Below the pieces are notes generated by a model. The model had not been told where the DNA came from and made no database searches. It saw only the letters and a program-made list of their open reading frames with translations. A stretch of DNA of 47,122 bases, taken from an uncultured Candidatus Sericytochromatia bacterium (GTDB lineage Bacteria; Cyanobacteriota; Sericytochromatia; UBA7694). The stretch lies in NCBI GenBank assembly GCA_964598905.1, contig CAZRFI010000001.1:24341-71462 (forward strand), read 5' to 3'. The position numbers were made by a program, and so were the translations under genes. Shown one piece after another: positions 1-47,122 of this stretch. Each line of letters begins with the position of its first letter. Position 1 is the stretch's first letter.

Positions 1-187
1 TTTTTCTGTTCCAAAATCACGGGTGGGCTCTCAGCCAACGAAAATTCCTGAGCAAAAGCAGGTTGAAAGGGAACCGCTATGATTGTGAAGGTAAGATATA
101 GCTTAAAAAAGCAACCTGTCACTTTCACTGTTTTCCATATCACCTTTCGCTCAAATAGTTAAGCAAATAAAAAAGCCGACTCCGCTT

Positions 188-212
188 GAAACGCGCTCAC
201 TGAGCGCGTTTC
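188..212 (-). terminator. GC-rich inverted repeat downstream of yqeY, possible terminator
   Basis: Perfect 11-bp stem gaaacgcgctc / gagcgcgtttc with a 3-nt loop, about 30 nt after the yqeY stop. On the minus strand a U6 run follows only after about 13 nt, so it is not a textbook intrinsic terminator. Confidence 0.35.
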
Positions 213-242
213 CCAGAGCCCTTCGAAGGGAGCCGAAGTGAA

Positions 243-641
243 CTACCCCAACGCTTCTTTAACAATCCGCGAAGCGAGTTTACCGTCGTACAATCCCGTA
301 TACTGGGTTTGTAATCCAGTCATCACCATTTTCATATTGGCTGCGCCTTCAGCAATCAACTTTTTCACAGCTGCTTGGATTTCTGTTTCAGACATTTGCT
401 GTGGCAGATAAGCTTCCAAAAAAGTGATTTCATTTTGGGCGGATTCTGAATCGGGGCTGTGTTTCAGGTTTTCGCGCAGGTTTTCCAGATTCTTTTTGAT
501 CAGGCCCAATACTTTGGCGTCACTAAAATCTTTTTCTCCCCGTTGCAGCTCACCGATTAAGGTGGACAACCAAAGCGCTTTGTCAGATTCTTTGTTCTTG
601 CGGGCCGTAAGCTGATCTTTTTTAATTTGTTCAAATAACAT
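243..641 (-). CDS. yqeY: GatB/YqeY-domain protein
   Basis: 132-aa ORF collinear with the YqeY / GatB C-terminal domain family (LTARKNKESDKA..LSTLIGELQR..EIQAAVKKLIAEG..YDGKLASRIVKEAL). Confidence 0.8.
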   Translation of the reverse strand: MLFEQIKKDQLTARKNKESDKALWLSTLIGELQRGEKDFSDAKVLGLIKKNLENLRENLKHSPDSESAQNEITFLEAYLPQQMSETEIQAAVKKLIAEGAANMKMVMTGLQTQYTGLYDGKLASRIVKEALG

Positions 642-676
642 GGGTTTACCTTAATTTCTAAACGTCTTTTACTATT

Positions 677-3600
677 CTAACGCAGCCACTCAAAAATTCC
701 CACAATCAAGCCAATCACCCCGCCCCAGGCGCCATACCAAACCAGCAAGCGAAAAATGGGCTGGGCAAATTCAAACAGCGATTCAATCCGTTCGGGTTCC
801 ATCACTTCTATTTCGCGGCGCACAATCGATTCAAAATCAATCGGTTCTAATAACTCACGATTATTGACCCGCAAAGAGTCGATCAGGCTGTTAACCAAAA
901 TTTCTTCTACCACTTCCTGGGTTTCATCGCCCACAGTTTCATTGAGCACTTCAATAAATTCCAAAATTAAAGGTTCAAATTGCGTTTGAATTTGTGATTG
1001 AAATTGAGCCTGACGCGATCCAGGTGTATCGCTACAGGTCAATTTGGTTAATACCCTTTCGATGTCACGTTTAAAAAATTCGGGCTTTAAGAGTAAGGTT
1101 AAATCTTGGCTCAATAGCCTTTGGCTCAAACTTTGAATCCCATGATTGAGGCTGGTACTGTCTTTAAATTGAAAATAGAGTTTTTCAGCACCTGAATTTA
1201 ATAAACTATCTGGAATATCTAAAAAGATCGGCAAAGCCTGGTCTGTGAGTGAACTGCCCAAATTTTCAAAAAAGAGCTCAAATTCAGGCATTAAGTTTGT
1301 TTGATGCCGCTGCCATTGTGTTTCTAAAAGGACCTGTAAAATTTGTGCTTGGTCTTGTATTCGTTCATAAACCGCTTCTTCTGATTGCAAACTGAGAATA
1401 TATCCCACATCCTGGAGATTTAAATAATGCAAAGTATTGCCAACAATGGCCTCACTTAATTCTTTGATTAAGACAATTAAGGCAGGATGCTCAAGACTAT
1501 AATGACGTAAAAGAGCAAATATCCTCTCTAAATTGAGCATATCTTTGGTTAAACCCAATTCTGCCAATGGAATCAAGGCCACCCGTTCTTTGATTAAAGT
1601 CTCAAACAAATTTTGCAATTGCTCTCGTTTTTCAACCAAATAGACAGGTAGTTCTTCGTCAATTAAAACAGCCACAACTTTGCGAATATCTTCTCGGATA
1701 CCCCCAAATGTCAAAAGCATAAATTCCATCACACCTTTGGTTTCAATATCTGAAAGGATCAAGCGGGTAATTTCATTGCGTTTGCTCTTGGCCAATTCCA
1801 AAAGATAATCAGAAAATGAGTCAAAGATAAAGTCTGATTCCTGCAAAATACTTCTTAATAAACGGCCTTCAAAGACAGTCCCCAAAGTACTATCTGCAGG
1901 AATTTCTAATTTTGCAAAAGAATTTTTTAATAATTGAATCAAGTGGCCTTGAACTTCTGGTTTTTCCAATTGAGTGGCAAAGAGTTCGAACAAAAAATCC
2001 ACCCCTTCAGAAATTGAGAGTGTGGATAAAAAACGGTTTAAGGGCTGTTTTGCCAAAGCAGGATTGGTGATCGCCTGTAATGTAGATCTGCGCAATTCGG
2101 GCAAATATTCAGGTGCCAGGAAATTTTGTAAAAGCCCAGGTAAAATGGCCGATAAATACGTTGAGCTTGGGAAATCAGGGGCTTTAACCTGTTTGGCAAT
2201 CAATCGTCCTTTTTCAACCAAAAGCGGTATCCAGGTTGGGTGATTTTCCTGACTAAGTTGTTGAACTTCATTTAAAATGGGGCTGAAATCCAAAGAGAGA
2301 TCTTTTAACTGATGCATTTCAGCCATAAAATAATCTGCGATGTCTGAACGGTGGCGATGGAGTTCTGCAAAGCCCAATTTTAATAAAAGGGGAGTTAAAT
2401 GCGGGTATTGTTCGCGGGTGTATTGTTGCAATGTTTGATGAATCACGGCATAATCATCGAGGGCCACGACCTGGCGAATCGCTTTTTTCCAGGCAGGATG
2501 GTATTTTTCCAATATTTTGACCATATTGTCTTTGGATAAGAGCTTTTTATCGACAAAATTGACCATGCTATCGGCCAGTGCAGATTTGTTTTTGGGAAAT
2601 ATTCCAGGTGTAAATGGCCAGTTCCAATTGGTTCCCGGTATTTTATGGGCTTTATAAGGTTTAAATAGCATTTTAATTGCCATCCAATTGGTTCCCACTT
2701 CAGTGACAGCATAAGAGAGGGAGTAAGAGAGCAGGGCCCAATTGCCTTTGACAAATTGTCCATAACCAGGAATAAAGGACATATACCACATCCCAACACC
2801 GACAGCAGCCCCCAGAAAGGCCCCCAAAAGTTTGATCGGTTGCAATTCCCCGCCCATAAAGCTGTCCATTTCAGCTTTGAGTTCATCGTCTGAAAATCGA
2901 GAGAAACTCTCTTTAATCGCAATATAAATTTTACCATCGAGCATTTGGTTGTCACGGATCAAACCAACCATTAACTCCACCAAAGTGTGTGTCAATTGCT
3001 CCATAAATACGCTATCTTGGCTGAGTTCAGTGTAAATATTTATACTTGAAGTGTAAATTTGACGTATATTTTCTTGTTTTAAAGAGAGCAAAACCTGATC
3101 TACAGCTTGTAAGTAAAACTCACCCAAGGTATGTGATAAGGCCTTTTTTAACCCAGGACTCAATAATTGTCCCAATGACTTGCCTTGAAATAAATCCCAT
3201 TGCTCTAAACGCAGATTTTCACTTAAAATATCCGAAAAACCATCTGATATTTTGATTTTATTGATGTATTCTAGCAATAGAATCGGTTTATCTGGCAAAA
3301 ACAAAGACAAAGGCAATTCTTTTAATAGGGGCCAAAAAGGTTTAACCAATTCTTTAAACAACGTACCTCCCCCATTTTGCCCCAAAACACGGGTTTTACA
3401 AAAGTCCAAAACACCTTGAAAGCCCAATTCTGCCAAGCGTTCCAATTTGAGTTGATTGAGTATAGGCAATTGGCTCAATGGTTGTTCTAAAAGTGCCTGA
3501 AGACTGCTTATTTTAAGGCGAGGTAGATATTTTTGCAGCATCTCCAAGCAGAGCTGGACCAAGGCTTTTTCGTTGAGAACGTATTTTTCCAAATAGCTGG

Positions 3601-4816
3601 CAAGCACATTGACATGGGTGTGATTGAGAAAGCGCGAGACCATTGCGGCGATATCACCCGGTCCCTGTTCTTTTAAGAGTGTTTTGATTTCCTGTAGGGT
3701 ATTTTCGACAACTTGGTAACGGGCTGTGAGCTGTTGACCAAAAATATTGCCTATCATCTGTTTGACCAAATTTTCAGACTGCAAATGGGCCCCAATTGCA
3801 GATTGGATCATGGCTTCCAGTTCTACTTTGTTTTCGGTCAGCCAGTCTTCTAAGACCTCGACAATTTCAGGCAAATAACGCTCAATTAAGGTCACAGCTT
3901 GATCTTCAAGGCGATCTGTCAAAAAGTCGGAGAGAGGAACATCCATTTGTTTCAGCAAATGAATAATTTGCATCATAATTTTTAAAAGCAAATATTGCCC
4001 TTTGACTGAATCCAAAAATGTCAAAACAGTTTGAATCAAGCGTTCTAAACCATGATTAAAATCTGTTCCTGCCAATAATTGAGCCAAAGACAGGGATTGA
4101 AATGAGGCGTTGAGGGCCAGCCAGTCTGCACTTTCAAAAAATAGCTGGTAAATGTGCTGCAAATGATCTGCCAAATTTTGCCGCTGTTGTTCAGGGTAGA
4201 GCGCCTCAAGGTCTGCGGGCAAAAGTGATCTTAAAAGATGGGAAAAGAGGTCATCACTGAGAATATCTCCCAGCTTGATTGCGTGTGTCTCTTGACGAAA
4301 ATGGTGATAGATATCTTCGAATAAACCAGTCTCAATTAAGTCTGTTTGAGCTAAAATTTGATGAATAAAGTAAGACCATTGCTCAGGGGTTTGTAAATCC
4401 TCGATTTGGAGCTGTTCTAACAGTAAATCAATGCAAACAGGTAAAATTTCTTCCCGTTTTTCCAGCAAAAAATTACGCAAATTCTGGCTCGTCTCAGCAA
4501 ATCCCTGCAGATCTTGAATCTGAGTGAGTTCCTTCAGATTGTTTTGCAAACTCTCATGTAAGATGTGCTGAATCAGGTGTTTAAACGAGTCTTTAAAGGC
4601 CTCTTTTTGAAACTCTTCAAGCAGTGTGGCAGGTTTGATCAGTCGTTCTTCGACCAACCAACTCATGGCTTTTTCGAGATTTTCACGGTCTTTGATAATC
4701 TCGGCTCCGCCGATGAGTGGGTATTTTTTAAACAGCATATTGATCGCCAGCGATTTGGTCACATAACCGACCAGACTGCCCGCGAGTAAATTGACCAAGA
4801 GAAGATTAAAATCCAA
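677..4816 (-). CDS. Giant membrane protein with two DUF445-like modules
   Basis: 1379-aa ORF with a TTG start. An N-terminal TM helix is followed by AINMLFKKYP. A mid-protein TM cluster (LLGAFLGAAVGVGMWYMSFIP) is followed by a second copy of the signature, NWMAIKMLFKPYK. There is a C-terminal TM helix (LLVWYGAWGGVIGLIVGIF). The remainder is long Leu/Gln-rich helical sequence. Confidence 0.7.
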   Translation of the reverse strand: MDFNLLLVNLLAGSLVGYVTKSLAINMLFKKYPLIGGAEIIKDRENLEKAMSWLVEERLIKPATLLEEFQKEAFKDSFKHLIQHILHESLQNNLKELTQIQDLQGFAETSQNLRNFLLEKREEILPVCIDLLLEQLQIEDLQTPEQWSYFIHQILAQTDLIETGLFEDIYHHFRQETHAIKLGDILSDDLFSHLLRSLLPADLEALYPEQQRQNLADHLQHIYQLFFESADWLALNASFQSLSLAQLLAGTDFNHGLERLIQTVLTFLDSVKGQYLLLKIMMQIIHLLKQMDVPLSDFLTDRLEDQAVTLIERYLPEIVEVLEDWLTENKVELEAMIQSAIGAHLQSENLVKQMIGNIFGQQLTARYQVVENTLQEIKTLLKEQGPGDIAAMVSRFLNHTHVNVLASYLEKYVLNEKALVQLCLEMLQKYLPRLKISSLQALLEQPLSQLPILNQLKLERLAELGFQGVLDFCKTRVLGQNGGGTLFKELVKPFWPLLKELPLSLFLPDKPILLLEYINKIKISDGFSDILSENLRLEQWDLFQGKSLGQLLSPGLKKALSHTLGEFYLQAVDQVLLSLKQENIRQIYTSSINIYTELSQDSVFMEQLTHTLVELMVGLIRDNQMLDGKIYIAIKESFSRFSDDELKAEMDSFMGGELQPIKLLGAFLGAAVGVGMWYMSFIPGYGQFVKGNWALLSYSLSYAVTEVGTNWMAIKMLFKPYKAHKIPGTNWNWPFTPGIFPKNKSALADSMVNFVDKKLLSKDNMVKILEKYHPAWKKAIRQVVALDDYAVIHQTLQQYTREQYPHLTPLLLKLGFAELHRHRSDIADYFMAEMHQLKDLSLDFSPILNEVQQLSQENHPTWIPLLVEKGRLIAKQVKAPDFPSSTYLSAILPGLLQNFLAPEYLPELRRSTLQAITNPALAKQPLNRFLSTLSISEGVDFLFELFATQLEKPEVQGHLIQLLKNSFAKLEIPADSTLGTVFEGRLLRSILQESDFIFDSFSDYLLELAKSKRNEITRLILSDIETKGVMEFMLLTFGGIREDIRKVVAVLIDEELPVYLVEKREQLQNLFETLIKERVALIPLAELGLTKDMLNLERIFALLRHYSLEHPALIVLIKELSEAIVGNTLHYLNLQDVGYILSLQSEEAVYERIQDQAQILQVLLETQWQRHQTNLMPEFELFFENLGSSLTDQALPIFLDIPDSLLNSGAEKLYFQFKDSTSLNHGIQSLSQRLLSQDLTLLLKPEFFKRDIERVLTKLTCSDTPGSRQAQFQSQIQTQFEPLILEFIEVLNETVGDETQEVVEEILVNSLIDSLRVNNRELLEPIDFESIVRREIEVMEPERIESLFEFAQPIFRLLVWYGAWGGVIGLIVGIFEWLR

Positions 4817-4830
4817 AGGACGTGCTCACC

Positions 4831-4838
4831 TGTATAAT
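4831..4838 (+). promoter_or_regulatory. Candidate -10 element (tgTATAAT) for ppsA
   Basis: TATAAT at 4833-4838 is preceded by TG and lies 34 nt upstream of the ppsA ATG. A GGGAGGG RBS lies at 4860-4866. The divergent intergenic region is only 55 nt. Confidence 0.4.
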
Positions 4839-4871
4839 TAAATATCCTTTTGAAACGCTGGGAGGGCCCGC

Positions 4872-7271
4872 ATGACAACCACTGAGATTAATTTTATTCG
4901 TTTTTTTAACACCCTGAGTCTGAACGACGTCCCAGTTGTGGGAGGCAAAAATGCCTCTTTGGGAGAGATGATACGTCTTCTGAGCCGCAAAAATATTCAG
5001 GTGCCCAATGGTTTTGCCACCACCGTTGATGCCTATCGGCATTTTCTGGAGTATAACCACTTGTCTGAAAAAATTCAACTCTTAATTGGCGAGTTCAAAG
5101 CGGGTAGCCGCTCTTTGGAAAGCACGGGAAAATCGATCCGCAACCTCTTTCTCAATACCCAATTCTCTGAGGACTTTGTCAGGGACCTAGATGCCGCATA
5201 TACCGAATTGAGTCGGCTCTATGGCCAAGAGACCATCGATGTAGCTGTGCGCTCATCAGCCACAGCAGAAGATCTACCTGATGCCAGTTTTGCAGGTCAG
5301 CAAGAAACTTTTTTGAATATCACAGGCATTGGTGGGATTCTTGAAGCCAGTCGCAAATGTTTTGCTTCGCTTTTTACCGACCGGGCCATCCACTACCGCG
5401 AAGAAAAGGGCTATGACCACCTGGATGTGTCCCTCAGCATTGGCGTACAAAAAATGGTGCGTTCGGATATCGCCTGCTCCGGCGTCTTGTTTACCCTCGA
5501 TACAGAGACTGGATTTCCCAATATTATAACCATTACAGGCGCATGGGGGCTGGGTGAATGCGTTGTGCAGGGCATGGTCACCCCCGATGAGTTTATTGTC
5601 TTTAAACCCCTCCTGGACCAGGCAGAGAAGACCCCAATTTTGACAAAAAAACTCGGTCGCAAAGACAAAAAAATGATTTATTCGGTCGGTGGTGTGGGCA
5701 CAACCAAAATTGTCGACACTTCTTACGAAGAAAAGACCCATTTTTGCCTGTCTGACGAAGAAATCCTCAAACTGGCACGCTGGGCCAGTATTATCGAAAA
5801 GCATTATCAAAAGCCCATGGACATTGAATGGGCCCAAGATGGTGAAAGCGGTGAATTGTTTATTGTTCAGGCCCGCCCAGAAACGGTACAATCACGCAAA
5901 ACGGTGGAAATGCTCAAATCATATACCCTGACAGATGAAGGCAAACCGATTGTAACGGGTTTGAGCATTGGCGATTCGATTGTCACAGGTCGGGTTTGCC
6001 TGATTAAAAACGTCGAAGACATTGCCCAATTTATCCCTGGTTCGATACTTGTGACCGAAATGACCGACCCCGACTGGGTTCCTGTAATGACACAGGCAGC
6101 TGGGATTGTCACAGATCAAGGCGGCCGCACTTGCCACGCGGCAATTGTAAGCCGGGAGCTCGGGGTACCTGCCATCGTGGGTACGGGCAACGCCACTCGG
6201 ATTCTCAAACACGATCAGGTGATCACCCTTTCCTGTGCCCAGGGCGACCAGGCCTTTGTTTACGATGGCGTGCTCAATTTTGAAGAGAGTGAAGTGGCAT
6301 TGACCAATGTGCCGCAAACCCGCACCCAAATAATGTTAAACATTGCCAACCCCGATGTGGCCTTTCGCTGGTGGCGCTTGCCAAGCAAGGGCATCGGCTT
6401 AGCTCGTATGGAGTTTATCATCAATAACGCCATCAAAATTCATCCCCTGGCACTGGTGGACTACGAAACCCTGCCCGATGATGAAACTAAAAAAGTGATT
6501 ATGCAGATGACACGGGGCTACAGCGATAAAAAGGCCTACTTTGTCGATCAACTGTCTTATGGCGTGGCCAAAATTGCCGCCTCGCAATACCCACACCCAG
6601 TCATTGTGCGCATGAGCGACTTTAAAACCAATGAATACGCCAATTTAATTGGTGGTAAGGCCTACGAGCCCCACGAAGAGAACCCGATGTTGGGTTTTCG
6701 CGGAGCTTCGCGCTATTACAGCCCCGAGTACCGCCGTGGCTTTGATCTGGAATGCCTCGCCATTCGCAAGGTGCGTGAAGAAATGGGGCTTAGTAATGTG
6801 TATATTATGATTCCCTTCTGCCGCACCCTTGAAGAGGCTGATAAAGTCAAAGCCGTCTTAGCTGAAAATGGCTTGGAACAGGGCAAAGATGAGCTCAAAA
6901 TCTATATGATGTGTGAAATTCCCAGCAATGTCATTCTGGCAGAACAATTCGCCCAAAAATTTGACGGTTTTTCAATTGGCTCGAATGACCTGACCCAATT
7001 GGCCCTCGGTGTTGACCGAGACTCAGGTAAGTTGGCCCATCTCTTTGATGAGCGCAATGAAGCTGTGCAAACCATGATTCAAATGGTGATTGAAAAGGCC
7101 CACAAAGTCGGAATCAAAGTTGGTATTTGTGGCCAAGGACCCAGCGATTACCCAGATTTTGCTCTCTTTTTGGTCAAAGCGGGGATCGACAGCATGTCAC
7201 TGAATCCCGACAGCTTTGTCGATGTCGTGCAGCGTGTGGCTGAGCTTGAGAAAAATCTGGAGCAAAAATGA
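4872..7271 (+). CDS. ppsA: Phosphoenolpyruvate synthase
   Basis: 799 aa, collinear with E. coli PpsA over its whole length (VGGKNASLGEM, SSATAEDLPDASFAGQQETFLN, phospho-His loop GGRTCHAAIVSRELGVPA, CEIPSN, GFSIGSNDLTQL). Confidence 0.95.
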   Translation: MTTTEINFIRFFNTLSLNDVPVVGGKNASLGEMIRLLSRKNIQVPNGFATTVDAYRHFLEYNHLSEKIQLLIGEFKAGSRSLESTGKSIRNLFLNTQFSEDFVRDLDAAYTELSRLYGQETIDVAVRSSATAEDLPDASFAGQQETFLNITGIGGILEASRKCFASLFTDRAIHYREEKGYDHLDVSLSIGVQKMVRSDIACSGVLFTLDTETGFPNIITITGAWGLGECVVQGMVTPDEFIVFKPLLDQAEKTPILTKKLGRKDKKMIYSVGGVGTTKIVDTSYEEKTHFCLSDEEILKLARWASIIEKHYQKPMDIEWAQDGESGELFIVQARPETVQSRKTVEMLKSYTLTDEGKPIVTGLSIGDSIVTGRVCLIKNVEDIAQFIPGSILVTEMTDPDWVPVMTQAAGIVTDQGGRTCHAAIVSRELGVPAIVGTGNATRILKHDQVITLSCAQGDQAFVYDGVLNFEESEVALTNVPQTRTQIMLNIANPDVAFRWWRLPSKGIGLARMEFIINNAIKIHPLALVDYETLPDDETKKVIMQMTRGYSDKKAYFVDQLSYGVAKIAASQYPHPVIVRMSDFKTNEYANLIGGKAYEPHEENPMLGFRGASRYYSPEYRRGFDLECLAIRKVREEMGLSNVYIMIPFCRTLEEADKVKAVLAENGLEQGKDELKIYMMCEIPSNVILAEQFAQKFDGFSIGSNDLTQLALGVDRDSGKLAHLFDERNEAVQTMIQMVIEKAHKVGIKVGICGQGPSDYPDFALFLVKAGIDSMSLNPDSFVDVVQRVAELEKNLEQK

Positions 7272-8272
7272 AAATACCAGTCCAGATTTCTTTGCTCACA
7301 TCCCTCGTCATTTCTGTGACGTTGCTCAGTGCCTGTCAAACGCCATCCATCCCTGGAGAAATCCCAAAGCCAGATGTGGCATTGCCTTCAAGCAAAGAGA
7401 ATTCAAATCTACCGCTCAAATCCGATTTGAACACACAAGTTGACAACACAGGCTTGCCTACACTCCAGCGCCCCAGTGATTTAATCAAACCGCTGCCCCC
7501 AATCTCAGAAGAAACCAAGCGTTTAAAACTGCTCAAAGAAAGTGTGGATGATTTATTACTGAAAACAACGTTGGCCCAAGACCTCTATTTGAACCCAGTC
7601 AGGGCCAACGAAATTCCTGCTGTCATGTTCACAAATCAACTGCAGCCACAAATCAGCGCATTTCAAGACAATAAAACCATTGAAGGCACGATGCTTACGA
7701 CCCATAAATCGCTGATCAATCAGTTCTTCAAATTGCTTTCTCAGAACGAGGTCACTGGTATACAAAGAACCTATATCAGTGAAAAATATACGCCTGTTTT
7801 TCCTGTGGCAGCCATGGATATGCTGACCCAATCCAATCAAATACCCGCTCAGTTGATCAACGTAAACAATCAACCGGGTCTGATACTCACCCATTTGGGC
7901 CACAAAACCACTTTCTCATACCTCAATTTCCCAATCGCAAAGCGAGCCCAATTTATTTTTGATACGCTGTTTGCGCCCCGATTAAAATCAATATTGCAAT
8001 CCTGGAATACCGAAGCAATTGCATATCTGGGTTTTGTGATTTCCTATCGGGTAGAAGCACCCACTTACAAAAGAGGAGCATATACGGATGCTGCGATAAC
8101 CGTGAATCCCGATTTGGAAAAATACCAAACAGAAACAGCATTGTATATTATCAGCCGTCAAGATTTACAGGCGCTGGTAAACCACGAGTTAACCTATCAA
8201 AGTTTTCTTGAACGGCTTTTGGTGTATGCCAATAGCTTTCAAAATCAAAATCTCAAAATTGAATTAGATTAG
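7268..8272 (+). CDS. Lipoprotein of unknown function
   Basis: 334-aa ORF with a signal peptide and lipobox (LLSAC). Its ATG overlaps the ppsA stop (ATGA). No recognisable catalytic motifs. Confidence 0.65.
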   Translation: MKIPVQISLLTSLVISVTLLSACQTPSIPGEIPKPDVALPSSKENSNLPLKSDLNTQVDNTGLPTLQRPSDLIKPLPPISEETKRLKLLKESVDDLLLKTTLAQDLYLNPVRANEIPAVMFTNQLQPQISAFQDNKTIEGTMLTTHKSLINQFFKLLSQNEVTGIQRTYISEKYTPVFPVAAMDMLTQSNQIPAQLINVNNQPGLILTHLGHKTTFSYLNFPIAKRAQFIFDTLFAPRLKSILQSWNTEAIAYLGFVISYRVEAPTYKRGAYTDAAITVNPDLEKYQTETALYIISRQDLQALVNHELTYQSFLERLLVYANSFQNQNLKIELD

Positions 8273-8289
8273 GTATGCCTCTGCAGGCC

Positions 8290-9207
8290 TTACCTTCCCA
8301 GCGGCTTCAATTGCTCCAGGCTTTTGATTTTTTTTGCGAGTGAGTCAATCACATCGCTGGAAACACCGTGGATTTGTGCATCGCGAAGCGCGATTCGGGC
8401 TTTGCGCAATTGACCTTTGACCAGAAAATAGTCAATTTTTTTGGCAGATGTGCGGTTGAGCAGGTCTTGGGCTTCGGTATAGAGATGCCCGTATTGGGGG
8501 CCCCCTTTCACCAACTTGCTTAAGAGCAGCAAACTCGAAGTATAATACTGTTTTTGGCTATAGGTCCGGGCCTTGGCCAATTGATTCTCATAACCTTCGA
8601 TCATTTTGGCATATTTCCCCATGGTTTCTTGCAGTTCTTTTTGCATTTCCGGAGAAGGGGGTGTTTGTTGTTTTAACAGAGCTTGATAGGCTTGTAACTT
8701 CAAAGGCAAATTGGGTTGACGCTGAGCCAAATTGAGGGCCTGCAGAAACTGACGATTGGCAATATCTGCTTGGAGCTGAACCATTTGGTTTTTATAGACA
8801 CCCTGGGGATATTTATTTATAAAGGCAGCGGCTTGCTCCTGAAATTTTTCGGGATGATTTTTCAGGGTTTCGATGGTCTGGGTAAAGAGTTTGGCTTCTT
8901 TTGGCCCCGTCCCCTGTAAGAGCGAAGACAACAGCAACACAAAGAGTAAAAATCCCACCAAGAGCGCATAAAACACAACCCGATAATAGGGGTATAAATC
9001 AGGGGAGTTAGGGCTCCAGCCTTTGGGGGCATAAAAAAAATCACCTTTGAGGTAACTCCAAGCCGGATCTGGCGCCGGCTGAGGGGGCGCAGAAGGTGAT
9101 GGTACAGGCAAGAGACGTTCCAAACGGGCTCTCACCGAATGAATTGAATCACTGTTTTTCAGTGATTCGAGTGAGGATTTGAGAGAGGAATAAAGATTGT
9201 TCATCAT
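8290..9207 (-). CDS. Single-pass membrane protein of unknown function
   Basis: 305-aa ORF with a Pro-rich N-terminal segment, one TM helix (VVFYALLVGFLLFVLLLSSLL) and a helical C-terminal domain. It is last in the minus-strand operon with the two upstream glycosyltransferase-like genes. The start is uncertain: it overlaps the upstream gene by 59 nt, and an alternative GTG lies at 9135. Confidence 0.55.
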   Translation of the reverse strand: MMNNLYSSLKSSLESLKNSDSIHSVRARLERLLPVPSPSAPPQPAPDPAWSYLKGDFFYAPKGWSPNSPDLYPYYRVVFYALLVGFLLFVLLLSSLLQGTGPKEAKLFTQTIETLKNHPEKFQEQAAAFINKYPQGVYKNQMVQLQADIANRQFLQALNLAQRQPNLPLKLQAYQALLKQQTPPSPEMQKELQETMGKYAKMIEGYENQLAKARTYSQKQYYTSSLLLLSKLVKGGPQYGHLYTEAQDLLNRTSAKKIDYFLVKGQLRKARIALRDAQIHGVSSDVIDSLAKKIKSLEQLKPLGR

Positions 9208-10474
9208 TCAAAATCTTTTGAGCCATATTTCTATAATTTTTAAGATATTCCTGATCATAGAGCAGTTTTTCCAGAATTGGATCGGTGCTCAGATCGTCAA
9301 AGGTATCGATCAAATGATACATAAAGCCTTGAAAATGCAAACCAGGTTCGGGGAAACCAATTTCACTGTAAGCAGCAGGATAGTTCACAAACTGAAAAAT
9401 CGGCAGAAAGGCCGTCCATTGATTGAGGTCCAGCATCAAGTGAACAAAGTCATATAAAACTGGGGCGGGTTGAAAATAGGAGCGGACGGTACGGGTTTGG
9501 TCCTCATTTAACTCCTGAATAATACTATTGGCCATCACGACCGAAGGCACCCCAGCCACCATTGTATCCAACAAGACCAACGAATGGTCTGAATTGGTGA
9601 AAACCATATCACTGCCTGCCAAGAGGGTCAGATAATTGTCTTCTGTGAGATGGCTAAAAAAGGTCACATCCAAATTGACATCGGGAATCGCATTGGTTTC
9701 TTCGCGGGGCGGAAAGAGCCCCACCAAGAGTAAATGAAAACGGGTTTGAGGGAAGCCGCGCAAATAATAGATCACAACTTCGATCAAAACCATAAAAAAA
9801 CCAAGCAAAGAGACCTCGATTGATTTCATAAACAACAAGGGGTCAATCACCACTGTGACAATTTTATCTTCTTCTTTCAGTTGAAAAGATTTGCGCAATT
9901 GTTCACGGTGGCTCTCTTGGCTGACTTTAAAATTCATGTTGACGGGATTCCACAAAAAGACCCGCTCCAATTCACCCTGCAGATCTTGGGGGAAAATGGG
10001 GGGCGAGGGCTTGATTAGATAGGGCTGAATAGCCAATGGCTCAGGCTTGGCCAGATCTTTTAAAGCGGGGACGTCGACCCCTGCTTTGAGTTGCAAGGCC
10101 CCAGCGTGGTATTCCAATAAATTGAAATAATCAACAGCCAGAATGGGCACCTCGGGATCATCGAGCCAGATCGGCAAAAAATTGATATCTGCAGGCGTCA
10201 CAAAATATTTATGCAGATCCAATAGAATGATCACATCGGGTTTTTTATGCCTGTATATCACCTGAAAATCGTGAAGATTATTGTCTTGATTCTCAGTCAA
10301 CAGCGAAACGGAAAGTCCAGAAACACTGGCTGCAAATGACGAAGAAATTGAATTAACCAAAGCATAAAAACGGCAATTGACAGGCATTTGCGCCAAAAAT
10401 CGTGGCAAGAGCAAAACCTCATCGAAGGAGTCTTCTGCCATTTGCACAAATAAAATCGTTTGTTCTTTTTTCAT
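9149..10474 (-). CDS. Hypothetical protein, possibly a GT-B-fold glycosyltransferase-like protein
   Basis: 441-aa ORF whose ATG overlaps the stop of the upstream 1191-aa gene (ATGA). It shows a two-Rossmann-like layout (ILFVQMAE.. N-half; HLLLVG..LLAGSDMVFTNSDHSLVLLDTMVAGVPSVV C-half). The family assignment is weak. Confidence 0.5.
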   Translation of the reverse strand: MKKEQTILFVQMAEDSFDEVLLLPRFLAQMPVNCRFYALVNSISSSFAASVSGLSVSLLTENQDNNLHDFQVIYRHKKPDVIILLDLHKYFVTPADINFLPIWLDDPEVPILAVDYFNLLEYHAGALQLKAGVDVPALKDLAKPEPLAIQPYLIKPSPPIFPQDLQGELERVFLWNPVNMNFKVSQESHREQLRKSFQLKEEDKIVTVVIDPLLFMKSIEVSLLGFFMVLIEVVIYYLRGFPQTRFHLLLVGLFPPREETNAIPDVNLDVTFFSHLTEDNYLTLLAGSDMVFTNSDHSLVLLDTMVAGVPSVVMANSIIQELNEDQTRTVRSYFQPAPVLYDFVHLMLDLNQWTAFLPIFQFVNYPAAYSEIGFPEPGLHFQGFMYHLIDTFDDLSTDPILEKLLYDQEYLKNYRNMAQKILNDEQSLFLSQILTRITEKQ

Positions 10475-13400
10475 ACTGCAATCATCCGGGGTTCATCATA
10501 TTCAAATACGGGTCGTCCCAAAGCATGACATTGTCCCAGGGAATCTGCAAGCAACCAAGCAGTCAACTGCCAGGTCTGAGACCCGGCCTGTTGCAAAGCC
10601 CGCTGTGATAATTCTGCTCTTAATTGAGGATTTGTCATCAATTCAGCCATTCTCTCTGCCGCATCCATGGGTTCGGGCACACGCAACCAGACAATACTAT
10701 CGGCACTTTGGCCACAAATAACTTGAGGTGCTTTGATCAGGAGCCCTGCCCTCCCCACCACTTCGGGTATGGCTGAGTGATCTGGAGCCAAAACAGGCAG
10801 ACCACAGGCCTGTGCTTCGATCAAAGGCATGCCAAAGCCTTCACCCAGGGAAGTGAGTAAAAGGCTGTCAGAGGCCTGGTAGAGCTCCAGTAGAGATTCC
10901 TGACTGAGGGGGCGTTGATAGGGGTCAAAATTATCACTGATCTTTACAAATTCACCCAGTCGATAGACAGAGATTAGTTCTTTCAGGCCCTCGGCATTTT
11001 CGGTATGAAGATAGAGAAAAGCCTGTTTGGCCAAATCAGGAAACTTGAGCTTAAATTGGTAAAAAGATTCGATCGCGTATTCAATCCCTTTGCGCCAAAA
11101 GTTATTTCCGACCATCAAAAACACAAATGAGGCTTCAGGCCATTGCAATTGCTTGCGCAAACGCGATTTTTCTTCTGCAGAATTTACTGGCATAAAGCGC
11201 TCGGTATTCACCCCCAAAGGGATCACCTCACAGGGGCCAGTATAATTTTTTTGGATTTGGTTCACGCCAAAGCGAGACAAACTGGCAATACGATTACAGC
11301 GCTGAAGCAGGGGCATCAATGCGCTGGGGTTTTGATCCCGGGCATAATCGATAGGAAACCACCCAACCACAGCCCCCTGCCAGGCTTCAAGTATCGGCAA
11401 AAAGGCAGGGAAAAAATGCATATCGGCATGCAGCAAAATCACATCAGGCTCGATCATGACCAATAGATGTTTAAGCCTTTGTAAACCCAGGGAATCGTCG
11501 GGCCGGGTCGAATAGACGTGCACACCGTCCATCAGAGTATCCGCTTCGTGGTAGTGCCACGCCAGATGATGAACCTCAAAATAGCGTTGCAAAATGCCTG
11601 TCCCGTAAACCTCGTTTAAACTGATGCCAAAGCCTTTTTTGATTTGGTGGTGACGCGATAGAAGCAAGACCCGTGGTTTGCCTCCTTTGCTTGACCTTCT
11701 CAACGCTTGCATCTCAGTCAGACGGGCCTGAGCCATCCGCAGACGCAAGCACTGTGGGTGAGAGCCCTCAAAAGCGGTGAGGTATGCGCTCGGGATGCGA
11801 TCATAAATAAAATCTCCCTCAGGGCAGACCTCATAACTGTCTGGCAGATCTGCGTAAAGTTTTTCCATGTACGACATCTTGATGCGCATGGCTTCTGCCT
11901 CACGCACATGTCCATAATGAAAAATCCGGATTTCCAAATCTTTGACCAGCCCAGGATCAGCTGGATTGAGAATTTGCGTCCATGCGTCTTTGATGTGTTG
12001 GGCCTTGCCCCGCCGGGTAAGGCGAATACAGCGTTGGTACCAGCCAATTTCCTGGGCACTCTCTTTGATCAAGGTGGTGTAATTGCCATAAAAATGCAAA
12101 ACGCGAAAACGGTAGGCATCAATTTTTTCAGCCCCTGCTGAGTAGAGTTGCTCACGCAGCAGCTTTAAATCATCTTCATGGTAGACCTCATCGGCCTGCA
12201 CATGCCAAAGCCATTCGCCCTGACAATACCCCATGGCCTCTTCAGCTGCTTTGCGAATGACTTCACCTTCGTGACCTCTGTTCTGACGCCAAATATCACT
12301 GGGATAGAGTTCTATTTGGGAAAATTCTTCAGCCAAAATCTGGAGTTCAGCAAGTGTATGGTCTTCGGAATCGGTGGCATAACAGATCACAAATTGGTCA
12401 CAGAGAGAAACCACCGAGCGAATGCTCTCTCGAAAGGGGTAATCATATTTGATGCCATTTTTTAGGTAGGTATAGCCACTTAAAAAGACCCCTGAGTGTT
12501 GTTTGGGGGCAAAGGCCTCCAAGAGAGAGGCCCCAGTCAAATAATTGGAAAAGAGATAAAGCGTCTGGGTCAGCCAATTGACATCGTCCATCGGGGTAGA
12601 TTTGAGCTTTTTAAGCAATTTTTCGAGGTCCTGCTCAAAGTCTTTGCGTATCGCTTGGGCCTCAACGTGTATCTGGGGAGAGAGTTGCATATATTGTTTA
12701 ACTGTACTGCGGGCGTAATAGATTTGGCGCTCGCAAAAGTCTTGCACGGACGTATACGAATAATGTTGTAAAGCCAATGCGGGATCCGCTGGCAAGTGAA
12801 CAGTCTCTCCCTGAATCCGAGCAAAATCATGAATCATCCCTGTCCAAGCCCCTTTGCCACTGGCAAAAAAGCGCATTTGAAAATCAGGGAACAGGTGTTG
12901 AATCCATTGGCCAAAAAACCAGTTTTGGCGGGCCAGCCAAAACCCAGTGTTCCCTTCCGGATTTTGGCTCAGAAACTGCAATTTTTCAGCCAAAGCGGGG
13001 GGAATGCGTTCATCGGCATCGAGTACCAGGGTCCAAGCACATTGCACCTGGGACAGACCAAAATTGCGGGCTTCATCGATAAAATAAATGGGCACATGGG
13101 GCACCACCCTTGCCCCATGTGTTTGAGCCAAAACTGGGGTATTGTCCTGGCTAAACATATCAATGACCACACGCTCAGTAGCCCAAGCCACACTGCTCAA
13201 ACAGGCCTCAATATTGGCAGCTTCGTTGCGGGTGTGAATCACGACACTGATACCCTGCTGATACACAGGTTTGCGCTTAAAAATCGCAAACCCCATACGT
13301 TGTTGGGCGTTTTGGTACATCAAATAATAGTCAGGGTCGTCCACCAAACGTTGAAAATTGACAAAGTTGCGGTAACTGCTTACACCCGTGAGAATAATCA

Positions 13401-14046
13401 ACTTTGTTTTTGAAAAAACGGACAAATCTGCTTCTGAGGTGTATTCAGAACCGTCAAGAATTAACATATCCGGTGCAGGGAGGTTTTCTTGCTCTGCCAA
13501 TTGTTTCAAAAGACCGATTTGCGCTTCTGGTCGAGAAGCAAAATCCTGTAGTTCACTTTGGGACTTATCTAACCAATAATCCAGCGGGAATTGGTGCCAA
13601 GCCGATTTTTGGGTGCGAAAAAAATGGGTCAGCTGGGCCAGGTCTGGATAAAAGGACTTGCTTTGGCTATAGCCATGAAACAGGCCCAAGTCTGGCTCTT
13701 GGCCCAATTCCTGTAAAAATTGCTGAAAGCGCATGGGCTCAGACTCAATCAGGCTGATATGGGGTTTGTCAGCGCGCAATTTGCGGGCCAATATCAGGGT
13801 CTGCAGCAAAGACAGATCTCCCTGCACGCCGATATACAGCACATGCGCCAGCGCTTCGGCAAATACCAATTGAAATAGGTTGCGGTACAAAGGCGCCTCG
13901 GGAACGAGTCGCTCAAGCGCCTTTAAATCGCGGGAAAAATCAGGTGTGGTCATGACTTCAGCATAACGGATTCTGCCTGCAATTGACAATTTTGGTATAG
14001 CGGTTCTCAGAGAAAATTTTAAAATCCCCTTTTGCCCTGGATTCAT
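10471..14046 (-). CDS. Multidomain glycosyltransferase (N-terminal Rossmann-like region + GT2 + second GT2-like + GT4/GT1-type)
   Basis: 1191-aa ORF. The GT2 module is ISVVIHTRNEAANIEACLSSV..LDADERIP (res ~265-450). The second GT-A-like module is SGYTYLKNGIKYDYPFRESIRSVVSLCDQFVICY..HVQADEV (res ~520-760). The C-terminal GT4 module is LLTSLGEGFGMPLIEAQACGLPVLAPDHSAIPEVV. An alternative start at ATG 13953 (M32) would leave room for the tRNA promoter. Confidence 0.85.
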   Translation of the reverse strand: MNPGQKGILKFSLRTAIPKLSIAGRIRYAEVMTTPDFSRDLKALERLVPEAPLYRNLFQLVFAEALAHVLYIGVQGDLSLLQTLILARKLRADKPHISLIESEPMRFQQFLQELGQEPDLGLFHGYSQSKSFYPDLAQLTHFFRTQKSAWHQFPLDYWLDKSQSELQDFASRPEAQIGLLKQLAEQENLPAPDMLILDGSEYTSEADLSVFSKTKLIILTGVSSYRNFVNFQRLVDDPDYYLMYQNAQQRMGFAIFKRKPVYQQGISVVIHTRNEAANIEACLSSVAWATERVVIDMFSQDNTPVLAQTHGARVVPHVPIYFIDEARNFGLSQVQCAWTLVLDADERIPPALAEKLQFLSQNPEGNTGFWLARQNWFFGQWIQHLFPDFQMRFFASGKGAWTGMIHDFARIQGETVHLPADPALALQHYSYTSVQDFCERQIYYARSTVKQYMQLSPQIHVEAQAIRKDFEQDLEKLLKKLKSTPMDDVNWLTQTLYLFSNYLTGASLLEAFAPKQHSGVFLSGYTYLKNGIKYDYPFRESIRSVVSLCDQFVICYATDSEDHTLAELQILAEEFSQIELYPSDIWRQNRGHEGEVIRKAAEEAMGYCQGEWLWHVQADEVYHEDDLKLLREQLYSAGAEKIDAYRFRVLHFYGNYTTLIKESAQEIGWYQRCIRLTRRGKAQHIKDAWTQILNPADPGLVKDLEIRIFHYGHVREAEAMRIKMSYMEKLYADLPDSYEVCPEGDFIYDRIPSAYLTAFEGSHPQCLRLRMAQARLTEMQALRRSSKGGKPRVLLLSRHHQIKKGFGISLNEVYGTGILQRYFEVHHLAWHYHEADTLMDGVHVYSTRPDDSLGLQRLKHLLVMIEPDVILLHADMHFFPAFLPILEAWQGAVVGWFPIDYARDQNPSALMPLLQRCNRIASLSRFGVNQIQKNYTGPCEVIPLGVNTERFMPVNSAEEKSRLRKQLQWPEASFVFLMVGNNFWRKGIEYAIESFYQFKLKFPDLAKQAFLYLHTENAEGLKELISVYRLGEFVKISDNFDPYQRPLSQESLLELYQASDSLLLTSLGEGFGMPLIEAQACGLPVLAPDHSAIPEVVGRAGLLIKAPQVICGQSADSIVWLRVPEPMDAAERMAELMTNPQLRAELSQRALQQAGSQTWQLTAWLLADSLGQCHALGRPVFEYDEPRMIAV

Positions 14047-14059
14047 TCCAGAGTATAAT
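14032..14059 (+). promoter_or_regulatory. Candidate sigma70-type promoter of the tRNA gene
   Basis: TTGCCC (14032-14037), a 16-nt spacer, then TATAAT (14054-14059). The -10 ends 11 nt before the mature tRNA 5' end. Confidence 0.5.
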
Positions 14060-14070
14060 AGCCTTCGTTT

Positions 14071-14144
14071 GGCACAGTAGCTCAGTTGGTTAGAGCACTC
14101 GGTTCATACCCGAGTTGTCGCTGGTTCGAATCCAGCCTGTGCTA
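14071..14144 (+). tRNA. tRNA with CAU anticodon (elongator Met, or Ile2 if lysidine-modified)
   Basis: Hand-folded cloverleaf. The acceptor pairs GGCACAG with CTGTGCT (G1-U72). The D arm is GTAGCTCAGTTGGTTAGAGCAC. The anticodon stem pairs CTCGG with CCGAG around the loop TTCATAC. The T arm is GCTGGTTCGAATCCAGC and the discriminator is A. The anticodon stem lacks the three G-C pairs of an initiator. CCA is not encoded (ACCT). Confidence 0.9.
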
Positions 14145-14216
14145 CCTTATTACGCCTCCTCAATTCATTTAGGGGGCGTTTTCAGTTTCTGGATCAACTT
14201 GGCAGGCAGGTACCAT

Positions 14217-16550
14217 GTGAATCTGCAGGATATTAAAACGGTCCTGGGTAACAGAGCCCCCGCGGCTTTGGAAAGCCTGTACAAAACCTTTCGCGAAGCT
14301 CATCCAGATGCCAATATGGATCAATTTGCCCTGTATTTGCTCGAAACCAAAACCATTTCGGCCGGGGAATTGCAAGAAATTCATCTGCTCGAACCGATAG
14401 AAGTGACCCATATCGACCTGCTTAGCCAATCCCATCTGATTGAACAGCAATTGCAGGATACCCCAGTCAGAACCACCCACACCCAGCACTCTGAACAATA
14501 TGAATTTTTAGGGCTGCTCGGCCAAGGAGCGATGGGTTTGGTACACAGGGCCCGCGACAAAGATTTGATGCGCGTAATTGCGTATAAACAATTGCTGCAA
14601 GAAATGGCCCAAAACCGCGGAGTCTTGCGGCGGTTTCTCAACGAAGTTCAGATCACGGCCCAATTGGATCACCCCAATATCGTTCCTATCTACAATTTGG
14701 ATATTCGCCCCGATGGCTCTTTGGCCTATGCCATGAAGATGGTTAAAGGTAAAACCTTCAAGGAGTTGATCCAAGAAACCCGTGATTTTTATGATCAGGA
14801 CAAACTGCCCGACGCCGACCACAGCCGTGAAGTGCTCTTGGAACATTTTCTCAAGGTGCTGGATGCCATGGCCTATGCCCACAACAAACAAGTCATCCAC
14901 CGTGACTTAAAACCTGCCAATATTATGATTGGTGAGTATAACGAGGTATATGTCATGGATTGGGGCATCGCCAAACTCTTTCGCGATGGCTCAATGGAAG
15001 AAGAGATCGATTTGGGCCACAAAGTCAGTGATGATTTGCTGGGTGATCAAACCCAAATGGGCCAAATTGTGGGGACCCCCCGTTACATGTCGCCCCAGCA
15101 GGCGGCGGGAAAAAACCAGGAGTTGGATGGCCGCAGTGATCAATTTTCCTTGGGATTAATCCTCTATGAATTGGTCTTTCTCAAACCGGCTTTTACGGCC
15201 AAAAGCCAAGTTGAACTTTTAAAAAGAGTCCTGAAAGCGGAGTTGGATCCGTTTATCCATTACAGTCCCAAAATCAAAATTCCCTCCGAATTAAAAGCCA
15301 TTATTCTCAAAGCCACAGGCCGCAAGCCCGATCAACGCTATGCAAACACAGGTGATTTAGCCCTGGACCTGCGCCGTTTTTTGCGCGGCGAGGAAATCGA
15401 AGCCCAGCCCGACAATTGGCTGCGCAAATCTCTGCGCTGGGTAGAGCAGCACAAAAGGGGAACTGCCCTGACAGTCATGGCCCTTTTGGGGCTCTCGGCA
15501 GCGGTAACCGTCTCCATGACTTGGCGACAACAGATCGAGATTCAAAATTCACATCAGCGCGAAAAAGTGCTCAGTAGCCACTTGACCCAGATTGCCGCCC
15601 AAAGTCAACGCCTCGACAGCGAATTTTTAAAAATCCAAAGCCTACTGGAAAAATTGGTTGCAGCTGCTGAAGTCAGCTTAAAAGCTCCTCCCCCCAGCCA
15701 AACGGCCCAGATCAAGCAGGTTTATTTCAACCCAGATTTTGCCAGTTCCAGCACCTCCCCCCCCGATTTTGCTTTTTCACAGGCCTATCACCGGGAAATC
15801 AGCACTGGCTGGGCAGGGATTAAAATGGCTCCGGGTGTAAGCAAGGCCAGTGTGAGCCAAGAATTGGGTCAATTAAGCGCATTAACCCATACCTTTCAAA
15901 GCCTCTTTCAAGAGAGCAGCAGTCCCCCTTTGCCTGATGCAAAAGCCTTGAATAAAGCGCTCAACACCACTGGACTGCCTTTGGTTTGGGCCTATATCGG
16001 CTTGGAAAAAGGGGTGCACTTTGCCTACCCTGGCAAAGGGGGCTATAAAGAGAGTTATGATCCCCGCCAACGCCCCTGGTACCAATGGGCCCAAGACAAA
16101 AATACAGTCGTTTGGGGACAGCCTTATCTCGACGCATCTGGGCAAGGGCTACTCTTGCCCTGTGTGCAAAGCCTGTATGGCCATAAAGAAAAAAAATTGG
16201 GGGTGGCGGGGGTTGAACTGAGCCTGGCCCATTGGCTCAAAAATCTGCTGCCCATGGCCAACAGTCAAGGAATAGAAAATATTTATTTACTCAATCAAGT
16301 GGGTGAAATTGTGGTTCAAACCAAAGAGAACAAAGCCCAAAGCCCAGCCGACAAACTGGTTTTAACGCCCTATCCCGAAGCCGAGATTCGGGCCGGTTTA
16401 AAGCAAAAACCTTCAGGCCATGGCCATGCCATTATCAAACGAGAAGGTCAATCTCCCCTGCTGGTTGCGTATACCCGGCTCAATTCAATCGGTTGGTATT
16501 ATGTGGTTGAAAGCAATGCCGAGTTGCTTTTCAAGCCTGTGCCAAAATAA
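14217..16550 (+). CDS. Hanks-type Ser/Thr protein kinase with TM helix and extracytoplasmic Cache-like sensor domain
   Basis: Kinase motifs are GLLGQGAMGLV, VIAYK, HRDLKPANIM, DWG (the DFG equivalent) and GTPRYMSP. A TM helix (ALTVMALLGLSAAVTVSM) follows. The C-terminal domain carries Cache signatures (YDPRQRPWYQWA, GQPYLDASGQGLLLP, LGVAGVELS). The start is set at GTG 14217 because the longer ORF (from 14115) overlaps the tRNA. Confidence 0.9.
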   Translation: MNLQDIKTVLGNRAPAALESLYKTFREAHPDANMDQFALYLLETKTISAGELQEIHLLEPIEVTHIDLLSQSHLIEQQLQDTPVRTTHTQHSEQYEFLGLLGQGAMGLVHRARDKDLMRVIAYKQLLQEMAQNRGVLRRFLNEVQITAQLDHPNIVPIYNLDIRPDGSLAYAMKMVKGKTFKELIQETRDFYDQDKLPDADHSREVLLEHFLKVLDAMAYAHNKQVIHRDLKPANIMIGEYNEVYVMDWGIAKLFRDGSMEEEIDLGHKVSDDLLGDQTQMGQIVGTPRYMSPQQAAGKNQELDGRSDQFSLGLILYELVFLKPAFTAKSQVELLKRVLKAELDPFIHYSPKIKIPSELKAIILKATGRKPDQRYANTGDLALDLRRFLRGEEIEAQPDNWLRKSLRWVEQHKRGTALTVMALLGLSAAVTVSMTWRQQIEIQNSHQREKVLSSHLTQIAAQSQRLDSEFLKIQSLLEKLVAAAEVSLKAPPPSQTAQIKQVYFNPDFASSSTSPPDFAFSQAYHREISTGWAGIKMAPGVSKASVSQELGQLSALTHTFQSLFQESSSPPLPDAKALNKALNTTGLPLVWAYIGLEKGVHFAYPGKGGYKESYDPRQRPWYQWAQDKNTVVWGQPYLDASGQGLLLPCVQSLYGHKEKKLGVAGVELSLAHWLKNLLPMANSQGIENIYLLNQVGEIVVQTKENKAQSPADKLVLTPYPEAEIRAGLKQKPSGHGHAIIKREGQSPLLVAYTRLNSIGWYYVVESNAELLFKPVPK

Positions 16551-16564
16551 GGCCAAAATAAAAC

Positions 16565-19500
16565 ATGATTCCCCTTACACTCGAAGCCCGCAATTTTATG
16601 GCCTATGAACACCTGGCCCTGGATTTTACCCCATTTCAAATTGCCTGTTTGTCTGGCCCCAATGGCAGCGGAAAATCATCGATTTTAGATGCCATGACCT
16701 GGGCCCTGTTTGAAAAATCGCGGGCCAATTTTTCCGAGGAAGTGATTCGCTTGGGCGCTCAAGAGGTACAGGTCCAATTCAGCTTTGAATTGGAAGGGCA
16801 AACCTACCGTATTTTGCGCAGCAAACAGCGTGGCTCTGGCAAATCAAGTGGCAAAGCAGCCTTGGAGTTTCAGGTCAAAGCCGATGACGGCTATCGCTCG
16901 CTGACCGGCAAATCTGTGACCAAGACCCAACAAGAGATCATTCACACTTTACACATGGACTATGGTCTGTTTATCAATTCCTCGTTTATTCTCCAAGGAC
17001 AGGCCGATGTTTTTACCACCAGTTCAGCCAAAGAGCGCAAAGAAGTCTTGGCAGATATTCTCAATTTAAAACAGTATGATTTGCTCCAAGACAAAGCCAA
17101 AGCCAAACGCAACCAGTATTTGCTCGACAAACAGCAAATCCAGGGCCAGATCAATCAAATTGAGTCCCAGCTCAGCTCAGAGCTTTTTCTCAAAGACCAA
17201 CACCTCAGCCTGAAAGAGGAATACCAAACTTTAAATGAGGCTTTGCGCTCTCAACTGCGGGCACAAACAGAATTGGAAACTGAAAAACAGCAGTTGAGCC
17301 AAGCACGTTTGCAGCTCGAACATGTTCAGAATCGCCAGCAACAACTCACGGTTGAATTGCAAAAAAAAGAAATTGACAGCCTGGCTCAGAGCCAAGAAAA
17401 AGCCCGGATCCAAAAATTAATCGACCAGCAAGAGGCTATTGCCCAAGGCTATCAACACCTGCAAAGTCTGATCGAAAAACAAGACCAGTTTGAATCACTC
17501 TACGCGGACTATCTTAAGCAGCAGGAAACTCTGAGAGCAGCTCAAAACGAGTGGGTAAAGCTGAAGCATCTAAAAGAAAAAGAATTGCAACAGGCCCAAA
17601 ATAACTGGCAAAACTTGGTCAAAGAAGAAAAGCAGTGGCAGCACATACTCGCTGAAAGGGAAACGATAGAAAAAGATTGGCAGGACTTGCAAAGCTGCCA
17701 AGCCGAAGTAAACAGCTTGGATGAAAAGGCCCGCGTCTATCGCAATTTGGAAAAGGCACTTTGGGAGCAAACCCAAAAAACAAAGGCTTTCAGTGACGAT
17801 AAAACGGCAGAAAGCCAACGCCTCAGGGCCCAAATCGCTGAGGACCGTTTGCAATTAGCACAGACACAAACCCTGGCAGAAACAATCAGCAAACTCGAAA
17901 CAGATTTGGAAAAGCTGGACCAATTGCAATCTGAATTGGAGCAAGTTACCGCCAAAGGCCAAAGCTGTAAACACCTCAGCCAAAGTTTGGCCGAAAAAAT
18001 GGCTGCACTGCAGGAAAGCCAAACTGAGATCCGCGAAAAAACGCGCAAAATGCAAAACCATGCTGAAGATCATTGCCCCCTGTGTGAACGCCTGCTCAGT
18101 CAGGATGATGTGGTCCTACTCCTGAATAAATACCAATTGGAATTGGAAAAATCCAACCAGGTTCAGCAAACACTTGAGCGTGAGAGGAGTGAAAACGAAA
18201 CACTCGCGGCGAATTGTCGCCAAGATTTTGTGCGTCTGACGCGCGAACTCAAACACAAAGATGCGCTTTTGCAAAAACTGGCACAGGCCCGCCTCGAAGC
18301 TGAAAAATTGCAAGCCCTACAACAACTTTTGCTTGAAAGAGAAGCGGCTCTTAACATTGCAGAGCACTGGCAAGACTCCTTGGCTTGGCAAGTTGAGCAA
18401 ACAGCCCTTGAAGAACTGAAAGAGCAGATTGAAAGGATTCAATACATTGAAGCAGTCCATGACAAATGCCTCACTGAATTGCGCAATCGACAATCGGCTG
18501 CTGTGCGCCATCACGAACTGCTCAACGCCCAGGAGGCCATGCAAAGCCTACTACCCCGGCTAAAAGCGGCACAAACAGAGACAGAGAAACTGGCTGAGGC
18601 TTTTCATACACAGGCTTTTGGCCGAGATATTCTCATGAAAATCTCAGACCTTGAGTCCCATTTAAAACCTTTGGCCCATTTACCTGAAACCATCAATCAA
18701 AACAAAGCAGAACTGCAACGCCTGCGGGTCTACCAACAGAAATGGGAAGCCTTAAAAGCCGGTCAAGAATCCTGGGATCAGCTTTTGTTTCAGGAAAAGC
18801 GTTTGCAAGCCGATTTACGCAATTTACACAGCGAAGCCCAAAGTCTGGCGACACAAATGGCCGAACTCCCAAGTCTAAATGCTCGTCTGGAAGCCAATTT
18901 TACCCAACTAACCCCTCTGCTCTCAGCCCTCTCTACGACCCAAAACCGGGAAAGAGAATTACATGCCAGGCTGTTCTCTCTCGAAAAAGAATTGAGTGCG
19001 TTATCAGAGCAAAAAGTGGAATTGCTCGCAAATCAAAGTCAATTCCAAACCTTGGAAAAGGAACATCGGCTCTATGCTGAATTGGTCGATATTTTTGGCC
19101 AGAAAGGCATACAGGCAGTGGTGATCGAAAATGCCCTGCCTGAAATAGAACAGTCTGCCAACGACTTACTCAGCCAAATGACAGAGGGGCGTATGCACCT
19201 CAAGTTTCAGACCTTAAAATCGCTAAAATCTCGGGATGCGTTGAGCGAAACACTGGATATATTTATCAGCGATGAATTGGGCACACGCAGCTATGAGACC
19301 TTCAGTGCCGGCGAAGCTTTTCGCGTCAATTTTGCGATTCGCCTTGCCATTTCTCGCACCTTGGCGCGCAGGGCAGGGGCAAAACTCCAAACCCTGGTGA
19401 TTGATGAGGGCTTTGGCAGCCAGGATACCCAAGGTAAAAGCCGCTTGGTGGAAGCCATCAATGCCGTCTCAAACCTCTATGCCTGTATTTTGGTGATTAC

Positions 19501-19588
19501 CCATGTCGACGACCTCAAATCACTTTTTCCGACCCGGATCGAAGTGCAAAAATATCCAGAAGGCTCACGCATACAGCTTTTGCAATAG
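16565..19588 (+). CDS. sbcC: SbcC/Rad50-family ATPase
   Basis: 1007 aa. Walker A is GPNGSGKSSILDA. The Q-loop region is FILQGQADVF. About 700 aa are coiled coil, with a CxxC zinc hook (CPLC, 18074-18085). The signature-like motif is FSAGE (19301-19315), Walker B is LVIDEGFG and the H-loop is ITHV. It starts 14 nt after the kinase stop. Confidence 0.85.
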   Translation: MIPLTLEARNFMAYEHLALDFTPFQIACLSGPNGSGKSSILDAMTWALFEKSRANFSEEVIRLGAQEVQVQFSFELEGQTYRILRSKQRGSGKSSGKAALEFQVKADDGYRSLTGKSVTKTQQEIIHTLHMDYGLFINSSFILQGQADVFTTSSAKERKEVLADILNLKQYDLLQDKAKAKRNQYLLDKQQIQGQINQIESQLSSELFLKDQHLSLKEEYQTLNEALRSQLRAQTELETEKQQLSQARLQLEHVQNRQQQLTVELQKKEIDSLAQSQEKARIQKLIDQQEAIAQGYQHLQSLIEKQDQFESLYADYLKQQETLRAAQNEWVKLKHLKEKELQQAQNNWQNLVKEEKQWQHILAERETIEKDWQDLQSCQAEVNSLDEKARVYRNLEKALWEQTQKTKAFSDDKTAESQRLRAQIAEDRLQLAQTQTLAETISKLETDLEKLDQLQSELEQVTAKGQSCKHLSQSLAEKMAALQESQTEIREKTRKMQNHAEDHCPLCERLLSQDDVVLLLNKYQLELEKSNQVQQTLERERSENETLAANCRQDFVRLTRELKHKDALLQKLAQARLEAEKLQALQQLLLEREAALNIAEHWQDSLAWQVEQTALEELKEQIERIQYIEAVHDKCLTELRNRQSAAVRHHELLNAQEAMQSLLPRLKAAQTETEKLAEAFHTQAFGRDILMKISDLESHLKPLAHLPETINQNKAELQRLRVYQQKWEALKAGQESWDQLLFQEKRLQADLRNLHSEAQSLATQMAELPSLNARLEANFTQLTPLLSALSTTQNRERELHARLFSLEKELSALSEQKVELLANQSQFQTLEKEHRLYAELVDIFGQKGIQAVVIENALPEIEQSANDLLSQMTEGRMHLKFQTLKSLKSRDALSETLDIFISDELGTRSYETFSAGEAFRVNFAIRLAISRTLARRAGAKLQTLVIDEGFGSQDTQGKSRLVEAINAVSNLYACILVITHVDDLKSLFPTRIEVQKYPEGSRIQLLQ

Positions 19589-19590
19589 CC

Positions 19591-21216
19591 TCAGGGCAGC
19601 ACTTCTAGGTTCCAATTATTGTAAAAGGTAAATTGATAAGCGTTGTTTACAGGTGGGTCAGACAGGCCCACCCGAATATTTTGTTTGCCTACCTGAGAAA
19701 AAGTCACAGGGATATCAAAGGCTGTGGTTTTAGCCAAATCCAAAGGGCTGCCTTGAATCGCGCCATTGACAAAAATGCCTGCTGCGCCTACGTTTTTGAG
19801 TGATTTCCCTTTAATATGGATTGTCTCCCCCAGCTTAACTTTGGCCGGTAGTGTCTCTAACTCAAACCGGCGCACAAAAAAGTTTTGGGTGATATATAAA
19901 AATCCATCAGGAGAAGCGGCAATCCCCAAACCGACATGGGTCCAGTCGGGCTTGAGCATCGTCTTGCGGTGCCCTGGACTACTCATTAGCTCTTTTTGGG
20001 AATTTTCGAGACTGCGGCTGATAGCGATATTTTGGGCCACCAATTCAGAGACACCAAAGAGATTGGCCTGCATTTGGGGGGTGCCTACAATGGGTGAATT
20101 GTGGCCAATATACCCCTGAGCAATCATTTCTTCGGAATGGGACTGAGACGCTTTGTCCAATTGGGTCTCCGCGAGCACGACCGCCTCGCCCATTGCTTGA
20201 CGATCTTGGTTGATCAACGCCAGGAGACGGCTGCGCAATTGATCCAACGCTGGCAAAGGGGTGGGAGAGGGAATTGGCGCGTTATCGGGTTGAGGGTAAG
20301 GAACACCCACCGCCAAGACAAAATTCGTGGCAGGTTGCGGACCCAAGGGGCCAATAACGTTGATTTCAAAGCTGTAATAGCCCTTACTTTTGAGACTTAA
20401 AGGCAACTCAAAGGAATTGCCACTCGCGGTGAGCTTCAGCTCCTCAATTGTGCCGTCAGGCAAGGTAACCAACCCTTCGGGCTGACTGTAGCTTTCGTTG
20501 AGTAACTGGCCTTTAATTTGCAAATTTTGTGGCCCGGAATAGATCAGGGGCATTTGATCGAGGCCAATAATTTCAGTTAGCAGCACCAGGCTGATAAACC
20601 AAGCTGAATCTTTGCGCAGCACCTCAACCCCATAATGGGTATAGGGTAAAACCCCCAGAGAGTCTGAAACCTGTTGTTGAAAACGCTGCAAAAGGCGCTC
20701 ACGGTTGGAGTCTGAGAAATAAGCGCTTAAGAGATTGTCTGAAGGGTATTTGCCCCGACTCAAAATCAGGGTTTGCAGGCCAGATGCCGCCACAGGCTCA
20801 TAATTTGCCTGCACTTTGAAATTCGTATCCTTGGGGTTCAAGGCAATTTGCAAGGCATGTTGCCGCGTAATTTCACTCACCACAGGTTCTTCTTTGACAT
20901 TTGGTAATAGTTGCGCCAAAATGTTGACAATATCCTGGCGAAAACTGGCATCGGCACTGACTTCAGACGGTAATTTGACTGGACCTGGGTTCGGGGGATT
21001 GCTGCTGGCGTTTGGCATGGGTTGAGACGGGCTTGAGACAGGCCCCACAGGTGGGACGGATGCAGTTCCAGAGGTTTGCACCTGGGGTGTGGCAGAGGCT
21101 GAAGGCAGAGTACTGCTGGGACGGGTTTGATTCGTGGATTGATTGGCGGGTTGGCAAGCAATGAAAGTCAAACTTAAAAACGCCCCAACACCGGCTCCCG
21201 AAAGGATCTTATTCAT
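19591..21216 (-). CDS. Lipoprotein with C-terminal-half CAP/SCP (PR-1-like, YkwD-type) domain
   Basis: 541 aa with a signal peptide and lipobox (LTFIAC), then a Ser/Pro-rich linker. CAP-domain motifs are LINQDR..SQSHSEEM..GYIGHNSP..MSSPGHRKTML..WTHVGLGIA. Confidence 0.8.
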   Translation of the reverse strand: MNKILSGAGVGAFLSLTFIACQPANQSTNQTRPSSTLPSASATPQVQTSGTASVPPVGPVSSPSQPMPNASSNPPNPGPVKLPSEVSADASFRQDIVNILAQLLPNVKEEPVVSEITRQHALQIALNPKDTNFKVQANYEPVAASGLQTLILSRGKYPSDNLLSAYFSDSNRERLLQRFQQQVSDSLGVLPYTHYGVEVLRKDSAWFISLVLLTEIIGLDQMPLIYSGPQNLQIKGQLLNESYSQPEGLVTLPDGTIEELKLTASGNSFELPLSLKSKGYYSFEINVIGPLGPQPATNFVLAVGVPYPQPDNAPIPSPTPLPALDQLRSRLLALINQDRQAMGEAVVLAETQLDKASQSHSEEMIAQGYIGHNSPIVGTPQMQANLFGVSELVAQNIAISRSLENSQKELMSSPGHRKTMLKPDWTHVGLGIAASPDGFLYITQNFFVRRFELETLPAKVKLGETIHIKGKSLKNVGAAGIFVNGAIQGSPLDLAKTTAFDIPVTFSQVGKQNIRVGLSDPPVNNAYQFTFYNNWNLEVLP

Positions 21217-21228
21217 GCGTTACCCTCT

Positions 21229-24200
21229 TTAAGTTAATGCAATATGGTTAAATGGGCTTGCGACTTCGCACCTTGCAGGTTCAATGACAGCTGCGCGCAC
21301 ACTCACCCATTGCTGCAATTTATGAAAAATAAATGGACAAAGGGGAGCAAATGCAGCCTCATAATCGTTTAAAACTGCGTTGACCACAGGTACCGCACTG
21401 CTCAAATCTGGGCCACGGCGGTGTTCTATCACCCGATTGATATAATCGATTAAAGTTTTGACCGCTAAGACCAAAAGATGTCCCACTTCAGAAAAATGAT
21501 TCAGACCATAAGCCAAAACGGCCTGTTCTAGCCAAGCACTGGCTTGAGCCATGATTGCCTGATCTTCGGCCTGCCAGGATTCACACAACAGCCCTTCAAA
21601 GGACTGCCGGGGTGCCAATTGGAAAAAGCCACTGACTTTGGTATTTAATGCGTGCAAAGTCTTGCGGGCCATTCGCAGCCGATCCTCTGACAGCATTGCC
21701 ACCTCTGGAGAATGGGAGGTCAATGAAAAAACATATCCCAATCGCAGAGCGTCGGCCCCAAAACGCCGGATCAGGGTCACGGGTTCCACCACATTGCCCA
21801 AACGGTATTTCATCGGACGTTTGACCATGCGTTGTACAAATCTCTCTTCGTCAAAGGCCCCCTGTTCAGAGGTCTCAATTCCCGATTGCGGGAGCAACAT
21901 CCGTTCCATGACATGCAAGGTTCCGTGCACGTGAATATGTTTAAACAGAGGACGACCGCTGACAATTACTCCGACCAAGAGCGAGGGAACGATCCAACGA
22001 AAGAGCCATTCTGCATCGACAAAGACCTCATCGATGGGCTCTGGTTTCGGATTGTTGGGCCAACCTGCCCCCTGCAAAGCCCAGGCCGCCATCGAAAACC
22101 AAGTCGAAAAGACGTTCTCGCTATTGTTGATCGGATTGCCCCACCAATATTGGCGCGATATACACCAAACAGAGAGCCGGGAGAGTATTTTTAACATGCG
22201 TTCTTTCCAAAGTGGCGCACTGAATGTGACTTCATCTTCGCTAATACTGCGATAGAGTAAGCGCACAGCCTCTTCGATTCTCACAAAAAGCTGAGTACTG
22301 TATCTGGGAATCACACTCACACCAGAACGGGAACAATAGAGGGCCTCTACTGACCAATCGCCCGTTTCTGTGCGAACTTGAGCCTGTAACTGAGCGAGGA
22401 TTTTCTCCCGCGTTTCATTGACACTGAGCTTTTCATATCCAGGTGCAGAAACACGGCCATCAGCATCAAAGAGTTGCACTTCGGGAAAAATTTGCCATTC
22501 ACGGGCCAAGCGTTCGTGGTATTTTCGTGCCAGCGGCACAATAAATTCCAGATCATTCTCAAGCTCCAGTGAAGAAATGACAGGAATTGTGTGAGCATAA
22601 ATGGGGTGTTTAATTTCTTGACCAGCCCAATGGGCATAAGGCCCTTCGTCATGCACGCCCAGAGCCACCACACCCGGCAGATATTCGGGAAAGTAAAATG
22701 CCACCTCGGCTGGACTGTGATCGACATTCAGTACGGTCAGAAAATACCGTGCCCGAACTCGGTGGGTTCCCCGGCGCAAATCCGAAGCCACCAATACCGA
22801 CGACGAAGCAGGACTGTGGTAGGCAATGCACTCCTGATCATAAGTCAATCCGGCCTTGAAGAGATATTCAAACAGAGCATCAACGCTTTCACGGCCAGCG
22901 TCGCGAATCGGGCTCTGCCACAAATCAGGGTCAAAACCCGCACCGGTTTGTTGCAATTGTTCGCGCACAAGTGCTTCATGGCGAAAATAATGGTCACGGC
23001 AGAGGGAGAAAAACTCGGCACGGCCCAATTCTTCGCGGGTATAAGGCGAATTGCGCTCAACCGCCAATTGCAATGCCAAGCCCCCATGTTCACTGCCAAT
23101 TACCCGCCGGGGGGTGAATTGGTGGTGTCTGTGCAAGGCCCGAGATTTTATATCCAATAATACGGAAGACATAATTCCACCCAGATCTGGAGCTGAAGCT
23201 GTATTTATGGGTGTGGCGGCCAAAACAGGCGATTTACCCCCATAGAAGCGCTCTCTCTCCCAAAGCAAGCGAAGGGGCGGCTCATCCAAAGTGGGTACAA
23301 ATGCAGGTTCAAATTCTGCCTTTTTTTTGAATTTGGGTTTGGCATTGGCCCAGTCCGAGATCACAAGATGATCGATGAGGCGGCGGCCACGGTGCCCCAA
23401 AAGGGGATGTAATTCACAGGCCGCCATATCTGCCAAATCGTTGGCAGCTTGGGTTGGGGTGCAGTGGCGACTATTGGCATAGTTGAACACGCGGAGTGTA
23501 TCTGGAAAGACCCGCTCTGCAGCCAATTGAACGTCTTCAGCCAGATAGCCCTGCCATTCATCGGCACAGTTAACAATCCCCATGCGGTTGCAGATAAAGT
23601 CTGGAACAAAGCCAATATTCCGCTGTCTTAAGCGTTCAGCATCAGCCTCTGGCTCACGCAAAATATTATTGGCAGCCCCGCAAACCAACTTCACTTTGAG
23701 TCGGGGAATGGTATCAACATTGACTTGGGCCCCAATTGCACAGGGAGCAAAGACATCGGCATCGGCATCAAAGATCGCTTCAGGGGGATTAATGACCTGC
23801 AAATGAGAGCGCTCAGACAGCATTTCTTGTAGCGAGGTGGCGTTCACATCGGCAATCATCACCTCAGCCCCCAGATCATCCAAGGCCCGGATCAAAGGCG
23901 CTCCCACATTTCCCGTGCCCTGCACGGCCACACGTACGCCCCGCAAATCATCGCTGCCAGCAATCGAGAGCCAAGCGGCCTGCATCGCCCGTAACACGCC
24001 TCTGGCCGTAAATGGCGAAGGATTGCCACTGCCGCCGCGTTCGGGAGGGATACAGGTTGTAAAGCGATTCTGACTTAAGAGAGCCGTCATGTCCTGGGTA
24101 TTGGTGCCAACATCTTCAGCGGTATAATAGACCCCACCCAAAGAGGCCACAAATCGCCCATAGGCCTCAAAACATGCTGCTCTTTCGGGACTTGGCTCAA

Positions 24201-24660
24201 ATTCACGCGGGTGTGAAAAGCGGGAAGGAAGAGTCATAATCCCTTTGCCTCCACCCCAATGCAGGCCAGCCAAGGCATTTTTACGTGTCATGCCTTGGGA
24301 AAGCCGCAAACCATCCACCAACAATTCAGCCAAATTCAAATAGCGGGTAAAGCGAAGACCACCTTGAGCCAAACCCCGCCGGGTATCATGCACAAAGGCA
24401 AAAAAGAGCGAATCGATGCCTGCTTCCCTCCCGATAAAGACCCCCTCATGACTTGAAAAATCTTGAGAGAGTTCAAAAAAGGCCTGCAAGGGCTGCAAGA
24501 GTGTGGGATGTGAGAGCCGAAAAGCGCCGTTTTCATAGACCAAATAGGCCCGTGTTACATCCGCCGCTTCAAGCTGATTTAAAAAATCTTCCAAGCTCCA
24601 CTGGCGACAGAGACGGGCTTGAGACTGGCGCAGGGAGGCAGAGCGATCGCGTTTGTGCAT
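21229..24660 (-). CDS. Fusion protein: Leu/Val/Phe-type amino-acid dehydrogenase (N) + ValRS-like class I aaRS body with degenerate catalytic motifs (C)
   Basis: 1143 aa. Res ~60-420 are collinear with LeuDH (GGLRF, MTRKNALAG, GGGKG catalytic Lys, YTAEDVGT, SGNPSPFTA, NAD fold VQGTGNVG, GAANN). Res ~455-1143 are collinear with ValRS (FEYLFKAGLTY, WCISRQYWWG, STWFSM, LGNVVEP..FGADALR, anticodon-binding helices). However, HIGH is replaced by DLGG and KMSKS by PMKYR. Confidence 0.85.
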   Translation of the reverse strand: MHKRDRSASLRQSQARLCRQWSLEDFLNQLEAADVTRAYLVYENGAFRLSHPTLLQPLQAFFELSQDFSSHEGVFIGREAGIDSLFFAFVHDTRRGLAQGGLRFTRYLNLAELLVDGLRLSQGMTRKNALAGLHWGGGKGIMTLPSRFSHPREFEPSPERAACFEAYGRFVASLGGVYYTAEDVGTNTQDMTALLSQNRFTTCIPPERGGSGNPSPFTARGVLRAMQAAWLSIAGSDDLRGVRVAVQGTGNVGAPLIRALDDLGAEVMIADVNATSLQEMLSERSHLQVINPPEAIFDADADVFAPCAIGAQVNVDTIPRLKVKLVCGAANNILREPEADAERLRQRNIGFVPDFICNRMGIVNCADEWQGYLAEDVQLAAERVFPDTLRVFNYANSRHCTPTQAANDLADMAACELHPLLGHRGRRLIDHLVISDWANAKPKFKKKAEFEPAFVPTLDEPPLRLLWERERFYGGKSPVLAATPINTASAPDLGGIMSSVLLDIKSRALHRHHQFTPRRVIGSEHGGLALQLAVERNSPYTREELGRAEFFSLCRDHYFRHEALVREQLQQTGAGFDPDLWQSPIRDAGRESVDALFEYLFKAGLTYDQECIAYHSPASSSVLVASDLRRGTHRVRARYFLTVLNVDHSPAEVAFYFPEYLPGVVALGVHDEGPYAHWAGQEIKHPIYAHTIPVISSLELENDLEFIVPLARKYHERLAREWQIFPEVQLFDADGRVSAPGYEKLSVNETREKILAQLQAQVRTETGDWSVEALYCSRSGVSVIPRYSTQLFVRIEEAVRLLYRSISEDEVTFSAPLWKERMLKILSRLSVWCISRQYWWGNPINNSENVFSTWFSMAAWALQGAGWPNNPKPEPIDEVFVDAEWLFRWIVPSLLVGVIVSGRPLFKHIHVHGTLHVMERMLLPQSGIETSEQGAFDEERFVQRMVKRPMKYRLGNVVEPVTLIRRFGADALRLGYVFSLTSHSPEVAMLSEDRLRMARKTLHALNTKVSGFFQLAPRQSFEGLLCESWQAEDQAIMAQASAWLEQAVLAYGLNHFSEVGHLLVLAVKTLIDYINRVIEHRRGPDLSSAVPVVNAVLNDYEAAFAPLCPFIFHKLQQWVSVRAAVIEPARCEVASPFNHIALT

Positions 24661-24675
24661 GGGCGCTTTCTAAGA

Positions 24676-25266
24676 TTAATGGTGATGGGGAGCCGCAGGG
24701 CGATAATAGGGATTGTCTCCCTCAGCATGGTTGGTGGTATCTATGACGTGTTTGATCTCAGGAATGGTCTCAAGAATGGCTTTTTCAACGCCCTGTTTAA
24801 GAGTCACACTGGCCATACCACAGCCCTGACAGCCTCCCCCAAAATGGACAAAAACCTTGTCTTCTTTGAGTTCGAGCAATTCAAGATAGCCCCCATGGCT
24901 GGCCAATGAGGGGTTGATCTGGGTATCAATTAATTCTTGTACCTGTTGTTCGAGCGGATGTCCCCAACTGGGCAGATTGGGGTTGTTAACTTTAAAGCCC
25001 CCACCGTACATATCGTCGACAAATTCAATCCGCGCCCCTTCGATATTTTTGGCTGTTTTGGGGTCGAGCAATATCCGCAATTCACCGGAGGTGACTTCCA
25101 GATCTTCGGGTTTTTCGTGACCGGGGTCAACCAAGGAAAGCGCATGTTGATAACCTTGAGCGCTGCGGCCCGTAATCCGGATACGCAAGGCGCTCATGCT
25201 TTTGGATTCCTCTTGTAACATACTGGCAATTTTTTCTTTGGCATTGTCTTCAATGGTAATTTGCAT
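24676..25266 (-). CDS. nfuA: Fe-S cluster carrier NfuA-type protein (degenerate A-type N domain + Nfu C domain)
   Basis: The C-terminal Nfu motif is GGCQGCGMASVTLKQGVE and the N-terminal domain is HesB/IscA-like. The start is set at M4 (ATG 25266), which has better GGAG spacing and aligns with the E. coli NfuA N-terminus. The ORF track starts at 25275. Confidence 0.85.
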   Translation of the reverse strand: MQITIEDNAKEKIASMLQEESKSMSALRIRITGRSAQGYQHALSLVDPGHEKPEDLEVTSGELRILLDPKTAKNIEGARIEFVDDMYGGGFKVNNPNLPSWGHPLEQQVQELIDTQINPSLASHGGYLELLELKEDKVFVHFGGGCQGCGMASVTLKQGVEKAILETIPEIKHVIDTTNHAEGDNPYYRPAAPHHH

Positions 25267-25321
25267 ATGGCTCATTTCTCCTGCCAGATTTGAACTGGCT
25301 ATATAGATAACTCATCATTGC

Positions 25322-25350
25322 AGTATACCTCTGCTTTTTTGCTTTTTGAA
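25322..25350 (-). promoter_or_regulatory. Candidate sigma70 promoter for the nfuA operon
   Basis: On the minus strand: TTCAAA, a 17-nt spacer, then TATACT, about 55 nt upstream of the nfuA start. Confidence 0.4.
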
Positions 25351-25397
25351 GGCATTCAAATTGACCCTGTGCGACAGGCAGCGGCCAACCCGTCCCC

Positions 25398-25426
25398 TTG
25401 AAATTTGCCCCAGACTGAGCTAGTAT
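25398..25426 (+). promoter_or_regulatory. Candidate sigma70 promoter for the 171-aa secreted-protein gene
   Basis: TTGAAA (25398-25403), a 17-nt spacer, then TAGTAT (25421-25426), 45 nt upstream of ATG 25472. Confidence 0.45.
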
Positions 25427-25471
25427 TCTGGCAATGCTTCTGATCTTGAGTGCTTTACAAAGGTAAAAACC

Positions 25472-25987
25472 ATGTGCAAACGCCTTCTGACCGCCCTGGC
25501 TATATTGCTATTGAGTTTAAATTCGCCTGTGTTTGCAACTGAATTGCCGCCATCAAGTGAAACAATGGTGGCAGATTTGATCAGCTTGGGGTATCAGTGT
25601 AAGGCCCAAAAAGCGGGAGATGAAGCCTATATCACCATCACCCATGAGCAAGATGATCTTTGGGATTTTGTAATGATCCCCTCGGGCAAAGGGCTGATTT
25701 TCAGCCTCAACTTTAAACTTAAACCAGAAAGCCTCAAAGACCGGCTTAAACTCTATGAAGAAATCAACGCAACCAACGCCGACAAGGTCAAAATGACACA
25801 GGTTTTTATTTACAGACACCGCAATGGCAACGAGTATCTGATGGTCAATGCCTGGACGCCTGATGCCTATGACAAAGCCGCCTTTGCCGCCTTTGTCTTG
25901 CAATGGCAAGAAGACAGCCACAATGCAGCCCTCAGCTTGCGCGATCATTTTGAAGCCCGCCCAGTTAAACCCCAACCAACGCCCTAA
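25472..25987 (+). CDS. Secreted hypothetical protein (possibly YbjN-like fold)
   Basis: 171-aa ORF with a cleavable signal peptide (..LNSPVFA/TE). No catalytic motifs. The fold suggestion is weak. Confidence 0.55.
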   Translation: MCKRLLTALAILLLSLNSPVFATELPPSSETMVADLISLGYQCKAQKAGDEAYITITHEQDDLWDFVMIPSGKGLIFSLNFKLKPESLKDRLKLYEEINATNADKVKMTQVFIYRHRNGNEYLMVNAWTPDAYDKAAFAAFVLQWQEDSHNAALSLRDHFEARPVKPQPTP

Positions 25988-26000
25988 CGCCCCTCTCGTT

Positions 26001-27224
26001 CTATCGCTCTGGCCAGGTCAGAGCCAAAACGGCCAAAGCGGCAGCTCCCACAGGCAGTGCCGCTTCGTCGATATCGAAATGGGAATTGTGTAGGCCAGGG
26101 ATTTTGGCTTTTTCAGGTGAGCGCACACCCAATCGCAAAAAAGTGCCAGGAATGGCCTGCAAATACGCACCAAAATCTTCTCCTCCCATGCTCGGTTCGG
26201 GCAATAAGTGCACGTGCTCTGGGCCCAATAATTGGCCGAGTGTTTTAAAGGCAAAGGCGGTGGTGTCTGGATGATTGACCACAGGGGCAGTGCCGTACTG
26301 GTAGTTCAACTCAAAACTGCCACCATTGGCACCTGTGACCCCCTGTAACAGGTCTTCAATCCAACGCGGAAACTGTTCCCGCAATTGGGGACAGAGTGTG
26401 CGCACAGTTCCTCCGAGAGTGACCGCTTCGGGAATCACATTTTCAGCGGCCCCGCCCTGGATAAAACCAATTGTCAGAACAGCCGGTTGAAAGGGATCCA
26501 CCCGACGACTGACCAATTGGTGTAAAGCATTGACAGCTTGAGCTGCCATTAAAATGGGATCAATCGAATGGTGGGGCCGAGCAGCATGGCTGCCTTTGCC
26601 CTTGAGGGTGATCTGAAATACATCTGCCGAGGCCATCATCGGTCCGGGTCGGGTGGCCATCGTGCCAATCGGCAAATCGGGATAGACATGCAGCCCAAAA
26701 ATAGCCTCGACAGGCGGATTGGCCAATACACCCGCTTGAATCAAATGGCTGGCCCCCAAACAATCTGAGCGCTCTTCAGCAGGCTGAAATATCAGGCGAA
26801 TCTGCCCCTTGATCTGACTGCGCCGCTCCCAGAGTAATTGGGCAGCGCCCAATAATACGGATGTATGCACATCGTGGCCACAGGCGTGCATGACCCCTGG
26901 ATGTTGGGAAACATAAGGCACATGATTGCCTTCTTGAATCGGCAAGGCGTCAAGGTCAGCCCGCAGAGCCACCACAGGGCCAGGTAAGTCGCCTTGAATG
27001 GTGGCAATGACTGCAGCTGTTTGGGCGTATTCAGAGACAATCTCAGTTAGGCCGATCTTGGCCAAAACCTGAGCCACAAATTTGCCAGTTTCCACTTCTT
27101 CGCCACTGAGTTCGGGAAAAGCGTGTATGTGGCGTCGCCATTCACACAGACCCGGCCGAAGGGCCTGGGCATCTGCCCATAATTCAGGGTAATTCAGGCA
27201 ATTGCCAGGTACTGCGATTTCCAT
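26001..27224 (-). CDS. M20D-family amidohydrolase (N-acyl-amino-acid / hippurate hydrolase type)
   Basis: Motifs are RRHIHAFPELSGEE, MHACGHDVH and FQPAEE. The start is set at ATG 27224 (M7 of the track ORF, AAAGG RBS). The track start at 27242 is a TTG that overlaps the upstream gene. Confidence 0.88.
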   Translation of the reverse strand: MEIAVPGNCLNYPELWADAQALRPGLCEWRRHIHAFPELSGEEVETGKFVAQVLAKIGLTEIVSEYAQTAAVIATIQGDLPGPVVALRADLDALPIQEGNHVPYVSQHPGVMHACGHDVHTSVLLGAAQLLWERRSQIKGQIRLIFQPAEERSDCLGASHLIQAGVLANPPVEAIFGLHVYPDLPIGTMATRPGPMMASADVFQITLKGKGSHAARPHHSIDPILMAAQAVNALHQLVSRRVDPFQPAVLTIGFIQGGAAENVIPEAVTLGGTVRTLCPQLREQFPRWIEDLLQGVTGANGGSFELNYQYGTAPVVNHPDTTAFAFKTLGQLLGPEHVHLLPEPSMGGEDFGAYLQAIPGTFLRLGVRSPEKAKIPGLHNSHFDIDEAALPVGAAALAVLALTWPER

Positions 27225-27228
27225 GGCA

Positions 27229-27636
27229 TCAGGCCTTTTCAAACTCAGCCCGGATACCTTCCAAGCGGCGCAAATTGGTCCCCCAATCGTTATAGCCGAT
27301 CCGGGAAGCGGAGCGCATGTGAATCAAGCCATCGGTCTTGGGGAAATAAAATTCAACATCATCGGTAAATTTGAAGACTTTGGTTCGGCATTGGTAATAG
27401 AGGTAGTGATCTTCAGCTTTGATCAGATGGGTCAAGGGCAGGGCTTTGAGCACAGCCATCAATTTGGTTCTTGCTGTTTCACGGCTACAGGTATATGTTA
27501 AGGGCGCGACATAATAAGTGGTATTTTGGGGATCCGCCATCGATGAGCGGCAATTGGGTGTTTTCGAGAGGGGTTGAAATTGATCCTGGTTCATTCCGAC
27601 TTTGGGGGCCATAAACGATTCCTTTTTCTCTATCAT
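27229..27636 (-). CDS. DUF1499-family protein
   Basis: The C-terminal pattern FTDDVEFYF..IHMRSASRIGYNDWGTNLRRLE is typical of DUF1499. The start is set at ATG 27636 (M36 of the track ORF) because the first 35 codons are Arg/His-rich and look non-coding. Confidence 0.7.
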   Translation of the reverse strand: MIEKKESFMAPKVGMNQDQFQPLSKTPNCRSSMADPQNTTYYVAPLTYTCSRETARTKLMAVLKALPLTHLIKAEDHYLYYQCRTKVFKFTDDVEFYFPKTDGLIHMRSASRIGYNDWGTNLRRLEGIRAEFEKA

Positions 27637-27808
27637 TGCAGACCCTATTTTAACAGGGATACTGGGCCAAAGATGTGTTCTGTGACAGCCCCTACGTCTC
27701 AGCCGTGTCCAGGGATGCACATTTAAGGTGTGCCCGCTCATAACAGACGTGCTGTAAATAAATATATATTAAGAAATGTAAAGTACGTTCTTTACCCCTC
27801 CTCCTGCT

Positions 27809-27828
27809 CAGAAATCCAGCGATTTCTG
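27809..27828 (+). repeat. Perfect 8-bp inverted repeat CAGAAATC-cagc-GATTTCTG abutting the riboswitch
   Basis: Read directly from the sequence. The 3' arm overlaps the first 2 nt of the proposed riboswitch P1 helix. Confidence 0.6.
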
Positions 27829-27911
27829 TTAAAGGAAAAAGGCAAACCCACTGCGAGGTGGGGACGCAAAGCCACGGGACTCTCGTAGTTAGCCGGGTCG
27901 CCCATTAAACA
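27827..27911 (+). promoter_or_regulatory. c-di-GMP-I (GEMM-I) riboswitch
   Basis: Conserved GEMM-I blocks appear in the right order: GGCAAAC; a P2 hairpin CCCACU-GCGA-GGUGGG with a GNRA loop; GGGACGCAAAGCC; CGGG; AGCCGGGUCGCC. The flanks TGTTAAAGG / CCCATTAAACA can form P1. It sits 21 nt upstream of the S8 protease ATG. Confidence 0.8.
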
Positions 27912-27931
27912 CCACAAGGAGCCTTTTAAAT

Positions 27932-29305
27932 ATGTCTTTCCAAACCAAACTGTCTCTCAGTCTCTTGGCCCTGTCCTGTTGTTTGACCACTGCCTGTCAA
28001 AATACCCCATTGCCCCAAGCCCTGTCTGAATCCAGTACTGGCTTAAATTCAGCTGCTGCTACCGATCAACTGTTAACTTTAGAAAATGAAACTGATCTCA
28101 AATTAGAATCATTGATGCCCTCAGGCTTTGGGATCAAATCTGAGCAGAGCTTACAGGCAGGAGACCCGGTGCCTGGACGTTTTATTGTCAAATTTAACGG
28201 TTTGAGTGATGCCGAAATGGCACAAGCGTTGGCAGATGCCCAGGTCACGGTGGTGGGTCACATACAACGCAGTGAACAGATCCAATTGGTAGAGAGTCTA
28301 AATTTGGCCAATCCACAAACGAGTATGGCGTTGCTCCAAAACAATCCCAAGGTCGAATTTGTTGAAGCTGACAGCATTGTCAGCATGACCCAGTCGGCCC
28401 CGACACCGACCCTCTACCCCATCAATGATCCCCTGTTAAAATTTCAATATGGCCATGTCAAAGCACAATCACAGCAGGGATGGGCCCTGGCCCAGGGCGG
28501 CAAGGGTCTGGGTGAGAACACCATCATTGCCATTGCCGATACAGGTGTTGATGGCACTCACCCAGATTTAAAAGACAAAATGATTCAGGGCTACAGTGCC
28601 CTCGCTGGCAAAGTAGATCATGCCGATAGCCATGGACACGGCACCCATTGCGCAGGGATTGCCGCTGCTTCCACCAACAATTCAATGGGGATTGCCGGTT
28701 TTGCTCCCAAAGCCAAGATCATGTCGATTCGCATTCTCAACGACAATGGACTGGGTACATTGGCAGGAGTGACTGCGGGCATAACCTATGCAGCCAACCA
28801 CTCGGCCAGTGTCATTAGCATGAGTTTTGCCAGCCCAGTGCGTTCAGCGGCGATAGAAAATGCCATGAATTATGCCCTCTCAAAGAATACTGTGCTGGTG
28901 GCTGGCATGGGCAATAGTGGGAACGGTACCATTAATTACCCGGCAGCCTTTCCCGGAATGATTGCCGTGGGCGCCACCGATAGCAATGATAAACGCGCAG
29001 CATTTTCTGAATATGGGGCCCATTTGTCGGTTTTGGCACCGGGGGTGAATATCGTCTCCACTTTGCCGGGCAATAAGTACATTGGCTGGAATGGCACTTC
29101 TATGGCCACACCCGCTGTCGCTGGCGTAGTGGCACTGGTCAAAAGTGTCCTGCCCAATCTGGCCCCCAACCAAGTCAAATACCTGATTGAAAAGGCCTCC
29201 GATGATATGGGTGACAAAGGCTTTGATACTTACCATGGTTATGGCCGAATCAATGTTCACAGAACACTGACTTACGCTTTTATCAAAGCAAAACAGACGC
29301 CATAA
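27932..29305 (+). CDS. Subtilisin-like (S8) serine protease, lipoprotein
   Basis: 457 aa with an AAGGAG RBS and a signal peptide plus lipobox (LTTAC). There is an inhibitor-I9-like propeptide (GRFIVKF). The catalytic triad contexts are AIADTGVD, HGHGTHCAGI and GTSMATPAVAG. Confidence 0.9.
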   Translation: MSFQTKLSLSLLALSCCLTTACQNTPLPQALSESSTGLNSAAATDQLLTLENETDLKLESLMPSGFGIKSEQSLQAGDPVPGRFIVKFNGLSDAEMAQALADAQVTVVGHIQRSEQIQLVESLNLANPQTSMALLQNNPKVEFVEADSIVSMTQSAPTPTLYPINDPLLKFQYGHVKAQSQQGWALAQGGKGLGENTIIAIADTGVDGTHPDLKDKMIQGYSALAGKVDHADSHGHGTHCAGIAAASTNNSMGIAGFAPKAKIMSIRILNDNGLGTLAGVTAGITYAANHSASVISMSFASPVRSAAIENAMNYALSKNTVLVAGMGNSGNGTINYPAAFPGMIAVGATDSNDKRAAFSEYGAHLSVLAPGVNIVSTLPGNKYIGWNGTSMATPAVAGVVALVKSVLPNLAPNQVKYLIEKASDDMGDKGFDTYHGYGRINVHRTLTYAFIKAKQTP

Positions 29306-29310
29306 ACACT

Positions 29311-29712
29311 TCAGAGATTGAGTTGGGCCGCTTGCAGCGGCATGACCGAAGTAAACTCAACCAGAGGTACCGGCAAATCAGGATCTTCCCCCAAAGGCAG
29401 ATCCTGTTTGTCTGCGGGAATCTGAGAATAGTCGAGAAAGCCCACCACCGCATAGGGATTCATTTCAAACAGAGTGGCAACATGGTTCAGGGCCGATTCT
29501 TCTAAATAGACGGCGAGGCAGTTTTCACAGAAATGGCAAGGCAAAACACAGACCACCGCTTCCCCACTTTCATTGATCATCATGAGACGCTCGTCTTGGG
29601 GAGCGTTTAAGTGTTTATCACAGAGGATACATTGCTGGGGAATGCCCACGGAACTGACAATGGCCTGGCGTTGTTTTAAATGGGGCAGGGGTTCAAACGC
29701 GGTGTTTAACAT
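29311..29712 (-). CDS. Cys-rich (putative zinc-ribbon) hypothetical protein
   Basis: 133 aa from ATG 29712, starting 2 nt after the gatA stop. Cys clusters are CILC and CVLPCHFCENC. The longer track ORF (to 29742) overlaps gatA. Confidence 0.55.
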   Translation of the reverse strand: MLNTAFEPLPHLKQRQAIVSSVGIPQQCILCDKHLNAPQDERLMMINESGEAVVCVLPCHFCENCLAVYLEESALNHVATLFEMNPYAVVGFLDYSQIPADKQDLPLGEDPDLPVPLVEFTSVMPLQAAQLNL

Positions 29713-29714
29713 CG

Positions 29715-31136
29715 TTATAACTCCGGGTGACGAAGATGCCAATCAGTGGCAGACTCATAGGCTTGGGCCAATTGGTAAATGGCGGTCTCAGCCAGTGGTT
29801 TGGCCATGATTTGCAATCCAATTGGCAGATTCTGACTGTCGAAGCCACAGGGCAAAGAGAGGGCAGGAATGCCGACCAGATTCACGGGTACCGTTAAAAT
29901 ATCCGTGAGATACATACTCAGGGGATCTTGCTGTTTTTCACCCAAACGAAAAGCGGTGATCGGCGAAGTGGGAGAAATCAGAAAATCAAAAGTCTCAAAT
30001 TGAGTCTGAAAGTCTTCAATTAAAAGTGTGCGAACTTGTTGGGCCTTTTTATAATAAGCATCGTAATAGCCCGAAGAGAGCGAATAAGTGCCCAACATAA
30101 TTCGGCGTTTGACCTCATCCCCAAAGCCTTCATTCCGGCTCTGGGTATACATCTCGACCAAGTTTGAAGCCTGGGCAGACCGATGCCCATAGCGCACGCC
30201 ATCAAAGCGGGCCAAATTCGAACTGGCTTCGGAGGTAGCAATCAAATAATAGGCTGCGAGGGCATATTTTAAACGCGGCAAGCTGGTCTCAGCAATAATT
30301 GCGCCTTGACTTTCAAAGACCCCCAAGGCCTTTTCAATCGCATCACGCACTTCAGGCTCGACTCCCTCTGCCAGCATTTCACGCGGCACACCAATCTTCA
30401 GGCCGCGAATATCTTTGCCCAAATCACGGCTAAAATTTTCAGAGGGCAATTTGAGCGAGGTGGAATCGGCAGGATCATGACCGGCAATCAAATTGAGAAG
30501 TGTTGCATTGTCGCGCACTGTTAAAGTCAAAGGACCAATTTGGTCAAGTGATGAGGCATATGCCACCAGGCCATAGCGCGAAACCCGGCCATAGGTCGGC
30601 TTCATACCTACCACGCCACAAAATGCTGCGGGTTGACGAATACTGCCCCCGGTGTCCGATCCCAGGGCCCAGGGAGAGGCACCCGCAGCCACCAATGCAG
30701 CGGGTCCCCCACTGCTTCCGCCGGGGACGCGCTCTAGGTCCCAGGGATTCAAACTGGTGTGAAAGGCCGAGTTCTCATTGGATGAACCCATCGCAAATTC
30801 GTCCATATTGGCTTTGCCCAAAATCGGCAAACCCGCATTTAAGAGTTTTTGACTCACTGTGGCTTGGTAGGGTGGCACAAAATTGCCCAAAATCCGAGAG
30901 CCACAGGTGGTGGGATGCTCTGCCAAACAGATATTATCTTTGAGCACGATCGGAATATCTTGAAAATCTGATTGGCCACTGCTCAGGCGAACGGGTGTAT
31001 CAAAACAATTTAGATAGCCCTGAATCTTTTTTTCGACCCTGTTAGCGCGTTTTTGGTAGATGTCTAATATGTCAGAGGGCTGAATTTCACCCGTTTTGAG
31101 CAGCTTGCTCCAGGTAGAAGCGGAGGTATAAAACAT
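29715..31136 (-). CDS. gatA: Glutamyl/aspartyl-tRNA amidotransferase subunit A
   Basis: Amidase signature GGSSGGPAALVAAG..GSDTGGSIRQPA plus GatA-specific blocks YYLIATSEASSNLARFDGVRYG and GFGDEVKRRIMLGTYSLSSGYYDAYY. The start is set at ATG 31136 (GGAG RBS). The track start at 31184 adds 16 atypical residues. Confidence 0.92.
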   Translation of the reverse strand: MFYTSASTWSKLLKTGEIQPSDILDIYQKRANRVEKKIQGYLNCFDTPVRLSSGQSDFQDIPIVLKDNICLAEHPTTCGSRILGNFVPPYQATVSQKLLNAGLPILGKANMDEFAMGSSNENSAFHTSLNPWDLERVPGGSSGGPAALVAAGASPWALGSDTGGSIRQPAAFCGVVGMKPTYGRVSRYGLVAYASSLDQIGPLTLTVRDNATLLNLIAGHDPADSTSLKLPSENFSRDLGKDIRGLKIGVPREMLAEGVEPEVRDAIEKALGVFESQGAIIAETSLPRLKYALAAYYLIATSEASSNLARFDGVRYGHRSAQASNLVEMYTQSRNEGFGDEVKRRIMLGTYSLSSGYYDAYYKKAQQVRTLLIEDFQTQFETFDFLISPTSPITAFRLGEKQQDPLSMYLTDILTVPVNLVGIPALSLPCGFDSQNLPIGLQIMAKPLAETAIYQLAQAYESATDWHLRHPEL

Positions 31137-31253
31137 GCCAAATCTCCTCGCATTCGTGGCAACAATTAAGCGATATACCAGCAATATACCAGGGAAAAAG
31201 CCGACAGTGTATACAATTAAGCCTTAGCCGGGGTATTGCAGGTTTTTAATTTA

Positions 31254-31262
31254 TGCTAAAAT
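31254..31262 (+). promoter_or_regulatory. Extended -10 element TGCTAAAAT
   Basis: TGnTAnAAT motif in the AT-rich divergent region, about 130 nt upstream of the response-regulator start. Confidence 0.35.
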
Positions 31263-31272
31263 AGCTACTTAA

Positions 31273-31291
31273 ATAGAAGCCCATAGAAGCC
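31273..31291 (+). repeat. Tandem direct repeat ATAGAAGCC(c)ATAGAAGCC with 10-bp period
   Basis: Two exact 9-mers at 31273-31281 and 31283-31291, read directly from the sequence. Confidence 0.7.
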
Positions 31292-31392
31292 TGCTTGAAT
31301 CTGAATTTACATTTGTGAGCTGTAGTTACGTTTTTTTTTCGCAATTTTGATAGGCTAAAATAAGAAATAAAGGGTTACAAGGTATTTTTTAA

Positions 31393-32127
31393 GTGTTTGT
31401 TCGTCCAAGATTACTCGTTGTAGAAGATGAACCCGATATCCTAACACTCCTGGAACGCATTCTTCAGGAAGAGAACTATGAAGTGCTCAAAGCCCCCACT
31501 GCCGAAAGGGGATTGGAGATCATCGAAGAAACCCTGCCCACAGCTATTGTTGCTGATATCAACTTGCCCGGCATGAGTGGACTCGATTTTTGCAAACGTG
31601 TGAAGAGACATTACCCAGAAATCCCAGTGCTGTTTCTTTCGGGCTTGACCGATGAGTTTGATAAAGTGCTCGGCCTCGAACTGGGTGCAGAAGACTATAT
31701 CACCAAACCCTTTAATGTACGTGAGTTTAAAGCACGTATCAAGGTGATGTTGCGCCGAGTCACCCAACCCCCCCCTAAACCAGCCATACCCAGCGGTCAA
31801 AAGCGCGAAATCACAGCAAACCTCTTTATTGATGTGCTCAAACGTCAGGTCTTTATCGAAAAAATCGAAGTGCAATTGACCAAAAAAGAATTTGATATCT
31901 TGATGTTATTGGCCTCTCGGCCCGGTCAGGTCTTTACCCGCGAGCATATTCTTGATGTCATTTGGCACGATGATGCAAACGTCAGTGACCGCACTGTGGA
32001 TGTACATATTGGTCGTCTGCGGGAAAAAATCATCGTTGATCCCGAAAAGCCCCCCCATGTCGAGACCGTCAGAGGGGTTGGTTATCGCTGCAACCCACAT
32101 ATTGTTGTTGAAGTGGTAGACGTTTAA
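31393..32127 (+). CDS. OmpR/PhoB-family response regulator
   Basis: GTG start. The receiver domain shows LLVVEDEPDI, phospho-acceptor context VADINLPGMSG and KPF. The winged-helix output shows LTKKEFDIL, RTVDVHIGRLREK and VRGVGYR. Confidence 0.9.
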   Translation: MFVRPRLLVVEDEPDILTLLERILQEENYEVLKAPTAERGLEIIEETLPTAIVADINLPGMSGLDFCKRVKRHYPEIPVLFLSGLTDEFDKVLGLELGAEDYITKPFNVREFKARIKVMLRRVTQPPPKPAIPSGQKREITANLFIDVLKRQVFIEKIEVQLTKKEFDILMLLASRPGQVFTREHILDVIWHDDANVSDRTVDVHIGRLREKIIVDPEKPPHVETVRGVGYRCNPHIVVEVVDV

Positions 32128-32160
32128 ATCGTTTAATTCCGATTGCCCCTGGAGCTTGTC

Positions 32161-33672
32161 ATGCCCATTTCCGCCAATTGGCTAGAGACAGCAGTTGCGC
32201 TTTTGCAAGCCAGAAAATTGCCAGAATTGGTGCAATTCGCTCAGGCCGTTTTGGCTCAGTCCCCAAATTTGGACGAGGCAGCAGTCAGAGACAGAGCCCA
32301 TGCCCATTATTTTTTGGGCTTAGCTTGGGCTGAAAGCAAACCGGAATTTGCCTTGGCAGCCTTTTTACAGGCTTTAAATGCGATTCCCAACCACCCAGAT
32401 TATCTCCGCCAGACGGGTCATTTATTGCGGAGAATGGGCCAAGAAGCTGAAGCTCTGGGCTATTACCAGCAGGCCGTGACACAGTATCCAGATCAGCTCA
32501 GCGCCCGGCTTAATTTGCTACAGATGTTGCGGCAAATGCGGGCCTGGGATGATTTGCTGGTTCAACTGGACCTTGCTCTGGTGCAATTCCCAGAGGATAT
32601 CCATTTAATCGAGCGCGAAAATGGCTTGCGTATTTCGGCCCAACAAGGGCTGGCAGATTCAGCCCTCATCGCCCAAGACTACCCTAAAGCATTAAATCAC
32701 TTCCAACAGGCTTTTCTCCTTCAACGTGGAAATCCCTGGTCTGATTTGGATTCGGAGTTTAAACCGAAGGAAATACAAAGGCCAAGCTCTGATCTGCCGG
32801 CAGAAATCAGCAGAGATAAATGGGTCCATGATCTTGAGCAATGGCTTTGGCTAGATCAGCAGAGGCTTTTGCCCAAACAAGCGCAAGCGAGTTTACCTGA
32901 AATTCAGCAGATTGCCTCCAAACTATCAGAAGATTCCCGCAACACTTTGTCTCTCTCACCTGAGCAACAAACACGCTTGAAACATTGTTTCAACGCCCCC
33001 ATCCACTGGCCCCAACCAGCTTATTCAGGTCCCTTGCTCAATCCAGATTTGGACTTCGAGGCGCTTGAAAACAGCTTTTTAAAATCGCCAGTTCCCCTGC
33101 TTTGGTTTGATCACTTTCTCAGCATTGAGGCCTTAAACAGCTTGCGACAATTTTGTTTGGGTGCCACACTTTGGCGTGATTATTATGCCGACCAGGGCTA
33201 TCTGGGTGCATTTATGGATGATGGATTTGTTTCACCTCTGCTGTTAAAAATAGCAGAGGCGCTGCAAATCGCCTTCCCCAGAATTTTGGGAGAAAAAGCC
33301 CTGCATTATCTCTGGGGCTTTAAATATGGTTCATCCAGCCAGGGAATCCGCCTTCATGCTGACCAAGCCCAAATCAACCTCAATTTTTGGCTCACACCCG
33401 ACAGTGCCAATCTAAATTCCGCGGGGGGAGGGTTACAAGTATACGACCGCAGCGCGCCATCAGACTGGAACTTCCAGGACTACAACGATCAGTCCAGCCA
33501 GGCCCGGATTCAAGCCTATCTTTTGCATTCAAAGGCCCAATTGACACAGATTCCCCACCGTCAAAACCGAGCAGTACTCTTTCACTCACGGCTATTCCAC
33601 CGCACGGACCCGCCGCAATTTAAACAGGGTTATGAAAACCGGCGTATCAATGTTACCATGCTGTTTGGGTAA
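32161..33672 (+). CDS. TPR-repeat protein with C-terminal 2OG-Fe(II) oxygenase-like domain
   Basis: The N-terminal half carries TPR-like repeats (AHYFLGLAWAE.., ALGYYQQAVTQYPD..). The C-terminal half has an HxD...H...R facial-triad pattern (IRLHAD, GGGLQVY, NRAVLFHSRLFHRTD, RRINVTMLF). ATG 32161 has a GGAG RBS. The track start is TTG 32143. Confidence 0.7.
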   Translation: MPISANWLETAVALLQARKLPELVQFAQAVLAQSPNLDEAAVRDRAHAHYFLGLAWAESKPEFALAAFLQALNAIPNHPDYLRQTGHLLRRMGQEAEALGYYQQAVTQYPDQLSARLNLLQMLRQMRAWDDLLVQLDLALVQFPEDIHLIERENGLRISAQQGLADSALIAQDYPKALNHFQQAFLLQRGNPWSDLDSEFKPKEIQRPSSDLPAEISRDKWVHDLEQWLWLDQQRLLPKQAQASLPEIQQIASKLSEDSRNTLSLSPEQQTRLKHCFNAPIHWPQPAYSGPLLNPDLDFEALENSFLKSPVPLLWFDHFLSIEALNSLRQFCLGATLWRDYYADQGYLGAFMDDGFVSPLLLKIAEALQIAFPRILGEKALHYLWGFKYGSSSQGIRLHADQAQINLNFWLTPDSANLNSAGGGLQVYDRSAPSDWNFQDYNDQSSQARIQAYLLHSKAQLTQIPHRQNRAVLFHSRLFHRTDPPQFKQGYENRRINVTMLFG

Positions 33673-33695
33673 CCCCCGCAAGGAAGGAATGTGGC

Positions 33696-35054
33696 TTGAG
33701 CGATCGCGATTCATTTATTCAGCCGTTTAAAAACCGGCTATTTGAGATCTTTAACGCGTCTTCATCTGGCCAGGATCCTTACCGTCAAAGCACGTATCAG
33801 CGTCAACAGCGCAAAAAAAAAGGTGCGAAACCTGAAGTCGGCGAAGACTGGGATCAGGAATCGCAACTCTTCTTTGATGATTTTATCTCTCTCGATGAAG
33901 AAAAAATTACCCATGGTCTGAACAGGGCCCAGGTGCGCAAAGCCTTTGACCGCAAATTCAGAACATCTACCCGCAGCGATGAGCTGGCTCGGGAAATGGA
34001 AATCATCGAAGACACCTTTGGCACCCAGGGAGTCTCTCCCGAGACAACGTCTGCCAAACTCGAAAAACTGGCTGGGTTTATCTCAGATTTTGAGCAATTG
34101 ATTCGCAGTCGGGCCCCTTCTGTAGCGGGTCGCTTTCAACTTTTTTCGCTGCCTGCCCTGCGCCGCCTCAAAGAATGGGGCATGCAGGCAAAAATCTTAC
34201 AGAACCTCGTGTGGCTGCGGATCATCCACCGCATGCAATTGGAAGTGCTCGACAATCCTGAGGCATTTTTACATGTTCAACTCTGCTTGCAGGCGCTGGA
34301 CCTGCCTATGCGCCATATGGAGCTTCAGCGTTTTATTGAAAGACACCTGATTGACCTGCCCTCATTTGAATCTTTATTGCACCAGACTTACCATTATTTG
34401 GAGCAAAATGCACGCATTTTTGAGGCGATGGAAAATGAAATGCGCTTGTTGAGTATGCAGGTTCAGCCTTGGTTTTTGCACTTGATAGGCAGACCCTATC
34501 TCAACCTCGAAAAACGACTGGGCAAACGCCACCTCGAAAACCGCTATTTGCGGCTCAAATCCCAAATGATGGAAGTCCAACGCCAAGTCAAACATTTGGA
34601 AAAGAGCCAAAGTTCTCTGGCCCATTTTTTGGGCGAAAAAGCTGAATTACTTCAGGCTTGGCAAGGGTTAGAGGATCATTTGGTCGCATTGCTAGAATTG
34701 CTTGATTTGAGCAAAAGTGAAGCCGAGGTCAATGGCGAGCAGAAAGCAGACATGCTGAGGCGTTTGGGTATCCTTGAGCCGATTCCCAACTCAGTGAACG
34801 CGCTGTTTCAACTTGAATATTTGGTGCAATTATTGGCCCAATTGCAAAATCGAGATTTTTTTGACAGCCCTGAACGCCCCGATGTCTATGTCGCCCCTTT
34901 GACCTTGCGCCAATTGCAGAGTATCAAAAGCCAAGACCTCGCGGCTTTGGAGAAATGGGCCATTTTTAAAGTGCAACAGGTTTTGCTGCTGCAAAATGAG
35001 ACGCTTAGGCCGACGTTTTTGGCTTGTCAGCAGGCGCAAGTCCCGTCGAAGTAA
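33696..35054 (+). CDS. Hypothetical helical / coiled-coil protein
   Basis: 452-aa ORF with a TTG start 8 nt after an AAGGAAGG RBS. It is Lys/Gln-rich at the N-terminus and Leu-rich helical in the body. I recognise no family. Confidence 0.55.
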   Translation: MSDRDSFIQPFKNRLFEIFNASSSGQDPYRQSTYQRQQRKKKGAKPEVGEDWDQESQLFFDDFISLDEEKITHGLNRAQVRKAFDRKFRTSTRSDELAREMEIIEDTFGTQGVSPETTSAKLEKLAGFISDFEQLIRSRAPSVAGRFQLFSLPALRRLKEWGMQAKILQNLVWLRIIHRMQLEVLDNPEAFLHVQLCLQALDLPMRHMELQRFIERHLIDLPSFESLLHQTYHYLEQNARIFEAMENEMRLLSMQVQPWFLHLIGRPYLNLEKRLGKRHLENRYLRLKSQMMEVQRQVKHLEKSQSSLAHFLGEKAELLQAWQGLEDHLVALLELLDLSKSEAEVNGEQKADMLRRLGILEPIPNSVNALFQLEYLVQLLAQLQNRDFFDSPERPDVYVAPLTLRQLQSIKSQDLAALEKWAIFKVQQVLLLQNETLRPTFLACQQAQVPSK

Positions 35055-35745
35055 CTCGCCCGTCGCGCAATTGAATTGTACGATGGCTGCGGGCCGCCAA
35101 GTCGAGATTGTGAGTGACAAAGACAATCGCCAGGTCTTCAGTGCGATTGAGTTCATGTAATAGCCCAAATACCTGTTCGGTATTTTCTGTGTCGAGATTG
35201 CCTGTGGGCTCATCAGCCAGAATCAAAGGCGGGTGATTGCATAGGGCACGGGCAATGGCCACGCGTTGCTGTTCGCCCCCACTTAACTCCACCGGCCGGT
35301 GCTTGAGACGGTGGCTCAAACCGACCCGCTCAAGCAATTCACTTGCACGTTTTTCAGCCAAATTCCGGGGCTTTCCTGCCAAAAGCTGGGGAATAACAAC
35401 ATTTTCAAGCGCACTGAATTCAGGCAATAAAAAGTGAAATTGAAAGACAAAGCCAATTTCTTTTTGGCGCAGCTCCGTCAATTCAGGATCTTTCATTTGT
35501 GATGTGCGCTGGTTATTGACCCAGATTTCGCCTTGACTGGGACGATCAAGGGCCCCCAAGAGGTAGAGCAAGGTCGTTTTACCGCTGCCACTGGGGCCCG
35601 TTAAGGCTACAAATTCGGCTTTTTCGACCTGGAGACTGACATCATATAAAACAGGGGTTAATAATTGTTTGCCCAGGGTTTTGCCAATCGAATCGGCCCT
35701 GAGGACGGGTGGAGCAGTCTTTGGTAGACGCAAGGGTAGACTCAT
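35005..35745 (-). CDS. ABC transporter ATP-binding protein, LolD/MacB-type
   Basis: Walker A is GPSGSGKTT, the signature is LSGGEQQRVAIARAL and Walker B is ILADEPTGNLD. This is the typical LolD/FtsE-like family pattern. No permease gene is adjacent. Confidence 0.85.
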   Translation of the reverse strand: MSLPLRLPKTAPPVLRADSIGKTLGKQLLTPVLYDVSLQVEKAEFVALTGPSGSGKTTLLYLLGALDRPSQGEIWVNNQRTSQMKDPELTELRQKEIGFVFQFHFLLPEFSALENVVIPQLLAGKPRNLAEKRASELLERVGLSHRLKHRPVELSGGEQQRVAIARALCNHPPLILADEPTGNLDTENTEQVFGLLHELNRTEDLAIVFVTHNLDLAARSHRTIQLRDGRVTSTGLAPADKPKTSA

Positions 35746-35958
35746 TGCGCAATGCCAGTGAGTTCAAGCCACCAAGGTGGAGATGAATAAACTGAACGCA
35801 CATCATGATAGAAAGGCGAGTTAAATGCCCCAGTCAATGCGGGCAGGCCTGATGGGCGTGACGATAAAACCGCACGGGTGAAAGTATGCTGACGGGTAAT
35901 ATCCATACTCCCAGTATAGAAGATTCTCAACCCAAGCTGAAGTTGTCACATTCAAATC

Positions 35959-37866
35959 TTAAACCAGGGCATCCAACTCGTTCTGTGCTTCGCGCCAAAT
36001 GATTAAAGCCTGTTCATATTCAGATTCGAGTTCCGCCTTTTTGCCAGAATCCACCGTTTGGGCCAACAATGCCTCGAGATTTTGGCAGGCCTTTTCCAAA
36101 CCCGGCAATTTTTTCTCCAACTGCTGGCGTTTGCGCTTGAGTGCCTTTTGAGCCTCGTAGGCCTCTTTACCGCTCAAAGCAGGTGAGGCTTGTTTCTCGG
36201 CCTGTTTTTCAGATTTGGCGGCTTCCGTCTGTTGGCTTAGAACCGTGCGCTCTTTGAGAGAGACATCGCGACTGAGGTGATCTGTACCGTATTTTTCCAG
36301 ATATTCAGCATAAGTGCCTTTGTAGTCGAGAAAGCCCTCAGGTTTGACTTCAAGAATACGGGTCGCCACCCGCGATACAAAATAGCGGTTATGACTGACC
36401 AGAATCAAGGTGCCAGTGTATTGTGCCAGGGCTTCGGTCAACATATCTATGGCTTCAAGATCCAAGTGGTTGGTGGGTTCGTCCAAAAGCAGGACATTGC
36501 TGGGTTCAAGCATCAGCTTGGCAAAGATCAGCCTGGTTGCTTCACCCCCACTGAGGATCGTCAGCTTATTTTTGACATCGTCGCCCGAAAATAACATCCG
36601 ACCGAGTAAATTGCGAATCTGACCCACTGGAGCGGTGGCATCAAAGCCATAGAGCCAATCAAAACAGGTTTGATTGCCCTTGAGCAAATCGTGATAATCC
36701 TGAGGAAAATAACCTGGGCGGGCTTCATGGCCCCAGGTTACCGTGCCCGAATCGGGGGCCAAGAGCTCCATCATGATTTTGAGCAAGGTGGATTTGCCCA
36801 CACCGTTGGGGCCAATAATGGCCAAGCGATCACCCCGTTCGATTTCGACATCGAGATTGCGAATAACCTGTTTATCCTCAAAGGATTTAGACAAATTCTG
36901 AACAGCCAAAGGAATGCGCCCCGAAGTCACATTGGGTTTAAATTCAAAGGTCGGGTAGCGACGCGAAGAGGGAGTAACCTGGATATCTTCCATTTTTTCG
37001 AGTTTTTTAACCCGCGATTGGGCCTGCGAAGCCCAACTGGCATTGGCTTTGAAACGTGAAATAAAGGCCTGCATATCCTCTTTTTTCTTTTCTTGGTTGG
37101 CAATCGCCCGTTCGGTTTGATCTTGGGCCAGCTCTTTGGCGGCCAAAAAAGCGTCATAATTGCCGGTATACATGCGAATGGTGCCGAAGTCGATATCCAA
37201 GATATGGCTACAGACCGAATTGAGAAATTCACGGTCATGGGAAACCACAATTAAGAGACCAGGAAAACTGCGCAAATGTTCTTCGAGCCATTTAATCGAG
37301 AAAATATCCAAGTGATTGGTGGGTTCATCCAAGAGCAGCATTTCGGGTTGACTAAAGAGCAATTGGGCCATCAAAACCCGCAATTTATACCCCCCAGAGA
37401 GAGTCTTTAGCTGCTGTTCATGTAATTCGGTGGGTATACCCAAGCCATCGAGCAGACGCGCCGCATCACTCTCTGCGCTATAGCCATCCAATTGAATGAT
37501 TGTGTCTTCGGCCTCGGCGTAGCGCTCTGCGTCGAGCAAGTCCATTTGTGGCTTGCTTGAGAGTTCATCTTGAACCAAGCGGGCTTCCCAGAGTTTGGGA
37601 CGGCCTTGAATCACGGTGTCGATAATCCGGCAATTTTCAAATGCAAAATGGTCCTGACGCAAATAGCCCAACGACGCATGTTTGGGCCAATTGACCTGAC
37701 CGCTGTATTCCTGGGTTTGGCTGGTGAGAATTTTAAGTAAAGTAGATTTGCCGGTGCCATTGGCCCCGACCAAACCATAACAATGGCCTGGAAAGAGTTG
37801 AAAATTGACGCCCTGAAAGAGGACGCGATCGGCAAATTCAAGCGTGAGATTGTTGATTTCTAGCAT
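35959..37866 (-). CDS. ABC-F family ATPase (YheS/Uup-like, two ABC domains plus C-terminal coiled coil)
   Basis: 635 aa with two Walker A motifs (GANGTGKST, GPNGVGKST), two signatures (LSGGYKLRV, LSGGEATRL), an inter-domain linker, no TM domain and a Lys/Glu-rich C-terminal tail. Confidence 0.9.
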   Translation of the reverse strand: MLEINNLTLEFADRVLFQGVNFQLFPGHCYGLVGANGTGKSTLLKILTSQTQEYSGQVNWPKHASLGYLRQDHFAFENCRIIDTVIQGRPKLWEARLVQDELSSKPQMDLLDAERYAEAEDTIIQLDGYSAESDAARLLDGLGIPTELHEQQLKTLSGGYKLRVLMAQLLFSQPEMLLLDEPTNHLDIFSIKWLEEHLRSFPGLLIVVSHDREFLNSVCSHILDIDFGTIRMYTGNYDAFLAAKELAQDQTERAIANQEKKKEDMQAFISRFKANASWASQAQSRVKKLEKMEDIQVTPSSRRYPTFEFKPNVTSGRIPLAVQNLSKSFEDKQVIRNLDVEIERGDRLAIIGPNGVGKSTLLKIMMELLAPDSGTVTWGHEARPGYFPQDYHDLLKGNQTCFDWLYGFDATAPVGQIRNLLGRMLFSGDDVKNKLTILSGGEATRLIFAKLMLEPSNVLLLDEPTNHLDLEAIDMLTEALAQYTGTLILVSHNRYFVSRVATRILEVKPEGFLDYKGTYAEYLEKYGTDHLSRDVSLKERTVLSQQTEAAKSEKQAEKQASPALSGKEAYEAQKALKRKRQQLEKKLPGLEKACQNLEALLAQTVDSGKKAELESEYEQALIIWREAQNELDALV

Positions 37867-37991
37867 GGTGAATATCCTGTATGGGTTGGCTCTATCTGGC
37901 TCTACTTTAACAAACCTGAACCACTTTGGCAGTATTTAGCCCAGCGAGAGTGATGGACCTGGGGCAGCAATTGGCTTCGGGCAGAGGTACG

Positions 37992-38000
37992 TGGTAAGAT
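37992..38000 (+). promoter_or_regulatory. Extended -10 element TGGTAAGAT
   Basis: TGnTAnGAT, 46 nt upstream of the eutN-like ATG. Confidence 0.4.
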
Positions 38001-38045
38001 GCCTGCTGGAATCTTGCACTGAAAATAGAAGGGGAAAAAGCACCC

Positions 38046-38327
38046 ATGCAATTGGCAATCGTGGTGGGCAATGTGGTGGCCAGCCGCAAAGAAGAGAGCC
38101 TCAAAGGCATCAAATTGATGATCGTGCAAAAAGTCAACGCTCAGAACACCCCCACCGGCGCTCCTTTTATTGCGATAGATGCCACCACCCAAGCGGGTGT
38201 GGGAGATCTGGTCTTTATTGAAAGTGGACGCGAGGCGGCCCTGGGTATTCCTGGCTGGTTTAACCCTGCAGATCAGGCCATTCTGGGGATTGTCGATCAG
38301 GTTCATGTGGAAGCTGTGGCAAACTGA
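38046..38327 (+). CDS. Bacterial microcompartment vertex (BMC-P) protein, EutN/CcmL family
   Basis: 93 aa, collinear with EutN/CcmL (MQLAIVVGNVVAS..KLMIVQ..AIDATTQAGVGDLVFIESG..AILGIVDQV). Confidence 0.85.
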   Translation: MQLAIVVGNVVASRKEESLKGIKLMIVQKVNAQNTPTGAPFIAIDATTQAGVGDLVFIESGREAALGIPGWFNPADQAILGIVDQVHVEAVAN

Positions 38328-38410
38328 TTCCCACCAAGAGATCAGCCACTTCTTTGAGTTCTGAGGGCAGATCGGTAAAAGTCACAACGCCATCATCATC
38401 GACGAAGATC

Positions 38411-38614
38411 TCAATACTGTTGGTTTTGGACCCGATTGTCTGATTGGATTTGTCCGGTATAATATTCACTTTTAAACCGCCGCTCCTGAACTTTTCCCAG
38501 GGCATCTTCCAAGAAAGCAGTTAAATCTGTGCAGACGGGCCCCTGAGCGCCCATTACCTCAATCAGAATTTCGCCAGTGGGATCGATGCGAATTTGAAAT
38601 TCAGCCTGACTCAT
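38411..38614 (-). CDS. DUF2997-family small protein
   Basis: 67 aa with the pattern I..IDPTGEILIEV.G..GP.C..LT..LE.ALG....R..KSEYY, typical of DUF2997 as I recall it. Confidence 0.6.
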   Translation of the reverse strand: MSQAEFQIRIDPTGEILIEVMGAQGPVCTDLTAFLEDALGKVQERRFKSEYYTGQIQSDNRVQNQQY

Positions 38615-38695
38615 TTAACTCTCCTTCAGAAATTGCCTGATAATGCCTACTTCCACTTAAACATATTCAGAGGCCAAGGTTCAAGCGCTTTGTGC

Positions 38696-40306
38696 TTAAG
38701 CACTTGGAGTGGTATCCGAAGTTTCCAGCCCCCACTCCTTGATACGTAAAAATGCTGCGAGATAATCTTCAAAATTCCCTGTGTCTGCAGCTTCAATTTC
38801 AGCCTGCTTTTTCAGAGAGTTTTGCACCATTTGCTTAAAAGTGCTTTCGTCTGAGACAGAGAGTTCATATGTTTTTAATTGGCTCATATGCGACTTGGAA
38901 AGGGCTGTCATCCACTCAGTAAAGGGCTGACCACTGGCCTGAAAATCTGCCAGCACTTGGGCCGAAGGCGTGCGATCGGGGTCATCAAGTTTGGCCCGTT
39001 CACGCGCCAAAAGCGGCCCATAGAGAGGTAAATCACGGTTTTTATCCAAGCTTTGGGCCAAGGGTTCAAGGGCCTCAAAAATCGAGTAACCCCAGTCCTT
39101 GAGAGAGATACTGCCCTCTGGGCGCAGTAGACGCATGCCCTGTTGCCTACCTTGTATGGCAACCCAATGCTGGTTTTCATTCACCAATTCAAGCTCTGCA
39201 CTGCCAATCGGAGGATTGGGGTCGAGCAAACAATGCAATAAAAAGAGTCTGACAAAATTTAATTGGTCGGCAGAAACCCCCAGCAAATCAAACGGATTTA
39301 CATCCAAAGCTCGAACCTCGACATAGCCAATGCCCCGGCCACGCAAGGCCGTAAAGGGACGTTCTCCTGGCAAGGGTGGCTGCTTGGGACGAATCAAAGC
39401 ATAGTGCTCATTTTCAATCTGCAAAATATGGGTATTGAGTTGCAGGTATTCTCCATTTTGGGTCTTGTCAAAGCGCAGAAAACTGCTGCACTCGCTGTTG
39501 ATGGCTTTGTAAAGTCCCGCCAGGTATTCGGTTAAGCTGTTGTAATTGATCGAGTAGGTGCAGCGATTGGAATTGACATAACCCAATCGGCTCATGCGCA
39601 GCGATGTTGCCATTGGGCCATAAAGGGCCTTGTCGTTGCGAATCACTTCGGGCATCTCGCGGGCTTCAAAAACCGGGTCCGCCAGGGGTGCTGCACCAAA
39701 GAGATAAGCCAAAAGCCAACATTGGCGTAAATAATTGCGCATGAGACCGAGGTAATTTTCAGAAATAAAATTTGGAAGGCTGGATCGGGTTTGCACCTGA
39801 TCATAGATAAATTGCCAAAAGTCCATGTGGAAAGAATAGTTGAAATGGATGCCTGAGATAACCTGCATTTGTTTGCCATAGCGATGGGCCAAGCCGTTGC
39901 GGTAGATCTCTTTGATCCGCCCCTGGTGGGAAGCGCCAAATTGGGCGATCTGAATCTGATTTTCTTGGAGTGCTGGGGGCATGCTTTGAAACCAAATCTG
40001 TTCATTGACGGGCAAAGTTTGGGCTGCAAAGGCATGTAACCGGGTCTGGTATTCGAGCAGGGAGTCAATCGCTTGAAAGGGGGGGGTAATCAACTCCAAT
40101 TGGGATTCAGCAAAGTCTGTGGTAATTTCTGGGTGAGTCAAGGCAGACCCCAGTGCCAAAGGATGTCCGGTTGAAGCCAAAGTTCCAGTGGGTCCCACAC
40201 GCAGGGCTTCCCGTTCTAGACCCGCCTGGTATTGCTCTAATAAAGCCAATTGAGCAGGCTCGGCAAAAAGATTCAGCCATTCACTGTAGGGGAGAGTATA
40301 CGTCAT
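38696..40306 (-). CDS. gshA: Glutamate--cysteine ligase (E. coli GshA type)
   Basis: 536 aa. The N-terminus GLEREALRV, then PEITTDFAESQLELITPP, YRNGLAHRYGK.MQ.ISGIHFNYS and YVEVRALDVNPF are collinear with proteobacterial GshA. AAAGGTG RBS. Confidence 0.9.
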   Translation of the reverse strand: MTYTLPYSEWLNLFAEPAQLALLEQYQAGLEREALRVGPTGTLASTGHPLALGSALTHPEITTDFAESQLELITPPFQAIDSLLEYQTRLHAFAAQTLPVNEQIWFQSMPPALQENQIQIAQFGASHQGRIKEIYRNGLAHRYGKQMQVISGIHFNYSFHMDFWQFIYDQVQTRSSLPNFISENYLGLMRNYLRQCWLLAYLFGAAPLADPVFEAREMPEVIRNDKALYGPMATSLRMSRLGYVNSNRCTYSINYNSLTEYLAGLYKAINSECSSFLRFDKTQNGEYLQLNTHILQIENEHYALIRPKQPPLPGERPFTALRGRGIGYVEVRALDVNPFDLLGVSADQLNFVRLFLLHCLLDPNPPIGSAELELVNENQHWVAIQGRQQGMRLLRPEGSISLKDWGYSIFEALEPLAQSLDKNRDLPLYGPLLARERAKLDDPDRTPSAQVLADFQASGQPFTEWMTALSKSHMSQLKTYELSVSDESTFKQMVQNSLKKQAEIEAADTGNFEDYLAAFLRIKEWGLETSDTTPSA

Positions 40307-40491
40307 GAAACACCTTTCTCAGCCTGCTGAGATTCACGAATTATTCATTGCAGCAGATAGGCCCTATTATACCTTGGTCTGAATGCGGTTTTCGGTTCTG
40401 GATTTTAGCTTTTAGGCAAGCTAACTGTTCCCTCACAGCTATTACTCGACAGCGAATACCTATTCCAAAGATGTCGTTTGCACCGGTTCTG

Positions 40492-40500
40492 TGGTAAAAT
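40492..40500 (+). promoter_or_regulatory. Extended -10 element TGGTAAAAT
   Basis: TGnTAAAAT, about 120 nt upstream of the FHA gene start inside a 314-nt intergenic gap. Confidence 0.4.
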
Positions 40501-40620
40501 TTTTTTATCATATTCGGCAACAGACAAACCCTCAGTGCTGGCCCTCTGTGCTGGTCGGACTGAATCGCCGATGGTAACGCATAATTTTATGTATTAATGT
40601 ATTAGAACGGGACTCGAACC

Positions 40621-40980
40621 TTGACAGATACAGCAAAACAACCAAAGTCCAAATTGACCATTACCCGGGGAGGCACCCAAGGGAAAGAATTTCATCTGGA
40701 AACAGATGTAATTGCAATCGGACGCTGGGACCCCGATGGCGGTGCGTTCCCAGAGGTAGACCTGACCAATGACGATATCGAAGCCAAGATTTCCCGCAAA
40801 CACGCCAGAATTTTGTTCCAAGAGGGCAAATTTTTGCTTGAAGATATGGGCAGTCTCAATGGAACGTATATCAATCGCGGTCCACGTTTGATTCCGGGTG
40901 AACCTCAAGAAATCAAACACGCCGATGAGCTGATCATGGGCAAAACCTTTTTTAAATTTGACATCGAAGGCGCAGAATAA
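40621..40980 (+). CDS. FHA-domain protein
   Basis: 119 aa with a TTG start. FHA signature: IGR......DL..D..ISRKHARI....GKFLLEDMGSLNGTYIN. Confidence 0.8.
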   Translation: MTDTAKQPKSKLTITRGGTQGKEFHLETDVIAIGRWDPDGGAFPEVDLTNDDIEAKISRKHARILFQEGKFLLEDMGSLNGTYINRGPRLIPGEPQEIKHADELIMGKTFFKFDIEGAE

Positions 40981-41056
40981 TCCCTCCTGTTTGGGTAATC
41001 TGTTCTTGTCCCTGAGCCACAGTCTGGGTATTCCGTATTTTTATGAAAGACCCCTG

Positions 41057-41065
41057 TGTTACAAT
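41057..41065 (+). promoter_or_regulatory. Extended -10 element TGTTACAAT
   Basis: TGnTACAAT, 39 nt upstream of the HD-GYP gene ATG. Confidence 0.4.
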
Positions 41066-41103
41066 CAGAGTGAATGTATCAAAGAGGTTGACTCCGGCCC
41101 ACC

Positions 41104-42390
41104 ATGCCCCGCAATAATGCCCTGATTTCTCAATTCATCCGCGGTGAAGAACGGCGACAGTTCAAAGATATTATCAAAGCCTTGGCTTTGGTGATTGACT
41201 TAGCCGAAGGTTACGATGCCCAACATGGGTATAATGTGGCCCTCAGTTCTGTTCAATTAGGCAAATACATGGGCCTGGGCCCAGACAAATTGCGCAACCT
41301 TTTTTACGCTGGCCTCTTACACGATGTTGGCGAGGTGGGGTTTCCAAAAGAAACCGAAGACTATGACTATTTTGAGTGGCAAGATAATCCATACATCCGT
41401 CCCCATCCCCTGATTGGTGAAGCCATCGTCTCACACTTGCCAACCCTCAAGCAAGCTGGCGAAATTATTCGTTCTCACCATGAGTCTTGGGATGGTACTG
41501 GTTACCCAGACAAGCTCAAAGCTGACAATATTCCGATAGAATCTCAAATTCTGGGCCTGTGTGATACCTTCGATGTGGCCGGTTCTGTATACGCCGATAA
41601 ATCGACCCTGAGTCAGCGCTTAAGCCCCGTCTTGCGCAAGCGCTTTTCACCGGATGTGATTCAGTACTTTAAAAAAATGCTCGCCGAGGCAGAACTCTGG
41701 GGGGCGCGCAATTTTAACCAAATGGCCTGGCAAGAACTGGGGATCGATGCGGTGGATTTGGCGCTATTGCTCGATGTCGAAGTGGACTATTTTAAAGTCA
41801 CACTCAAGACCTTTGCCCACGTCATTGACGCCAAACACCAATACACCAAAGGCCACTCTCTGCGGGTAGGGGCCCTTTCGCGCCGAATCGCCTTGGAAAT
41901 GGGTTTCGTTGAAGAAGAAGCCTCCACAATTGAGCGTGCAGGCTTTTTGCACGACGCGGGTAAAGTGGGAATTTCGCGCTGTATATTAGACAAGCCGGGT
42001 CCCTTAACAGATGTCGAATATGGCCGCATCAAGGCCCATCCGGGTATGTCTTCAGCTTTGCTCAAAACAGTGCAATGCCTGAGTGATCACGCCCCCTTGG
42101 TACGCCACCACCATGAGCGGTTCGATGGGTTTGGTTATCCAGATAAACTTAAGGCCGAAGATATCCCGATCGGCAGCCGGGTTTTGGCTGTGGCGGATAC
42201 CTATGACGCCATGACCAGCGACCGGGCCTATCGTCAAGGCCTGCCCGATCGGGTGGCCCGTGAAGAAATCATCAAATACAGTGGCAAAATGTACGACCCC
42301 GATGTGGTTGAGGCCTTTCTCAAAATCAGCGGCGAAGAAATTCGCCAGATCTTTACCGAAGCTGAGCAAAGCTCCTCACTCATCTATTAA
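41104..42390 (+). CDS. Tandem HD-GYP domain protein (putative c-di-GMP phosphodiesterase)
   Basis: 428 aa with two HD-GYP units. Unit 1 shows HGYNVA..LLHDVGEVG..HHESWDGTGYPDKL. Unit 2 shows HSLRVG..FLHDAGKVG..HHERFDGFGYPDKL..ADTYDAMTSDRAYR. Unit 1 lacks the Lys of HDxGK and the DAMxSxRxYR tail. Confidence 0.85.
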   Translation: MPRNNALISQFIRGEERRQFKDIIKALALVIDLAEGYDAQHGYNVALSSVQLGKYMGLGPDKLRNLFYAGLLHDVGEVGFPKETEDYDYFEWQDNPYIRPHPLIGEAIVSHLPTLKQAGEIIRSHHESWDGTGYPDKLKADNIPIESQILGLCDTFDVAGSVYADKSTLSQRLSPVLRKRFSPDVIQYFKKMLAEAELWGARNFNQMAWQELGIDAVDLALLLDVEVDYFKVTLKTFAHVIDAKHQYTKGHSLRVGALSRRIALEMGFVEEEASTIERAGFLHDAGKVGISRCILDKPGPLTDVEYGRIKAHPGMSSALLKTVQCLSDHAPLVRHHHERFDGFGYPDKLKAEDIPIGSRVLAVADTYDAMTSDRAYRQGLPDRVAREEIIKYSGKMYDPDVVEAFLKISGEEIRQIFTEAEQSSSLIY

Positions 42391-42403
42391 TCAGCTCTGG
42401 GGA

Positions 42404-43144
42404 TTAAATCTTGAGATGCATTAAGAAATAGTTCATTTTCTTGCGCCACCAGGGCCAATCGTGGTTGACATCATGTCCCCAATAGTCAATCCAAGCCGGT
42501 ATCTCTAGGTGGATCAAAATTCGCTCCAATTGGTGGGTGTCTTCGAGCATTTTGTCTTCCCATGCCCCTTGACCGACCGAGACGATGATTTGACTTTCCC
42601 GCAAGAGTTTGAGTTGTTTGGGATCTTTTAAGCCACGCAGATAAAAGAGCGGGGTGTGATAAAAGACCTGGCTGTCCATATAATCGCCAATAAACAGTTG
42701 TAGGTCATAGACCCCACTGATCGCCAAGAGTGAATCAAAGACATCTGGGTGGCGAAAAAAGAAATTGGCCGAATGATACCCGCCCATTGAACAGCCCGTG
42801 GTTAAAATCCGCTCAGGATGACCTGGGTTGTTTTCTCGGATAAAAGGCAAGACCTCATTAATCACATAGCTTTCGTATTGCTCGTAACGCGCCACTCTGG
42901 CTGGTACTGACAAATGGGGATGGGTCCAGCTTTGGGCATCAATGCCATCAACTGTGTAAATTTGCAGCCGTCCCGCTTCAATATAGGGCTTGCAGACTTC
43001 AACCATACCAAAGTCCTCAAATTCAAAAAAGCGCCCTTCTTGCGTTGGGAATACCAGCATCGGCTTGCCCGAACTGCCATAGACTTTGAGTTCCATCTCT
43101 TGTCCCAATTTGGGACTCCACCAGCGGTGGTATCCAATGTGCAT
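42404..43144 (-). CDS. Esterase-family (alpha/beta hydrolase, esterase D-like) protein
   Basis: 246 aa with the nucleophile elbow GCSMGGYHS. The N-terminal pattern WSPKLGQEMELKVYG..GKPMLVFPT is typical of the putative-esterase family. Confidence 0.7.
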   Translation of the reverse strand: MHIGYHRWWSPKLGQEMELKVYGSSGKPMLVFPTQEGRFFEFEDFGMVEVCKPYIEAGRLQIYTVDGIDAQSWTHPHLSVPARVARYEQYESYVINEVLPFIRENNPGHPERILTTGCSMGGYHSANFFFRHPDVFDSLLAISGVYDLQLFIGDYMDSQVFYHTPLFYLRGLKDPKQLKLLRESQIIVSVGQGAWEDKMLEDTHQLERILIHLEIPAWIDYWGHDVNHDWPWWRKKMNYFLMHLKI

Positions 43145-43171
43145 GATTATCTCCTTGACTCACAAACAAAT

Positions 43172-43765
43172 CTAAAAAAAGAAACCGGCCTGTCCACCCA
43201 GACTGAAGGTCCCCCCTGGCCAGAGTGCGACTTCGGTTGTCTCTTTGGCTTGATATGGGCTGTTTAAATAGCTCCGCACTTCCAGATTGAGATGCAAACT
43301 GTTGTTCCAACTGTATTCCACCCCAAATCCGCCATGGCCACCCAGTCCAAATGGGGTCAAATCAGGGTTGGCTGAAATCAGGGGATCAATGCCAAGAAAG
43401 AGATAGGGGCGCATCGGCAGGTTATAAGGGGTGTTAATCATAAAGGCCAAACTGCCACTGAATTTAAACAGGGGATACCCTGCCATAGCCGTTTGCAAAC
43501 CATAGAGCAAGCGCCAATTGGGTGAGAGGTCACTAAATCCCGCGAGGCCCATAAATTCGGTTGTTTCACGCCCAAAGGCAATAATCCGTTTGCCTGTACT
43601 GTCAAAGCGCTCGCGTTGTTTGCCCAGAGGAGCAAAAACGGTCTCCTGGGAAAAAGCCAGACCGTGTGCAGCAAACACTGGCTGTGCTGGGATTACAAGC
43701 GAAACAGCACAGCCATAAAATGCTGAAATTCCCAAAACGATGCGTGAGCTGAGCAATGTTCTCAT
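43172..43765 (-). CDS. Small outer-membrane beta-barrel protein
   Basis: 197 aa with a signal peptide (..PVFA/AH), alternating hydrophobic beta-strand pattern, aromatic girdle residues and a C-terminal ..GFFF beta-signal. Its ATG overlaps the stop of the upstream gene (ATGA). Confidence 0.6.
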   Translation of the reverse strand: MRTLLSSRIVLGISAFYGCAVSLVIPAQPVFAAHGLAFSQETVFAPLGKQRERFDSTGKRIIAFGRETTEFMGLAGFSDLSPNWRLLYGLQTAMAGYPLFKFSGSLAFMINTPYNLPMRPYLFLGIDPLISANPDLTPFGLGGHGGFGVEYSWNNSLHLNLEVRSYLNSPYQAKETTEVALWPGGTFSLGGQAGFFF

Positions 43766-44415
43766 TTCGGAACAAAATCCGGGCTAAAATCGCAATCCGC
43801 CAAATGTTGGGTACGGTTAACATAGCGAATATATCGGCGAGTGCCCTCCAAGCCAATCAGACTCAAAGAGGTATTGTCGATACAGATAAACACATTCTCA
43901 GCCGGGGAAACCCCAGCCACAACACCCAAGAGAGCGCGGATAAAACCACCATGGGTGACAATCACTCCCCGAGCCTGGGGCGGTTGACTGGCGACAAACT
44001 GGTCAAGAAAACTGCGGGCCCGATCCCAGAGTAATTCGCGTGATTCACCTTCGGGTACAGCGCTCCAGTCGCGAACTTGTTTAAACTTGGCACAAATTTC
44101 CGGGTGCAATTCCAGAGCCTCGGACCAAGTCAGGCCCGAAAAAATCCCTGAACTAACTTCGATAAGCTGAGCATCGGTGGGTATGTGGGTGATACTCAGC
44201 GCACGGGCAATGGTTTCTGCCGTTTGGTAAGCACGTTTAAGCGGACTGGCTAGAAAAAAATCCGGTGAAGCTTGAGAATAGTGGGTTTTGAGATATTCAG
44301 CAACACAGGCGGCCTGTTGCCGACCCAGATCAGAGAGGGAATAATCTACATGGCCCTGCATGACGCCCCGCAGGTTGCCCTCAGATTCAGCATGTCTGAC
44401 CAGCAATATTTCCAA
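43762..44415 (-). CDS. Histidine phosphatase family protein (phosphoglycerate-mutase-like)
   Basis: RHG motif (LVRHAESEGN) and a second His context (VIVTHGGFIRAL). Confidence 0.85.
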   Translation of the reverse strand: MEILLVRHAESEGNLRGVMQGHVDYSLSDLGRQQAACVAEYLKTHYSQASPDFFLASPLKRAYQTAETIARALSITHIPTDAQLIEVSSGIFSGLTWSEALELHPEICAKFKQVRDWSAVPEGESRELLWDRARSFLDQFVASQPPQARGVIVTHGGFIRALLGVVAGVSPAENVFICIDNTSLSLIGLEGTRRYIRYVNRTQHLADCDFSPDFVPK

Positions 44416-44440
44416 AGCGCAGTGTCCTTCGAATCTTTAT

Positions 44441-44479
44441 AAAAACGGAATCAAACCCGGTGGGAAAACCCCCACCGGG
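44441..44479 (-). terminator. Rho-independent terminator after the ycf23-like gene
   Basis: 9-bp GC-rich stem (cccggtggg 44456-44464 / cccaccggg 44471-44479). On the minus strand it is followed by UUUGAUUCCGUUUUU. Confidence 0.55.
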
Positions 44480-44490
44480 AAAAAGGGAAA

Positions 44491-45174
44491 TTAAATAACT
44501 GCGGCAGCTTGAAGCTGAGAGGCAATTTCGGCCAAAATGGCATTCATACCATTGAGGTCTCCACCTGCACGAATGGCAGCACCAACACCGATGCCCTGGG
44601 CACCCGTGGCAATCGCTGAAGACAGATTGCCTGCATGCAGCTTGCCGCTGACCAAAACAGGAATGCTCACGGCTTCACGGATGGGAGCCACATGGCTGAG
44701 ATCACCGGAAATATTTTCAATTTGCAACAGGTCGGCCCCTGCCGCTTCGATTTGGCGAGCCAAATCGATTTGGGTTTGCAGATCGAGCACACCTGGAACC
44801 GTCACACAGACGGGAACACGGCCCTGTATCAAAGTGGTCAATTCGCGGGTCCACTGCAATACCATTTCGGGCGAAATTAATGCGCATCTTTCATAGATGG
44901 GAGCAAAATTTCCCAGTTCAACGAGGTCGGTGCCCCATTCGAGGGAATCTGCGAGCTCGGCAGGCGAGAGTGAAGAGACAAAAACCAAGAGATCGGTATT
45001 GGCTTTGACCCATTTGACACTTTCGGCATGAACAGAGAGGTCGATCGAAATTGCATTCCCCTGAGCGGCCTGTGCAACGGTCCGAATTTCCTCGGCATTA
45101 AAGTTTTCAATCCCGGCAATCACTTTGAGAAAGGGTTTTTGGGCCAATAAACGGGCCAGAGTTGGATGTGTCAC
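44491..45174 (-). CDS. Ycf23/DUF561-family TIM-barrel protein
   Basis: Collinear with cyanobacterial/plastid Ycf23 as recalled (LKVIAGIENFNAEEI.., DLVELGNF, VCVTVPG, AGADLLQ, PVLVSG, GAQGIGVGAAI). The start is set at GTG 45174, with an AAGGAG RBS 8 nt upstream. The track start is 45264. Confidence 0.7.
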   Translation of the reverse strand: MTHPTLARLLAQKPFLKVIAGIENFNAEEIRTVAQAAQGNAISIDLSVHAESVKWVKANTDLLVFVSSLSPAELADSLEWGTDLVELGNFAPIYERCALISPEMVLQWTRELTTLIQGRVPVCVTVPGVLDLQTQIDLARQIEAAGADLLQIENISGDLSHVAPIREAVSIPVLVSGKLHAGNLSSAIATGAQGIGVGAAIRAGGDLNGMNAILAEIASQLQAAAVI

Positions 45175-45351
45175 GCGGAGGCTCCTTTTTAAACATCTTT
45201 GAAGTTCTTTTAACCTGACCGGAAGCCCGCTCAGGACATCCCTCAGGATAGCACAGAATCCCAAATTCGTCTCTCAGAAAGACCTCTGCAAAAGCCCAAA
45301 CATGTTATCTTTGTTTAAGACACGCTCACGTCTGTTAAAAGCGAGGCCACC

Positions 45352-47122
45352 ATGAAACGCTTCTCCATCCCTTTCACCCCCAATGCCCTTTTGGCGCTCT
45401 TGCTGCTCAGTTCTCCGCAATTGGCCCAACGCCCCACTCAGGCCCAAACATTGCCAGCTATCCCCAATCAAGCCAATGTATCTTCGGCCCCTATGCGCAT
45501 GGTCATTTTGCCGTTTAAAAATATCACCCGTTTGCCCGAAGACGCCTGGATGGCAGAGAGCTTTTCCGAAAGCCTGACCATGAGCCTGACCCAAGTCAAT
45601 AGCCTGCAGGTGATTGAACGCAGCCAGATTCAGGCAGTTTTACAGGAACAGAGCTTTACCCAATCGGCTTTTGTTGACCCCCAAACTGCGCCAGAACTCG
45701 GCAAAATTTTGGGTGCGACCAAAGTTTTGATTGGCAATTACCAAAAAATTGGCCCAACCCTGGTGGTCAATACGCGGGTTGTGGATGTCGTTAGTGGTCA
45801 AATTGATCCGGGCTTAACGACTCAGGTGCAAGGCCCCTCTCAAGATGTTTTGGCTCTTCAATCCCAGCTCTCTCTGCGTTTTTTAAACAGCCTCAAAGTC
45901 AGTCCCAATTTAACGCTACCTAGCCTGACCCGGAATAGCGGGGCCTTTAATTTGTATATGCAGGCCCGAGATCAGGCCCGGCGAGGGAGCAGTGCCGATC
46001 TTGCTGCGGCCCAGCGCCTGTTAGATGGCGCGCTCAGAGCCGACCCGCGTTTTTTTGTGGCCCAGGCCAGTTACGCAGATATCCTGGCCCGCAGAGCCCA
46101 AGAGACCGAAGCGCCAGCTGAACGCCAGACCCTGCTCGATCGTTCTCTGCAAATGGCCCAGGCAGCTTTAAATTCAGGCGCAACACCTGCCCAGGTCTAT
46201 CCAGCGCTTGCCAACGTGTATATCGCCAGGGGAGAACGCAGCAAAGGCCTTGAAACCCTGCGTGAGGCACTTAAAGCTCACCCAGAAGACATCGACAGCC
46301 TTTTGAGCTACCTTCGCTTCAGTGACTCTGACCCTGACAGCCAACAGTCTGAACTCGAAGCGTTGGGCGTGGACATGGACAATCCCTGGGTGCAATTTGC
46401 CTTGGGCAGCCGCTACCTCAAACAGGCACAAATGGCCCTCGAACCTCAAACCGCCGGTGCTTTAAATTTGCTGCGCAAGGCCCAAACCCAATTGCCAGAT
46501 TATTCTCTGATACCTCTAAGAATTGGCGAAATTTATGTGCTTAATCAGGACTATGCCAAAGCAAATGAAGCCTTTAAATCTGCAATCGGCTTGGACCCGT
46601 CTAATTTTTTGGTCTATTTTCTGGCAGCACGGGCCCAACTCAGCGGTCCCAACCAGGCCCAAGTACAAAGCTGGCTGGAACGCAGCATTGCTCTCAACCC
46701 CCAATTTGGTTACAGTCAAATGACCCTGGGCTATTTCCACTCTCGCAATGGCAGAACAGATCTGGCTCTTGATTATTTTAAACAGGCCGAGGCCATTTTT
46801 CCAGACAATGCAGCCCTGGCTTTTGTGCGTGCCAAAAGCCATTTCACCCGACGCCAATACGAACAGGCCCGCCCCTTTTTGCTGATGGCTTTGCAAAAAA
46901 TAGGCAGTGATGCCACCGAACAAATTCCCAAAGGGGCCTTGTATTTTAAACTGGGTGAAGTTGAAGCCGATTCGGGTAACATTGCCGAAGCTATTCGCTA
47001 TTATACCCTTGCCACAGGCGAAGACAGGGCTCATAAAGCTTGGTCTTATCTCAAATTGGCCCGCATTTACTTAGCGCAGAACCAGCCAAAGGAATCCCGT
47101 CAGGCCTTTGAACGCTACCTAT
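45352..47122 (+). CDS. Secreted protein: CsgG/LpoB-like N-terminal domain plus TPR repeats (3' partial, runs off the window)
   Basis: This ORF is absent from the supplied track because it has no stop codon in the window. From ATG 45352 I translated MKRFSIPFTPNALLALLLLSSPQLAQ (signal peptide), then MVILPFKNITRLPEDAWMAESFSESLTMSL..VIERSQIQAVLQEQ..LGKILGATKVLIGNY. TPR-like repeats follow from about 45950 (checked in frame at 46021-46320). The minus-strand ORFs in 46034-47034 are shadows of it. Confidence 0.8.
   Translation, partial: MKRFSIPFTPNALLALLLLSSPQLAQRPTQAQTLPAIPNQANVSSAPMRMVILPFKNITRLPEDAWMAESFSESLTMSLTQVNSLQVIERSQIQAVLQEQSFTQSAFVDPQTAPELGKILGATKVLIGNYQKIGPTLVVNTRVVDVVSGQIDPGLTTQVQGPSQDVLALQSQLSLRFLNSLKVSPNLTLPSLTRNSGAFNLYMQARDQARRGSSADLAAAQRLLDGALRADPRFFVAQASYADILARRAQETEAPAERQTLLDRSLQMAQAALNSGATPAQVYPALANVYIARGERSKGLETLREALKAHPEDIDSLLSYLRFSDSDPDSQQSELEALGVDMDNPWVQFALGSRYLKQAQMALEPQTAGALNLLRKAQTQLPDYSLIPLRIGEIYVLNQDYAKANEAFKSAIGLDPSNFLVYFLAARAQLSGPNQAQVQSWLERSIALNPQFGYSQMTLGYFHSRNGRTDLALDYFKQAEAIFPDNAALAFVRAKSHFTRRQYEQARPFLLMALQKIGSDATEQIPKGALYFKLGEVEADSGNIAEAIRYYTLATGEDRAHKAWSYLKLARIYLAQNQPKESRQAFERYL

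Follow-up and report, generated by a model that had tools for sequence, protein, structure and literature searches.

HisZ is a catalytically inactive paralogue of HisRS that regulates the ATP-phosphoribosyltransferase HisG, and the HisRS-like domain of GCN2 is a sensor of uncharged tRNA fused to a kinase. To our knowledge, the synthetase paralogues recruited as sensors are textbook cases but few, and we know of none derived from valyl-tRNA synthetase (ValRS). Cyclodipeptide synthases (CDPSs) are class-I aminoacyl-tRNA synthetase (aaRS)-like enzymes that use aminoacyl-tRNA (PMC3105412). Here we analyzed a 47,122-nucleotide stretch of DNA (the window) from an uncultured Candidatus Sericytochromatia bacterium, in which one gene joins a dehydrogenase to a ValRS-derived pseudo-synthetase (Table 1).

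As the initial annotation had proposed, both parts are encoded by one uninterrupted ORF. Pfam models PF02812 (49.8 bits; cutoff 25.3) and PF00208 (58.7 bits; cutoff 23.4) matched residues 89-371, and PF00133 (102.6 bits) matched residues 479-844, all above their gathering cutoffs. These three had been expected on a single polypeptide together with PF08264, which the Pfam search did not detect; the helical anticodon-binding-like domain was visible by AF2/Foldseek only. The best Foldseek match was ValRS 1gax (E 1e-30, TM 0.64), also the top hit of phmmer, and LeuDH structures matched with TM 0.79-0.87. Judged from the predicted model, the fold assignments of both halves are far beyond chance. 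An assembly chimera or frameshift joining two ordinary genes has a single point in its favor, namely that the sequence comes from a metagenome-assembled genome (MAG). We rejected it as close to impossible, because the identical architecture and junction occur in >100 independent assemblies from at least eight phyla, at 45-94% identity, and because the AF2 model is confident around the junction except for a four-residue linker. The fusion is thus confirmed as genuine and conserved across bacteria.

Table 1. Features of the fusion gene and its neighbors, in window coordinates.
Feature	Details	Coordinates	Strand	Basis
Dehydrogenase + ValRS-derived pseudo-synthetase	whole ORF, 1143 aa, uninterrupted	21229..24660	-	Pfam, AF2/Foldseek, homologues
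N-terminal extension	residues 1-60; not in LeuDH, common to stand-alone subfamily members	24481..24660	-	alignment, AF2
Substrate/dimerisation domain	residues 61-205; K127, K139 (GGGKG), D183; unusual pocket Q99/R126/W135	24046..24480	-	Pfam, alignment
NAD-binding Rossmann domain	residues 206-372; GxGxxG 248-253, D271, GAANN 328-332; pocket R359/M360/I362/C365	23545..24045	-	Pfam, alignment
Dehydrogenase C-terminal helices	residues 373-440; conserved HP-x-x-GHRGRR motif	23341..23544	-	alignment
Linker	residues 441-470; 443-446 low pLDDT	23251..23340	-	AF2
ValRS-like Rossmann fold, N-terminal half	residues 471-625; P484, E524	22786..23250	-	alignments
Degenerate HIGH	D492-L-G-G495; family consensus P-[D/N]-L-[A/S/G]-[S/A/G]	23176..23187	-	alignments
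CP1 editing-domain homologue	residues 626-775; near full length, catalytic motifs degenerate	22336..22785	-	alignment
ValRS-like Rossmann fold, C-terminal half, and SC-fold	residues 776-985	21706..22335	-	alignments
Degenerate KMSKS	P949-M-K-Y-R953; family consensus R-P-M-R-x	21802..21816	-	alignments
Helical bundle homologous to ValRS anticodon-binding domain	residues 986-1125	21286..21705	-	AF2/Foldseek, alignment, dN/dS
C-terminal tail and stop codon	disordered; without ValRS junction/coiled-coil domains	21229..21285	-	alignment, AF2
NfuA-like gene (Fe-S_biosyn + NifU)	upstream, 15 nt away	24676..25275	-	adjacency
CAP-domain protein gene	downstream, 12 nt away	19591..21216	-	adjacency

In the dehydrogenase half, K127, K139 and D183 correspond to the alpha-carboxylate lysine K68, the catalytic lysine K80 and the catalytic aspartate D115 of LeuDH, respectively, and D271 is the acidic residue of an NAD-type Rossmann domain. 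Across 120 homologues, the catalytic and NAD positions, among them K127, K139, D183, the GxGxxG loop and GAANN, do not vary, so that the retention of catalytic and cofactor motifs noted initially extends to the family. The branched-chain specificity suggested at the same time was not established. The hydrophobic side-chain pocket of LeuDH (1LEH), which we take to consist of L40, A113, V291 and V294, keeps only A113 in the fusion; L40 is replaced by invariant Gln99, V294 by invariant Cys365 and V291 by Ile, and Arg126, Arg359 and Met360 are further invariant pocket residues (in LeuDH numbering, the changes are L40Q, Y67R, L76W, A288R, G289M, V291I and V294C). Owing to this altered pocket, we did not assign the protein as a branched-chain (Leu/Val) dehydrogenase. 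The tryptophan dehydrogenase ScyB (NF035922) was also rejected, at 209 bits against an equivalog cutoff of 600. By sequence comparison, the dehydrogenase is a distinct ELFV subfamily with an unusual, Arg-rich predicted substrate pocket. Its stand-alone relatives stop at about W437, and therefore the region of residues 373-440 marks the fusion junction. Since the subfamily occurs stand-alone, the synthetase-like body is not needed for catalysis.

To locate the signature motifs of the synthetase-like half, we used two independent alignments to T. thermophilus (Tt) ValRS 1gax, one by phmmer and one by MAFFT with 17 canonical ValRSs. Both placed Tt H50-M-G-H53 onto D492-L-G-G495 and K528-MSKS onto P949-MKYR953, the positions at which the initial annotation had read HIGH as DLGG and KMSKS as PMKYR, and both motifs are gone in all 101 long-form members. 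CP1 had been described as shortened and its editing blocks as lacking a counterpart. It proved to be near full length (residues 14-405 of the 704-aa segment align to 1gax 6-412 in phmmer), with the Zn-binding insertion (Tt 416-449) deleted instead, and both editing motifs have degenerate counterparts (TVRPET to FYFPEY 655-660; TPAHD..D to VPLAR..H 708-715). The ValRS coiled coil (PF10458) is absent, as stated from the outset: the alignment stops near Tt residue 780, and Pfam gave no match. No member retains HIGH, KMSKS, the editing residues or the coiled coil, so the body, as far as its sequence tells, cannot be a normal synthetase.

Similarly, the valS equivalogs were rejected, with NF004349 scoring 163 bits (cutoff 704) and TIGR00422 148 (cutoff 612). 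By contrast, the valS genes that neighbor homologous fusions score 870-923 bits against the NCBIfam equivalog cutoff of 704. Such a canonical valS lies downstream of the fusion, on the same strand and within 6 kb, in 17 loci from at least two phyla, and also downstream of two or three dehydrogenase-only derivatives; the valS-adjacent loci belong to Acidobacteriota and Zhuqueibacterota. Because a true valS adjoins the fusion in many genomes, the fusion is not the housekeeping ValRS. A still-active, non-canonical ValRS with odd signature motifs, making the protein bifunctional, would be in keeping with the ValRS fold and PF00133 match and with the tolerance of class-I enzymes for some change in HIGH (IleRS2 HIGH-motif variants are among the PDB matches). 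It is nevertheless highly improbable, given the adjoining genuine valS, the low valS score, the absence of the Zn insertion and coiled coil, and the loss of both HIGH histidines and both KMSKS lysines in essentially all members.

The amino-acid pocket is partly retained. P484 and E524, corresponding to Tt P42 and D81, are kept in the conserved block GS[D/E]HGGLALQLAVER, the D81 position being Glu in the present protein. Residues 776-985 carry WCISRQYWWG, STW854FS (Tt W456), R888-W889 (Tt W495) and, at 916-936, a hairpin specific to the family. Among the 101 long-form members, P42 is conserved in 100, D81 (as D/E) in 91, W456 in 99 and W495 in 100. Changed relative to ValRS are P41 (A/T/S), N44 (S), D454 (an invariant Ser, Ser852) and I491 (variable), and the former active site has acquired new invariant Arg residues. 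Amino-acid binding by the body, raised as a possibility at first, is favored by the retained pocket residues and disfavored by the four altered positions. Conservation of the synthetase-like half is strongest where the active site used to be (GSDHGGLALQLAVER, WCISRQxWWG, STWFS, RW and RPMR). Compared with the co-resident ValRS, the half is less acidic by about 20 charge units. The anticodon-binding-type domain retains only 3 of 19 ValRS-invariant positions, and with the coiled coil also missing, specific recognition of tRNA-Val is doubtful. Synteny with valS and, in one lineage, tRNA-Val favors a link to the valine/tRNA-Val system.

We then considered the spread of the family. Full-length homologues number >100, in MAGs of at least eight phyla, and the poorly studied host groups include Sericytochromatia, Acidobacteriota, Zhuqueibacterota, Wallbacteria and Planctomycetota. 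We found no description of the fusion architecture in the searchable literature, in agreement with the initial impression of novelty; it is not rare, however, as >100 database proteins carry it under the annotation 'class I tRNA ligase family protein'. Among 1.84 billion proteins, the synthetase-like body was found only fused to the present dehydrogenase subfamily (21 representative clusters), below which came a score gap and then ordinary ValRS. In a neighbor-joining tree, the fusions form one clade, over which valS adjacency is scattered. A short form with a precise deletion of CP1 makes up about 23 of 120 members, indicating that CP1 is dispensable, and the editing domain or the whole synthetase-like body seems to have disappeared from some lineages.

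The dN/dS ratio was 0.055-0.066 for the synthetase-like half, 0.011-0.029 for the dehydrogenase and 0.10-0.16 for the helical anticodon-binding-type domain. Strong purifying selection (dN/dS about 0.06) acts on every part of the synthetase-like half, indicating that this half is functional and not decaying. One function to consider is that of a structural appendage, in which the dead synthetase would be a scaffold that supports oligomerisation, stability or localisation without sensing anything, and valS synteny would be a relic of duplication. The faster evolution of the synthetase-like half speaks for this reading (48% identity to one homologue, compared with 76% for the dehydrogenase, and a higher dN/dS), as do its apparent losses in some lineages and the location of the gene away from valS in Sericytochromatia. 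However, a scaffold should conserve its hydrophobic core or interfaces, whereas conservation here peaks in the former active site; the dN/dS ratio reflects strong constraint, and valS adjacency persists between phyla whose fusion proteins are merely 45-60% identical. We regard a purely structural role as unlikely.

In the window's own lineage, the fusion adjoins neither valS nor tRNA-Val but the NfuA-like and CAP-domain genes. The NfuA-like neighbor is shared by very close relatives only, and in eight Sericytochromatia loci the CAP-domain gene directly follows the fusion. Elsewhere, tRNA-Val(GAC) lies directly 3' of the fusion gene in a single lineage, Wallbacteria, and ileS lies directly 5' in one genome. 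The valS synteny could be left over from the duplication without reflecting any functional coupling. The origin was probably single: a dehydrogenase gene upstream of valS may have been followed by tandem duplication of valS, and the upstream valS copy would then have joined the dehydrogenase and become catalytically inactive.

We tentatively favor, at a little less than an even chance, an active NAD-dependent dehydrogenase bearing a ValRS-derived pseudoenzyme as a ligand-sensing or regulatory module. The dehydrogenase, of the distinct ELFV subfamily, would be NAD-dependent and is predicted to act on an amino acid. The synthetase-like module would carry out no aminoacyl-adenylate formation, tRNA charging or editing, and selection would have maintained it as a folded module for binding. 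What is left of the ValRS pocket, possibly together with a tRNA-binding surface, might read a valine-like amino acid and/or the status of tRNA-Val, and the module would thereby tune the attached dehydrogenase, by the kind of logic seen when HisZ, a HisRS paralogue, controls HisG and in the HisRS-like domain of GCN2. We infer ligand binding and regulation of the dehydrogenase, and likewise which ligand and substrate are involved.

A bolder form of this proposal is that the module still binds charged or uncharged tRNA-Val, so that a single polypeptide would couple charging status to the dehydrogenase as a prokaryotic metabolic analogue of GCN2, or would itself carry out tRNA-dependent disposal or proofreading, so that near-cognate amino acids are removed before misuse by ValRS; we consider this rather unlikely. 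An alternative is tRNA-dependent chemistry, in which the body would bind aminoacyl-tRNA in a CDPS-like manner and deacylate it or hand over its aminoacyl moiety, and the dehydrogenase would oxidise the freed amino acid. Mischarged or near-cognate amino acids such as Thr or alpha-aminobutyrate would in this way be proofread in trans or disposed of. It accords with the loss of the ATP motifs from a partly retained pocket and a tRNA-synthetase architecture under selection, with Ser852 and the new invariant Arg residues, with the synteny to valS, tRNA-Val and ileS, and with the less acidic module. The dehydrogenase nevertheless keeps invariant K127, a binder of the free alpha-carboxylate, and stands alone elsewhere; the CP1 hydrolytic site is degenerate, and deleted in a subgroup, and the anticodon-domain identity residues and coiled coil are lost. 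Such chemistry is improbable.

Whatever its role, the family is a natural experiment: a class-Ia synthetase has shed its ATP chemistry, its editing and its coiled coil, keeps part of its amino-acid pocket under strong selection, is tied to a redox enzyme and, apparently often, is still transcribed together with the true valS. The family also defines an ELFV dehydrogenase subfamily not previously characterised. If the favored reading of valine or tRNA-Val sensing is true, the protein would let bacteria match the breakdown or synthesis of amino acids to the needs of translation by a new, compact route, and would provide a ready-made ligand-responsive dehydrogenase scaffold. The label of tRNA ligase in host genomes is wrong for the fusion and could mislead aaRS inventories.

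The fusion has the fold and domain order of ValRS (1GAX), with a Rossmann fold split by CP1 followed by the SC-fold and a helical anticodon-binding-type domain, and the two have in common GTDHAG-like, WCISRQxWWG, DTWFS-like and FGADALR blocks; unlike ValRS, it lacks HIGH, KMSKS, the Zn insertion and the junction/coiled coil, has degenerate editing residues and carries an N-terminal dehydrogenase. It shares the fold of LeuDH/ValDH/PheDH (ELFV; 1LEH, 8GXD, 6ACF) at about 35-45% identity, and the catalytic Lys and Asp, carboxylate Lys, GxGxxG loop and NAD-type acidic residue are all present; it differs from LeuDH in its 60-aa N-terminal extension and C-terminal HRGRR helix.

Like the fusion, CDPSs have class-I Rossmann folds that lost the ATP signature motifs and kept the aminoacyl pocket (in the fusion, in part). 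They are, however, proteins of about 240 aa, TyrRS/TrpRS-like, without CP1 or anticodon domain and with a defined catalytic Ser, and we rejected a CDPS-type assignment for a ValRS-like module of about 700 aa with CP1 and a helical domain. In GCN2, as in the fusion, an inactive synthetase-like domain lies in cis with an effector enzyme, a possible readout of charging status; GCN2 is eukaryotic, its sensor is class II-derived and its effector is a kinase, whereas in the fusion the anticodon-domain identity residues are poorly conserved. HisZ and the fusion are both aaRS-derived pseudoenzymes in which aminoacylation is lost, the amino-acid site is (partly) retained and a metabolic enzyme of the related amino-acid pathway is physically coupled. 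HisZ differs in being class II, HisRS-derived and a separate subunit with a transferase partner, and regulation is demonstrated for HisZ, whereas for the fusion we infer it. One mark of HisZ- and GCN2-type modules, loss of catalytic motifs from a fold that stays under purifying selection, was also found in the fusion.

Pfam analysis of the fusion protein placed ELFV_dehydrog_N and ELFV_dehydrog at residues 89-371 and tRNA-synt_1 at residues 479-844, each scoring above its gathering cutoff. Of the domains predicted in the initial annotation, these were recovered and Anticodon_1 (PF08264) gave no match, nor did Val_tRNA-synt_C. The top NCBIfam matches fell short of their cutoffs: tryptophan dehydrogenase ScyB scored 209 bits (cutoff 600) and valS scored 163 (cutoff 704). 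The fusion is thus akin to both families and an equivalog of neither. Among PDB sequences, leucine dehydrogenases (LeuDH) were matched by the N-terminal half at E 3e-73, and T. thermophilus ValRS (1gax) by the C-terminal half at E 1e-24 to 1e-25. An AlphaFold2 model built from a 31-sequence alignment was confident (mean pLDDT 84, pTM 0.77), with low confidence limited to a 4-residue linker, the C-terminal tail and the loop that corresponds to KMSKS. Foldseek ranked ValRS 1gax first for this model (E 1e-30 over 742 aligned columns) and IleRS structures next, and matched the N-terminal half to LeuDH and PheDH (TM 0.79-0.87).

Among 5.8 billion clustered proteins, at least 120 share the architecture (45-93% identity, ~97% coverage); they are named in the database, if at all, "class I tRNA ligase family protein". 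When GTDB genomes were scanned at one per species, 215 related stretches were found. The nearest relatives (93-94% identity) come from Candidatus Sericytochromatia/Blackallbacteria MAGs and thereby identify the origin of the window; other hosts are Acidobacteriota (Thermoanaerobaculia, Holophagales, Blastocatellia), Zhuqueibacterota, Wallbacteria, Planctomycetota, Calditrichota, Cloacimonadota and Myxococcota. Because the architecture recurs in so many proteins and genomes across phyla, an assembly chimera, which the initial annotation had named as a possibility to be excluded, is ruled out, and the probability of an artefact of any kind is negligible. When the C-terminal half alone was used as a phmmer query in an exhaustive search of 1.84 billion representatives, just 21 clusters appeared at E<=1e-30, below which scores fell directly to those of ordinary ValRS (121 bits at most); shorter strong matches were fragments at contig edges. 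This search yielded neither a stand-alone pseudo-ValRS nor another fusion partner, and the pseudo-synthetase body is therefore known solely in fusion with this dehydrogenase. PADLOC matched the fusion to no defense system. Despite the wide spread of the architecture, full-text literature searches and surveys of aaRS paralogues, which covered subscription journals thinly enough that an earlier report is possible, contained no description of it, in line with the initial annotation. That the fusion represents a widespread, uncharacterised family is well supported.

In the dehydrogenase half, K127, K139, D183 and A181 (K68, K80, D115 and A113 of LeuDH) are invariant in the family, as are GxGxxG, D271 and GAANN. 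All the catalytic and cofactor elements previously listed as retained are thus invariant, and the active site is intact. The protein belongs to the ELFV superfamily, but its side-chain pocket is unlike that of LeuDH/ValDH: LeuDH L40 is replaced by an invariant Gln99, V294 by an invariant Cys365 and V291 by Ile, and Y67, L76 and A288/G289 by Arg126, Trp135 and Arg359/Met360, respectively. The branched-chain specificity originally assigned to the enzyme is therefore not established, and we identified no characterised enzyme with this pocket from which a substrate could be assigned. Stand-alone dehydrogenases of 430-510 aa, found mainly in Myxococcota, stop exactly at the fusion junction and have in common with the fusion the pocket substitutions, a 60-residue N-terminal extension and a C-terminal HP-x-x-GHRGRR helix. 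By these common features, the N-terminal half belongs to a distinct and uncharacterised subfamily of ELFV enzymes, of which it is apparently an active representative.

We aligned the ValRS-like half with 1gax by two independent methods, phmmer and MAFFT L-INS-i (with 101 family members, 17 canonical ValRS and 1gax), which agreed on the signature motifs. In T. thermophilus (Tt) numbering, H50-M-G-H53 of ValRS aligned with D492-L-G-G495, and K528-M-S-K-S532 with P949-M-K-Y-R953, in both cases, so that the loss of HIGH and KMSKS and its coordinates, as first annotated, proved exact. These ATP signatures are gone in essentially all family members, the consensus being P-[D/N]-L-[A/S/G]-[S/A/G] at the HIGH position and R-P-M-R-x at the KMSKS position. 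Residues 14-405 of the C-terminal segment aligned with 1gax 6-412, showing that CP1, initially described as shortened, is not appreciably so. Likewise, the editing blocks, said to have no counterpart, have degenerate ones (T214F, R216F, T219Y, T272V, H275A, D276R, D279H). In ~23 of 120 members, the CP1 core (query residues ~632-768) is cleanly deleted and all other blocks are kept. Relative to ValRS, two parts are missing: the Zn-binding insertion (Tt 416-449) and the sequence past ~Tt 780, which comprises the junction domain and coiled coil. The absence of the coiled coil had been recognised from the start. The module thus has a ValRS fold without the ATP, editing and coiled-coil elements.

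The residues that surround the valyl moiety in the 1GAX complex of ValRS are mostly kept. P42 is kept in 100 of 101 members, D81 as D/E in 91, W456 in 99 and W495 in 100; L492 is also kept. P41, presumably the residue that excludes isoleucine in Tt ValRS, is changed to A/T/S, N44 to S and D454 to an invariant S. Retention of the amino-acid pocket is thus partial. A non-canonical yet active ValRS is highly improbable: the half is homologous to ValRS, yet falls outside the valine-tRNA ligases in every functional membership test. Family-invariant arginines stand in the former active site (R519 for W76, R888 for F494) and at the KMSKS position (R948 and R951), and part of the mobile KMSKS loop has given way to a conserved 21-residue hairpin. 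Compared with the canonical ValRS encoded in the same genome, the half is less acidic by ~20 charge units. ValRS-invariant positions were kept at 26 of 70 sites in the C-terminal half of the Rossmann fold, 14 of 72 in its N-terminal half, 8 of 41 in CP1 and 3 of 19 in the anticodon-binding domain, where anticodon recognition was assessed by this domain-level count.

Nei-Gojobori dN/dS, calculated against three orthologues at 93-94% identity, was 0.011-0.029 in the dehydrogenase core, 0.055-0.066 in the whole synthetase-like half, 0.056-0.075 in CP1 and 0.10-0.16 in the helical C-terminal domain. Constraint is strong and concentrated on the former active site, and the "dead" synthetase, including the parts without canonical motifs, is clearly functional. 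A purely structural appendage fits less well with constraint at a former active site; we consider it rather unlikely.

In 17 loci, from Acidobacteriota and Zhuqueibacterota, the fusion is followed on its own strand, at most 6 kb downstream, by a full-length ValRS gene, mostly as the very next gene and in some with overlapping start and stop. These genes have HxGH, a KMSKS-type motif, editing motifs and the coiled coil, and score 870-923 bits against a cutoff of 704. valS is also downstream of two to three closely related dehydrogenase-only genes and is linked to 0 of 24 distant Myxococcota-type stand-alone dehydrogenase loci. In Candidatus Wallbacteria, tRNA-Val(GAC) directly abuts the fusion gene on its 3' side in two loci (L032 and L033), which represent one lineage since they are 99% identical; a TAGAAT-like -10 element precedes this tRNA. 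In a 12.2-Mb genome (locus L002), ileS ends 4 nt before the fusion start and passes the equivalog TIGR00392 (684 versus 621 bits), with a DUF5915 C-terminus; its signature reads HHAW, with no canonical HxGH. Linkage to valS is thus recurrent, and the tRNA-Val and ileS links are each single-lineage. Such neighbours could speak for a tRNA-dependent catalytic or proofreading role, in which aminoacyl-tRNA would be used as by CDPSs or a released amino acid fed to the dehydrogenase. We regard this as distinctly unlikely. Specificity for tRNA-Val is opposed above all by the weak conservation of the anticodon-binding domain and the loss of the coiled coil, and aminoacyl-tRNA as the dehydrogenase substrate by the invariant carboxylate-binding Lys.

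A neighbour-joining tree of the dehydrogenase domain, crude and without support values, placed the fusions in one clade apart from the Myxococcota-type enzymes, with valS adjacency scattered over its sub-branches. Three dehydrogenase-only genes (L049, L053 and L079; 56-63% identity to the dehydrogenase of the fusion) have valS immediately downstream and are nested inside this clade; their position suggests that they lost the module secondarily. In the simplest history, a dehydrogenase gene would have stood upstream of valS, valS would have been duplicated in tandem, and the proximal copy would have fused to the dehydrogenase and lost catalysis; the pair would then have become separated from valS in some lineages, that of the window among them, with CP1 or the whole module lost now and then.

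The window itself contains no valS in its 47 kb, and neither tRNA genes, tRNA-Val included, nor a T-box or other known cis-regulatory RNA were found near the fusion. By analogy with the at least 17 other genomes in which a canonical valS adjoins it, the fusion is probably not the only valS of its genome. Its neighbours share its minus strand: an NfuA-like gene ends 15 nt before the fusion starts, and a CAP-domain gene begins 12 nt after it. The CAP gene follows the fusion in eight Sericytochromatia loci whose fusion proteins are just 56-94% identical. Besides valS, this lineage-specific gene is the sole conserved neighbour, with no consistent pathway; peptidases, an SDR and a large GDH are scattered among the loci. 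Promoter and terminator counts equalled the shuffled background and were uninformative. Other features are listed in the table.

Coordinates of features in the window and at related loci
Sequence	Position	Strand	Feature
Window	14071-14146	+	tRNA-Met(CAT)
Window	14115-16550	+	Ser/Thr protein kinase, 811 aa, dCache sensor domain; called TTG start overlapped by tRNA-Met
Window	16565-19588	+	SbcC/Rad50-like ATPase, 1007 aa (AAA_23, Rad50 zinc hook, SbcC Walker B)
Window	21229-24660	-	Fusion ORF, 1143 codons, no interruption
Window	21802-21816	-	Segment at KMSKS position
Window	23176-23187	-	Segment at HIGH position
Window	26001-27242		M20 peptidase, two genes upstream of fusion
Window	27832-27906	+	c-di-GMP-I-GGC riboswitch aptamer (Rfam RF03167, 66.5 bits, gathering 59)
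Window	27932-29305		S8 subtilase (Peptidase_S8, Fervidolysin-type prodomain)
L002	4788-7997	+	ileS, 1069 aa
L032	13627-13703	+	tRNA-Val(GAC)
L033	13627-13703	+	tRNA-Val(GAC)
L049, L053, L079	~10000-11300		Dehydrogenase-only genes without synthetase-like body
L082	14707-16788		Annotated S9 peptidase after valS
L083	2897-13554		Fusion among toxin-antitoxin/abortive-infection genes (AbiGi, RelB/ParE, HigB/HTH_3, AbiEii), one unclassified bacterium

In the window, the riboswitch aptamer directly upstream of the subtilase suggests control of this secreted protease by c-di-GMP or a related dinucleotide. The true start of the kinase must lie further downstream, because the tRNA overlaps the mechanically called one. 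The SbcC/Rad50-like gene is convergent with the CAP-domain gene, their stop codons being 2 nt apart. Elsewhere, the Myxococcota stand-alone dehydrogenases are repeatedly flanked by secreted peptidase-like genes (L058, L060, L063, L072, L073 and L076), of S9 and M13 type by sequence inspection; together with the peptidases at L082 and in the window, they hint weakly at a role in the catabolism of peptides or amino acids. A ~1600-aa NAD-specific glutamate-dehydrogenase-like gene and a short-chain dehydrogenase recur upstream of the fusion, on the opposite strand, in several Acidobacteriota loci (L018, L019, L023 and L026), and at L082 an SDR is immediately upstream of the fusion. The L083 fusion had no PADLOC match.

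We tentatively propose, as a possibility somewhat short of even, that the module is a binding site for tRNA and/or a small ligand, either a valine-like amino acid or a 2-oxo acid, and that it modulates the dehydrogenase in cis. The mechanism of this family is directly testable. By analogy, the fusion would work most like a small class of aaRS-derived pseudoenzymes serving as regulatory modules, with the same logic as HisZ-HisG and the HisRS-like domain of GCN2; it differs from them in being class Ia, ValRS-derived, bacterial and fused in cis to a dehydrogenase.
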